Assembly (NCBI RefSeq): GCF_032191835.1
Contig: NC_083237.1
Location: 38,688,001-38,752,000 of the forward strand
Direction: 5' to 3'
Length of the DNA stretch: 64,000 bases
DNA from: Heteronotia binoei
Taxonomy: Eukaryota
The translations under genes and the position numbers were made by a program. The stretch's first letter is position 1. Each line of letters opens with the position of its first letter. The notes beneath the pieces were generated by a model, which saw only the letters and a list, made by a program, of their open reading frames with translations, made no database searches and was not told the DNA's origin. This document shows, piece by piece, positions 1 through 64,000 of the stretch.

Positions 1-227
1 CAATCCAAGGACACTGGCTAGCTATCGCCTGAGAAAGTATCTAGGAGTGATGTGTGAATGTTCCCTCCTGTAAACCCCCCCCCCCAGTAGGAATGTTTTT
101 GAAACCCATGTATCAATGTATTGGTTTCATTCTTAGCAAGCTAGAGGCTTGTGCCATGAGTACTGGTTATCAATAAATGTAGTCTTAGTATCAACTTTGA
201 CTCATTCTTGAATCCGTCGACTTGACA
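1..227 (+). mobile_element. 3' part of a Ty3/gypsy (sushi-group) LTR, cut by the window start
   Basis: Ends in CTTGACA at 221-227 with AATAAA upstream. The U5 (caataaatgtagtcttagtatcaactttgactc...cttgaca) closely resembles the LTR ends at 37740-37807 and 35231-35290 (minus). No PBS follows. Confidence 0.8.
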
Positions 228-609
228 TCCACAGTACATATTGCCTGAAATGGAAGCTTTATGTAACAGTTTCCAATTAGTCAGCAGTATCACAGCCGAG
301 CTTCTGTTAAAACTCAGGACTCAGAGATCTTCTTGCCCTAGCTCTGGCCTCCCTTTGCCTAATCTCTAAGTTTTGTCAGAGCTTCTTTCTGACACAATCC
401 AGATGAGGTGATGAGCTGGGAGGTGTCTCTGCCTCATCAGCTGAAGTGCTGGCTGGTGGCCATAAATCAGTTATGCAATGAGAGGGCCCGCTCTCAGCTC
501 TGCTGATTCTGGTAACCCTGTCGGCTCTTCCTGGACAGGCCTTTCAGCAGAGCTGACATGTGTCACCAGACTTTTGAGAATCTGTTTATAAGTCAAAGCT
601 AGCATGTAC

Positions 610-1045
610 TATATCATGATGCATGAAAAGATCCATCACTCCAACTACATACTTGATGGAAAATTCAAGAAGATTCCCTTAGAACAAAGGCTATGTTTCT
701 GGGGATCTAATGAGATTGAATCAGTTGAGCATATCCTATTACACTGTAATATGTGCATGGATCTGTGTGAAGTTTATTGCCCCTTCACTTCAATCTTACC
801 CCGGACATTCAGATAACAAAATCACAGAAAGTCTTCTGAAAGGGACTAACTCTCAAACAACTATTAACTGTGCAAAATTCTTCACAGCTTCTTATAGAAT
901 ATGCCAGAGATCACAGCAACAAGTTGTTTTGTTTTATTTTAGGGCAAAATAGAATTTTTATCTAGTTTTATATTATCTCTCTTGATTGATACCTCTTTGT
1001 TTTATTCTGATCTATGATCGTAATAAATATATTGATTGATTGAAC
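610..1045 (+). mobile_element. 3' fragment of a non-LTR retrotransposon (RTE-X-like, tentative)
   Basis: Translates to GKFKKIPLEQRLC..SNEIESVEHILLHC, a C-terminal Cys/His motif like GRYHQIPRQERLCPC...EHIIVEC at ~36420-36510. Ends with AATAAA and a (TTGA)n tail. Confidence 0.5.
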
Positions 1046-1602
1046 TAAAACCAATATCTGAGTAGTGCAGAGCAGATTGCTGTTTTTGTAGGCCCCATTG
1101 TGCTTTCTGTCTATTCCAAGCAGTGCCCCCATCTTTCCCTGTGATGCTTTCCTGCAGAAGAAATGACTTTACATTGATATATTTCTTACCATCCCTATTC
1201 ATTTTCTTTTGATGTGAAGCTTTATTTTAATTAGTTTGGAACAGGTTTTATTAAAAGGACACAAATTGCTTTTTTAAACCATTTTACAATGTAAAAGAGG
1301 TGGCTTTGTTCTATAAGAGATATAAAACTGAATCAACTTGGTTTGCTTTTGCATACTATTTTGTTTCAATATTTGAAAAACTATGCTCATCAAATTCAGT
1401 TGGAATTGCATTGGATCTTAATAAATGGAAATCAAATCATCAAGCTGAAACAGATATTGTGAGTGGTTGCTTCCCTGTGGCAAATTAGCCTCATCTCAAA
1501 TGTAATGTAAGCACATTTACTGTGTGGGTCAGGCTTGTGTGGGCCTTTGTGGCTCTGCCCCATATTCTGTGCTTGGAGGGAGGGGGGAGGGAGAGAGGTG
1601 TG

Positions 1603-1676
1603 GGGATATATATATAGACTGTTCAATAAGTAAAATATGGGATATATATAAAGACTGTTCAATAAGTAAAATATGG
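1603..1676. repeat. Two-copy tandem duplication, ~36-bp unit
   Basis: gggatatata(ta)...gactgttcaataagtaaaatatgg occurs twice, head to tail. Confidence 0.85.
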
Positions 1677-1823
1677 CAAGAGTGTTATTGTTTTGAGCAC
1701 TTTTGTATTATAAGTTAAAGAATAATATTAATTGGGTTTACCTGTGTCCTTAATAAAGTTTACATCTCTGATACCTGGCATTGCATTTGATGACACACAT
1801 GGCCTGGCCTGGCAATGTCTCAT

Positions 1824-2145
1824 TTATGTCAGATCTGTCTTAACAAACCAGTTTAACACCTCTGCCTTAAGAATGGGAGTAACCACAGTGTACATCACAG
1901 CAATCATTTTGTCACTCCCTGAGGTATTGCTAGATTTGAGTCTCAAGTATGTGAACAGGGCTGTCCCATAGAATAATGTGACCAGCATGGTGTGAGGAAC
2001 AAGTAGAGGCTTTCTTCCTCCCTTCTGCTGAGGGAAACTTAAGGATAATATAGCCAATTGAGATATAAGAAAGGATTATCAACACTAATGGTCCCATGAT
2101 GGAAAGCACTGAAACAGCCAGTACCACAACCTCATTTTTAAAGGT
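1824..2145 (-). pseudogene. OR pseudogene fragment (TM5-TM7), paralog of the OR at 2782-3723
   Basis: Frameshifted translation (KNEVVVLAVSVLSIMGP...KKASTCSSH / VTLFYGTALFTYLRLKSS...MYTVVTPIL) aligns to the C-terminal third of the neighbouring OR. The NPIIYTLRN segment is deleted and there is no N-terminal part. Confidence 0.85.
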
Positions 2146-2781
2146 GAGGGGCACAGGTCTACAGCTCACCTGTTAGGTTTAAATGGCTGCCAGCATAGCA
2201 GATCCGCCCATCAGTTCTTAGATTTAAATGGCTGCAAATAATTAAACTTCTCTGTTTCAGTCCCCAGCTTTGAAGTGGGGGGAAGCAAAGGATGAGTTAA
2301 ATGACTGCCAGCCATTTAATCCTTTCTGGGTGACCAGCTGTGGTTTGCTGTGGCGAGGAGAAAGGGGGATCCAAACTGGCTGGTTTGAGCTTTTTTTTTT
2401 TTTTTTGCTTGGTTCAGGGTTTGGTTTAGGAACCTCCTCAAATCCTGAGCTGAACAAGAATTTTTGTGCTTATGTCTATCCCTATTTAGAACCACACATA
2501 TATCCTTACCATCTCAACTGCTTTTTGTGAAAGTCTCTTTAGTGAGGATATGCGTTTTATCAACAAATGATACTAAATATTTTCCCCAGTCCAGTTACAC
2601 TTGTGTTCATTGACATTTTTCTTTCAACACCTTAGAATCAAACTGTCTTTCTGCAACAACTCAGCTGTAAGCAAGAGCTTTAATAGCATGGCCATGGACT
2701 CCTAAACCTCAATTATAGTTGTGGTGTTCAGTCCTTGACTGGTACTCTCTCAATTTTTTCAGAAGTTCAATTTGTCCAGAA

Positions 2782-3723
2782 CTATGCTAATAACGTCTTT
2801 ATAAGTGTCTTTCTAAAAGCTGCCATGACTTCCTTATTCCGTAATGTATATATTATGGGATTTAGAACTGGAGTAACCACAGTGTACATCAAAGCAATCA
2901 TTTTGTCACTTCCCATAGTATGGCTGGACTTGGGCCTCAAGTATGTGAAAATGGCTGTCCCGTAGAATAATGTGACCACCATCAGGTGTGAGGAACAAGT
3001 GGAGAAAGCCTTCCTCCTTCCTGCTGCAGAAGGAAGCTTAAGGATAGTATAAATAATTTGGATATAGGAAAGGATTATTAGCATGAATGGACCCATGATG
3101 AAAAGTACCGATATTGCTAAAAGTACATTTTCATTTTTAGAAGTGTCAGTGCATGCCATTTTCATCAGAGGTGGGATATCACAGAAAAAGTGTTGGATAA
3201 GGTTAGAACCACAAAATGGTAAGCTAAAGATCCATGCTGTCTGAGCTACTTCCACTGAGATGCCAGTGACCCATGATGCTACTGCTAACTGAGAACAGAC
3301 TTGGTGGTTCATGATGACTGTATAACGCAGTGGATGGCATATGGCTACATAGCGGTCATATGCCATGGCTGCTAGCAGGCAGCATTCTGTCAGTCCCAGG
3401 ATAGTGAATACATACATTTGGGCAGCACAGCCACTCTTGGAAATGGTTTTTTGCTCTGTTAATAAATGGATCAGCATCTGTGGGACCACACTGGTAGTGT
3501 AGCAAATTTCCAAGAATGATAGGTTCACCAAGAAGAAGTACATAGGTGTTTGAAGGGAAGGATTGCATTTGATCAGCAGGATAATGAGCATGTTCCCTAT
3601 TATGGTGACCAGGTATGTCATCAGGAACAGCAAAAACAGCAAGATTTGTAACTCAGCCAGGTGTGAAAATCCCACTAAGATAAACTCATTGAGATTGGTT
3701 TCATTCTCTCCAGTTTCTTCCAT
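2782..3723 (-). CDS. Olfactory receptor, class II (OR10-like), 313 aa
   Basis: Intact ORF from MEETGENET with an N-glycosylation site and the LQTPMYFFL, MAYDRYVAIC, KAFSTCSSH and PVLNPIIYTLRN motifs. The start is placed at the Met before the N-x-T site, not at the ORF-track start 4077. Confidence 0.93.
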   Translation of the reverse strand: MEETGENETNLNEFILVGFSHLAELQILLFLLFLMTYLVTIIGNMLIILLIKCNPSLQTPMYFFLVNLSFLEICYTTSVVPQMLIHLLTEQKTISKSGCAAQMYVFTILGLTECCLLAAMAYDRYVAICHPLRYTVIMNHQVCSQLAVASWVTGISVEVAQTAWIFSLPFCGSNLIQHFFCDIPPLMKMACTDTSKNENVLLAISVLFIMGPFMLIILSYIQIIYTILKLPSAAGRRKAFSTCSSHLMVVTLFYGTAIFTYLRPKSSHTMGSDKMIALMYTVVTPVLNPIIYTLRNKEVMAAFRKTLIKTLLA

Positions 3724-3887
3724 AGAATGAGTAGCCTGTATGAATAGGAAAAAAGATATATATTGAAAATGAATTAACCATGCAGCCCTAAGGAGAGCTA
3801 CATCCTTTGACTTCAATGGGCTTTGAAGTGTGTAATTCTGTTTATGATTGTGCTGTAAAGCTGTGATAAGTACAAGAAAGATACAGA

Positions 3888-3952
3888 CAGTCTTCCACTC
3901 CACATTCTTCACAAAAAAACAGCCTTCCACTCCACATTCTTCACAAAAAAAA
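3888..3952. repeat. Two-copy tandem duplication, ~32-bp unit
   Basis: cag(t/c)cttccactccacattcttcacaaaaaaa is repeated twice, upstream of the OR start. Confidence 0.85.
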
Positions 3953-4049
3953 CACATTTTGTACAATTTCCATATTAGTATTAACAAAGGAATATGATCC
4001 ATTATTTCTGTCTGTGCTGCCCTTCTCCTTAGTGAGGACCCAAAGAAGC

Positions 4050-4212
4050 TTATATCATTATCCAATTTCATCTTCACAACAACCTGGAGAGATAGATCTG
4101 CCTAACAGTATATGACAGGCCCAAAATCAACCAGCAGCCTTCTATGGCAGAGTGTTGATTCAAACGTCGGTCTCCTTGACTTGGGCCCAACATTTCTAGC
4201 CATTATACCACA
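4050..4212 (-). mobile_element. Degenerate tRNA/core-type SINE relic
   Basis: The ...tcttcacaacaacc...ggcagagtg..ttcaaac...tctcc...ccattatacca pattern is shared with relics at ~10990-11130 and ~31550-31690. Confidence 0.45.
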
Positions 4213-7198
4213 TGGGTTCTTTTAGCTCAGGGGAATTATTAAGCCACCTGGTTTTGTAACAGAGGGGATATTTTCCACCCTCTTTTACCGTGCTGCTTGC
4301 CATTTTGTGGCTTCTTGTGAGTAATCTTTTTATCCAATACAAATACCAGAGTGATATTTGCGAGCTAATACATACCAGGATGCTTTGAGACTCTTCATTT
4401 TTGTCATTACTATGGCAATGATCATCTTGAAGCAGATGGCCACTGTTGATGTACTAAGGAATTATTCCTGCCACAGATGAACAAACAGACAGACTGATGG
4501 ATGGACTGACAGATACCACTTTTTATTATTATAGATGATGAATTAGAAATGAACAGTTTATAGAACTTTCAATAGTTGACTGAATTTTACAAGAAGTTTG
4601 TGAACTGAACATCTCTGACAGAAGTTCACTTAGTAAACTGTGGCTGGAATCACACAGACTAAATAATGTCCCTTCGATCCACTTTCACAATGTACTTTCC
4701 AACTCGGTTTTGCCAGTTCATACAGTACAATCCAGTCAGAAAGTGTATTAGAAGTGGATTGAAAGGGCATTATTTAGAGTGTGCTCACAGCCTGTGATTC
4801 AATCAGTACAGTGACCGAATCACAAGCCCAGCATAGATATTGGGTTGAAAAGCTGGTTGAATCCAACCAGCTTTTCTGCTGTTAGGAAAGAAAGACAGGG
4901 TCCCCTTTGACTAACAAACACAAGCTATGCTGCTGGCCATTGGATAGGCATGGGCAAAAATTATATGGTGACCATAACAAAGATAGTCTGAGTAAGTAAA
5001 AAAGCTGGCTGGATATCACCTATGTCACCCATGTCATACAATTATAGAATTTAGTGCAAATCAAATACAATCATCTCAACTTTGTTCTCAGTCAAAAAAA
5101 AAAGTTGGAATCCTTTTGATTTAAAGGCAAAAGACAAACCTGCAAAAAAAACAACAACCGTACTTTGCAGAATGCTTCCTTCTTGTTCCAAAACAGTTCA
5201 CCAATGTATAATGAAGGGGGGGGTTGTTTTTATATCACCCTTTGATGCAACTTAGTAATTAAGGGAAGCTCATGAGAGTATCATAGTAATTAGTTCACTG
5301 GGGGGTTCAAATAAAAGCTAAATATGTATGCCGTAATCTTGTGGATGAAAAATGAGGGGGGGGGGTTCTTGTCTAACATGACTCACACTCAAGAGACAAA
5401 GGATTGCATCCAGTCAGACATTCAGTTGGTAAGGGAGGAAAAGGGGAGGTTCCTTTGACTAACTCCAAAACTGCTGAGAATCATGTAGCCTACACTGATA
5501 AAAGTCATGTGGAATGGGGGCTGTAGCACACAGAGGAATGGTGTGAGATTATCACTTTACCACCATGGTGTGATATTACCACCAACAGATGACTGACTCC
5601 ATACTGGGAACATGCTTAAGTGATAGGAAGGATAGTTTAACTGTGTGATAAATGCATCTGTCCAATTCAAAGTAGATTGGGTTAAATGAGTCATGGTTTT
5701 TGAATTCTGTCTCTTTGTTGATATCACAGTCAGGACACAAAATGTTTCAAGAGAAATATGAATTAAGAAGCAGAGTTGCCAGACTTTTCATGTAGGAGGT
5801 TGCCATTACAGAGAATGACTTAATAGCGAAACCACAATGAGAAGTGATTAAACTCTTAACAGTAGTAAGGCTTTAGATGCAGAGTGAAGTTTTCATTTTA
5901 TTTATTGCATTTCTATTCTACTGGGGGGGGGGGGTTCATACATTTTAAAAACACAACATATAATTTCACAATCATTACAACTAACTGAACATCATTTAGA
6001 AAACATCTTGTCAAACTCCCAGAACACAAACATAAGGACATAAATTCTGTTCTCCACCTTTCAATAAAAGGCCCTACTTAACAATATGGCCTCACATACA
6101 GTCTCCTAAAGGCCAGTAATGAGGAGGCCCTTTGTCATCTAATATATCTAATACTCAACATGAATCATCTGTGCACACTTAAATCTAGAGATCAGATCTA
6201 TGAACAAATAAGACAGATCTTTCTGCAAACCTGAGCCCCCATGTTTCCTGGGAAAAAATCTTAAAATATACATATATGCATGCATTCATATATAGGCAGG
6301 TTATAACACCCCAAAACAATAGAAGCAGAAACTGTACCTTTAAGAAATGGATGCCCCTTGACATATCACAGTAGCCTTTGTAAGGGATGCTAGACAAACG
6401 ACAGTAACATTAAAAGCTTTCGAATCTAGGTTTCTGTCAGTAACATGGTGGGGAGGGCTATTTTAGCACCCCAGTCTAATACCCTGTCCTCCCACCTGCC
6501 CTGGAGACAAAATTCATCAGGACATGGACTAGCAGCAACCATCAGGCAATTAGCTATGATGTAGTTTGTGCAACTCACTCAGGTGAGGCAGCAGTTATAC
6601 TCTGATGCTGCACAACTTTCCTGGACCCAGCAGCAGGCTCCACACAACTTGCATGACTTGACCAGGCCTGGCACTGGCCACCAACACAATTTCACTTCAA
6701 CTACTTGCCACCTCATGACTTTTGCAACTTGGTTAGATACTCCCAGGGAGAGACTGTTGGGGGAGAGAGGCCAGAAATGTTGAGAGGTGGTACGGTGTAG
6801 TAATTAGAATGCCAGTCTAGAGACCCAATTCTATCATGGAAGCTTGCTGGGTGACAGTGGTCAAACACTGTAATTTTCAGAGCAGCTGGAAGATAAAATG
6901 TAAGAAAAAAGAATGATGTAAAACTTTCATATCCCTGTTGGTATGAAAGCCATATAACTGAAGTAAATAAATAATAAAGATGAAGACTGGGAGGGACAGT
7001 TAAAGGTTTGTTTGTTCCTGAGATGGAGAAAAGAAAGCAAGGAAGGGTAAGGACAGGAGGGCTAGAGAAAAAAGAAATAGTGTGAAGAGGGAAAAAATAA
7101 ATGCCCACTCCAAATCCATGCAGATTTTTGCTTGTCATTACATAATGTTGGTGCAGTGACAGAAAAAAAGATTATGAAAATGCTATCCAGATTTTACA

Positions 7199-7490
7199 AT
7201 CCTGTTGGCGCAGAGTGATAAAGCAGCAGTACTGCAGTACTGTGGTCTGAACTCTCTGCTCATGACCTGAGTTTGATTCCAGCGGAAGCTGGATTTAGGT
7301 AGCCAGCCCAAGGCTGACTCAGCCTTCCATCCTTCCGAGGTCGGTAAAATGAGTACCCAGCTTGCTGGGGGGAAAGTGTAAAAAACTGGGGAAGGCAATA
7401 GCAAACCACCCTGTAAAAAGTCTGCCGTGAAAGCAACGTCACCCCAGAGTCGGAAACGACTGGTGCTTGCACAGGGGACCTTTCCTTTCC
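7199..7490 (+). mobile_element. Sauria SINE
   Basis: tRNA-like head (tggcgcagagtg...gagtttgattcc), the core aaggctgactcagccttccatccttccgaggtcggtaaaatgagtaccc, and an RTE/Bov-B-like tail ending in (ctttc)n. Confidence 0.85.
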
Positions 7491-8212
7491 TGGTGGAGAC
7501 TAGTATTTGGAATCGGTGAGAAAAATGGGCTGGCACCAAAGTTCATACAGAGGAAGAATATGAATGAAATGACAAATTAGAAGAAGGTGTGCATGTTATT
7601 CCTAAGACAGGTGACAGTGAATACGGAAGTACCAGAGTCTGCAGACACCTGTTGCAGGATAGCACCTAGGAAGGAGAAACATGCTAGTTTACCAATTTCA
7701 ATGAACAATCCACTCTCCTTTCAAAATCAGTGTTCTTCCTATATTTTTCTAAATTCTCATCAGAGGCTAGGCACCCTGATGTAATTCCTGTGCTGAACAT
7801 CTAGAATCTCTAATTCACCCTTTCAGGAGGCTGCCAGAATTCAACCTGTTTTTTGCCCCATTCTCATCCATTTCCATGGCTTTTGGCCACAGAGATCTGA
7901 TAACCCCCAGCATAGCCTATCTGGGCAACTGAAAAGAACCCCTCTTTCCTTTTCCATCAGCAAAAATGCTAGCTGGATGTTTCCTATGAGTAAATTTACC
8001 ATCCTACATTAAAACAAATCAATGATACTGGTAAAATTGGCACCATTGAAACCACTCTGAGCATTTATTCTTATTAAATATTAAATGCAGATAAGATAAA
8101 TCTCTCATTTATCTCTTCTCAATGATAACATGATAGCTAAAATCCTTGAAATGTTTCTTGAGCACTTATGGTTTTGAACTCCTCAACCGCAAATTGAGGG
8201 TGTCAATTAAAC

Positions 8213-9184
8213 TCAGTTGTTGTGGCAAAGCCTCCTTTCCAAAACAGAATGTTCTCTGATCATCAAACTCCTCATTGCCAATTTCACTTCCTTATTCCGC
8301 AGGCTGTATATAAGAGGGTTGAGTGTTGGTGTTAAAATATTGTACAGAACCCCAACAAGCTGGTCTCTTTCAAGCGAGTAGCTGGATGTAGGACGGAAAT
8401 AAGTGAAGATGCCAGAACCATAGAACAAAATCACAACTGTCAGGTGGGATATGCAAGTTGAAACAGCTTTGTGACTCTGCTGTTTCTGCCGACTGTTCAA
8501 AATAGCATGAAGGATGAAAGCATAGGAGACTAGAGTGAAGAAAAAAGGGCTAAGCCCTACAAAGACACCCACTGTGAGAAGAGCTGCTTCATTGACTGAT
8601 GTGTCTGAACATGAGATACTCAGCAGTGGAGGGATGTCACAGAAAAAATGGCTAATTCCATTAGATTGGCAGTACGACAGACGGAATGTGAGTGTTGTAT
8701 GGAGAGAAGCGTTGAGGATGCCACAAATCCAGGATGTGGCAGCAATCTGGAGGCAAGTCCATTTACTCATGAGTCTGGTATAGCTTAATGGGCAACATAT
8801 AGCAAAATAACGATCCAAAGCCATAGAGGCCAGTAGAAATCCCTCAGTGCCCACTAAAGTTACAAGGAAGTACATCTGTGCAGCACATCCCATGAAAGAA
8901 ATGCTTGGAGATTCAACCCAAGTATCTGCTAACATTTTTGGTACAGTCACAGAGATGTAACAGACATCTAGGAAAGAGAGGTTGCCAAGAAAGAAATACA
9001 TAGGAGTGTGGAGTGTCTGATTTAAGAGAATCACAACAGTTATGAGTGAATTTCCTAATAAGCAGATAGTATACATGATAAGAAAGAGAACAAAAAGGAA
9101 GCTTTTTCCTTGCTTGACTTTGACAAATCCCAATAACATGAATTCCTTGATGGATGTTTGATTCTCAGAGCAGGACAGGTTCAT
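8213..9184 (-). CDS. Olfactory receptor, class II (OR5V/OR12-like), 323 aa
   Basis: Intact ORF from MNLSCSENQTS with LHTPMYFFL, MALDRYFAIC, KAVSTCISH and PTLNPLIYSLRN. A polypyrimidine tract and AG acceptor lie just upstream of the ATG. Confidence 0.92.
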   Translation of the reverse strand: MNLSCSENQTSIKEFMLLGFVKVKQGKSFLFVLFLIMYTICLLGNSLITVVILLNQTLHTPMYFFLGNLSFLDVCYISVTVPKMLADTWVESPSISFMGCAAQMYFLVTLVGTEGFLLASMALDRYFAICCPLSYTRLMSKWTCLQIAATSWICGILNASLHTTLTFRLSYCQSNGISHFFCDIPPLLSISCSDTSVNEAALLTVGVFVGLSPFFFTLVSYAFILHAILNSRQKQQSHKAVSTCISHLTVVILFYGSGIFTYFRPTSSYSLERDQLVGVLYNILTPTLNPLIYSLRNKEVKLAMRSLMIREHSVLERRLCHNN

Positions 9185-12179
9185 GATTTCTAATCTAAAT
9201 CTTAGAAATACAAAAAAAAAGTAAGCATGTGGCATAAGTGCTGCTGCAAATTTTAGAATATCGCATTTAGATATAAGGAAATGATACAAGCTTCATCACA
9301 CTCACAGAGATCCCTTGAATATCAATTCTTGGAATACCTTTGTATGTCAACTGTTATTTATTGCAACAGGAAACTGTTACATGTGCTGGCATTAGGAGAG
9401 TATGTCATGGTGGTTTAGAAAGATTTCCTGCTCTCTCTCTCCCTCTCGCTCGCTCACACACACCTTTATTATGAACTAGCCACCTTGCAAATGTTCCCCC
9501 AAACATTTTTAGTACCTAGAGAGTGACTTTCTGATTCTCTCCATTTTTGAATAAACTTGTTTCCTCTCTTCCCCATTTATATGTCTCTGGAAGTCTGCGG
9601 CTTTACAACCATTAAGAAGGCACTGATGGTGAAGAGATGGAAGTGAACCTAGAAGTTCATGGTTCAATTTTTTCAACCACCATGAAGATGACGGGTGGTC
9701 TTAAATTGCCTGAATCTATCTAGATTTTCCCACCTTCAAAGGAATACCAATCAACCTTTGATGTTTGTTGAAAGGATTTCTGACAATGCCTGTGAAATGC
9801 CATCAGTACTCAAAACATTATAGCGTGGATCATCTCAGTGTTCCCCCCCCCCTCCAACTGGCACAAGAGAGGAGGGATAATCTCATGAAAATTACCTTCC
9901 TTGCTGCCTCATTCTCTTTCCCATGAAAATGAAATGAAATTTCTAACACAATCTTTTGAGGGCTCAAAAGCTACTCAGCTTCCCTTCTGAATCAGCAGAA
10001 AAGCTAGTGGAATTCAACCACACATGCATGCAGAGATAGAAAGAGTGTTCAACACAAATATAATGATATTCTATTCGTCTATTTATTATGCAATCTGTTG
10101 TTCCTTGGTAGAAAGTCAGCAAAGGCTAGACATATAACTCCATGTGAGTGTTATATTCTAGTAAGGTCCATTCAGTTTAATACCACTAAGATTAAAAAAT
10201 GTACATGCTCATCCTATATATATATATTGTTCTGAAAATGTTCTCATACCTTTGTAATTCAATATCCAGTGGGCAACATTGTGCAATTGCAGTTGTCCAG
10301 GAAATGTGATGTAAATCTTACATTCCTGCCATTATTCATTCTCTGCTTCATACTGTTCTGTTGTTTGTTTTCTGGCAGCCCACTATCAATACCTGGAGAC
10401 TTTTTTAACTATTAAAAATAAATATTTCGGCATTTCACCTGATCTGCATGCCCCCAAATTGCCTTGTTCACAGGTCCAGGTTCACAGAAAGTTAGTTGAC
10501 AGGCCATTTCAAAAATCCATCCATAGTACCAATTAAGCCAAACCATTGCGTAGAAATCTGAAAATGTATAGGAGATTGGACTTTGGATCAAGTTCAGACC
10601 TGGAAGTTTTTAAAGCCTTTCTTCCCTGATCTACTACTGCATCATGTGGTTCTATAGGTGCCCATTACTGTCTCCTACCTTTGTAGTCTAGTTAGCCTAT
10701 CTAAGTGCTGCCTATTAACTCCACATATGTAGTCATTTTACTAGCTGAGAATTCCTTGTACTGGAGGAACATGTTTTTAGCTTAGTGGAGTGAAAAGATA
10801 CAACTTGTGGCTATTTGTGTCAGAAAGAGGAATGAAAACAGGATAAACTACACATTTTAAATCAGCACTACCATTTGGAGAACATTTAAAAGAAATGGTA
10901 ATAGAATATTTTAAATAGAGGGGAAAGTATTTATTTATTTCATTGATACCCTGCCTTTTCTTCAATAGGGACCCAAAACAGTTTACATTTATTGACCTCT
11001 CTTCCATGTTTATTCTCACAACAACTCTCAGAGTCAGACTGAGATTGGGTGACTGCTCACCCAGTGATCTTTTTTGGCAGAGTGGGTGTCAGACCTCGGT
11101 CTCCCAGAGCTTAGTATGACACCCTACAACTAAACTGTGTTAGCTGTCATCAATAAAGCCCTAAATTACATTTTCTCCTAATACAGAGATGATTAAAAAC
11201 ACTGATGTATCTTGTGCCACTATAGACATTGCCATTTTCTATATAAAGATCCACATATTAGTAGACACGACACTACTGTAATAGTCCAACGTGGATGTTG
11301 CTGTCTAGGCAGAATCTAGCTCACCAAATAAACATACAAAAACTGAATCTTGGAATAACAAAATCAATTCATTTCAAATGCAACATTATTTAGATGTACA
11401 GAAACCAATATATCAGACTGAGCACCTTTGATTTAATGGCAACCAATCAACACACCATCTTATACAGTATCTCCCTTGACTGCATACTTTTTGGTCCAAA
11501 GCTGGGCATGAGAGTGCAAGAAGCAAGAGAATCTCCTTTTATATATGCTGGTGTATGATGTAATTTAATTCTTTGGAGAAGCTGTTGGGTATATCCCATT
11601 AATGAATCCAGGGGTATAAAATAATAGCACAATATAGTAAAATGCATGATAAAATAAAGCTTTCTCTAAACATGCCAGAAATTATTGATTATATTAGAGT
11701 ACCCTCAACCTGAATCTAAGCCATATGAAAAGGAGCTTCCAAAGCCAACAGTAACTCATCCATTTGGCAGATTTGGGAGGGGGCACTCATTATTAAATAG
11801 TTGTGTTGACTTTATTAATATAATTATTATCTAATTGCAGATTGTATTATTTTGCCCTTACTACAGTCTGACTACTCTCACTACCTATTGTCATTGTTAA
11901 CATATCAAGTGCAATACTTATGCTTTGTTTTCAGATTTCTGTAATTCTAGTTACATATAACAGATGTCTTGTTCTATTGATTGCATTGATTTATATTATG
12001 CAATCCACATTGATTCTCAAAGAGTAAGTCAGATTATAATTAATAAAATTAAATAAAATGAATACCAACCCATAAGTAGTGGCATTCAAGGCTCTCATAT
12101 CACACAGGGGTCTTGACACTGCATAAGTCTTGTCTTAAATTTTGTCTTTATTTTTAGTTGTTTATATTGTAATTTTAAT

Positions 12180-14035
12180 TTGCTTTGAACTTCTTCTCCA
12201 GACTAAACATCCCCAGCTCCTTCAACCTTTCCTCATAGAACTTGGTCTCCAAACTCCTCACCATCTTTGTCACCCTCCTCTGGACCCATTCTAGCTTGTC
12301 TATATCCTTCTTAAAATGTGGAGCCCAAAACTGAATACAATACCCCAGGTGAGGTCTTACCAGAGCAGAGTAAAGCGATACCATCACATATTGTGATCTG
12401 GACACTATACTTCTGTTGATACAGCCCAAAATGGCATTTGCCTTCTTAGCCACCGCATCACACTGTTGACTAATGTTCAGCATATGATCCACTAAAATCC
12501 CTAGATCCTTTTCGCACATACTACTGCTAAGACAAGTCTCCCCCATCCTATAATCATGCACTGGATTTTTCCTACCTAAATGTAGAAATTTACATTTATC
12601 CCTGTTAAAATTCATTTTATTGATTTTAGCCCAGTTTTCCAGCCTGTCAAGGTCATCCTGTATCCTGTTTCTGCCTTCTTTTGAGTTTGCAATCTCTCCC
12701 AATTTAGTATCATCTGCAAATTTAGTAAGCATTCCCTCTATTCCTTCAACCAAATCATTTATAAAGATGTTGAACAATACAGATCCCAGGACAGAACCTT
12801 GAGGCCCTCCACTTGTGACTCCTCTCCAAGAGGATGAGGAACCATTCACAAGCACTCTTTGGGTGCGATCTATCAACCAGTTACAGATCCACCTAATGGT
12901 AACAGGATCCAAACCCCATTTTACCAACTTGTCAACAAGGATAGTATGTGGAACTTTATCAAAAGCCTTATTGAAATCAAGATAAGCAATGTCTACAGCA
13001 TTCCCCTGATTCAGCAAGGTAGTCACTTTCTCAAAAAAAGAGAACAGGCTAGTCTGATGTTCTTGAGAAAACCATGCTGGCTCTTAGTAATCACATCCAT
13101 TCTTTCTAAATGTTCCAGGACCGACTGTTCGATGATTTGTTCTAAAACTTTTCCAAGTATAGATGTCAAGCTGATGGGTCGGTAGTTACCTGGATCATCT
13201 TTTTTCCCCTTCGCCCGCCTCCAATCTTCCAGCACCTCTCCTGTTCTCCAGGAATTCTCAAAAATAATAGCCAGAGGCTCAGAAATTACATCCTCAAGCT
13301 TTTTTAGAACTCTTGGATGCAATTCATCTGGCCCTTAGGACTTAGTTTCATTTAAAGAAACTGTTTATGTACTACCCCTATGCTGATCCTAGGTTGGAAC
13401 TTCATACCCTCCTTATATGTTCTGTTTTTGCCATGTTTAGCACCATTTCCCTCCAAAGAGAAGACTGAGGAAAAGTAGGAATTGAGCAGTTCCACCCTCT
13501 CATTACCTGTTACAATTTCACTTTCTTGCCCTCGCAATGGGCTTACTATATCCTTGCCCTTTTTCTTACTCTGAACATAAGAAAAGAACCCTTTTTTTGT
13601 TGTTTTTAGCATCTTTGGCCAGTCTAAGCTCATACTGAGCTTTAGCTTTCCTAACTTTTTCTCTACAAGCACTGGTGATTTGTTTATATTCATCCTTGGT
13701 TATAAGGCCCTCCTTCCAATTCCTAAAGGAGTCTTTTTAATTTCTCAAGTCTTTAGAGAGCTGTTTATGGAGCCACTTCGGCTTCTTTAGGCTTTTTCCA
13801 TTTTTTCTTCTCATAGGAATCGTCTGTGATTATGTTTTCAGTATTTCACTTTTAAGAAACTCCCACCCCTCCTGAACCCCCTTCCTTCTAAGTATCTCTG
13901 ACCATGGGATTTTACCCAGCATAGTTCTAAGTTTATCAAACTTTGCCTTTCTGAAGTCCAACTTATAAGTCTGACTACGTATACCTTTTCCCTTTGCTAA
14001 GACTGTAAATTCCAAAATCATATGGTCACTACTGT
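12180..14035 (-). mobile_element. CR1 LINE ORF2 fragment (endonuclease end through RT), frameshifted and truncated at both ends
   Basis: ORF pieces give SDHMILEF, PGNYRPISLTS, YLDFNKAFDKVPH, PQGSVLG, KFADDTKL and ELGMFSLEK. Confidence 0.92.
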
Positions 14036-16269
14036 CCAGGGTGTAGCTTCTGTGCGATTGATCAAGCCTGGCAAAGCAATCTGTGATGCAGAAGGAAGCA
14101 AGAGTGAGGGAAAAGGAAATGGACAACAACCAGTTGTTTGGGGGGCTGAAATGAGCTTTCTAGGGGCCTGATTTGGCCCCTGGGCTGAATGTTTGACACT
14201 CCTGCTTTAAATGGTCTGGGACCAGAGTATTCAAATTATTGCATGGTATCATATGAACTTTCCTCAAAGTTAAAATCTGGTGCAGAGGCTCTTCTCTATG
14301 TGCCTTCGTCTTCCAAAGTAATGAGAGTGGTTGGTTTCTATAGGTGTTTTTTTTCCTGTTGTAATGCATCATTTATGGAATAGCTTCCCTGTATCTGTTC
14401 ATTTGACACACCTGAATTTTAGATGCCGGGTTCAGATACTCTAATTTCCCCAGACATTTGGCTAAAGGCAAAATACTACCCCCACACAAGCACTCCTCTT
14501 GGTTGTCTTAGCATGCCATATTATTTTAAAACTGCATGTTTATTATCTTTATTGTAATGGGCTAAATCCAGTGGTGGGATTCAGCCAGTTCGCACCGGTT
14601 CTACCAAACCGATACCTAATGTGCTATCGGATCGGCAGAACCGTTTGTTGGCCGGGTGCCTCCTGTTAATTTTTATTACTTTTTTTGTCCACCGCAGCTT
14701 GCCCTGGCCTGGACAATGGAGCCTCCAGCAGCCTAGCTCAGGAATCCATTCCCTTGAGCTGCAATCTTGGGTGCATACAGGCCCAGCGCTCCACCGTTGG
14801 GAGCTCATGGCTGCTGCTTCCGCAGGTGCCTCGCTGCTCTATGCCTTTAAGGGGAGGGTGGTGACAGAAGGGTGGGGGAGGCTGGTTTCGGGGAGCTCTG
14901 CCTGCGCACTGTGATCCCCTCGGCTGGTCCGGGAGAAGAGGAACGGAGATAATGTGCAGGCAGGTGGGAAGGCGGGCCCTGAACAGGGAAAGGAGCGCGC
15001 AGGCAAAGCAGCCCATTGTGGGGCTCTGAAAGGAACCACCGGGAAGGGCCTGAGAAGTGGCGCTCATTGGGTTGGGGAACAAAGGGGGGGCAGGCACAAA
15101 GGGCGAGATTGACGGCCCGCGCTGCCCCCATGCTGGGCTCGGGCAGGCAAACGAGCTGCGGTTTTGTTCCCCTGCTTTTTCCCCAGCGGGCAGGGGGCGG
15201 GCGGGCAGTGGCTTGGGAGTCGCTGTTCAAGGCCGGCTTTGTCTTGCCGGACCTGGGAAGGCCGGAGGGCAGCTGAAGCCTGCACAGACACAACCAGCGG
15301 TGCTCCCTCCATCCAAAAGGGGGCTGGGAGGAGGTGGGGGGGCTTGGAGAATGGTGCTATTGGCACCGACCCGGAAGAGCCCTCGTGGCCAAGGCCCAAG
15401 CAGAGCTTTGCAGGTGGGGTCTGCCATCTCCCCCGCCCCCCCAACCACAAGGACCAGTGGCCCACGAGCGCGCCTGAGCCGGCCACGTCTTGTCTCGCTT
15501 GTCAGAGGCCCGGCAGGAGTGCAGCATCAGTGGTGGTCACGACGACCCGAGCGCGCAGTTCCAGAGCCAGGGAAGGCTCGGCAGAAAAGTGGCAGAGCTG
15601 GGGGGCGAGGTGGGGGAGGAGGAAGGTGGCTTGCTGGGATCATTCCCCCCCAAAAAACCAAACCCCTTGGTTAAACGCGATGTCCCTTCAGCACACAAGC
15701 GGCTGGCTGGGCTGTGGGCTAGCGGGAAGGGGCTTCCTTCCTGAGCTGCTGGCTTTCTGTGGGCAGAAAGTCTCCGGCGGAGGCAACGCGCCTGCAAAGC
15801 CAGAGGCACCCCCATGCCGCCGCTCTGGTCCTTTGGCCGCCGCTCTCGGCTCCCCGCTTCTCTTCTCTCCTGCCGCTCGCCTGCCTGCCCCACTTGGGGA
15901 GCGCAGCCTCCAGGTGGAGCACAAAAACAGCGGGATCTCCCCTCCACCCCAGCCTCTCCGGCGTGCAGAACTGCTGAGGCTGCCAAAGGGCAGCCATCCG
16001 GGGTCTGTGCACAGTCACGGGAGATATCCTTGGTTCCCTTTTGCTCCACGGAGCAAAGCTTCCCCCAGTTGCTCAGCTGGCAGCCAAGACAGGGACTCTC
16101 TCTTGGGTTCCCAGTCGATGCCGAGGGTAAACTGACTAGGCCAGACCAAATGGCTGGCTGGCTCCCACCCAGGCCACGGGTCATGAAACTGTTCTGCCCG
16201 GTCGGTGACAACCGCTTTGCTAGAAGGCGGCATAGTCAGGCTGGATTCAAGCAGGGAACTCTGGGCTGG

Positions 16270-16452
16270 ATGGTCCAGGCTAGTCCCACCTTTTCAGATC
16301 CTGGAACCTAAGCAGGGCAGGCCCTGGCTAAGGCTTGGGTGGGAGACCACCAAGGAACTCCAAGGTTGCCGGGCAGGCAGAGCCAGGGAATGGCAAACCA
16401 CCTCTGGCCTTGGAAAACCTACAGTCGGCTGCAACTTGACGGTGCTTTCTGC
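16270..16452 (+). mobile_element. 5S rRNA-derived SINE (5S-Sauria type)
   Basis: cagatcctggaacctaagcagggcaggccctggctaaggcttgggtgggagacc resembles the 5S rRNA internal control region, followed by the Bov-B-like tail ggcaaaccacctct...cttgacgg. Confidence 0.7.
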
Positions 16453-16909
16453 CACCAAGAGAAAGGGATTCCCCGAAGTGCAGCATGTCACACCTGAGGG
16501 GCCCTGTGGTTGCTGCCCCTCTTGATGCTTTAGGCCCAGGGGGTCGTGAAAAGCGCAGGGGAAAGGCCGGCCCGGTCCCCTCCAGTGAGGCTGCGCATCA
16601 CAACCTTGTCATCGTGTGAGGTGCATCACAGCCGAGGCTGCCAAGAATTTCATCCCCCTTGACCTTAAGTGGTAGCCATCTGCAATAACGACAGCGACCT
16701 AGCTTTCGCCCTGCTCACAAGTTGCAAGCAACTCAGGTCCAATCCGTCTACAGCTGTACACTTGAATAAGAGATGTGTTGCGCAATTCTCCAGGCCTCTG
16801 GACCCTGATACAAACCCCACATTTGTCCATGGTTTGAAAAGTGAATGCCTTTTGGATCCTTCTTACAAAAAATTGTACTCACATTGGGCAGAATGTAGAA
16901 GCGATCATT

Positions 16910-17020
16910 GTAACTTATGAACATGATTTTTCTTTGCTCAAATTAATCAGAATGTCTCAGAAACAAGCTTAATTTGTTTCTGATTAATTTGAGCAAAGAA
17001 AAATCATGTTCATAAGTTAC
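16910..17020. repeat. Perfect 43-bp inverted repeat with a 25-nt spacer
   Basis: 16910-16952 is the exact reverse complement of 16978-17020. Confidence 0.95.
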
Positions 17021-17402
17021 TAATTAGAGAAAAGAGGACTTACTCCGAGTGACGGAGGACTCTCATTTGCCCTAAGAGACCAACATATGCTCTTCCTCCC
17101 ACTGGTCTGTCTGAAGGGGTGCCTGCAAGGAAACAAGCAGAGGGTTGCTGGGGCTAGTTCTCTTCACACTCAAGCTTCCCCCCCAACCCCTCCCCCCATA
17201 CTATCGCTATGGAAGCCTATATTCGCATTTTTATGTACTTTAGAAGCAGGGATTTATAAAACTCAACCACCCCAATTTAATTGCAACAGAAAGACCTGTG
17301 ATCTCGTGTATATAGAACTGAACTAGAACCGAATGGAGTTTGCAATCCTGAACCCTTAGGATCGCCAGGTTCCTGCATCCTGAACAGTCCTGACAGGAAT
17401 AA

Positions 17403-17516
17403 GGGTGTATTCACACTACACTCTAAATAAAGCATTTTGCAACTGGATTTTTACTGTGTAAGAATAGCAAAAATCTAGTTGCAAAACACATTATTTAATG
17501 TAGTGTGAATGCACCC
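17403..17516. mobile_element. Palindromic MITE (PIF/Harbinger-like)
   Basis: TIRs GGGTGTATTCACACTACA and TGTAGTGTGAATGCACCC, flanked by TAA and AAA (imperfect 3-bp TSD). Confidence 0.6.
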
Positions 17517-17607
17517 AAACTTTAGTGAGAATTTTCTTGGCATTATAATGCAATGATGGGAAAATGTGTCCTCTGTTGGTATAGTGTGTTAAAACTGGAA
17601 CCTCTAA

Positions 17608-18039
17608 TGTCAAGTCTGCTATGGGTTACTCAATATCTGTATTAAGGTTGGTTCTGAAGTGAAGGAGTCTGGGTACTTTACAGTGTACACCGGGGGCTGC
17701 TAGCTCACTCTCCTGCCCCCTCTCTAGAAATGCCTTTGTTGTGTAACCTGCTTTGAAATGCTAACCTGTGAACAAGATAGTGGCGCCTTCCCAGCCTTGT
17801 TCTCTGTGGGGAGTATGGGGTGTCAAGACTTCGGTCTGGGAACGAAAGAAGTAGCATCCTAGTGTGAAGATGTGTTGCATAGATTGCCCCCCGTAGGAAT
17901 CCTTTAGATTCATACTTTAAATACTGGATTAGTGCATATGTGTTTCAGTCCTTCAATCTCTGCCATGGTCCACAGTTCTGATTACAATAAACTTGCTACT
18001 TTATCAAGAGACTCGTTATTGAATTCAGCCGACTTGACA
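17608..18039 (+). repeat. 5' LTR (432 bp)
   Basis: 7-bp terminal inverted repeat, TATA-like TTTAAATA at 17916-17923, Inr-like TCAGT centred on A17947, AATAAA at 17986-17991. Confidence 0.95.
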
Positions 18040-18041
18040 TT

Positions 18042-18051
18042 TTGAAGGACT
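18042..18051 (+). promoter_or_regulatory. Primer-binding site TTGAAGGACT, complementary to the element's own LTR (self-priming type)
   Basis: Exact reverse complement of AGTCCTTCAA at 17947-17956. It lacks the TGG start of tRNA-type PBSs. Confidence 0.75.
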
Positions 18052-18092
18052 CCCTATCTTGGAGTTCAACCTTTCCGGCAACTGAAAAGGCG

Positions 18093-19590
18093 ATGTCCGA
18101 ACAGTCTCCGGAGAATGGAGGATTCCCAACCAGAGTGGAGGGGGCCGAGACACCCTGGCACATCCATACTGCCAGAAGGACCGCGGCCTCCCCTCCACAG
18201 TTTCAGCTGGTGGCGACCCCACGGCAATACCAGCCAAGAACCTCCACTACGCTGATGGATCAAGCCCCGGTCCGTCGGGAGGCGATCATGACCCGCCACA
18301 CCAAGCGGGTCCAACTGGCCGAGGCCGCCGCCGTCCACCCGGGCGAGGCGAGCGAAGGCGCCAGCGCCGCGGGGGCGCAGGACCTCGAGAGTGGAAGCGA
18401 AGGGGCCGAGTGCGGAGCGGAGGACGGAGGGGCGAGCCCCAAGGACCAGACCGATGAGGAGTACGAGACGTTTCGCGCGATGGTCCGCAGGGAGATCGAC
18501 GGGGCGGTGAGAGACCTAAAGGACCAGATGCAGACCCTGACCGCGCAGCTGGGCAGAGCGCTGGGGGTGACCGGGGCTCGCCAGCAACAGCCAGCCCCGG
18601 CGGGTCCGCGGGGACCCCCGGCTCGACAGGGCCCCGCCGCTCCTCCACCCGGAGCGGCCCCGCAAGCCCCAGCGGCGCCCCCCCTGCCCCGGTCAGACAA
18701 AGAGACCTGGGGGGGGCCGGGAGCTGGACGCCACGTTCGACGGGGACCCGGAGGAAGTGAACTACTTCGTGATCCAAGCAAACAGCTACATGCACTACTG
18801 GGGGGACTCATTCCCCGATGAGATGAGCCGCGTGGACTACCTCGGGTCGAAGCTACGGGGCGCAGCGAAGAAGTGGTATGTGAGCCTATGCGAAACCAAC
18901 AGCCCGGTCCTCCATTTCGTAAACACTTTCGTGCAGGCCCTGCTGACCCAGTACGAGGACCCCCTGCAAGAAACCCGAGCGCTGGCGGCGCTGCGGAACA
19001 TGAAGCAAGGGGCCCGATCCATCCGGGAGTACGCGGCCGACTTCCAGGCCAACGCCGCCCGGGCTCGGAACTGGAACAAGGTGATGAAGATCGAGCACTT
19101 CACCAATGGGCTGAACCCGAGCATCCTGGATAGAGCGCTCACGCAAGCCCGCCCCGATACCCTGGTGGGGTGGATTCAGCTGGCGGGGGAGGTGGAGACC
19201 AACCTGAAACGAGTGGCGATGCTGCGCCAAGCACTGGCCGCCGGCAGGGGAACGCCGAAAGCAAGCCCCGGGAAGGCTGAGCCACCTAAAGTCAAGAAGC
19301 AGGCGGTGGCTGCCCCGGGGGGGTCCCGACGTTGTTTTCGGTGTGGGGACCCCAACCATCTAGCCTCCGGCTGCCCCCAATCAGCCACCGGGGCCGCCCC
19401 ACCGCAGGGAGCCACCCGCCCGGGCACCCCCGGCCCCAAGAAAACCACCGGCCGCCCTAAGGACGCGGCGAAGAGCAGCGCGCTCCTGGTGCAAGACGAC
19501 CTACAAGAGGAGGAGGTGCGTCTGTCAGAGGAGCTGGCCGAGCTGGCGTGGGAAGAGGAGCCGGCGGGAAACGACGCCGACCTGCTTTGA
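18093..19590 (+). CDS. gag: Gag (capsid plus CCHC nucleocapsid), one frameshift in the G8 run at 18709-18716
   Basis: ORF 18042-18821 joins ORF 18757-19590 to give ...WGG/RELDATFDGDPEEVNYF... and the zinc knuckle CFRCGDPNHLASGC. The start Met (MSEQSPEN) is tentative. Confidence 0.85.
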
Positions 19591-19628
19591 ACGGTGCCAA
19601 CCAGCAGGTCGACCGAGAGGAGGCACCG
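19566..19628 (+). promoter_or_regulatory. -1 programmed ribosomal frameshift signal (G GGA AAC plus H-type pseudoknot)
   Basis: The heptamer at 19566-19572 is in the correct gag phase, with a 5-nt spacer. Stem 1 CGACCTGCT/AGCAGGTCG (19578-19586/19603-19611); stem 2 CGGTGCC/GGCACCG (19592-19598/19622-19628). Pol begins in the -1 frame. Confidence 0.85.
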
Positions 19629-22600
19629 CTCACGGTGAGACCCACGGGAAGGTTGTACTTTATAGTGGTCAAATTGTTGAACCCAAAGCTAAAAAGGTTC
19701 CTACAGATCCGGGCCCTCATAGACTCGGGCTGTAATAGAGAGCTGATTTCCCCCAAGGTGGTGGAGGCTCTGGGATTGAAACGCTTACAACTGCCCCACC
19801 CCATGCACTTTGAACAGATGGATGAGTCAGTAATGGGGGGGGGGAACCCTGCACGCAAGAGACTGAGCCGTGCCCCCTGGGGATTGAGGATCACTGGGAC
19901 TCAGAGACGTTTGTGATCGCGCCCGCCTGCGGCTACCCCGTGGTCCTGGGAGTGGGGTGGTTGGAAAAGCACGAGCCCCTCATCCGCTGGAGAGCCCAGA
20001 CCATCAGATTTCCCGACCCAAGTTGCAACCAGCACCTTTGGCAGGCAGCATGGGGGCCACGAGCGCCAGCCGCTCGGGAGAGGGCGTGCGTCCTGGTGGA
20101 AGAGGTGCACCATGTCCCGGACGCCTACCGCGACCTGATGGAGGTATTTAGTGAGCGGGAGGCCAACCAGCTACCCCCCCACAGGAGCACAGACTGTGCG
20201 ATAGAACTAATCCCCGGGGAAAGCCTTCCCAGGGCCAAGCTCTACCAAATGGGGTGGGCTGAGAAGAAGGAGCTGCGAAAATTCCTAGACTTGAACTTGA
20301 AAAGGGGGTTCATCAGACCCGCGACGGCCCCCCACGCGGCCCCCGTGTTGTTTAGAAAGAAAAAGGACCACAGTCTTAGGCTTTGCACGGATTTTCGTGG
20401 GATTAACGCGATTTCCATGTCAAACGCCTACCCCATCCCCCTCATCAAAGATTTGCTAAGCACGGTGGCGGGGGGGAAGATTTTCACAAAGCTTGACCTG
20501 CGGGACGCGTACTTCCGAGTGCGCATCAAGGAGGGGGATGAGTGGAAAACGGCGTTCAACACCCCGATGGGGCAATTTGAATATTTAGTCATGCCGTTTG
20601 GATTGCAAGGGGCACCGGGGGTGTTCATGAATTTCATAAATGATGTATTGCGGGAATTTCTGTACAAGGGGGTGGTGGTGTACCTTGATGACATCATTAT
20701 TTATTCGCAAGACGAACAATCCCATGTGAAACTAGTGAGGGAAGTGCTGGCCACCCTGCTGAAGCACCAGCTCTACGCCAAGCTGTCTAAATGCGAGTTC
20801 CACCGCACGGAACTAGACTATTTGGGCTTCCGGGTGTCTGGGGACGGGCTGGCCATGGATCCAGCCAAAGTTCAGGCAGTTCTAGAGTGGGCCCCCCCGA
20901 GGACACGTAGACAGCTCCAAAGTTTCCTCGGATTCTCCAATTTCTATAGGACATTCATTGAGGGGTTCGCCCAGATCGCTCTGCCCCTAACAGACCTCCT
21001 GAAGACGAAGGGGAAGGGGGAGGAGGCAAAGCGACCAGGGGCCAGGCTGAATTGGACACCGACTTGTCAGGCGGCATTCGACCGGCTTAAACAACTGTTC
21101 ACAAGCGAGCCGGTCTTAAGCCACCCAGATGAGCGGAAGGGGTTTGTGGTCCAATGCGACGCCTCCGACGTCGCCGTAGGAGCCATTCTCATGCAGAGGG
21201 ATGAGGAGGGGAAGCTGAGACCCTGCGCTTACATTTCGCGAAAGTTCTCGGAGGAGCAGAGGAACTGGTCAGTGTGGGACAAAGAGGCTTTCGCTGTCAT
21301 GTTTGCACTGAAAACTTGGAGGTCCTGGTTGGAGGGAGCCAGGGTGCCCTTTGAGATATGGACGGACCACAAAAATCTAGAGGCACTAACAGGGAAAAGA
21401 AAATTGAGTGAAAAGCAAATCAGGTGGGCGGGCTTCTTCTCCAGATTCGACTTCACCCTGAAACACATCCCGGGGACCCGCAATTTCCTAGCAGACGCCC
21501 TGTCCAGGCTCCCACAGCATGAGAGCCAGAGAGAGGAAGTGGTAGATTCCCTGATCCCCCCCACACAAGTGGCGGCTATGGTCACTACCCGATCGCAGAG
21601 GAAAAAGGAATTGAGCGGGCTAAGCAAAGAACGAATCACCCTAGAGGCCGAACGGGAGGGAGGTGGGCGGCCGGAGGGGTTGCAGAAAAGAAAAGACGCT
21701 CTTTGGTACAAGGGGGAGAAACTGTACATCCCGGAAATATTAAGGAAAGAAATTCTCCAACTATGTCACTGCTCCAAATTAGCTGGGCACTTCGGCTATG
21801 TAAAAACCTTGCACTTGGTGCACCGGCAGTTCTGGTGGCCGTCCCTAAAGAAGGATGTGTCGGACTTTGTAGCTGGTTGCCCGGTGTGTGTGATGGCAAA
21901 AAGGAGGGGGGGGGAAAACCCCCGGGACTCCTACAGCCTCTGGAAACAGCAAAACGGCCATGGGCCATGGTGTCCATGGACTTCATAGTCGAGCTACCCC
22001 CCTCCCGGGGGAAAACAGTCATACTGGTGGTGGTGGACACGTTTTCAAAACAAGCCCACTTCATCCCCTGCAGCCAATTACCCACGGCCAAGAAACTAGC
22101 GACTTTATTTTTCGACCACGTGGCCAAACATCACTCCATCCCTGACAAGGTCATAAGTGACAGGGGGCCTCAGTTCGTTGCCACCTTCTGGCGGGAGTTT
22201 TGTAAGTTACTAGGGATGGAACAGGGGCTAAGTTCTGCCTATCACCCCCAGACGGACGGACAGACTGAGAGAGTGAACAGGGTGCTAGAGCAGTACCTAC
22301 GGTGCTTTGTGAGCCTACGCCAGTCGGACTGGGTGGACCTCCTCCCCTTCGCTGAATACGCTTACAACAACAGCGCTCACAGTTCCACAAAAGCATCTCC
22401 CTTTGCAACAGTGTTCGGGTATGAGGGAAAGCCGATTCCCATGCTGCCAGGGGGGGAGGGATTGACGGGCTCAAGTTTCGAGCAATGGTGGCAAGGTCCC
22501 AGCCAATGTTGGCCAGCCATTCAAGAAAACCTGAAGCTGGCCAAGGAGGCGTATAAGAAACAGTACGATAAAAGCCATGTGCCAGTCTGGGACTTGAAGG

Positions 22601-22932
22601 TGGGGGACTCCGTGTACCTGTCAACAAAAAACCTGCCTCTGGCACAACCGTCTAGGAAATTGGCTTTTAAGTTCTTAGGGCCATTCAAAATCAAGCGGGT
22701 AATCAACCCGGTGACAGTAGAGTTAGACCTCCCCCCTGCTCTTGGTAAAGTCCACCCTGTTTTTCATTGCAGCCTACTGCGCAGATCTCCGGGGCCGTCC
22801 AAATGGCATTCACAAGATTCACCAACCCTCCCCTCGAAGGGGGAGTGCCGGAGCCTCTCGGGGCCCGAGTTCCGGAGCCATAAATGTGACTCGCCCTCCT
22901 TGCAAGGCCGCCCGGCAGGAGGGGGATCCTAG
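19572..22932 (+). CDS. pol: Pol (protease-RT-RNase H-integrase), two frameshifts in G runs, no chromodomain
   Basis: ALIDSGC protease; LDLRDAY, MPFGL and YLDD RT motifs; DAS RNase H; HHCC and SMDF...SDRGPQF...TERVN integrase; GPF motif. Frame breaks at G10 (19835-19844) and G9 (21906-21914). Confidence 0.93.
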
Positions 22933-22943
22933 GGGGGGCAGTA

Positions 22944-23350
22944 TGTCAAGTCTGCTATGGGTTACTCAATATCTGTATTAAGGTTGGTTCTGAAGTGAAG
23001 GAGTCTGGGTACTTTACAGTGTACACCGGGGGCTGCTAGCTCACTCTCCTGCCCCCTCTCTAGAAATGCCTTTGTTGTGTAACCTGCTTTGAAATGCTAA
23101 CCTGTGAACAAGATAGTGGCGCCTTCCCAGCCTTGTTCTCTGTGGGGAGTATGGGGTGTCAAGACTTCGGTCTGGGAACGAAAGAAGTAGCATCCTAGTG
23201 TGAAGATGTGTTGCATAGATTGCCCCCCGTAGGAATCCTTTAGATTCATACTTTAAATACTGGATTAGTGCATATGTGTTTCAGTCCTTCAATCTCTGCC
23301 ATGGTCCACAGTTCTGATTACAATAAACTTGCTACTTTATCAAGAGACTC
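22944..23350 (+). repeat. 3' LTR, identical by eye to the 5' LTR but lacking its last 25 nt
   Basis: Constant offset of 5336 from the 5' LTR and no mismatch seen over 407 nt. It stops at ...CAAGAGACTC. Confidence 0.92.
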
Positions 23351-23414
23351 ATTTAGAACAATAATCGAGAAGCAACTAAAAAGCCTTATGCTATTACAAA
23401 AGGGAGATCCAAAA

Positions 23415-24335
23415 GGGTAGGTGTGTGTTGGTCTGAAGGAATAAAGTTAGAGTCCAGTGGCACCTTTAAGACCAACGAAGTTCTATTCAGGGTATGAGCT
23501 TCAGTGTGCAGGCACACTTCTTCAGATAAAATGAAATGGAAGAAAACCATTCAAACTTATAGACAGAGGCTGAACAGCAAATTAGCATATAATGATAAAG
23601 GTATTTTGAGACAAAACAGGAATAACAAGTTAAGTGTATAGTTACATGCAGGGATTTAATTAAGAGGGGAACAATAGTTGAATCAATAAATGTCAAAATA
23701 GGCAATACATGTGTAAGGAAATTCTTTCTTGTTAATTTCCTTGTGGGAAATTAACTGAGACTCCTTTAGGATGCCCCATTTGTCTTCTCTCAAGTGTGAT
23801 GGTAACAAACAGCATTTTTTGGGGGGTGCAGACTAGTGCTATGTAGGAAAATATATTTAAAGCTTCATTGCATTGCATTACAATCACTATGGTGTTCTAA
23901 ATGCTATACCAATGTATTGTTTTGTTAGAGGTGTTATGTCAGGAAAATCTATTCCTATATATTGAATTGCAATACAAACAGTATGCCAATATATTATTCA
24001 AAAAAGAAAGAAAGAAATGCATAAAATATGGAGGATGTGTAGTCCTTCTTGATGAGAATGAGTTTAGCATATATAATGAGATAAGAAACTGATATTCCTG
24101 TTAAGTCCTGGGGGTACTTGTTCTGAGTGTTGTAATAACTTGTAATTCAGCAATTTCCCTTTCCATTCTGTTCCTAAGTCAAAGGATAAATGGACACAAA
24201 TCTGACATCACTTTAACCTCCCAGGACATTCAACGGGTGACCTCAGAGTAGCTGTTATTGCAAAGTAACTTCAGGAACAAAATGGAAAAGCACATTGCTG
24301 AATTACAAGTTATTACAACACTTGGAACATAGCCC
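23415..24335. mobile_element. Penelope-like element relic (pseudo-LTR plus inverted copies of the GIY-YIG end)
   Basis: pLTR-type sequence gagtccagtggcacctttaagacc...ttcttcagat at ~23450-23527. Segments ~24115-24180 and ~24270-24330 are inverted copies resembling the C-terminal endonuclease DNA at ~39850-39910. Confidence 0.65.
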
Positions 24336-27034
24336 CCACCCCAGACCTCTTTTACTGTTCTTATTGCAGTATTTAATGCATGAATTATTAAACTACCTTT
24401 CGGTATATCTTTTGGTATAGTTAAAATGGTCATTAGGACATAGAACCTGTTGTTAATTTATTTGAATCCCACCACTGGCTAAATCCCACCAATTTATCTA
24501 GTGGTGGGGAAGAGCTGTGAGCACTGAAAAGTCTATGCTGGAGATTGTGGGTCCTGTGTGGGAAAAAGTCATGTGAAACCAGTGATAAGAGAAACTGGGT
24601 GAGAGAAAGCAAAAAAAAAAAAAAAGTAGGATCCAGTCCGCTGATAACTCACTGTGATCCTAATCACAGATATGCTGGGTGGTCAAAGGGGAGCCTTCCT
24701 CTCTTTTTTATTATCAGAAAAGCTGGTTTTATCCAACCCCATGAATTTATCTAATCATTTCACAATACCCCATGACTGCAAATTCTATATGTAAACAGTG
24801 TATTATGTAAATAATGTGGCTGTCCTGGAGTCACACAATAATTTTGAATTACTACAGATGCTAATATTATGAGAGGAAAAGATTGATAATTTCTCCTTCC
24901 TGTGCATGAGTTCCTTTATTGTGCTTTCTTTTAGATTTCTTTGTAACCAAAAAGGCTCAAACTGTAGGGTGTTCCTTAGATAGAAGGTGTACAACCCCCC
25001 TGATCATTTTGGTTGTCCTTTATTGCAATTTTTCTTACCTATGTTATCTTTTTAAAGTTGGGAAGACCAGAGCTATACACGATATCTCAAATACCAATCA
25101 TTATAGACTTGCTGAAAGATGTTATGAGAATATATTTATTTTCATTTCATTTTCTAACAATCCATAATGTGACTTTTGTCTTTGCACTGCTGCTGCACAC
25201 TAAGTTAATATTTCACATAACATCATAATCTCTGTTCTTACCACAAATTCAGATCCTGTCAGTTTTTGTGTTTTATCAGATTTAATTAGATTTAAATCAA
25301 TAATATTGATGGCATGACATTAGCTTTTTCCTTACATTTATTTAATCTGCATCCAAATTTGGATCCATACATGCAGGGTTACATTTTTGTATAATAATTA
25401 AGGAAAACAATAATTGGGAATCTCAGACCTGTGAAACACCAAACATTCAGGGTCCCCCTCATTTCTATTAAAAAGTAAATGGCACTTAATTACTATGATT
25501 TCAGATCCCTCATCTCTGCTTGTTAATTCTGAAAATGTGCATATCACTTTTACCTCACCTTGCAAAAATTGTGGGTTTTGTTTGTACATAAAAGCTTTCT
25601 CATAACATATACATATTTTAACACTATCAGTAGTTTATTTAACTTGCATGCTATATATAAATTCATCACATATAAAAACTGTACAATATACATATGAGAT
25701 AAAAGTTAATTTATGAAAAGTGAAAAGAAGAGCTTGAAAAATGAGGAGGGGGGGGAGTTCACTGGATCTGTTGTCTAATAAATTGCTAATCCCCTCTATC
25801 ACATTATGGTATGTAAGCAATGGAATTTAAGAACTGAGGAAGAATAAGAGTAATCATGGCAATAAGAAACAGTTGAAAAAATATCAAAAATATGTGTACA
25901 CAAACCAAACTTAAATTGTTTATTAATTTAAGATATGGGTGACTAATCAGTAAATGTTTCATAATTTTGATACCTGTAAAATTAACTCGCTCTTACCATG
26001 TAAATAATTTCTCACTTTGAAATATTGTACTTTTATTAACCTTGATAATTATCTTATGGAGAAGCATTGTTATAAAATTTTTTGTTAATTCTTCTTCACC
26101 CAGTTTTCCACTGAAATGCAACAATCCATTTATTTGTCTCTTTTTTGGAATTTGAAGTCAGTTGCTAATTCTGGGTTTGTTTTGTTTTTCAAAATGAAAT
26201 GAGAAGGAATGGAAAGTTCTTAAAACTTCAGAATTTTACTCCATAGATGTTTAGAGGCAGGCAAAATTTCCCCAAACCCTCCTATCCTTCTGCTAGAGCA
26301 GCACCCTGTGGTATGTAGTATAAAATAAATGCCAAAACTGAAGTTACATAAAGGTGCATTGATTTCTCTACAAGGAAAATATAAAGAGAAAAGAAAGACA
26401 AATTTCTCATTTAAAAGAGAATAAGATGAATCAATGGCTAAATCTAAAAAAATGAATTTTGTAGGCAGTCCCCCCCCAACAACACAATGCTGTTTCCTTT
26501 TACACACACACAGACAAAGGACAGAGAAGCACCTGCATCTCTAATAGTAAAATAATGGATAGGATCCAGCCTGCTTTTTCTCTCAGTCCTGCCTAATTCT
26601 CCTCATTATTACCATCCTTATTCTGGTTGGCTTTTGTTGCCAGAGATCCCAAGGTCTCCACCTTTTTCAGGTTGGTAAAAGAGAAACCTCCCTTTTTCAT
26701 CAGCCGAAAAGCTGGTTAGATACACAAGCATAAGTCTCCAGTCACCCATATTTATTTAGCAAAAAAGAGGTCTTCTTCAACTCTGAGAATTATTTCTGAG
26801 AAGGGGTGTATAGCATTGCACTTTGAAGTAATCTGTAAATGTTATCCTAAAACTTTAAGCAATGGTTATGGAAATCAGGAGAAGGTAATTAAGAAGTTTT
26901 AACAGTACTATTCATCATGTTGTCAAGAGCTCATTTTGTTGGCAACTAAATGTGATTGTCCAAAATTCAAAAAGTCTGAATTTTTTCTGTCACCTTTACA
27001 GAAAGTTATTGTTTTCTCCCCCTTCTGGCTTATT

Positions 27035-27997
27035 TCAGCCTTCCATAGAACACTTTGCCATTGAAGTTTCCCTCTTTGCAAAAATAACTTTCTTAAGGGC
27101 TGTTTTCACGTCCTTGTTCCTGAGGCTGTAAATTACAGGATTTAAAACTGGTGTAACCAAACAGTAGAACACAGCGACTAACTGATCCATATTGAAGGAA
27201 AGGTTTCGGGTAGGTCTGACATATATGAACATCATTGTTCCATAGAAGATACCAACCACCGTCAAATGGGAGGCAAAAGTGGAGAAGGCCTTTTTGCATC
27301 CGGCTGAAGAAGGGATGCCTAGAACTGTGATAATGATGGCAACATATGAAATTATAGTTATTGTGAAAGAGCCAACAAGGATAAATGAACAGATAAAGAA
27401 ACTCAGCATTTCATTCAGTTGGGTCCTATTGCAGACCAGCCTCAACAAAGGCAAGATGTCACAAAAGAAGTGATCCACCACATTGCTGCCACAGTAGTTG
27501 AGCTGAGAGATAAGGATCACTGGTATTAATGGTAGGATCAAACCAATGATCCAGCACCAGGCAGCAAGTTGAATATAAACAGTGCTATTCATAATGGTGT
27601 TATATCTCAGAGGGGATCGTATAGCCACATACCTATCATATGCCATAGCAGCTAAAAGCAGGCATTCAACACCACCAAGACCATGGAAAAAATATATCTG
27701 GGCAAGGCAATTGTTGAAGGATACAATATTCTTTTTCCTCATGAGGTCAACCAGCATTGTTGGGACTGTGACTGAGGTAAAACAAATCTCCAGAAAGGAA
27801 AAGTTGCCCAGAAAGAAGTACATGGGTGTATGGAGAGAGGGTTCATATCTGGTGATAAAGACTATGGCAACATTCCCCATTAGTGATAGTGTGTACATTA
27901 TTGAGACCAGAACAAGTAATGGTACTCTTATATTTTGCAGACTGGGAAACCCTGTGATAATAAATTCATTCACTCTTGTATGGTTTGAAATATCCAT
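27035..27997 (-). CDS. Olfactory receptor, class II (OR6/OR11-like), 320 aa
   Basis: Intact ORF MDISNHTRV with LHTPMYFFL, MAYDRYVAIR, KAFSTFASHL and PVLNPVIYSLRN. A polypyrimidine/AG acceptor lies ~20 nt upstream of the ATG. Confidence 0.92.
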   Translation of the reverse strand: MDISNHTRVNEFIITGFPSLQNIRVPLLVLVSIMYTLSLMGNVAIVFITRYEPSLHTPMYFFLGNFSFLEICFTSVTVPTMLVDLMRKKNIVSFNNCLAQIYFFHGLGGVECLLLAAMAYDRYVAIRSPLRYNTIMNSTVYIQLAAWCWIIGLILPLIPVILISQLNYCGSNVVDHFFCDILPLLRLVCNRTQLNEMLSFFICSFILVGSFTITIISYVAIIITVLGIPSSAGCKKAFSTFASHLTVVGIFYGTMMFIYVRPTRNLSFNMDQLVAVFYCLVTPVLNPVIYSLRNKDVKTALKKVIFAKRETSMAKCSMEG

Positions 27998-28204
27998 CTT
28001 CCAATTGGTTCTTTACCTGAAAAGGGAAAAAGAAAATTTCATATGATAGCTGTTGTCTCTAGGATTAAACATTCCTTCCTTCCTAGTAGTAATATAGGAG
28101 TATTTTATATGATTTTTCAGTAAGAATAGTTCAACAGACAAACCTAAAGTTTTCCAGTTGAGCAAAGATTTCCAACAAAACATTCAGGAATTAAATGCTA
28201 GTCC

Positions 28205-28960
28205 TATGCATTATGTGTTTTACAAAACATAAAAATAGAGGTTACAGTGTTTTTTAAGCAACAGTAGCCAGAGGAAAACAAAGTACTCAAATTGGTTATG
28301 TCCTCCTTCCTCCAGGGATGGGGAAAAGGGCTCGGCGAGCAGACCTCCCTGTGGCACCCACTTATATGTGGAGTGCCACAGGGAGCTATTCTCTTGCCTA
28401 GTTCATTTAACATCTATATGTGCCCCCTTGCCCAAATTGCCCGTAGTTTTGGACTGGGCTGTCACCAGTATGCTGATGACACCCAGCTCTATCTGTTAAT
28501 GGACGGCAGACCGTCTTCTGCCCCTGAACAGCTGTCTGAGGTGTTAGAAGCCATGGTTGGATGCCTACAGCAGAGTCAACTGATGTTAAATCCAACTAAG
28601 ATGGAGGTCCTGTACCTGAATTGGGGTGGTGTGGGGGGGTTGTACATCCAGCTCCCAGCCCTGAACAGCACCGCCCTGGTGCCAGCCCAGCAGGTGAAGA
28701 GCCTGGGAGTGATTCTGGATGCTTCCCTCTCCATGGAGGTCCAGGTCACAACAGCTACACGGTCTACCTTCTTCCACCTACAGCAGATCAGGCATCTAGC
28801 GCCATACCTATCCAAGATCTGGCTACAGTGATCCATGCAATGGTTACTTCCAGGCTGGACTACTGTAACTCGCTCTATGCTGGCTTGCCCCTGAAACTGA
28901 TCCAAAAACTGCAGCGGGTGCAGAATGTGACAGCTCACCTACTGTCTGCATCACCTGTAT
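28205..28960 (+). mobile_element. L2-type LINE RT fragment
   Basis: GVPQGAILLPSSFNIY, HQYADDTQLY, LNPTKMEVL and SRLDYCNSL motifs, frameshifted. Confidence 0.8.
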
Positions 28961-29601
28961 GGGTGAGCATACGGCATTAGTGATCATGGCAAGAGAGCTT
29001 TCCATTATGAAAGTAGTGAACATCAGGACTACCCCAGGAGAAACTAATTTGTGTATTAGGCCACACCCTCTGACATCACCATTGTTTCACACAGAACTTT
29101 TTTGTAGTAAAATCCCAGCAGGAACTTATTTGCATATTAGACCACACACCCGATGCCAAGCCAGCCGGAACTGCGTTCCTGTGCATTCTTGCTCAAAAAA
29201 AAGCCCTAGTTTACATGGAACTCACAAGCACAAACCATCCTAGCATTAACAAGGTTTCTGTATCAAGAACCTTCTAAACACATTTTTTGAGGGGGTGAGG
29301 GAGAGAAAAATAGCATTTATGTACAACTGGCCAATGGTATTACTCTTCCCTCCCTCCCCCCTCTAGTAACACAGGGTACAGATTGTTAGTGTGTTTGGAC
29401 TATTGACATTTCATTTACATATGATGCAACTGAATACAGTTTGCCAAGACTGTTACCCTTTCCATAGTTATGTGTAACTCCAAATGCATTTGATGGAATT
29501 TCCTTTCAAGCAAATATGTATAGGACTTTGCTGCATATCATTTTAAGAGGTCTTTCCCCCTTCCATGCTACCAGTATGTCAGATTTAGTTTTGTTCTAGA
29601 A

Positions 29602-29871
29602 CAGGGGTGGCCAAACTGGCTCAGGAGCCACATGTGGTTCTTTCACACATATTGTGCGGCTCTTGAAGCCTCCACTACCCTGTCAGCCAGCTTGGAGAAG
29701 GCATTTGTCTCTTTAAATCACTTCTCCAAGTCAAACCAGCTGACAGCTTGGAGAATGCATTTAAAGTTGCTTTCTTTCCATTCTTCCCTCCTTCCTTCCT
29801 TCCTTGTGACTCTCAAACATCTGATGTTCATGTCTTGTGGCTCTTATGTTAAGCAAGTTTGGCCACCCCTG
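29602..29871. mobile_element. hAT MITE (270 bp)
   Basis: TIRs CAGGGGTGGCCAAAC and GTTTGGCCACCCCTG, with a perfect 8-bp TSD TTCTAGAA (29594-29601 and 29872-29879). Confidence 0.9.
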
Positions 29872-31799
29872 TTCTAGAAGATAACTTGCAATATTTTCAT
29901 TTTACAGACTACCTTATCATATAGGTACTATTCTGAAATTCATTTTTGTAACTATAGGGAAAATATTAGTGTATGCCTTTGGTAACATTTATTTCATAGA
30001 TATAGCCTCTTCACAAATGTCTTAGTAAAATTTCCAAATTTAAAGAAACATATCCTAGATTTTTTTAAAAATGAAACTACAAAACAGAATGTATAATTCA
30101 TATAGAAATATTTTCCTTCCTGTTATATTCCTTTGTAAATATTACTGAAATGAAGAAACAAAATGTCATTCTTCACCCACAGACACCTGCTTAAAAAAAC
30201 ATGCATTAAGCTTATCTCTGTAGGATATCATATAAAAGTCCAAACATTAACATAAACTTGTTACAAAAACAGTAAAAGTTTTGAAATATTTTGCATTTTC
30301 TAGACATCTAAAAATTGGGTATCATTATACCAGCTTATATTACATTTGATCAGATAGTGGTGAAATGGCTTGAGCATACTCACATTAATGGAAAGGACAC
30401 ATCTTGAATCTAATTTTTATTCTAAGCTTGTTTGGGGTAGGAGGTAGGCCTTTAATCCTTTCTGGAACAATGTAGCAAGTAGGAAGGAAGGGAAAGTATA
30501 AAAAAGAAGAACCAAAGAGGTTAGAAAGAATAATAGAATATGGATGTTTTGAAATATTTTCAAGCATTGGCCAGAAAATCAATTCTGTCATCATGTTTAC
30601 ATGTGAAGATTTTCCCCAGCATATAAGCACTTTCTGAGTTGATGCTGTTTCATCAACATACTCAAACTCTGGGGAACCTGATCTCCAAAGGATCAGACAC
30701 TGGAGTTTAAAGTTAGGAAATATAGATCCTCTTTTTGGCAGCCTTCTTAACCTGTCTAACTCTACAAACAGTACTGATTAAACTAATAGAGTCTATTCCA
30801 CCATTTTAATTACCTTGCTAAATCCCTGTGAAATTAATAAAAGTTTCAACTTGACTAATAAAGAATTTGTCCCTATCTAATTGAAGATTTAAGGTTAAAG
30901 GTTTGGATCATGCCAGCATTTCCACAGCAGAAAGAGCGAGGATTGCTTCCTTTTGACCACCTCAAATGCCGTGATTGAGATTGTTGCACCCCGATGGTCA
31001 AAAGCCACATGGGACAGGACTACAGAGAGGAGGATACATAAGCATACCCGGTTTTGGCATTCTTCACCCTTAAGAAGATTGTAAGATTGTGCAAATCAGA
31101 TGTTTGTGCATGACTAATAATCTAATATTATCTTCTGTATTTTCTCCAGGCACACAGTATCACTGCTGAAATTAAAGACTGTTGCACTGTATGTACAGTC
31201 CACCACAGCTTTTTATTTCAGCCAGTTCTTTTCACAAGCTCAGAGCAGCATTCATTGCCATTTGAGACTGCCAGACCTCATGCTATGGTGGAAGGCTTAT
31301 TACTGGCAAGCTCCTTTGCCTACCACTGCTCTTTATGACAGTGGAAGGGGAAAAAACACAATGACATTGGCTGTGTCAATGCAATGAGTGACGTAAAACC
31401 ATAAAGTTTCCAGCAAGTTTCCTATAGTTGCTCAACATCACTTCTAGATTTTCTGTGAAAGTGACATAATAACATAGCCAATGCCATGCACCCCCAACCC
31501 TCCTGCTGGTTGGCAGGCTGGTCCTGGCAACCCTATTGCCATCCCTTCTTATGTTTTATTCTCACAAGAACCCTGTAAAGTAGGTTGCATTGAAATACTA
31601 CAACTGGTCCAGATAACACCATAGCTGAGCAGGCATTTGAATCAGGATCTCTAAAATGCTAATCTAGCACTCTAGTCTCTAACCAATTCAACAATGAATT
31701 TTCATAAAATATAGTTACCTAATCTCAGCTCTAAGCCCCAATTGTCTATTGTCCCCACAGCTAAATATGTTATTATAAACTTTGGTCTCTGCATCTGCT

Positions 31800-32400
31800 T
31801 GCTTATTTATTTATTCATTTATTAAATTAGATTTCTTAGTCAACTTTCCCTGCAGGCAGGGCTCAGAGTGCCTTACAGCAGAACAGGAACAATAAATAAT
31901 GGAGTTAAAATATAAAATACAAGAAAAAAACCCCAATATGTTTTCGGAGATGGCAGGAAAAAATTTCAAAAGCCAGCTAGGGGGGAGGGAGTGGAGAAAG
32001 TATTAGAGTGCCAGATTGTGTACTGTCCCATCGCTGTTCTCAACAAAATGCCCAATGGGACATCTCTGCCTTACCTGTGGAACATCTCCGCCTGTGGAAA
32101 AGTAGTAAATCCCACAGGGCACAGCCATTTCCTGACAGAAGGTTCTACCAGGCATGGACAGCAATATCTCTCTTGGACTGGGGACCACCAGGAGGTTCTT
32201 ATTCCCCTCGTGTAACGCTCTTTGGGGGGCATATGGAGAGAGGTGGTCCCAAAAACATGTGCATCCCTGACCACGAAGGGCCCTGAAGGTCAGAACCAAG
32301 ACCTTGAACCTGATCCAGTGTTCCACTGGAAGCCAGTGCAACTTGCACAACACAGGTTAGATGTGTGCCATCTGAGGAGTCCCAGTGATGACCTACAGAG
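31800..32400 (-). mobile_element. L2-type LINE 3' fragment
   Basis: LHWLPVEHWIRFKVLVLTF ORF2 C-terminus, then a 3' UTR ending in an (AATA)n-like tail near 31800. Confidence 0.7.
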
Positions 32401-32427
32401 CCATGTTCCAATGTAAATAAATGAATT

Positions 32428-34445
32428 TGTCAAGCATGGGATTTCAAAATAACCAGTCCTTGGATTTTGAAACAAAGTTCGGTTTATTGATAATCCATGT
32501 GGCTTAGCCGAGCTAGGTATTGGAACTGATACATTGTAACAACAGAATACAGGCTTTAACATGGCACATCAAAGACTCTATCAACAATCCTACATTCTCG
32601 TGTGAAATTCACACCCTAGAATTTTTATCTATATTACGGCTGGCGCATCCTGGATTCAGGCCTGGCTGTGCCTGAGAACCGGTCCCAGGAGGTCTTATCT
32701 TCAAAGAGTACATTCCTGCATTTGTTAGTAGAAGCAAAAGAAGCAAAGGAGGGGGGTTGCTACTTTGATGTGCTTGAGGTTACTTTATGGTTAGTAACAA
32801 TTCTATGGTATAAATACTTCAATAGAAAATAAAGATACAATGCTTGACATACTGCCCCCCCCTAAGCTCTTGCTCGGGGTTTGTCTGGGTGCAGTAGATA
32901 AAACCTTTTGAGGAGAAGGGGGGCCCAGAGGTCAGATGCTTTCACCCATTCATCACAACTAGGGGGAAAATACTTCCAAGGAACTAGGAAGTGCAGTACC
33001 CCCCTTTTTTCTTTGGCATCCAATATCTCCTGCAGCTCATGATGACTCTGACCCTTCACTTGAATAGGTTTGGGCTCCGGTGGGCGAGGGTGCCAACTCG
33101 TAGCCCTCGGATCTCACCGAAGAAGGCTGCAATGGAAAACAGGGTGCATTTTACTAAACAGTTTTGGCAATTCTAACTCCACTAACACTTTATTTATCAC
33201 TCTCTTTATTTTGAATGGCCCCAGATGTTTGTAAGCGAGCTTCCTGGAAGTTTGCGGCAAAGGTAGATTTTTGGTAGACAAGAACACAGTTTCTCCTACT
33301 TTGAAATCCCATTCTGGGGTGTGCTTTTTGTCATAATTTGCATTATAGTCCCGCTTGGCCATTTCCAGGTTTTCTTGAATTATAGCCCACCCTTTTCCCA
33401 ATGTTTCCCATTGTCGCTGACAAGAAGTGGGGGGGGGGTTGTCCCCGCTGCCACTAGGCAACAGTGGGAATGGTTTTCCCTCATAGCCATTCACAATCTT
33501 AAAAGGGGTTGCTTTGGTTGAACTCTGGAGGCTGTTATTGTATCCATATTCTGCAAACGGCAGCAGTTCTACCCAATTAGTCTGTTGGTAGTTCACATAG
33601 CACCGTAAATATTGCTCTAGAAGCACGTTTACGCGTTCCATCTGCCCGTCCGTCTGCGGGTGATAGGCAGAACTCAACCCCAGCTCCATGCCTGTTAGTT
33701 TGCAAAACTCCTGCCAGAAGTTGACAACGAACTGCGAGCTGCGGTCGCTAATGACCTTATCAGGGAAAGAGTGAACTTTAACAATGTGTTGGAAAAATAA
33801 GTAGGCAAGCTTCTTTGCTGTAGGCAATTTCTTACAGGGGATAAAGTGTGCTTGCTTTGAGAAGGTGTCCACTACTACCAAGATTACGTTTTTTCCCTGT
33901 GAGGCAGGCATTTCCTCTATAAAGTCCACTGACCAAGGGCGCTCTGCCGTGGAAGTGGGTTGGAGGAGACTGGGGGGCTTCCTGCCTCATTTTTTTGCAA
34001 TTACACACACAGGGCAAGAGGTTACAAACTCGAAGATGTCTTTTTTCATTTGCGACCACCAAAATTGTCTATTGACCAGATGTAACGTCTTTACATATCC
34101 AAAGTGACCGGACAGTTTATTACAATGACAGTGCTGTAAAACCTCTTGCCTCAGGGCTTTTGGAACATACAGTTTTCCATCGTGGTACCAAATCCCCCCT
34201 GTCCCTTTAGTTAGTCTTTCGGGTCATTCCTCACCATCGCACTCTGTCTCTTCGATCAGTCTATTGCCCCCCCACGGCTCGGGCACTTCCCACTTCTTTT
34301 CTGACCGGGTGGTCACGGAGCCTGCTACGGCGCTAGGGGGAATGATGGAGTCCACTATTTCCTCCCTCTGACTCTCATGTTGGAGCAGTCTAGACAGCGC
34401 ATCGGCTAAGAAATTTTTTGACCCGGGTATATGTTTCAGAGTGAA
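32428..34445 (-). mobile_element. 5'-truncated sushi-group Ty3/gypsy element (RNase H end, integrase, chromodomain, 3' LTR)
   Basis: Integrase ORF 33114-33929 resembles the 22-kb copy. Chromodomain HELQEILDAKEKRGVLHFLVPWKYFPPSCDEWV, the same TAGGGGGGGCAGTA PPT, and an LTR at 32428-32849 with TGTCAAG/CTTGACA ends. Confidence 0.9.
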
Positions 34446-34864
34446 GTATTTGGATGGCAGAGCACCAAAGAAGTTCTGGGTCATGATGCAGAAGAAGGTA
34501 ATGGCAAACCACTTTCAAATGTCTCTTACCTTGAAAACATAATGGGATTGCTGTGGGTCAGCTGTGACTTGACAGCACATTCCGCTGCCACCATTTATAG
34601 AATATCTTTTTGACTGGTGGCTATAAAGGGCACAAGAGACTTGAAAGCAAAAAAAAAAAGGGGGGGGAGAATGGAACCTAGTGATACAATAGGCAGGGCA
34701 GCAACATTGGCAAGAAAGATCACCTGGAGACTGGCATCCCTACAAAGTTTTGGCAACCATACTGGTTGAACCTGGCTCAATGTGGGATTTAGGGACCCCT
34801 TCACCTATACATGCTTTCATAACATCACAGTTTCTAAAATAAGAAGACTGCAAATTTATACCCT

Positions 34865-35105
34865 GCCTTTCTCTCTGGATCAGAGACTCAGAGCAGCTTA
34901 CAATCTCTTATATATTCTCCCCCCACAACAGACACTCTGCGAGGTGGGTGGGGCTGAGAGGGCTCTCACAGCAGCTGCCATTTCAAGGACAACTCCTGCA
35001 ATAGCTATGGCTAACCCAAGGCCATTCCAGCAGCTGTAAGTGGAGGAATAGGGAATCAAACCCGGTTCTCCCAGATAAGTGTCCGCACACTTAACCACTA
35101 CACCA
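34865..35105 (-). mobile_element. tRNA-derived SINE
   Basis: The minus-strand head TGGTGTAGTGGTTAAG...GGGTTTGATTCCC carries Pol III A and B boxes. Confidence 0.75.
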
Positions 35106-35106
35106 A

Positions 35107-36902
35107 AATTGGCTCTCTACCCAAACTAGGAGTCCAACCATTACCTATCCTCTTCTATGCAGATGATACTGTGATTTTAGCTTTCACCAAAATTCACCAA
35201 AAAAATTTTTCACCAACCCCCTTCAGATGGTGTCAAGCAGACGGATTCAATGCTGAGTCGAAGTTGCTACAAAGACTACATTTATTGATAAACCGTTGCT
35301 TTGGCTCAAGCCTTGGCTTTGAGAAGAATGAAACCAATACATTGATACATGAGTTTTAAGGTACAGTTCAAAGAGATTCCTACGGGGAGGGAATGCAGGG
35401 GAGCATTCACACATAAGCTACAAAACTACATACATTCCCAGGGCAGTTATCAGGCATTCGGCCTTGTATCACCCAGATGGTGCTTCCTCCCGCAAGAGGA
35501 TTCATGGGAAGGTGCTGATTGCTTTGCTCTCAGTAATTACCAGTCATAAAACAAAGAGGGGCCAGGAAAGGATAATAAACTAGCAGCATTTGGTTCAGTG
35601 TGATTTATCCAGGCCTGCTTGTGGCCTGCCCGGAACCCAATAGTTCTTAAACAGAATCAAGTCAAGCTTGACAGATGGCACATGGGGAAAATCAAAATCC
35701 AACAAGTTAAAAGTCATAAATGTCGTGGTGTCACATTTAACTACAACCTCAACTGGGCAGCTCACAGAAGTAGAGCTATAAAACTGGCAAGGATCTCCCT
35801 TTCCCAACTCAGGTCTCTTGTTCTTTACTAATGGCAATCAATATGTCCCTGCTGCAATTAGAATATTTAACTCCAAAATCCTACCTCAGGTCCTGTTTGG
35901 AACCCCTATTTGGTTCAGTGCTCTCAATCACGATGTCGAGAATATCCAAGCGGTTTTTATCAGACAAATTTTGGGTGTCACTAAATGCATGCCTTATTTT
36001 ACAATCTGCTCTGAAGTTGGACAAAACCTAATTGAGACCAAAGTTTGGATTTTGACATCACGCTACTGGCTCAGGCTCTGTTTTAGAACTGAGCCAGACT
36101 CTCTCATCTCTTTTTCAAAAAGAACTGCGCTGTGCCTTCTGGAACTCCAAGATTATATCTAAATTAAGCCAATTTGTTATCCCTCTTGATGATTTATCAT
36201 TATCAGAGGAATCTTATATTTTTAAATTAATCAAACAACCATTACTTGACATTGAGCAGCAAAAGTTATTTCTCACCCAACCCCATAACTGTTCTCCTGC
36301 TATGCTCACTAATCACTTTGGGAAAATGCCCCAATATTTTTATAATCTTGATATTCCTCTCCAACACAGAGTCTTTCTTCTGGCAAGGGGTAATGCATTC
36401 CCCTCTAGATTGCTCTATGGCAGATACCATCAGATCCCAAGACAAGAACGGCTATGTCCTTGTAGTCTTAACTGCCTGGACGCAATAGAGCACATAATTG
36501 TGGAATGTCCTCTGTATGAGCTACCCTGTGAAAAACTGCTCTTAACTTGGCTCTGTCCCAAAAGGTATTTGAATACTAAGTTGAAATGTCAATTTCTTTC
36601 AAATGATTTGGTCCCTGAGTTCACTAATGCTGTTGCCAAATTTCTTATAGAAGTTCTTAAAATTCAAAATTTTAGATAGCAATGTTCTTTACTATACTTA
36701 TCTGTATGGAATCCTAGATCTGATTCCCACGGCTCAATGTTTTATATGACGCAAACTCTCTTAGGAATTTTTTTTAGATTTCCAACAGTATTGCTTTTAA
36801 ACGTTTTTAATCTTCCCTGGACCTTATTGTTATGCTACACTGCTTTATTTGCTTTTGACTGTAGATATGCCAATAAAGGTCTTTGACTTGATTTGACTTG
36901 AC
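35107..36902 (+). mobile_element. Non-LTR retrotransposon fragment (RTE-X-like, tentative), interrupted by a solo LTR
   Basis: LFYADDTVIL RT motif, then KILPQVLFGTPIW and the C-terminal RLCPC...EHIIVEC. Ends with AATAAA and a (TTGAC)n tail at 36902. Confidence 0.7.
35231..35673 (-). mobile_element. Solo LTR, sushi-group gypsy (443 bp)
   Basis: TGTCAAG...CTTGACA termini and a perfect 5-bp TSD GATGG (35226-35230 and 35674-35678). Confidence 0.92.
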
Positions 36903-37351
36903 ATCCCAATTTGAGAAATTCCTTGTTCCTTTTTTGGCCAGGGAAAAAAATTACAAAATACAATCTGTGCAACTAAAAAGATACACATATGAATATCTGC
37001 TCCCCCTCCTCCACAAAAGTTTTGCCAACCTAATTATCTGAGTCAGGGAAGATCTTATTAGAGTGTCAGTACTCTGGGGAAACCAAAGCTCCCAATAAGA
37101 GTGGAGATGTGCAGTGGAAAAGATTATATTTTCCACCATTCCATCACTTTAGTGAAGGTACAGGAAGCTCCTTCATCACTTCATGACATTCTCTGAAACA
37201 TCATATGTGACTCTCAGCTCTTAGGGATATAGCTACATATCCACATAACTTGCATTTAAGTCCTGAAGCCAGTTTCTATCAAACGTACTTCTGTGCATTC
37301 TTGATTCTCTAGTAATATATGAAAGGAGGAAAGGAAGTACAACAGAGAAAT

Positions 37352-37807
37352 TGTCAAGCATGGTGAAATTCCACTGATAATTGATTGTTTTAGGATCCTG
37401 CCTAAGTCAGATCTGGAAAGTGTAATGAAGGACCCATATTGTCAGTTTGTTATTCTTTCCCTCTTTCCCTTCCTTGCTTTATTGCTTATAATAAGAGGTA
37501 GTGTGAACCAAAACTAAATAATCAGCACCTTCCCAGACATTCTATTAAGGGAGTACGGGACATCTGGAGAAAGCAAGGACGAGGTCCTGATAATGCTATG
37601 GGAATGTAGACATTTATGATGCTTTATGTGTGAATGCTAACCTGCAACCCCCTCCCTTGGAATCCTTTTGAAGTAGACCTTAAAAGTGTCGTATCTATGT
37701 ATCAGTTTCATTACTCTCAAGCCATGGCTATGCCAAAAGTATTGGTCTATCAATAAACGTAGTCTTTGTATCAACTTCGACTCGTCATTGAACCCGCATG
37801 CTTGACA
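37352..37807 (+). mobile_element. Solo LTR, sushi-group gypsy (456 bp)
   Basis: TGTCAAG...CTTGACA with a 5-bp TSD GAAAT (37347-37351 and 37808-37812). The empty site is visible in the paralog at 55742-55746. Confidence 0.93.
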
Positions 37808-38581
37808 GAAATTTCCAACTATTCAAAATCTAAAAAGGTAAGTAACTTATTAAAGTGTTTTAGTGTTGGGTAGCCATTTCCCTGAAGCCAGATTACAAAG
37901 TCCATTCTCAGTGTTATTCTACTTGCAGAAGGGAATTTCACACACACACACACACCCAGTCAGTGATATAAAGGAAAGAGTGTCATCTACCTAGAACGGC
38001 AAAAATTTAAGATCCTCTTGCTTTCTCTAGTCAGATCCTTTCTGACTAGCAACCAATAGAGGAAGGAAAATTAATTAAATGGTTGTATAGCACGGGAAGT
38101 AAGATTGTGGAAACTAAAGGAACCCTGCCTCAACTTTTCTCTCATTGAACTCACAGTATGGTTTCAGTCTGGCTGTTATTTCTCAACCTTACTCCCAATC
38201 TCCATTTGCAATATGTTGAAACATGTTTACTTTAAAATTGTATGTAAAGGATCAGTGAGAGGATATCTGTTCTTACTTTGAATATGGTAGTAATGTATCA
38301 ATTCTTCCAAACATACTTTGCATTCTTGATTCTCTGGTAATATGTGAGAGGAGGAAGCACAACAGTGAAATTTCAAATCATTCAGTATCACAATACTTTT
38401 ATTATATTTGCATTCTTAGTCATCTTTATTAACTAAATGATTAGTGCACTTCATTTATTTTTATCATTCCTTAATGTAGTTCTCTGCAGTCTAGAATCCC
38501 AGAAACTTATTTCAAATGTCATAGGCCAACGGCCACAATATTGTAGTGGCTGATGCTTTAGACAGATCTCACAGACCTTGA

Positions 38582-39427
38582 CATCATCATTATCACTATA
38601 GTACACACTGACCAACATCTCCACACTCCAATGTACTTCTTCCTCAGCAACTTCTCCTTCTTAGAGATATGGTATACCTCAAATATTGTTCCCAAGATGC
38701 TAGAAGTCTTCCTAGGTAAAGACAAAACTATCACATACACTGGCTGCATTACCCAACTTTATTTTTTTTATCGCATTTGGTACAGCAGAATGTTTCATTC
38801 TGGCATCATGGCATATGATTGCTACTTAGCCATATGCAGCCCTCTGCGCTATCCAACTCTCATGAATAACAAAGTTTGCCTTTATTTTGCTGTGTGTGCA
38901 TGGGTTGGTGCTTTCATAATTAATATCCCACCACTAATCTCACTATGTAAACTGCCATTTTGTGGGCCCAATGAAATTAACCATTTCTTTTGTGATGCAC
39001 CCCCTTTACTGAAACTCTCTTGCATTCCGCCCCACAAAGCCGAATTGTCCAACTTCATTGTGGCAACCAGTGTCATTGTCAGTTCCTTCCTCCTCATTAT
39101 GGTATCATAATCACTGTTTTGAAAATCCCATCCTCTTCTGGGCGACAAAAAGCCTTCTGCACTTGAGGGTCCCATCTGGCAGTCATGACTATTTTCTACA
39201 GCACCCTGATGTTCATGTATGTGCGTCCGACATCCAACTTCTCTGTGGACTTTGTGGATTTCAACAAAGTTGTATCTCTGTTCTACACTGTGATTACTCC
39301 CATGCTAAACCCAGTCATTTACTGTTTGAGAAACAAGGAGGTCAAAGATGCTCTGCAGAAAGCAGTCCAAAGGAAGTGCATGTTGGCATCAAAATCAAGC
39401 ATCATGTTAAGTGGGACAATGAATTAA
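38582..39427 (+). pseudogene. OR pseudogene, paralog of 57583-58566
   Basis: Start codon and TM1 deleted, frameshifts near 38760-38805, a 13-bp deletion after 39106 and a TGT>TGA stop near 39163. Otherwise highly similar to the intact gene. Confidence 0.92.
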
Positions 39428-39443
39428 AGATGTCAATGATAGA

Positions 39444-40200
39444 GGTAGAACAGAGTTTGCATGCAGTGGCACCTTTCAGACCAAGAAAGTTTCTTTATAG
39501 GGATAATTATTCATTTGCACACACACTTCTTCAGATATCTTGAAACAAAAGCCATCAACTATTACACATAGGTAGAGAGTGGGGAGGGTATTGCCAGGAA
39601 AGGCCAATTCAAATAAAGTAACTGAGAAATAAAATAGCTAAGATTCGATGAAGGCAATTGGTAAGACCTGTGAATAGCCCTCCAGTTCTCTATGTAGGGC
39701 AAATAGGTCAAACCCCATGCCAAAGGATAAATGGATGCAAATTTGACACTGAGAATCACAAAACTGTGAAACCTGTAGGAGAACACTTAAACCATCAAGG
39801 ACATTCAATAGGGGACCACAAAGTGGCTGTTTTATTGACAAGGAATTTCAGAAACAGAATAGAATGGGAGATTGTGGAGTTACAAGTTATTACAACACTC
39901 AGGACCATGGAACCCCAAGGTCTTAACAGATATCAATTTCTTATGTCATTATACATGCTAATGTAATTCTGCTCTTGCATCTGTAAACTCTTTTATTATA
40001 TGCCAATTTGCTGCTGTTCACAGGTTTTACTGATTACTTTCATCCAACCTAAGCTATGTTTATTGCTCTGTTTCAGTGTATCTGAAAAAGTCTGCGTGCA
40101 CACAAAAGCTTATATCTTAAATAAAAGTTTGTTGGTTTTAAAGGTGCCACTGGACTCAAACTTTGTTCTGTTGCTTCAGACCAGCACATTTACCTGCCTG
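39444..40200. mobile_element. Penelope-like element relic with inverted pseudo-LTRs and a GIY-YIG endonuclease fragment
   Basis: Plus-strand LYVGQIGQTPCQRINGCKFD...PVGEHLNHQGHS...ELQVITTL...GLNR. A pLTR in minus orientation at ~39450-39540 and in plus orientation at ~40070-40200. Confidence 0.8.
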
Positions 40201-40618
40201 AATCTACCTTAATGGAAAGTAGTAGTTGTATAATCCAGGAGAAGCTGAAAATCTTGTTTTATATAATTGCTTCCTTAAAAGCATCCATGACCTGATCTGA
40301 TGGAAAGTTATACAAATGGAACTAAGTTCAGGTAAAGAACTAAGATATAGGAGCAACCTGACTAACATTTTCCCCTGTTTCTATGTAGATTTTCTGACAT
40401 GTCTCTCTGCCAGATTGCACAGATCATTTTCTTTGTCACTCTTTATTTTAATGGATCATTTGTCATTTTATATCAGCTAACTATGAGTAGTTTTTTTTAT
40501 GGATTTCTAGATATTCTAACACTGAAGAACTCTTAAATAAAGTGATATTTAAATTCTCTCCAAACATTTGTTTCAGTTTACAATTCCATAGTACAGGCTT
40601 TCAAGGCATGCCCTACAT

Positions 40619-40754
40619 CAGGGGTGGCCAACGGTAGCTCTCCAGGTGTTTGTGGCCTACAACTCCCATCAGCCCCAACCATTGGCTATGCTGGCTGGGG
40701 CTGATGGGAGTTGTAGGCAAAAAACATCTGGAAAGCAACTATTGGCCACCCCTG
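40619..40754. mobile_element. hAT MITE (136 bp)
   Basis: CAGGGGTGGCCAA TIRs and TSD CCCTACAT/CCCTGCAT. Absent from the paralogous site at ~59543-59550. Confidence 0.9.
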
Positions 40755-41029
40755 CCCTGCATCATTGTTGGTTGGTAGGTTGCTTTTTCAATGATCACTG
40801 TATATTCACACAAAATACTGACAGAGGTGGTCCTCCAAAAAATTTGCATCCCTGTCACTAAGGGACTTGAAGTTCAAAACCAAGACCTTGAACCTGATCC
40901 AGTACTACTTTGGGTTGCTTGGCATCTCATTGATGAAATACAAATTATATCCCAGAATTTTTCCTGTAGTCTTTATTGAACTGATCTCTTGTATTTCTCA
41001 TTTTTCTCTGCTCTTCCCCCCTCCTCTGA

Positions 41030-41205
41030 CCTGGCTAGCCCATTCTCATCAGATCTCAGGAGCTAAACAGATTAGGACCTGGATAGGAGACCACATAGGA
41101 ACACCAGGGTTGCTACACAGCAGCAGGCAGTATCAAACCACCTCTCAATGTCTCTTGCCTTGAAAACCCCAGAGCATCACTATAAGTTGATTGGGACTTT
41201 AGAGC
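41030..41205 (+). mobile_element. 5S-Sauria-type SINE relic
   Basis: 5S-like cagatctcaggagctaaacag...ggagacc, then a Bov-B-like tail aaaccacctctcaatgtctcttgccttgaaaaccc. Confidence 0.6.
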
Positions 41206-41274
41206 AATAAAATAACAAGAATCTCTTTTTTAATTTTTTCCCCATCACTCTAGAAAAAGTTCTAGAGTGAGTGG

Positions 41275-42118
41275 GTGAGTGGGCGTCAACGTGGCAGATG
41301 AGGTTCAATGTGGCCAAGTGCAAAGTAATGCACATCGGGGCCAAGAATCCCAGCTACAAATACAAGTTGATGGGGTGTGAACTGGCAGAGACTGACCAAG
41401 AGAGAGATCTTGGGGTCGTGGTAGATAACTCACTGAAAATGTCAAGACAGTGTGCGTCTGCAATAAAAAAGGCCAACATCATGCTGGGAATTATTAGGAA
41501 GGGAATTGAAAACAAATCAGCCAGTATCATAATGCCCCTGTATAAATCGATGGTGCAGTCTCATTTGGAGTACTGTGTGCAGTTCTGGTCGCCGCACCTC
41601 AAAAAGGATATTATAGCATTGGAGAAAGTCCAGAGAAGGGCAACTAGAATGATTAAAGGGCTGGAGCACTTTCCCTATGAAGAAAGGTTGAAATGCTTGG
41701 GACTCTTTAGCTTGGAGAAACGTCGACTGCGGGGTGACATGATAGAGGTTTACAAGATAATGCATGGGTTGGAGAAAGTAGAGAAAGAAGTACTTTTCTC
41801 CCTTTCTCACAATACAAGAACTCGTGGGCATTCGATGAAATTGCTGAGCAGAAAGGTTAAAACGGATAAAAGGAAGTACTTCTTCACCCAAAGGGTGATT
41901 AACATGTGGAATTCACTGCCACAGGAGGTGGTGGCGGCCACAAGTATAGCCACCTTCAAGAAGGGTTTAGATAAATATATGGAGCACAGGTCCATCAGTG
42001 GCTATTAGCCACAGTGTATGTGTGTATAAAAAATTTTTTGCCACTGTGTGACACAGAGTGTTGGACTTGATGGGCCGTTGGCCTGATCCAACATGGCTTC
42101 TCTTATGTTCTTATGTTC
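41275..42118 (+). mobile_element. 5'-truncated CR1 LINE (ORF2 C-terminus plus 3' UTR)
   Basis: WQMRFNVAKCKVMH...SLEKRRLRGDMIEVYK ORF, and a 3' end with (TTATGTTC)n. Confidence 0.95.
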
Positions 42119-44206
42119 ATAAAATATTGTTATGTGTTTACAGTATGCCAGCCTTTTCCTAAAGTGTGCTTTTAGCAGAAGTCCATTCTGCTCAACTGTA
42201 GTTGTCCTTATAGTTAACAAAGTGGGGTTTCTGTTTGGTCAGTCAATTCAGCCAGAAAGAGTCCTGTTTGTTTCTGTGAGTAAGACCTGTTTGCTGGACA
42301 GAGAGGTAGAAGTTGGTGAAACAACTGGTTAAGACAGGTATAACAACGATTCTGGATTTGTCTTCATACTCTTCTTCAGCTTTCAGTAGAGCCTTTCTAG
42401 ACTTCCTCAAGCCTTTCATATTTCCAGTTGATCCCTTATTTAGGGATGTATGAAGATTCTGATCCAACTGGAACTCAAACTAGAAATTCATCTTTTAACA
42501 TGGATACTTTTCAGAATGGACTCAGGAGTGGCCACATTCTGGGCTAGAAGTGGGGGAGATGATGATTTCAGATACCACAGGCCATGGAGGCATTGGAACA
42601 TATCCAGAGAGAATAAAGCTGGGATTCATGGTGTGTGTTTGAACTGGACTGTAGAATCTGTTCTAGAAACTAAAATGCACTCCAGACTTGGACTAGAACA
42701 GGATGAATTACTTCTAACTCTGCCCAAATGCCTCCCCTGCTCACTACAATCTCTTTGTCTCCTTTAAGTTTCATTACCCACGTCCCTAATTCCTTCCCTT
42801 TTCCCTTGTCTCCCAGCCTTATGCATTGTGCTGCATGCAGCTATTTCACTGGTCTTTCCAGTAATCCTGACTCTATTTTTCTGCTATTCCCTGTGTGAGA
42901 GTCTGCTTTAACCATTCCAGACAGTTAAGCAGAAGCAATATAGACTCCATCAAGGCTGGTCCTGCCTGGCAGCCAACTATAATCAACGCTTCACATGAAC
43001 ACATACATGAAATTGTCTTATATAAATGAAGGAAAAATATGAGTGCCATTTTTTACTTTCGCCCTCCCCCTCAAAAATATGTAGAGACTGCCCTGTGCAA
43101 AGGAGCTCCTGCTACAAAAAAGCCCTGATAACTAGTAGTAGTTAAGATATTAGTTAACTAATAAGATAACTAACTGGATGGTGCTAAAGTTCAGTTGTAC
43201 TTTGTCATAATAGGATGTTTTAATTTTATTCCATGTTTGATGTTGGAACTCCCATGATCATTCTGAAACTTGTGGCCAGTTCAGAGGCTCCTAGCTTTAG
43301 CTTCAGGTGAGTTGTTTTCTTAGCTTCCATTGCACATAGTACCATGGAGCTGGGTGGAACTAAAGGAGGAGGGAAACCATAGATAATAATCTTGTTAGGA
43401 GGCTGCATCTTGGCTATAACTGTAGATTGTGTTGGCTGGTCTTATCTTGCTCCAGTGCTGGCTTGGCTGATGTGTTCAGCAGGATCTCAGAAGCAAGGAT
43501 TTCCCTCAGCTTCATGGTAAATATTAAGAAGGCCCAGCCAACAGAGTCATAGTACTGTGCTCTGCACAGGTCTGGTGCATGGGAGTAGGTCAAGTAGGTG
43601 GCCATCTGGGGCACCATCTGGCCTAGAGGCACCATGAGTCACCCCACACACAGACATGCTGAGCCTCCTGCCTTCTCGACCTCACCAAGGCTTCCCCTGA
43701 GGTTTCAGCGAAGTCGGGGGAGGGGGTAGCAGTGAGTGCACTCAGAGCCCAGCACTAAGCACGCCAGCTGCTATCTGGATCTCGCCGAAGCTTGGGAAGC
43801 CTTGACAAAGTCGGGGAGGAGCATAGCAGCAACTGTGCTCAGAGTTGAGCTCTGAGCACACTCGCTGCTATCTAGACCTCAATGGGGCTTGGGAGGCAGG
43901 GCCGGTGCACGGGAGTTCCTCTCCTTCTTCAGAGGGAGCTGGGTTTTCCTGGCTCCCTTTGAAGAGGAAGAGAGCTGAGCTGAGTGTTTGCACAAAGTGC
44001 GCGCGGCCTGATGATGTTACTTCCGGTGATGTCATTGAGCCCTGTGTGCAAAGCGCATGTGAGAGGAGCATTGGAGGGGGAGCTGGTGCAGGGTGCGGCA
44101 TGGAGCACCAGAAACTCTAGCACCAGGTTCGGCTTTGCCTTTCCTACACTCATACTGGCTGCAGTATAGAACCTGAGAACTGCACCAGATGTAAAATAAA
44201 AACTGA

Positions 44207-44418
44207 GAGCGTTTTCCCACAGAGTTTACTGCGGAGCGCCGTCCCTCTTCACCGCGCAGCGTCTGTGCGGATTTCCCACCAACTGCTCCACATAACTAGG
44301 AAGATCCGCGGCTTTTGTGCTGCTAACGTAAACTGGTTTACGTTGGTGGGAAATCCGCGCAGACGCTGCGCGGTGAAGAGGGACGTCGCTCCACAGTAAA
44401 CTCTGTGGGAAAACGCCC
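44207..44418. mobile_element. Palindromic MITE (PIF/Harbinger-like, 212 bp)
   Basis: Near-perfect inverted arms of ~75 bp (GAGCGTTTTCCCACAGAG.../...CTCTGTGGGAAAACGCCC) and a 3-bp TSD TGA. Confidence 0.75.
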
Positions 44419-45882
44419 TGAAATTTATTCCAGGAATGCAGCATGATACTTCAAGGGTATTAGGATGGTCTCCTAACATGAGTTTCCAGTATTGCTTTCC
44501 TTGCTCATGGATTATAGACTTTGTGGTGTGTTCTGTATCTTGGTATTATTTCCTTGCTTATTAATCACATATCCTAGTATTGTCATTACTTATGATTCCA
44601 ATTTTATATTGCCTTGTGTTATTATTCTGATTTTTCATTTATTCATTTGATTCTTATATCCATATTCCTTAACATGTAATCACCATATATATTATCCATT
44701 GTATAATCACCATGTAACCAGACTTTATACTGAAGTTTTACTATTGTTAGATATAGGAGAGAGTTTGCATGAGCATCGGCCTTAGGATGTTACCTCTGGA
44801 ATGTGATTATCTGGTATCCAAGACAATGAACAAGACTAGCACAAGCAAATGTTCCTGTCTGCGTAAAACTAACCTTGAACTGAACATAGAGATGTTGTAA
44901 AGGCTTGGAAAACTTTTTAAATGTGTGAAGAGCATTAACTCTGGGCGTACAAACTAAGACCATTATATCTGTATATATATATGTGCTTAGTTTTGATTTA
45001 TCCAGTTCTGGCAAGGATCACCTTGCTGAGTGTTTGCTACTGATCTTTCCAATAAAGCTTTTTCGGCATTCATCAGAGAAGCCTCCTTGACTGAATCTGG
45101 GCAAAACCTCACAAAGAGTTGACTGAGTCCTGAGAATTTGCCCTCCCCACTCCCGCTCAGAAGCCCTGGATGGATGAATCTTTATATTATAGATTCCTTC
45201 TGCCTCTAGGGCTGCAAATTCCAGGTTTAGAAATTGCTGGAGATTTTGTGGGTAGATTCCAAGGACTGTGGGGTTTGAGGAGAAGAGGTCAGTAGGGTAT
45301 AATGCTATAGGATCCATCTTCCAAAGCAGCCATTTTCTCCAGAGAAACTGAGCTCTGTAGTCTGCAGATCAGTTGTAATTCTAAGAAATCTTCTGGCCCC
45401 ACCTGGAAGTTGGCTACCCTGTGTTTCAATTGGAGAGTGCATCTTCTGCACAGAGAAGGTTCCAGGTTCACTCCTCCAAGATCTCAAATTAGGAGAATGT
45501 GTGCCCCTGACAGTTTGCATGTTAGCAAATGTATACCCCTACTTTTAAATGGGCATTTATGATATTGCTTCTTCACATCTCATCTAAATGTGTTTCTCAC
45601 TTTCTGGAGTAATTACCTTGGATTATATTATGTGTACCAAATTTAACCTTTTAGACCCTTTGGGTTTGCAATAGTCCTGAGCACACATTTCTGGGCTACT
45701 ATATCCTCCATTCACTCAAATGTAGTAGTGTTCCTGCTTTCACCCTTGAAATCTTTTAGGGTGCAAAGTAGAAATTCTCATTTGAAATGCCATCGATTTC
45801 ACTGAAGGAGTTATGCATGTGCCTGACTCTCCCATAAAAATCAATGGGATTTGTATTGGCTTAATTTGTGCTTTTAGGAATT

Positions 45883-48800
45883 TAAGAACATAAGAGAAGC
45901 CATGTTAGATCAGGCCAGTGGCCCATCCATTCCAACACTCTGTGNNNNNNNNNNNNNNNNNNNNNNNNNNNNNNNNNNNNNNNNNNNNNNNNNNNNNNNN
46001 NNNNNNNNNNNNNNNNNNNNNNNNNNNNNNNNNNNNNNNNNNNNNNNNNNNNNNNNNNNNNNNNNNNNNNNNNNNNNNNNNNNNNNNNNNNNNNNNACTG
46101 ATGGAACTCTGCTCCATATTTTTAACTAACCCCCTCTTGAAGGTGGCTATGCTTGTGGCCGCCACCACCTCCTGTGGCAGTGAATTCCACATCCCCTTTG
46201 GGTGAAGAAGTACTTCCTTTTATCCGTTTTAACCTGTCTGCTCAGCAATTTCATCGAATGCCCACGAGTTCTTGTATTGTGAGAAAGGGAGAAAAGTACT
46301 TCTTTCTCTACTTTCTCCAACCCATGCATTATCTTGTAAACCTCTATCATGTCACCCCACAGTCGACGTTTCTCCAAGCTAAAGAGTCCCAAGCGTTTCA
46401 ACCTTTCTTCATAGGGAAAGTGCTCCAGCCCTTTAATCATTCTAGTTGCCCTTCTCTGGACTTTCTCCAATGCTATAATATCCTTTTTGAGGTGTGGCGA
46501 CCAGAACTGCACACAGTACTCCAAATGAGACCGCACCATCGATTTATACAGGGGCATTATGATACTGGCTGATTTGTTTTCATTTCCCTTCCTAATAATT
46601 CCCAGCATGGCGTTGGCCTTTTTTATTGCAAACGCACACTGTCTTGACATTTTCAGTGAGTTATCTACCACGACCCCAAGATCTCTCTCTTGGTCAGTCT
46701 CTGCCAGTTCACACCCCATCAACTTGTATTTGTAGCTGGGATTCTTGGCCCCAATGTGCATTACCTTGCACTTGGCCACATTGAACCGCATCTGCCACAT
46801 TGACGCCCACTCACCCAGCCTCAACAGATCCCTTTGGAGTTCCTCACAATCCTCTCTGGTTCTCACCACCCTGAACAATTTAGTGTCATCCGCAAACTTG
46901 GCCACTTCACCGCTCACTCCCAACTCTAAATCATTTATGAACAAGTTAAAGAGCATGGGACCCAGTACCGAGCCCTGCGGCACCCCACTGCTTACCGTCC
47001 TCCACTGCGAAGACTGCCCATTTATACTCACTCTCTGCTTCCTATTACTCAGCCAGTTTTTGATCCACAAGAGGACCTGTCCTTTTACTTCATGACTCTC
47101 AAGCTTTCCGAGGAGCCTTTGATGAGGAACTTTATCAAAAGCTTTCTGGAAGTCAAGGTAAACAACATCTATCAGGTCTCCTTTGTCCACATGTTTGTTC
47201 ACCCCCTCAAAGAAATGTAACAGCTTAGTGAGGCAAGATCTTCCCTTGCAGAACCCATGCTGAGTCTTCCTCAATAACCCGTGTTCATCAATGTGCCTAC
47301 TCATTCTGTCCTTGATAATGGTTTCTACCAACTTTCCTGGTATTGAAGCCAGACTGACTGGCCTGTAATTTCCCGGATCTCCTCTGGAACCCTTTTTAAA
47401 GATGGGGATGACATTTGCTACTTCCAGTCCTCAGGAACGGAGGCAGATTTCAATGAAAGATTACAGATTTTTGTTAGAAGATCCACAAGTTCAACTTTGA
47501 GTTCTTTCAGAACTCTCGGATATATGCCATCCGGACCCAGTGACTTATTAGTTTTTAATTCATCTATCAGTTGTAGGACCTCCTGTTTTGTCACCTCAAT
47601 CTGACTCAGGTCTTTCAACACCCCTTCCAAAATTAGTGGTTCTGGGGCAGGCAAAAAGTTGTCATCTTCCACAGTGAACACAGAGGCAAAAAATGCATTC
47701 AGCTTCTCAGCCATTTCCCTATCCTCCTTCAGTAATCCTTTTACCTCATGGTCATCCAAAGGCCCCACTGCCTCCCTGGCTGGTTTCCTGCTTCTAATAT
47801 ATTGGAAGAAATTTTTATTGTTGGTCTTTATGTTTTTTGCAATATGCTCCTCATAGTCCCTTTTTGCCTGCCTGATCACAGTCTTGCATTTGATTTGCCA
47901 CAGCCTGTGTTCCCTTTTATTAATCTCACTTGGACTGGTTTTCCACTGCTTAAAGGAGTCCTTCTTACCTTTTACAGCTTCCATTACTTTGTTTGTTAAT
48001 CATGCAGGCCTTTTCTTATGCCTGTTTGTGCCTTTCCTAACTTGTGGTATGTATTTTATCTGAGCTTCTAGGATTATAGTTTTAAATAGTCTACAAGCTT
48101 CCCCAAGGGTTTTGACTGTATTTACCTTTCCTTTCAGTTTCCTCCTTACAGGCCTCCTCATCTCAGAGAATTTTCATCTTTTAAAGTTAAACGTGGTTGT
48201 GACGGTCTTTTTGGGCAACTTCCTATTTATACAAACGGTGAAATCAATAACATTATGGTCCCAAGTGGCGCAATCACTTTTACATCTCTCACCAAGTCTT
48301 GGGCATTACTTAGGACCAAATCTAGGATTGCCCCAGCCCTGGTAGGTTCTGAGACCATCTGCTTCATAGCACAGTCATTGAGAGCATCAAGAAACTCAGT
48401 CTCTTTCTCTCAACCAGAACACATATTGACCCAATCAATCTGCGGGTAGTTAAAATCACCTATTATGACACAGTTTTTACGTTTAGCCGCTATCTTTAAG
48501 CTTTCCATCATATTATAATCGTTCTCTCTCTTTTGATTTGGTGGGCGATAACAAACTCCCATAGTTAAATTTCCTTTTGGGCCCTCTATTTCAACCCAAA
48601 GCATTTCTGAAAGGGAATCTAATTCTCTGACCTCAGTCTTACTGGACCGTATATCCTCTCTGACATACACAGCCATCCCTCCTCTAACCCTTCCCTCCCT
48701 ATCCTTCTGATATAACTTATATCCAGGAATCACCGTGTCCCACTGATTCACCTCATTCCACCAAGTTTCTGAAATTCCCACAATGTCTATGGTTTCTCCC

Positions 48801-50160
48801 AACACTAAACATTCCAATTCACCAATTTTACTTCGAACACTTCTAGCATTTGCATACAAACATCTATAATTTCCCAGGCCCACCACCTTCCTCCTGCCGC
48901 CTCAAGACTCTGGCAGACAGTCCATACTGTTTGTCACCATCACAGTGGACAACTCTGATCCGTTACCCAGTAGAAAAATAGCAGCCAACCCTTCATCTCT
49001 TTGAGACGAGTCCTCCCGAACCAGAGACATTTCATCTCCTGTCAGCTTTCCCCCAAGATTTAATTTAAAAACTGCTCTGCCACCTTTTTGATTTTAAGCG
49101 CCAGCAGCCTGGTTCCATCCGGGGACAAGTGGAGACCGTCTCTTTTGTACAGCTCCTGCTTGTTCCAGAAAGCATCTCAGTGCCTAACAAACTTCAACCC
49201 TTCCTCCTTGCACTATCGTCTCATCCACACATTGAGACTTCTAATTTGTGCCTGTTTCTCCTGCCCTGCACGTGGAACAGGTAGCACTTCTGAGAAGGCT
49301 AGCTTGGAGGTCCTGGCCTTAAGTCTCCTGCCTAGCAGCCTAAATTTTTCCTCCAGGACCTCACGACTGCATTTCCCCACATCGTTGGTGCCAACATGCA
49401 CCATGACCACAGGCTCCTCCCCAGCACTGTCTATCAGCCTATCTACTACAGGCGTAATGCCCGCTACCTTTGCACCAGGCAGGCAAGTCACCATACGGTC
49501 AGTACACGGTTTTGCCACCCAGCTGTCTACTTGCCTAAGGATCGAATCACCAACTACCAACCCCCCCCCTCTCCCCCTGCCCAGGGATGGTTCCTTGGCA
49601 TGAAAGGATTCCCGTTCACCAACCGAAGAAGAGGTCCCTTCTGAGAGCACATTCCCCTTTGCACGGTGCCCTGTTCCCTCTTGACCCTCACGCTCTCTGG
49701 CAGCAACGGGGCTGCTACGTTCAGAGTGGGGCTCATCTAATATGCCCCCAAGAGTCTTCCCCAAGTGCCTAACTGACAGTCTCTGTTCTCCAGGGCAGTC
49801 ACCTCGGCCTCAAGGGTACAAACTCGTTCCCTGAGGACCAGGAGCTCCTTGTATCGAGCACACACCCAAGACTTCTGTCCTTTGGGCAGATAGTCATACA
49901 TGTGACACTCAGTGCAAAACACTGGAAAGCCCCTTCTGTGGCTCCCCTTCTGGAGGGTCAACTTACCTTATTGGGAGAACAAGGAAATTAGGGATCTTGG
50001 AACCTGGTCCTTAGGCGAAGAGCCACAGGCCATGAGACCTTCGGTTCACGCCTTTCGCAAGGCGCAGCTTAAAATGCAAAGAGGGTGAGCAGAGCCACTC
50101 CTAAGCAATCAGCAGCAATCACTCTCAATCACTCTCAATCACTTTAACCTTTAGCCCACC
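45883..50160 (-). mobile_element. Near full-length CR1 LINE (ORF1 zinc finger plus SGNH esterase; ORF2 endonuclease-RT with frameshifts)
   Basis: ORF1 CTECHMYDYL...VCARY and GDSILRQ...HVGTNDV; ORF2 YANARS...GISETW...GDFNYP...KFADDTKL. The 3' (TTATGTTC) end is at 45883 and the 5' boundary is approximate. Confidence 0.92.
45945..46096. other. Assembly gap (152 N) inside the CR1 3' UTR
   Basis: Run of N. Confidence 1.
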
Positions 50161-50397
50161 CAACCAAACAAACAGCATTTCCCCAGCTATCACAACTCAG
50201 AATTTTAAGCAGTCCCACAAACCTCAGAATGAAGTCTTTCAAAACTCAGAAATTCTCAGCAACTTCTCCAGCTGTCTCAGCTATCAGAGCTGCTCTGCTC
50301 TGTTCTGCTCTCTCTCAGACCTCTGTGCTGATTCTTAGTTCATGTTAGTTGGATCCACAGTGTTTTTGATCAACCTTGCTCAGTTCTCTACAGCCCC

Positions 50398-51162
50398 TGT
50401 GCAGTAAGTCAGTCAGTATTGAGTGAGTGGCTGGATTTCTCTGATGAGTGGCTGGATTTCTCTGTGGCTAACCCTAAACTAGTAATTGAACAGCCTGCTA
50501 CAGCTGGCTCTGAGCCAGAAGAAGAAGAACAAGAGATCAGGTTACCAGCTGATAGCTGATAAGTCACAGCTTATAGCTGAAATCAAGCCCAAGGCTTGTA
50601 GCTCTGAAGCAGTAATCAAGTCTCCAGAAATCACTCCCAGCCCACCTACCTCACCCACACCCTTGCAGTACCAATGCCATCAGACGTTTAGAGTTGCAAG
50701 AAAGGCGAAGAAGTGTGAGACCCATGACCCATTGTCAGCTGTCAATTGAAGAGAGAAACAAGTAGTTTTGGGATGACTGCCAAAGAATTGGCTGGGAAAT
50801 TAGCTCGTTAAGACTTGGCTATAAATTCAGCAGGAAGAAGCAGCAGTTTGTGGATGCAACAAGTCACTTTGCTATTGAGACATAAACCTTGCTGTTAACA
50901 GACCTCTGCAACATTGAACTGTGGACTGGACCTGACAACTGGCTTTTTTGGATAACCTGACCTTGACTTGGACTTGCTGCCTGGAATTCCTTGATTTTAG
51001 ACTGGGCTTTGGTATACCTGCTCCCTTGAACCCCTGACTTCTGGATTGGATTTTGATTACTGTCTACAACTTTGCCTATGACCTACCCTGCTGACCCCAG
51101 CCCTTGTCTCTTCGGGCAAGTGCACCAGTACACCCTGTTTCTCCTGGCTTTTGTCTTTGACA
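50398..51162 (+). mobile_element. Solo LTR (765 bp), family unassigned
   Basis: TGT...ACA termini with a perfect 5-bp TSD GCCCC (50393-50397 and 51163-51167), TATAAA near 50820 and a GACT-rich 3' part. Confidence 0.65.
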
Positions 51163-54142
51163 GCCCCATGATCCTCATTATAGCCTTTTAAGATGAACAA
51201 AGGGGACCATCTTTTCATCTTTTTATCAGCAGAAAATCAGATCCATGTATATTGTGTGCATGATTTTGAGATTATTTGGCACAGCTGATCATCATTATTC
51301 AAGAACTTCAAAACATCCACTAAATCAAGGAGGTTTTTTTCAAGGAAATCAGTGTATATTCTTGTAAACTGTTTATTGGATCTAACAAGCAGTCAGATTA
51401 ACAGTATGATGAGAGGGCACTTCATCCCTCCAGCACACTTACTAATAAAACTCTAGAGAAATAGTCATTAATGAGGTTTCACATATCCCAGTAAACAAGC
51501 ATGCTGGCAATTCTAAAATTCTTTGCATCATTCCTCATGATTGCTACTTCATCAGAGATGCCCTTTTAATAACCTTGCACAAATAAACTTGTTGCTAGTC
51601 AGGATAATTAGGCTCTTTATTTCTCATAAGCTAATCACACACTTGAGTCTTCTTTGATTGTTTGATTGAGTCTTCTTTAATTGTTTGTCATCTAGGGCTC
51701 AGTAGGTGTTTAATGATCCCAAGTGAAAACCATATTCTTCCGAAAGGAGTTAACTGAGTGACCCCTATGACTTCCAAAAAGGTCACAATGGGTCCTCCTC
51801 TAGCTGCAAAGGCATATGTAGATGGCAGAGAATGCATATTGTGAACCTACTACTGTAAAAAAAGCTGCTAATAAATTCCCTTGGTAGTAATTTATTTTTT
51901 TTTTCTGTATCAAAGCTGTTACCGTCCTCTGGGAGACACAAGACTCTCTTCATCTGACATTGTAGTAACTGAAATGCCAAAAGGCCTTCATTTTCATAGA
52001 TAACTTTTTAATTTATTTTAATATAATGTCATCAGAGAGGACAATGATATTCTTATAGGCCTTAATGTATAATGATGCTAATCAAAAGGGCCCAGTTTTC
52101 ATCAAGTTTAATTGTCTTGCAGCAGAAGTGAGCAAATGAAAAAAACTGAAACATCCTCCTCCCCTCTTAACCTAGAATTTGCCAACATTTGAGTCTGTGG
52201 TCATTGTTCATTGTATTTTAACTACAGTAAAACATTCTTAGACACTCCTGTATTCCAACTGGAATAATATCTTAATTTGTAGAACTTTCTAGAACAATAC
52301 AAGTCTAATTCCCACACTTCATCGGCTGGGAGTTGCCTTTGCCTACTCAGTAGAGTTGAACTAAGTGAAACATAAAAAATACAATACAGGATGGAAAGTT
52401 GTAAGCTACTTGAGGTTCCCATTGGGGAGAAAGGTGGTATGTAAATTAAGTAAAGTTAATAAAATACTTTGTTTGGTGGCTAAAACTTGAGAGATTGTGA
52501 TGGGCCCAAAGTCATTAAGAAAACTTTCATGGACAAAGTGAAGATTCAGATCTGGTTGTCTAAGGTTTTTGTTGAAGAAAAAGGTGAGAAGCAACATCCA
52601 TGAGGAGGCTCTGGCTTCAGGAAGTTTTAACATAGGCAGGTGTTCCATGCAGTAAACTACATACAGGGATTTACATTCACTGAAGGGATAGGTTCATTAT
52701 TAGAAAGGTTAGAAAATTTCTCAGTTGCAAGCAAGCTGTTGCTTAGAATGGTTTTATTAACATAAAATATTCACAATTTTTGTGAACAGAAGTACTACAA
52801 CAAGCAAGCATAGAGTTAAGCATACAACTTTATCCAACAACTTTACCAAAATCTCATCCAATTACCCCCTTACCATTGCCCCCATTCCACATGGCTTTTG
52901 TACACACACAGGACCTATAAACAGTGTAGCCCTTTGGGGAGGTTAAATGTGACCCCTCCTCTTTCACCAGTTGAAAAGCTGGTTGCCTCTCTCTCAATAG
53001 ATATATAAATATAACTATCTTACAAACATGTGGTAGATTAATATGACCCTTTTACTCTGATTCTATGATCATTCAGAATCATTCATCAATCAAAGTTCGG
53101 TGATATAAAACCTTATGAGGCTTGCTTAGCCAGCTATTACTATTACAGAATTAACCAAGTATTTCAAGTGCCAGATGTTCTTTTTGTCCCACAATTTTAA
53201 TTTGTGCTATCACTGTTTTAAAATCCTCTCTCTTTTCTATGTTGTGATTTTAAGGATTTATGAGATCTTGATTCTCATTTTTAATCTGATGCTTTTAAAA
53301 TTGTTTAAAATTGTTCTTATTTGCTAATATTTAAATCCTGTTTTGCCGCCTTTCTTATTTTATTGATGGATTTAGAATTGTTTTTATTGTTGTTGTGATC
53401 CACCTTAAATATATTTATATGGAGAGACAGGGTAAGACCAATTCAAATATTCCAGTGGAGAGTATGGAAATTTGTTAAACTATATGTGATGATTCATAAA
53501 TCAATCAGACCTCACTTGCTGGAAATCTTCAGGAGGTCCTGCAAGGTTTATATATTTGCCAGGACTTTTGGTGGGATATGAACAACAAGCATCTTTGTGG
53601 GGAAGAGAAAAATATCTTTTTAAAAATTTTATTAGGTTTTAATCTATAATGTTTGAATTATTATTTGGAAGCTGCCTTGAACCAATTAGAAAAAGTAAGT
53701 AATTTTTGAAGACTTTATCAAGTCACTATTATGTCTGGAACCTTGTTCTACAGGCTACAGCTCTATCTGTTTTCAAGTCAGCACTCTTGGTTCTCCAGCC
53801 AAGAGTGCTGACTTGAAAATAGAACCAAGAGTCTTCAAAAGAAACATGCATGTAAACCTAGGTAGCATGTTGCCACTGTGCTCTACCTGAAGAGCTGTAT
53901 ACTGCTCTGAAGGACTTCCTGTACTTCCATTTGAGAGACTTTCTTCTTTTGGCTCAAAATATCTCAGAATTAACTTAGAAGACAGCTTCATTCTCTTCAA
54001 GTTGCAAATCCATTGGATTAACCAGAGTACATTGGATGAGTAGCTGTCTCTTTCAAGGACTGTTTATTGAAGGACTGAGTCTTTTAAGATATTTGTTTTG
54101 GTATAAGTAATTTGTTATTTCAAGTGAAGTTTATGTTTTAAA

Positions 54143-54364
54143 TGTTACATTTGAAAGAAAAATATATTTAGGAAGTAAAGCATGAATATATAGTGTATGA
54201 GTATTAAATGCAGTATATATTCATGCTTTACTTTTGAAATATATGTTTTTTCTTTCAAATGTTCTAGCTTGTAACATTTGAAAGAAAAATATATTTAAAT
54301 CTGGAGGGGAAACATTTACTAAAAGTAAAGCATGAATATATAGTGTATAAGTATTATATGCGGT
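54143..54364. repeat. Direct-inverted-direct triplication of a ~50-70 bp AT-rich unit
   Basis: acatttgaaagaaaaatatattt...aagtaaagcatgaatatata occurs forward (54147), reversed (54214-54262) and forward again (54274). Confidence 0.85.
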
Positions 54365-54368
54365 AGAA

Positions 54369-54786
54369 GAGCCCCACGGTACAGAGTGTAAAGCTGCAGT
54401 ACTGCAGTCCGAGCTTTCTACTCATGACCTGAGTTCAATCCCAGCAGAAGCTGGTTTCAGGTAGCTAGCTCAAGGCTGACTCAGCCTTCCATCCTTCCGA
54501 GGTCGGTAAAATGGGTACCCAGCTTGCTGGGGGAAAGTGTAGATCAGGGGTGGCCAACAGTAGATCTCCAGATATTTTTTGCCTAAAACTCCCATCACCC
54601 CCAGCCATCAGCCATGCTGGCTGGGGCTGATGGGAGTTGTAGACAAAAAACATCTGGAGAGCTACTGTTGGCCACCCCTGGTGTAGATGACTGGGGAAGG
54701 CAATGGCAAAAAGTCTGCCGTGAAAACATGCTGTGTCATCACCCCAGAGTCAGAAATGACTGGTGCTTGGACTACCTTTACCTTTA
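54369..54786 (+). mobile_element. Sauria SINE interrupted by a hAT MITE
   Basis: Same head, core and tail as 7199-7490. Confidence 0.85.
54545..54680. mobile_element. hAT MITE (136 bp), same family as 40619-40754
   Basis: CAGGGGTGGCCAA TIRs and a perfect 8-bp TSD GTGTAGAT. Confidence 0.93.
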
Positions 54787-57582
54787 TTATATGCAGTGTT
54801 TTATTGTGTGTTGCCCACATAGAGGCTGGCATCCCTACTTTTTGACAACCATACTTGTTGGACCTGACTCAGGTTGCAATCATGTGAGAAATTTGGCCCA
54901 ACCTAGCCATGCTTCCCCTCCAGATTTAATGTGCATTATGACAAGCACCCACCCCCCCACCCCTTCTGAGTCCTGCATGTCCTTACCTTGACTTAGAACA
55001 GGCTGGGACCGGATTAAATAGCTAATGGGAACTTCCCAGTAGAAAATCTCTAAAGCACATGCAGGGCACATTTCCCGGCTGTCTGAATGGCCAAGTTATA
55101 TGCATGCATCCTACATGTGCAGGAGCAGTCTGAATGCTCCTCTTGTGTGTGTGTGTGTGGCCTGAGCCTCTCCCGGAAGCCAGGCAAAGGCTGTGTGATT
55201 ACCATGGCATGCATCAAAGAGCATGAACAAATGCATCAATAAGCACCAGTTTTTTCAAAGCTGGAATACTGCTGTGCCAAATTCCCAGTGTGATCTCACC
55301 CTCAGTGTGTGATTAGGGACCTCTTCACTCATGCATGCTTTCATGACATCCCAATTTGAAAAATTTCTTGTTCCTTTTTGGCCAAACAATATCACAAAAT
55401 AGAATGTGTGCAACTAAATGATACACATGAATATCTGCTCCCCCTTCCCAACAAAAGTTTTGCCAACCTAATTATCTGAATTAGGGAAGATCTTATTAAT
55501 CAGTCCTCTGGGGAAACCAAAGCTCCCAGTGAGAACTGAGATGTGCAGTGGAAGAGATTATATTTTCCACCATTTGGTGAAGGTACAGGAAGCGGCATTA
55601 TGTGCTTCATGATATTCTCCAAAACATCATATTGAGTCACAGCTCAATACAGTGATACAGCTGCATATCCACATAAGTGGACTTTTAAGTCCTGAAGCTG
55701 TCTAGTTGATATTTGAAGAGGAGGAAAGGAAGCATAACAGTGAAATTTCCAGTCATTCAAAATTTTAAAAGGTAAGTAACTTATTAAAGTGGTTCAGTGT
55801 TTGGTAGCCATTTCCAGGAGCCAATTTACAAAGTCCATTCTCAGTATTATTCTACTTGCTGAAGGAAATTTGATTTTTTTTCACCCCACAAAAGAAAGGA
55901 AATAGTATAGTCTACCTAAAATGGCAGACAATTATAAAGATACTTTCTAGGTGGACACACTCTTGCTTTTTCTGAGGACCCTTTCCAACTAGCAATCAAC
56001 AGATGTCCAGAGGAAGGGACATTCATCAAATGGTTGTATAGCACGGTTTAGTCAAGTTCAAGTTCAGGAACCTTTAATGGCATAAAATGGTGAGGTAAAA
56101 GTACAGACAGACTTAAAATAAGTTCCAGTGAAAGTTATAGTGTACAAAAATGGTTTTAAAAGGATATCATAAAAACAGTACATAAAAGCAAAACTGATCA
56201 AATGTTCATGCCCTATGCCTAGGAATATAATGGCCCTTATGTGGTACAATGACCAAATACTCAGCTATTCGTTCCATCAACCTGGGACATTTATCAGCAA
56301 GTAAGTACTGAATAGTTTTTCTGGGGAGGGGGGAGGTCTGAGAAATTGAAAATAACAGGGTCAAGAAGTTGCTGATGAATCTTACAGAACATAGGACAAC
56401 AGAGTAAAATATGAGTAACTGAATCAGGTTCTGATAAACACTACTTACATATTAGGGATTGTAGAATCTTTCGAGCTCAAGTGCCGTGTTCTACTGGAGA
56501 AAGTTTTCCTTCCAGACGTTTCGTTCTCAGCTGCGGAGAACATCCTCAGTGGGGTTGCAGCCGGAGCAGGCACTCTGACCTTCTTGGCTGCTGTGCAAAT
56601 GCAGCTTCTAGCAAGCATGAAGGCCTGGCGCTGTTGGGTAGCACAATAAGTAAGAGTGTGGGATCTGAAGGAAGCCCCTGCTTCAACTCTTCTCTCACTG
56701 TGAACTCACAGTATGGCTTCAGTCTAGCTATCATGTCTTAGCCTTACTCTTAATGCCCATCTGTGATACGTTGAAACACGTCTAATTTAAAAATGTATGC
56801 AAAGGACTTGCGAGAGGACATTTGGTCTTATTCTGAATGTATCAATGCTTCTGAACATTTTTCTTTGCATTCTTGATTCTCTAGTATTATGCGAGAGGAA
56901 AGGAAGCACAACAGTGAAATTAACACTCATTGAATATCATAATATTATTATTAAATTTGCAGCCTTAATAATCCTCATTAACAAAATGATTGTGCACTTC
57001 ATTTCTTTTATCATTCTTTTCCCTTAATGTAGATCTCTGCAGTCTAGAATCCCAGAAACTTATTTCAATGGTCATAGCCCAGCAACCACTATAAAGTGGT
57101 GGTTAGTGCATTGGACAGGACTCAAGTCCCCATTATCCATTGAAGGTCACTTGATAAACACATACAGCTGTATTATCCTGTCAAACCATTTGTCTGTGCA
57201 GCTCAGTATTATCTCCTCTCACCAGCAGCAATCCTCCAGTTCCAGGCAGAGCTGGCTCTATCCAAACACCTGTGATTCTTCAGCTGAAGATATAAAGAAT
57301 AAACTTGGATGCATAAAAATGTGTTTCCCTCCCATAGCCCTGACAAACTTGAGCCAGTCACACAGCTTTAATCTATTTCATGGCATTGCTTTAAGGATAA
57401 CTCAGGAATAGGGAGAACTACACATGTCAAACTGATTTCCTTGGGGAAAAGGCATGATAAAACATAATAGATAAGCTGTACTGTATCATTTAAGCGTATT
57501 TTATTTGTTGTAAAGACCACTACCATTCTTGTTATTAAATATTTGAAATGCTTCTTTTCCATAGACTAGAAATTATGTCAGC

Positions 57583-58566
57583 ATGGTAACTGAGAATATA
57601 ACAACAGTTACACACTTCATCATCTTGGGCTTCCCAGCTCTGAAGAAACTTCAGCTTCTCCTCTTTTTTGTGGGGTTCGTTGTCTATATTTTGACCTTGT
57701 GTGGAAACATCATCATTATCACCATAGTACACATTGACCAACGTCTCCACACTCCGATGTACTTCTTCCTCAGCAACTTCTCCTTCCTAGAGATATGGTA
57801 TACCTCAAATATTGTTCCCAAGATGCTAGAAGTCTTACTAGATAAAGACAAAACTATCACATACACTGGCTGTATTACTCAACTCTATTTTCTTATCACA
57901 TTTGGTACAGCAGAATGTTTCATTCTGGCAATCATGGCGTATGATCGCTACTTAGCCATATGCAGCCCTCTGCGCTATCCAACTCTCATGAATAACAAAG
58001 TTTGCCTTTATCTCGCTGTGTGTGCATGGGTTGGTGCTTTCATAATTAATATCCCACCACTAATCTCACTATGTAGACTGCCATTTTGTGGGCCCAATGA
58101 AATTAACCATTTCTTTTGTGATGCACCCCCTTTACTGAAACTCTCTTGCATTCCGCCCCACGAAGCCGAATTGTCCAACTTTATTGTGGCAACCAGTGTC
58201 ATTGTCAGTTCCTTCCTCCTCATTATGGTATCTTACATCCTCATCATAATCACTGTTTTGAAAATCCCATCCTCTTCAGGGCGACAAAAAGCCTTCTCCA
58301 CTTGTGGGTCCCATCTGGCAGTTGTGACTATTTTCTACAGCACCCTGATGTTCATGTATGTGCGTCCGACATCCAACTTCTCTGTGGACTCCGTGGACTT
58401 CAACAAAGTTGTATCTCTGTTCTACACTGTGATTACTCCCATGCTAAACCCAGTCATTTACTGTTTGAGAAACAAGGATGTCAAAGATGCTCTGCAGAAA
58501 GCAGTCCAAAGGAAATGCATGTTGGCATCAAAATCAAGCACCATGTTAAGTGGGAAAATGAATTAA
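57583..58566 (+). CDS. Olfactory receptor, class II (OR11/OR6-like), 327 aa
   Basis: Intact ORF MVTENITTV with LHTPMYFFL, MAYDRYLAIC, KAFSTCGSHL and PMLNPVIYCLRN. Acceptor cttcttttccatag at 57551-57564. Confidence 0.94.
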   Translation: MVTENITTVTHFIILGFPALKKLQLLLFFVGFVVYILTLCGNIIIITIVHIDQRLHTPMYFFLSNFSFLEIWYTSNIVPKMLEVLLDKDKTITYTGCITQLYFLITFGTAECFILAIMAYDRYLAICSPLRYPTLMNNKVCLYLAVCAWVGAFIINIPPLISLCRLPFCGPNEINHFFCDAPPLLKLSCIPPHEAELSNFIVATSVIVSSFLLIMVSYILIIITVLKIPSSSGRQKAFSTCGSHLAVVTIFYSTLMFMYVRPTSNFSVDSVDFNKVVSLFYTVITPMLNPVIYCLRNKDVKDALQKAVQRKCMLASKSSTMLSGKMN

Positions 58567-58582
58567 AGTTGTCAATGATAGA

Positions 58583-59130
58583 GGTAGAACAAAGTTTGCA
58601 TGCAGTGGCACCTTTCAGACCAAGAAAGTTTCTTTATAGGGATAATTATTCATTTGCACACACACTTCTTCAGATATCTTGAAACAAAAGCCATCAACTA
58701 TTACACATAGGTACAGAGTGGGGAGGGTATTGCCAGGAAAGGCCAATTCGAATAAAGGTGCATAAGTAACTGAGAAATAAAATAGCAAAGTTTCGATGAA
58801 AGCAAGACCTGTGAATAGCTCTTCAGTTATTACAATGCTCAGGACAATGGAACCCCAAGGTCTTAACAGATATTATTTTCTTATCTCACTAATGTCATTC
58901 TGTTCTCACATCTGTAAACTCTTTTATTATGCTGTATGATAATTTGCTGCTTCTCACAGATTTTACTAATTACTTTAATCCAATCTTAGCTATGTTTATT
59001 GCTCTATTTCAGTGTATCTGAAGAAGTCTGCATGCACGCAGAAGCTTATACCTTTTTTAAAAAACTGTTGGTCTTAAAGGTGGCACTGGACCACTTTGTT
59101 CTTTTGCTTCAGACCAGCATGTCTACCTGC
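58583..59130. mobile_element. Penelope-like relic, paralogous to 39444-40200, with most of the GIY-YIG part deleted
   Basis: Same inverted pLTR ends, and a ~200-bp internal deletion relative to copy A. Confidence 0.75.
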
Positions 59131-59813
59131 CTAAATCTACCTTCATGGAAAGCAGAGGTAATATAATTCAGCAGAAGCTGCAACTTGTCTTATATAATTG
59201 CTTCCTTAAAGGGATCCACAGCCTGATCTGATGAAAAGTTACACACACAGGATTAAGTTCAAGCAAAGAACTCAGGTATAGGAGCAGCCTAACATTTCCC
59301 CCTCTTTCTGTGTAGATTTTCCTACATGTCTCTCTACCAGATCTGCAATGATCATTTTTTTGTCACTCTTTATTTCAATAGGTTTTTTTTTTTTTGTGAT
59401 TTTATACCAGCCAACATGAGTACTTTTTGTATATACTTCTAGGTATTCTAATACTGAAGAACTCTTAAATAAAAAGATATTTAAATTCTCTCCAAACATC
59501 GGTTTCAGTTGTGATTCTATAATACAGGCTTTCAAAGCATGTCCTACATCATTGTCGATTGGTAGGTTTCTTGTTTAATGATAATCGCTGTGTATTCTCA
59601 CAAAATAAGCTTTAAATTTAACAAGCACTTATTGGTATGGTAGGGTGTAGTTAAAATGGAATTCACTCAGGTAACAAACAAACAATCCTAAACATATCTA
59701 TACTGTCATTGGAATTAGAAAGGTGTGACTTCGTTTGGGACTGCATGGTAAGGGTGGTTCCATGCTAGTCAGACGAAGCACAACTATTATTTGCATGTAC
59801 AACTTTAATAGGG

Positions 59814-60312
59814 TTCTAATGTTGTTCCCAAGATGCTAGAAATCTTAGACAAAAACAACACTGTCACATATGCTGGCTGTATTACTCAGCTCTATATCTT
59901 TATTACTCTAGGTACAGCAGAAGGTTTCATTCTGTGAATCATAGCATATGATTGTTACCTAGCAAGCTCAACCCTCAGCAATATCCAGCTCCCATGAATA
60001 ACAAACTCTGCTTTCAATTGGCTGCTTTCAATTGGGTTGGTGCTGTCATTATCAGCATTCCACCACTTGTCTCAATTTGAGGGCCCAATGAGATCAACGC
60101 TTTTTTTGTGATGTACCCCCTTTACTGGAACTTTCTTGCTTCAACCTGCATGCAACGGAACTGTTCAGTTTTGTGGTGGCCACCAGTGTTGTGACTTTTT
60201 CCGTCCTCATTTTGTCTTTTGTTTTCATTATAATCACTGTTTTGAAAATCCCCTTCTGTTCTGGGTGCCAAAAAGCTTTCTCAGCTTGTGGGACCCATCT
60301 GGCTGTGATAAG
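59814..60312 (+). pseudogene. OR pseudogene fragment (TM2-TM6), cut by the Ngaro-like element
   Basis: SNVVPKMLE..., a degraded AYDCYLA motif, FCDVPPLLELSC and KAFSACGTHLAV, followed directly by element sequence. Confidence 0.85.
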
Positions 60313-61503
60313 GTAATTGCCCCTCCAGTCGGAATGAAGAAGCAGACACAAGTGTTGGGTTTAAAAACCGGGCCGCTTTATTAAAACATTAATTAACTGT
60401 GACTGGCAGGGGGGTGAAAACCTAAGCCAGACAAGCCCTGGGGTCAACCCCGGACCCCGCCTTGTCCAAAGGGCGAGCCACCCTGCCCCCAGCACAAGCC
60501 CACCATATTCGGGTTGTAGCTGAGCGGCCAGGCCTCGAGCCACCACCATCCGGTCCGGCATCAATCCCCATGGAAAGATCCACCCAGGTGAGGCTCCCTG
60601 TGATCTGCAATCCCCGCACTGAACCGTGTAGCCCATCTACGGTTCATACAGACCACCGCACCAACGGTGCTAGGCCATAGGTGCTCCCCTGGAAAACCCT
60701 GTGGCCAACCTCCTGCAGCCTGCGACCAAGACAAATATCTCTAACAATTCCTAACCTACCAGGCAGTACAAGGTAGGCGAAAAACACCCCCACATGAGCC
60801 AATTGCGTGGAAGCGAAAAAATTCCCACCTGGCCCCTAATAAGGTGACCGGCATACGCCTGTACTGCCAAAGGGAGGGTGGGTGGGCAGAGAGCCAAAAA
60901 CAAACTGCGTGGCAGAGGGCGGTAGCCGGGGCTTATAAAGCCCCAACTCCCCGCCCTAGCAAACACCCGTATGTCGGGTGATGCTGCTTCTCCCGCCTTC
61001 CGGGAGGGGCAAAGATGGCCCCCAGCCTATAGGCCAGCAAGCCGGCTCGGCTGGGTAGGGACCGGACCTTGCCCCCCCCCAGTTGGAATGAAGAAGTAGA
61101 CAAAAGTGTTGGGTTTAAAAACCGGGCCGCTTTATTAAAACATTAATTAACTGTGACTGGCAGGGGGGTGAAAACCTAAGCCAGACAAGCCCTGGGTTCA
61201 ACCCCGGACCCCGCCTTGTCCAAAGGGCAAGCCACCCTGCCCCCAGCACAAGCCCGCCATATTCGGGTTGTAGCTGAGCGGCCAGGCCTCGAGCCACCAC
61301 CATCCAGGCCGGCATCAATCCCCATGGAAAGATCCGCCCAGGTGAGGCTCCCTGTGATCTGCAATCCCCGCACTGAGCCGTGTAGCCCATCTACGGTTCA
61401 TACAGACCACCGCACCAATGGTGCTAGGCCATAGGTGCTCCCCTGGAAAACCCTGTGGCCAACCTCCTACAGCCACCGCCAATGCCAAGCCTCTGCTTAG
61501 GCA

Positions 61504-62114
61504 TTAGCGCCCCACCGGTTGGCCCAGAGCCGACCGCACCCCCTGCCGAATCTCGTCTAAAAAGGCCCGGTTACCCAAATCAGAAAGGTGAACACCATCC
61601 GGCCGTACAGGTCAGCCTGCTCGACCCGTATGGCTGGATGCGGGAGAAAAATTCCCAATCCCCCCTCCATAGCTTTCTGAATGGCCCTATTGGCCTTGCG
61701 CCTGGCGCGTTCCACACCGCCCGGCGAAATGGCATGCCTCCACACTCTGCGTGGCAAAATTGCCGACCAAACCAAAATAACCCAGGGCCACCTCCGACAA
61801 ATTTCCCGGAGGTCAGCCAATGCCTGCTGGGAGAGAGCTTTCCCCCGCAGCAGCCCCAAGTCGTTCCCACCCAAGTGGACGACAAGAATGTGTGGAGGTG
61901 GTGCCTTCCATTCCTTGAACAACAGGGGCATGATCCCGGGCCAGCGCAGCCTCCGACGACCCAGCCAATCCACAGTGGCCCATGCACTGAGGCCAAGCTG
62001 GGTGCCCACTGAAGACCGTCTGGTGAAATGGGCAGCCCAGAAAACCATGCTGTGCCCGCAGATGAGAACGCGACGCCTCTCACCACAAGCACCAGCACCT
62101 GAAAAGACAAACAA
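61504..62114 (-). pseudogene. SGNH-type hydrolase ORF of the Ngaro-like element, one frameshift
   Basis: ICGHS (block I), HLGGND (block III), and DGVH (block V) restored by one extra base near 61605. TAA at 61504-61506. Confidence 0.75.
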
Positions 62115-62165
62115 CTGTTAACATACAATAGCGACAATACAACCCAAAGGCCCACCACCTACACA

Positions 62166-64000
62166 CTAGGTGACCAAAGGGCGAACATACGTTTTATAAG
62201 CCGACGACCGCCATCGGCCTATATGACGAATGGCGGAGGGCGTGTAACCCATAGAAGCGGCTGTGGAGGCTGCCCCAATCCTGAAGGAATGCGTCCCAAA
62301 TTTGACGCCCAGTAAACCCAACCTTGCCAGGGCCCTACTTGTGACCTTCCAAAATTGATATTTGGTGAGAGGAGAGCCGTCATCATGCCTTAGAAAGGGG
62401 CCCCCACCATCCCCCTGTTAGCGTAACTGCTCTCAAAATGAGATTGGGGAATTAGATTGAGAGACAGCTGGCCCAATAGGAATCTTTGTTATCTGTGTAT
62501 ACCAGGCTCAACCATTCAGAAAGTCAATGCTCAATAAACTGGACTCTAATTTAATAAAATCAATTGTAATTTATTTGAAACAATAGTTCTTTCACACAAG
62601 GTACAAAAACAACCACACATTCACACAGATCTAGAGAAATATAGAGAGATCGATAGGGGTACATAAAAGGATGGACATACAGGGTGATAATACCTCTTGC
62701 AGACTCCAAGGAAGACTCCGATGGCGACAAATGAGGGAATGGGGGATGGACCCGAAACTGATCAGGAATCGGGGATGGATCTATACAGCGGAATAAGGGG
62801 GTTGCTGAATAGAGAGCACACCTGTGGGTAGCTAGTCCACAGGTTATATAGAGTCCCCTCAGTCCTGAGGGGATGGGAGGTGACTGGGAGTGGTAATGGG
62901 AGGTTCCGCTGATGACCAAGAAGGCTGGACATCGGCTAGACCAATGGCGAGTTCATGGCGACACCTGATTGGGTGTATGCTTCAACCAATGAACATCACC
63001 TTCATCCTGGGCACCCTGGAAACTTCCAAGTTGCGACAGGGCCTGGGGTGGCTCCGGTGATATCAGTATGGAAATGGTTGGGTGATTGGGATGAGATGGG
63101 ATTATCTGGGAAGGTGACAATAGGAAATCAGATATGGACCTAGGTATTCCGGTGTAGACAAAAGAGCTTGGAGGTAGCAGGAGAGATCCTTCCTCTTTCT
63201 CATCATCTCCTGGGTGAGGACTGCTGTTCAGGACATTACTTAGCAATCAGGATCAACAGTTGAGCCATTAATCCATTCATAAACTAGATAGGTTGCTTGC
63301 GGGCTAGGAATGACTCAAGGTGTGTACGTGAGGTTCCCACTGAGAAGGAATGAAGCCCAACCAGGCAGGAAGATGGCTACATGTGGTGTTAGCGAAACAC
63401 AGTGGCTTCCATGCTTAGCGCTTCAACACCGTTCGCCTGGACAGCTCCTTGGCGGCGTAGCCTCCTCCTCGCCATGGCGGACTCCACGCGGTAGCGGGGA
63501 AACGTCCGTGTGCGTCTGCAGACACTCTGTGCCTGTCTCAAGCACTTGTATAATTGGTGGTTGGTACACATGAGTCCTATGTAGTTCCTGGATAGTTCTA
63601 CTCACACTCACTGGCCAGGCGGGTGCAAGCTCACTTCTCCAGGCGCCCTGGCAACCATGTGTGTGACAGAGGGGTCATTTTCTCACACCCCCTAACCTGA
63701 ATGTAACGCCGAACAGCCCTAACCGGACATAATTCCTGTATGGAGCACGTACCAATCGTGATGACGGATCCCCTCTGCCTCTGGTCAGTCTTGGACCGGC
63801 GAATGGTCAGAACAAGCTGACTATTAGTGATTTTGACATCCCCGGACTGGAGCGCCCTCCCAGAAGTATCAGCCTTAGACTGTACTACCAGCTCACTTAC
63901 ACGCAAGGCCCCCAAAAAGGCCAACAACGAGGCAGCATGAAACAATGCTGCCTCAAAGGGTGAAGAACAAACACCGAGCCAACCCCCAAACAACCCACGA
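62166..64000 (-). pseudogene. Tyrosine recombinase, interrupted by a solo LTR at 62416-63687
   Basis: LRVSEL and SKTDQ at 63.7-63.95 kb. HSFRIGAAS, GRW and AYKTY at 62.17-62.4 kb. Confidence 0.88.
62416..63687 (-). mobile_element. Solo LTR (1272 bp), ERV-like or gypsy
   Basis: TG...CA termini, flanked by C runs on both sides. On the minus strand: CCAAT, TATATAA (~62845-62851) and AATAAA (~62570). Confidence 0.8.

Follow-up and report, generated by a model that had tools for sequence, protein, structure and literature searches.

A 9.9-kb stretch within an olfactory-receptor cluster of the gecko Heteronotia binoei is a single genuine insertion of a transposase-less hAT transposon, which most likely contains foreign non-coding filler and was later invaded by a very young gypsy retrotransposon. 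A transposase-less hAT with foreign cargo is a kind of element already known, and as it stands the composite is an ordinary outcome of capture and nested insertion. It provides a clean, sharply bounded vertebrate hAT shell around foreign DNA, with ends that recur in a snake MITE and in a relative that has a transposase. The window that we analyzed is the whole stretch of 64,000 nucleotides from contig NC_083237.1, and a sequence-only reading of it had proposed one hAT-bounded, transposase-less unit with a whole LTR retrotransposon as movable cargo. A single unit, rather than two unrelated MITEs, is what we found; the movable retrotransposon is the part that we abandon, as nothing indicates that this hAT ever mobilised its gypsy and the gypsy-carrier idea is without support. 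Our account of the ends, the TSD, the hAT family membership, the lack of a transposase and the gypsy anatomy comes from direct observation, and the features are collected in Table 1.

Table 1. Components of the 9.9-kb hAT composite, with positions numbered from the first letter of the window.
Feature	Position	Strand	Basis
Left TSD copy, 8 bp GCTAAATC	14561..14568		Sequence; agrees with NNTNNANN pattern
hAT left end	14569..14676	+	15-bp TIR 14569-14583; GGTTCT at offset 28, its reverse complement at offset 68; 7 CpG kept
T-rich linker, from family-shared left end to GC-rich block	14677..14690		Boundary inferred from stop of other-copy contigs
GC-rich, apparently non-coding block, candidate captured DNA	14691..16250		GC about 65%, CpG o/e mostly 0.44-0.63
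Diverged SINE, 5S-rRNA-like head 16275-16374	16255..16460	+	21.6 bits, E 0.041; high read depth in bin 16255-16451
Unique, untranscribed spacer, GC falling	16461..16909		Zero depth in all four RNA runs; no second copy in window
Perfect palindrome, 43-nt arms, 25-nt spacer	16910..17020		Arms 100% complementary; unique in window
Abundant MITE, GGGTG...CACCC ends	17403..17516		Self-inverted match; high read depth; loose ends at 17423, 17516
Gypsy 5' LTR, complete, starts TGTCAAGTC, ends GACTTGACA	17608..18039	+	Read directly
Gypsy coding region: gag, protease, RT, RNase H, integrase	18042..22932	+	ORFs in several frames
Gypsy 3' LTR, last 26 bp missing	22944..23349	+	100% identical to 5' LTR over 406 bp
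Short spacer	23350..23423		No match elsewhere in window
Penelope-like relic, CpG-free, internal 57-nt inverted repeat	23424..24329		75-82% to 39.4-40.2 kb and 58.6-59.1 kb
hAT right end	24330..24477	-	TIR 24463-24477; GGTTCT 35 bp from tip; single CpG
Right TSD copy GCTAAATC	24478..24485		Sequence

The outer boundaries are as the sequence-only reading had described them. The TIRs (CAGTGGTGGGATTCA) agree at 15 of 15 positions, the same 8-mer lies on either side of the pair, and a subterminal GGTTCT is present near each tip. An 8-bp TSD, short TIRs starting with CAG (YARNG) and a subterminal motif repeated at both ends are the features of the hAT superfamily, and the GGTTCT sites are putative transposase binding sites. 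The duplicated 8-mer follows the TSD pattern NNTNNANN, which is listed for Anolis hAT-N7 and hAT-N8 (PMC3014272 Table 1). For a chance expectation, we searched the window and 200 first-order Markov simulations for an inverted pair of 11-mers bordered by a perfect 8-bp repeat, no more than 20 kb apart. The simulated windows yielded no TIR-plus-TSD pair, and the real window yielded five matches, which correspond to the 9.9-kb element, two small hAT MITEs and two long-inverted-repeat artefacts. The pair that bounds the 9.9-kb element is well beyond chance. The reported lack of a transposase also held up, as the ORFs of the window contain no hAT domain and 59 hAT transposase fragments had no tblastn match anywhere in the window. 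No partner (inner) hAT ends were found inside the element, which indicates that its ends do not come from two separate MITEs and led us to reject a two-MITE or macrotransposon reading. A second copy of the composite was not found within the window. The TIR is also similar to a tRNA 3' end in reverse complement, with a tRNA-Leu primer as the literature match; ARAGORN detected no tRNA, and we take this resemblance as coincidence.

Both ends have relatives in other genomes. The left end is 86-97% identical to left-type ends in contigs L003-L048 over the first 32-49 bp, and the right end is 90% identical to the corresponding end of a snake MITE (L048:6152-6203) and 85% identical to L024 and L031. 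This MITE, which spans 341 bp in Ahaetulla prasina (L048:6153-6493), has the same two unlike ends as the gecko element. Both unlike ends also occur in eukaryotic elements of 2.4-3.3 kb in JGI metagenome/ENA contigs, which are L006 (2418 bp, perfect 8-bp TSD), L018 (3146 bp, perfect 8-bp TSD) and L047 (3261 bp). In L006 and L047, as in the window element, GGTTCT lies at offset 28 on the left and at offset 35 on the right. Likeness between the gecko copy and these snake, JGI and ENA elements is limited to the terminal 32-52 bp. To judge from the sequences, left and right end together form the unlike pair of a single hAT family. The element in L047 (5162-8422) has the same TIRs together with an ORF that matches Dimer_Tnp_hAT (PF05699) with 26.8 bits, where the cut-off is 21.4; the hAT dimerisation domain is therefore found through this relative only, as the window copy has no transposase. 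The ORF of L017 has relatives of the hAT type. Viral and prokaryote genome contigs contained no matches to the hAT ends. The JGI contigs have one repeat in common with a snake, at 85%. Other copies of the left end are present in organism A, where reads and contigs cover about 14584-14676, at least one of them from about 14558, and stop near 14676.

Between the ends, the GC/CpG-rich DNA of the sequence-only reading is present, and it extends for about 1.6 kb rather than ~2 kb and has an intermediate CpG level, with no classical CpG island. GC content ranges from 59 to 68%, and CpG o/e falls to ~0.3 near the right end of the block, compared with a background of 0.03-0.24. Contigs that are ~95% alike, such as a 472-nt contig on 15195-15651, were recovered at low depth and from RNA run X2 only. 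No Pfam domain was detected in the block, and its ORF had no match among 1.84 billion representative proteins or among 5.8 billion proteins in a search blind to those <178 aa. The block appears to be non-coding, and it could be an unrecognised low-copy repeat. We rejected the idea that it is a retrocopy, with the T-rich run as a minus-strand poly(A) tail, because it has no TSD and other hAT copies already contain the start of the T-rich run. As candidate non-TE host DNA, the interior offers this non-coding block, which is low-copy in the RNA runs; much of what remains is TE-derived.

Those TE-derived parts largely match the earlier description. The 5S-like head of the SINE is present, and its score lies below the Rfam gathering score of 38. 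The palindrome is perfect as stated, and its read depth of zero shows that it forms no repeat family in the RNA runs examined; the interior MITE was likewise confirmed. Both the palindrome and the MITE resembled plant miRNA families in Rfam, and we dismissed these matches, all of which fall below gathering and reflect hairpin shape alone. The Penelope-like relic pairs with two further relics in the window, from which it is 18-25% diverged, and it contains a peptide motif that we take to be GIY-YIG-like.

The gypsy element is young, as claimed, with no differences between its LTRs over the 406 bp compared. It is not the whole or near-intact retrotransposon that had been described. In an intact Ty3/gypsy element, both LTRs are complete, a TSD is present and gag-pol is uninterrupted; here the 3' LTR is truncated, no target duplication was found around the element, and the frame changes near 18.8, 19.9 and 21.7-22.0 kb. 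The missing 26-bp LTR tail occurs nowhere else in the window. The gypsy is the youngest component of the composite, and the identity of its LTRs suggests that it most likely landed after the hAT. We infer this order from relative ages and parsimony, and the simpler history for the gypsy is a later nested insertion with a small deletion thereafter.

Taken together, we consider it probable that the composite is a non-autonomous hAT that was filled by gap repair and later received the gypsy and a small deletion. The route of filler acquisition and the sequence of events are our reconstruction. A hAT transposase supplied in trans would have recognised the 15-bp TIRs and the GGTTCT sites, and the element would have been excised elsewhere and inserted at GCTAAATC, with duplication of those 8 bp. 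In place of the transposase gene, it would carry about 4.2 kb of foreign non-coding DNA, comprising the 1.6-kb GC-rich block (~95% like a relative elsewhere), remnants of old SINE and Penelope elements, the MITE and a fresh palindrome. This filler would most likely have entered by the Pack-TIR route, copied in through template switching as double-strand gaps were repaired, and we lean slightly toward its acquisition before the jump to the present site rather than in place. The gypsy would then have integrated into the hAT interior, and a small deletion would have taken away both the final 26 bp of the gypsy 3' LTR and the target duplication. A Pack-like origin is plausible for the ~4.2-kb non-gypsy interior.

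The sequence-only reading had the full 9.9-kb unit, gypsy included, as a Pack-like hAT that transposed, or can still transpose, as one piece, which we regard as very unlikely. The perfect TIRs match the family consensus exactly, the subterminal motifs are retained, and hAT vectors such as Tol2 are able to carry >10 kb. Activity of hAT elements in this lineage is also demonstrated, for a different family: two related geckos lack a hAT MITE that the window has at 29602-29871, and have only one TTCTAGAA or TTCTAGCA there. The contigs of these relatives (L001 and L002) are colinear with 30.8 to 24.6 kb of the window; similarity of L001 ends at 24615, 130 bp before the right TSD, and its final 144 nt gave no useful match, and L002 ends earlier than L001. 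Mobility in one piece conflicts with the identical gypsy LTRs, which would confine the jump to the last ~0.4% of divergence. Reads from the family's other copies are at least about 4% diverged from this left end, a second point against it. The damage to the gypsy and the lack of a transposase in the window count against it as well, and no active partner transposase was found for the 9.9-kb hAT.

A less distant competitor, which we consider unlikely, holds that only a MITE of a few hundred bp moved, like the 341-bp snake form, and that it was enlarged wholly in place by nested TE insertions and transposition-independent gap filling. The snake does have such a short form, bounded by the same pair of ends; the MITE, SINE and gypsy are ordinary insertions; and animal Pack-TIRs are mostly single-copy and formed without transposition (PMC8277862). 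In 57% of such transposition-free cases, a parental copy lies within 15 kb (PMC8277862). Here, the 14.5 kb on the left and the 39 kb on the right hold no parent of any interior segment, which argues against enlargement in place. It is also a point against it that no TSDs of their own were found for the SINE and Penelope pieces. Both pieces seem to predate the perfect TIR and TSD, but this could also result if gaps were filled from a template that was itself old. For the Penelope relic, its 18-25% divergence from its kin and its lack of CpG make it look older than a later in-place insertion allows, given that the 46 bp of TIR plus TSD are perfect: the probability of no change is exp(-46d), or 1% at d = 0.1. 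An assembly artefact is the least probable of these readings and highly improbable in itself. It would place a mis-join or collapse in the repeat-rich interior, for example at 23349/23350, such that the ends are not 9.9 kb apart in the chromosome. The LTR truncation without a TSD is indeed unusual, and indel errors could account for the broken frames of a gypsy whose LTRs are identical. However, matching TSDs at both outer junctions are hard to obtain by mis-join, and no N run lies within the element.

Distant hAT ends can mobilise all of the DNA between them in the maize Ac/Ds macrotransposons, which use the outer ends of two elements and retain the inner ends inside. The gecko element differs from these in having no inner ends. 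A close parallel among animal Pack-TIRs is Pack-hAT-N8_XT of the western clawed frog (Tan et al. 2021, PMC8277862); in both, hAT ends and a TSD surround GC-rich, non-coding DNA that is, or in the gecko may be, of non-TE origin, with no transposase. The gecko filler is larger (about 4.2 kb versus 291 bp) and is a mosaic that includes old repeats. Multicopy Pack-TIRs prefer GC-rich captures, and a Pack-TIR is defined by flanks that each span 10 bp or more of a TIR TE's terminals, by an interior of non-TE host DNA and by a unique parental copy of at least 90% identity and 80-120% length that is not TE-flanked (PMC8277862). The flanks of the gecko element have this property; with no parent or second copy in the window, the element is at most a candidate Pack-TIR. 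It is improbable, though slightly less so than mobility of the 9.9-kb unit, that the 4.2-kb form without the gypsy exists in many copies as a Pack-hAT that can still be mobilised and that spreads a CpG-rich, promoter-like block in the gecko genome, of which this copy took up a 5.7-kb LTR retrotransposon that could travel by cut-and-paste. If the GC-rich filler were multicopy between these ends, a squamate case would join the very few multicopy animal Pack-TIRs, which numbered four in a 2021 survey (PMC8277862).

The hAT-N/MITE families of squamates, which were recently active in lizards, are alike in their CAG-initiated TIRs of 12-16 bp, their 8-bp TSDs, whose third and sixth positions are T and A, and their lack of a transposase (Novick et al. 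2010, PMC3014272). They span 135-810 bp in contrast to 9.9 kb here, and none of the TIRs listed for them is CAGTGGTGGGATTCA (PMC3014272). The snake MITE and the elements in L006, L018 and L047 belong to the same family as the gecko element, with identical or near-identical TIRs, the same unlike left-type and right-type subterminal sequences and 8-bp TSDs. The interiors of these snake, JGI and ENA relatives consist of family sequence or decayed transposase, whereas that of the gecko element consists of GC-rich filler and a gypsy retrotransposon.

The window is an olfactory-receptor cluster, and one of these receptors has gecko proteins as its best named relatives (Euleptes, 90%; Eublepharis, 88%). 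The background DNA is about 40% GC with a CpG observed/expected ratio of 0.03-0.24. A further receptor fragment at 38631-39110, which has a partial 7tm_4 match, is probably a pseudogene, and a Penelope-like relic follows it shortly after, at about 39448-40188.

Principal features of the receptor cluster, the hAT ends and the gypsy element
Feature	Position in the window	Description
Olfactory receptors	2782-4077, 8213-9289, 27035-27997, 57583-58566	
TSD	14561-14568 and 24478-24485	GCTAAATC
TIR	14569-14583 and 24463-24477	CAGTGGTGGGATTCA; exact reverse complement at the second position
gypsy 5' LTR	17608-18039	begins TGTCAAGTC, ends with the reverse complement of TGTCAAGTC
gypsy 3' LTR	22944-23349	identical to the 5' LTR over 406 bp; stops 26 bp short

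The sequence-only reading had described terminal inverted repeats (TIRs) 9.9 kb apart, both flanked by the same 8-mer, and our recheck of the coordinates and exact repeats agreed with this description. Only four copies of the 8-mer are present across the window. Scanning for any 11-mer inverted repeat no more than 20 kb apart with a perfect flanking 8-bp direct repeat, we obtained five matches in the real window versus none in 200 Markov simulations, which indicates that the TIR-plus-TSD pair at 14561-24485 is real. Two of the other four matches belong to small hAT MITEs whose TIR differs, and the remaining two are spurious matches from one long inverted repeat (41796-46293), the arms of which flank the only N run of the window (45945-46096). 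With T as its base 3 and A as its base 6, the TSD follows the pattern tabulated for Anolis hAT-N7 and hAT-N8, and none of the TIRs in that report matches the TIR found here (PMC3014272). Immediately outside the right TIR, 24480-24494 overlaps the TSD and matches that TIR at 12/15 positions, with a short inverted partner at 24500-24509, which indicates that the target already resembled the element's own end before insertion. This resemblance could reflect an ancient, degraded end from this family, target preference, or coincidence at odds of about 1 in 1000.

Past the 15-bp TIR, the left and right ends differ from each other except for an AC(C/A)GGTTCTA motif. Using the TIR plus this motif to scan metagenome contigs, we found 44 contigs from five JGI samples of a eukaryote, two of which carry complete elements with perfect 8-bp TSDs (L006, 2418 bp; L018, 3146 bp) whose left and right ends resemble the corresponding ends in the window. 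A 3261-bp copy with perfect TIRs in an ENA contig (ERZ22157276; L047:5162-8422) contains a series of disrupted ORFs, including one that scores above the Pfam cut-off for the hAT dimerisation domain, and the relatives of an ORF within another family copy are annotated as KIAA1586-like, some with DUF4371 and FAM200/ZBED5 domains. The GGTTCT motif keeps the same spacing in the window, L006 and L047, 28 bp in from the left tip and 35 bp in from the right. A 341-bp MITE from the snake Ahaetulla prasina (GCA_028640845.1; L048:6153-6493) matches the window right end with 90% identity over 52 bp at one of its ends, and the window left end with 97% identity over 32 bp at the other. Because these copies carry the same ends, we conclude that the ends in the window form the genuine left and right pair of a single hAT family, which has autonomous-size and MITE-size relatives.

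Two other arrangements could place such ends 9.9 kb apart, namely two separate MITEs or a macrotransposon, but the window contains no inner partner ends, which excludes both. The proposal of one hAT-bounded unit is thereby upheld. As that reading had also stated, there is no trace of a transposase in the window. The element showed every hAT feature for which we looked, and its ends agree with those of a Pack-TIR, for which it is a candidate.

The JGI-sample eukaryote (L003-L046) has dozens of copies with the 15-bp TIR and the subterminal motifs, which are 86-94% alike and in a few cases 99-100%, and the snake carries MITE forms. The gecko copy resembles those in L003-L048 only over the terminal 32-52 bp. 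This spread points either to an ancient hAT lineage with a wide distribution or to horizontal transfer.

Transposition of hAT elements has occurred in this gecko lineage. Two related geckos lack a 270-bp hAT MITE of a different family (29602-29871; TIR CAGGGGTGGCC..., TSD TTCTAGAA); their orthologous contigs (L001:1480-1560; L002:1225-1305) have a single TTCTAGAA or TTCTAGCA at this point, a clean empty site that shows lineage-specific transposition. A second small MITE of 136 bp (54545-54680) shares the CAGGGGTGGCC TIR and is flanked by perfect copies of its TSD, GTGTAGAT. At the 9.9-kb element, similarity to L001 is lost 130 bp before the right TSD.

We aligned four RNA runs from organism A, the species recorded for the run in which this stretch is best represented, to 13300-19200 at 80% likeness. 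Depth was zero in the unique flank (14285-14481) and at 16649-17042, and almost nil throughout 16452-17239, which includes the perfect palindrome. The SINE and MITE had high depth, as expected of abundant families. Immediately left of the unique flank, a very high-copy repeat (13300-14284) reached a depth of about 10,000 in contig runs, with sharp boundaries near 14042 and 14118. The hAT left end was covered by a few reads and contigs, derived from other copies. All of these have a G at 14606 that restores a CpG, as well as T at 14631, and three additional differences from the window copy are present in the cleanest reads. These copies span about 14584-14676, at least one of them from about 14558, which indicates that left-end relatives exist in organism A and that the shared part ends at the T-rich run. 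A short contig from run X2 matching 14584-14656 has a k-mer depth of about 2000, equal to that of the abundant SINE and MITE, and a highly expressed transcript in that sample probably includes a copy of the left end.

Depth over the GC-rich block (14679-16254) was 0 in X1 and X4 and at most 0.43 in X5. X2 gave low-depth contigs over the whole block; one of them, 472 nt long, aligns to 15195-15651 with 20 mismatches and 28 gap letters. Since the unique neighbouring DNA had no depth in X2, these contigs stem from another locus, and an RNA library thus reveals at least one diverged relative of the block. The ORFs of the block owe their length to base composition only and read as non-coding; they have no Pfam domain, and searches of 5.8 billion proteins and of 1.84 billion representatives gave no relative. 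The 5S-like SINE head scored 21.6 bits, below gathering, and the CpG-free Penelope-like relic is 75-82% identical to two other relics in the window. Neither these two nor the palindrome has a target duplication of its own. The palindrome (16910-17020) has perfect 43-nt arms with a smaller hairpin nested in its spacer, has no second copy in the window, does not appear in any of the RNA runs used, and could be a fresh inverted duplication by template switching.

The gypsy encodes gag, protease, RT, RNase H and integrase, spread over ORFs in several frames. The 26-bp tail missing from its 3' LTR is found nowhere else in the window, and no target duplication is definable. The gypsy is thus very young but not intact, its 3' junction affected by deletion or by mis-assembly, and the cargo is not the whole LTR retrotransposon that had been claimed; the further proposal of a mobile carrier for a near-intact gypsy overreaches. 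An older relic of a related gypsy, with an integrase ORF, lies on the minus strand at 33105-34447 (66% identity to 21450-22794).

The TIR plus TSD comprises 46 bp with zero changes, which limits the divergence accumulated after insertion to about 6.5% (exp(-46d) = 0.05 at d = 0.065). With 0 differences between its LTRs, the gypsy is younger than any other datable part, and is most simply read as a later integration, with the hAT already present at this site. Both the Penelope relic and the SINE appear to predate the hAT insertion, and were therefore probably acquired within a stretch of ordinary genomic DNA, whether ahead of the jump to the present site or through in-place gap filling. The window, which extends 14.5 kb left of the element and 39 kb right of it, holds no parental copy of the interior segments, and this mildly favours capture before that jump.

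Taken together, these results identify a soundly observed element of a known kind. In a 2021 survey, most animal Pack-TIRs were single-copy and formed in place without transposition, 57% of parents lay within 15 kb, and the rare multicopy examples favoured GC-rich captures (PMC8277862).
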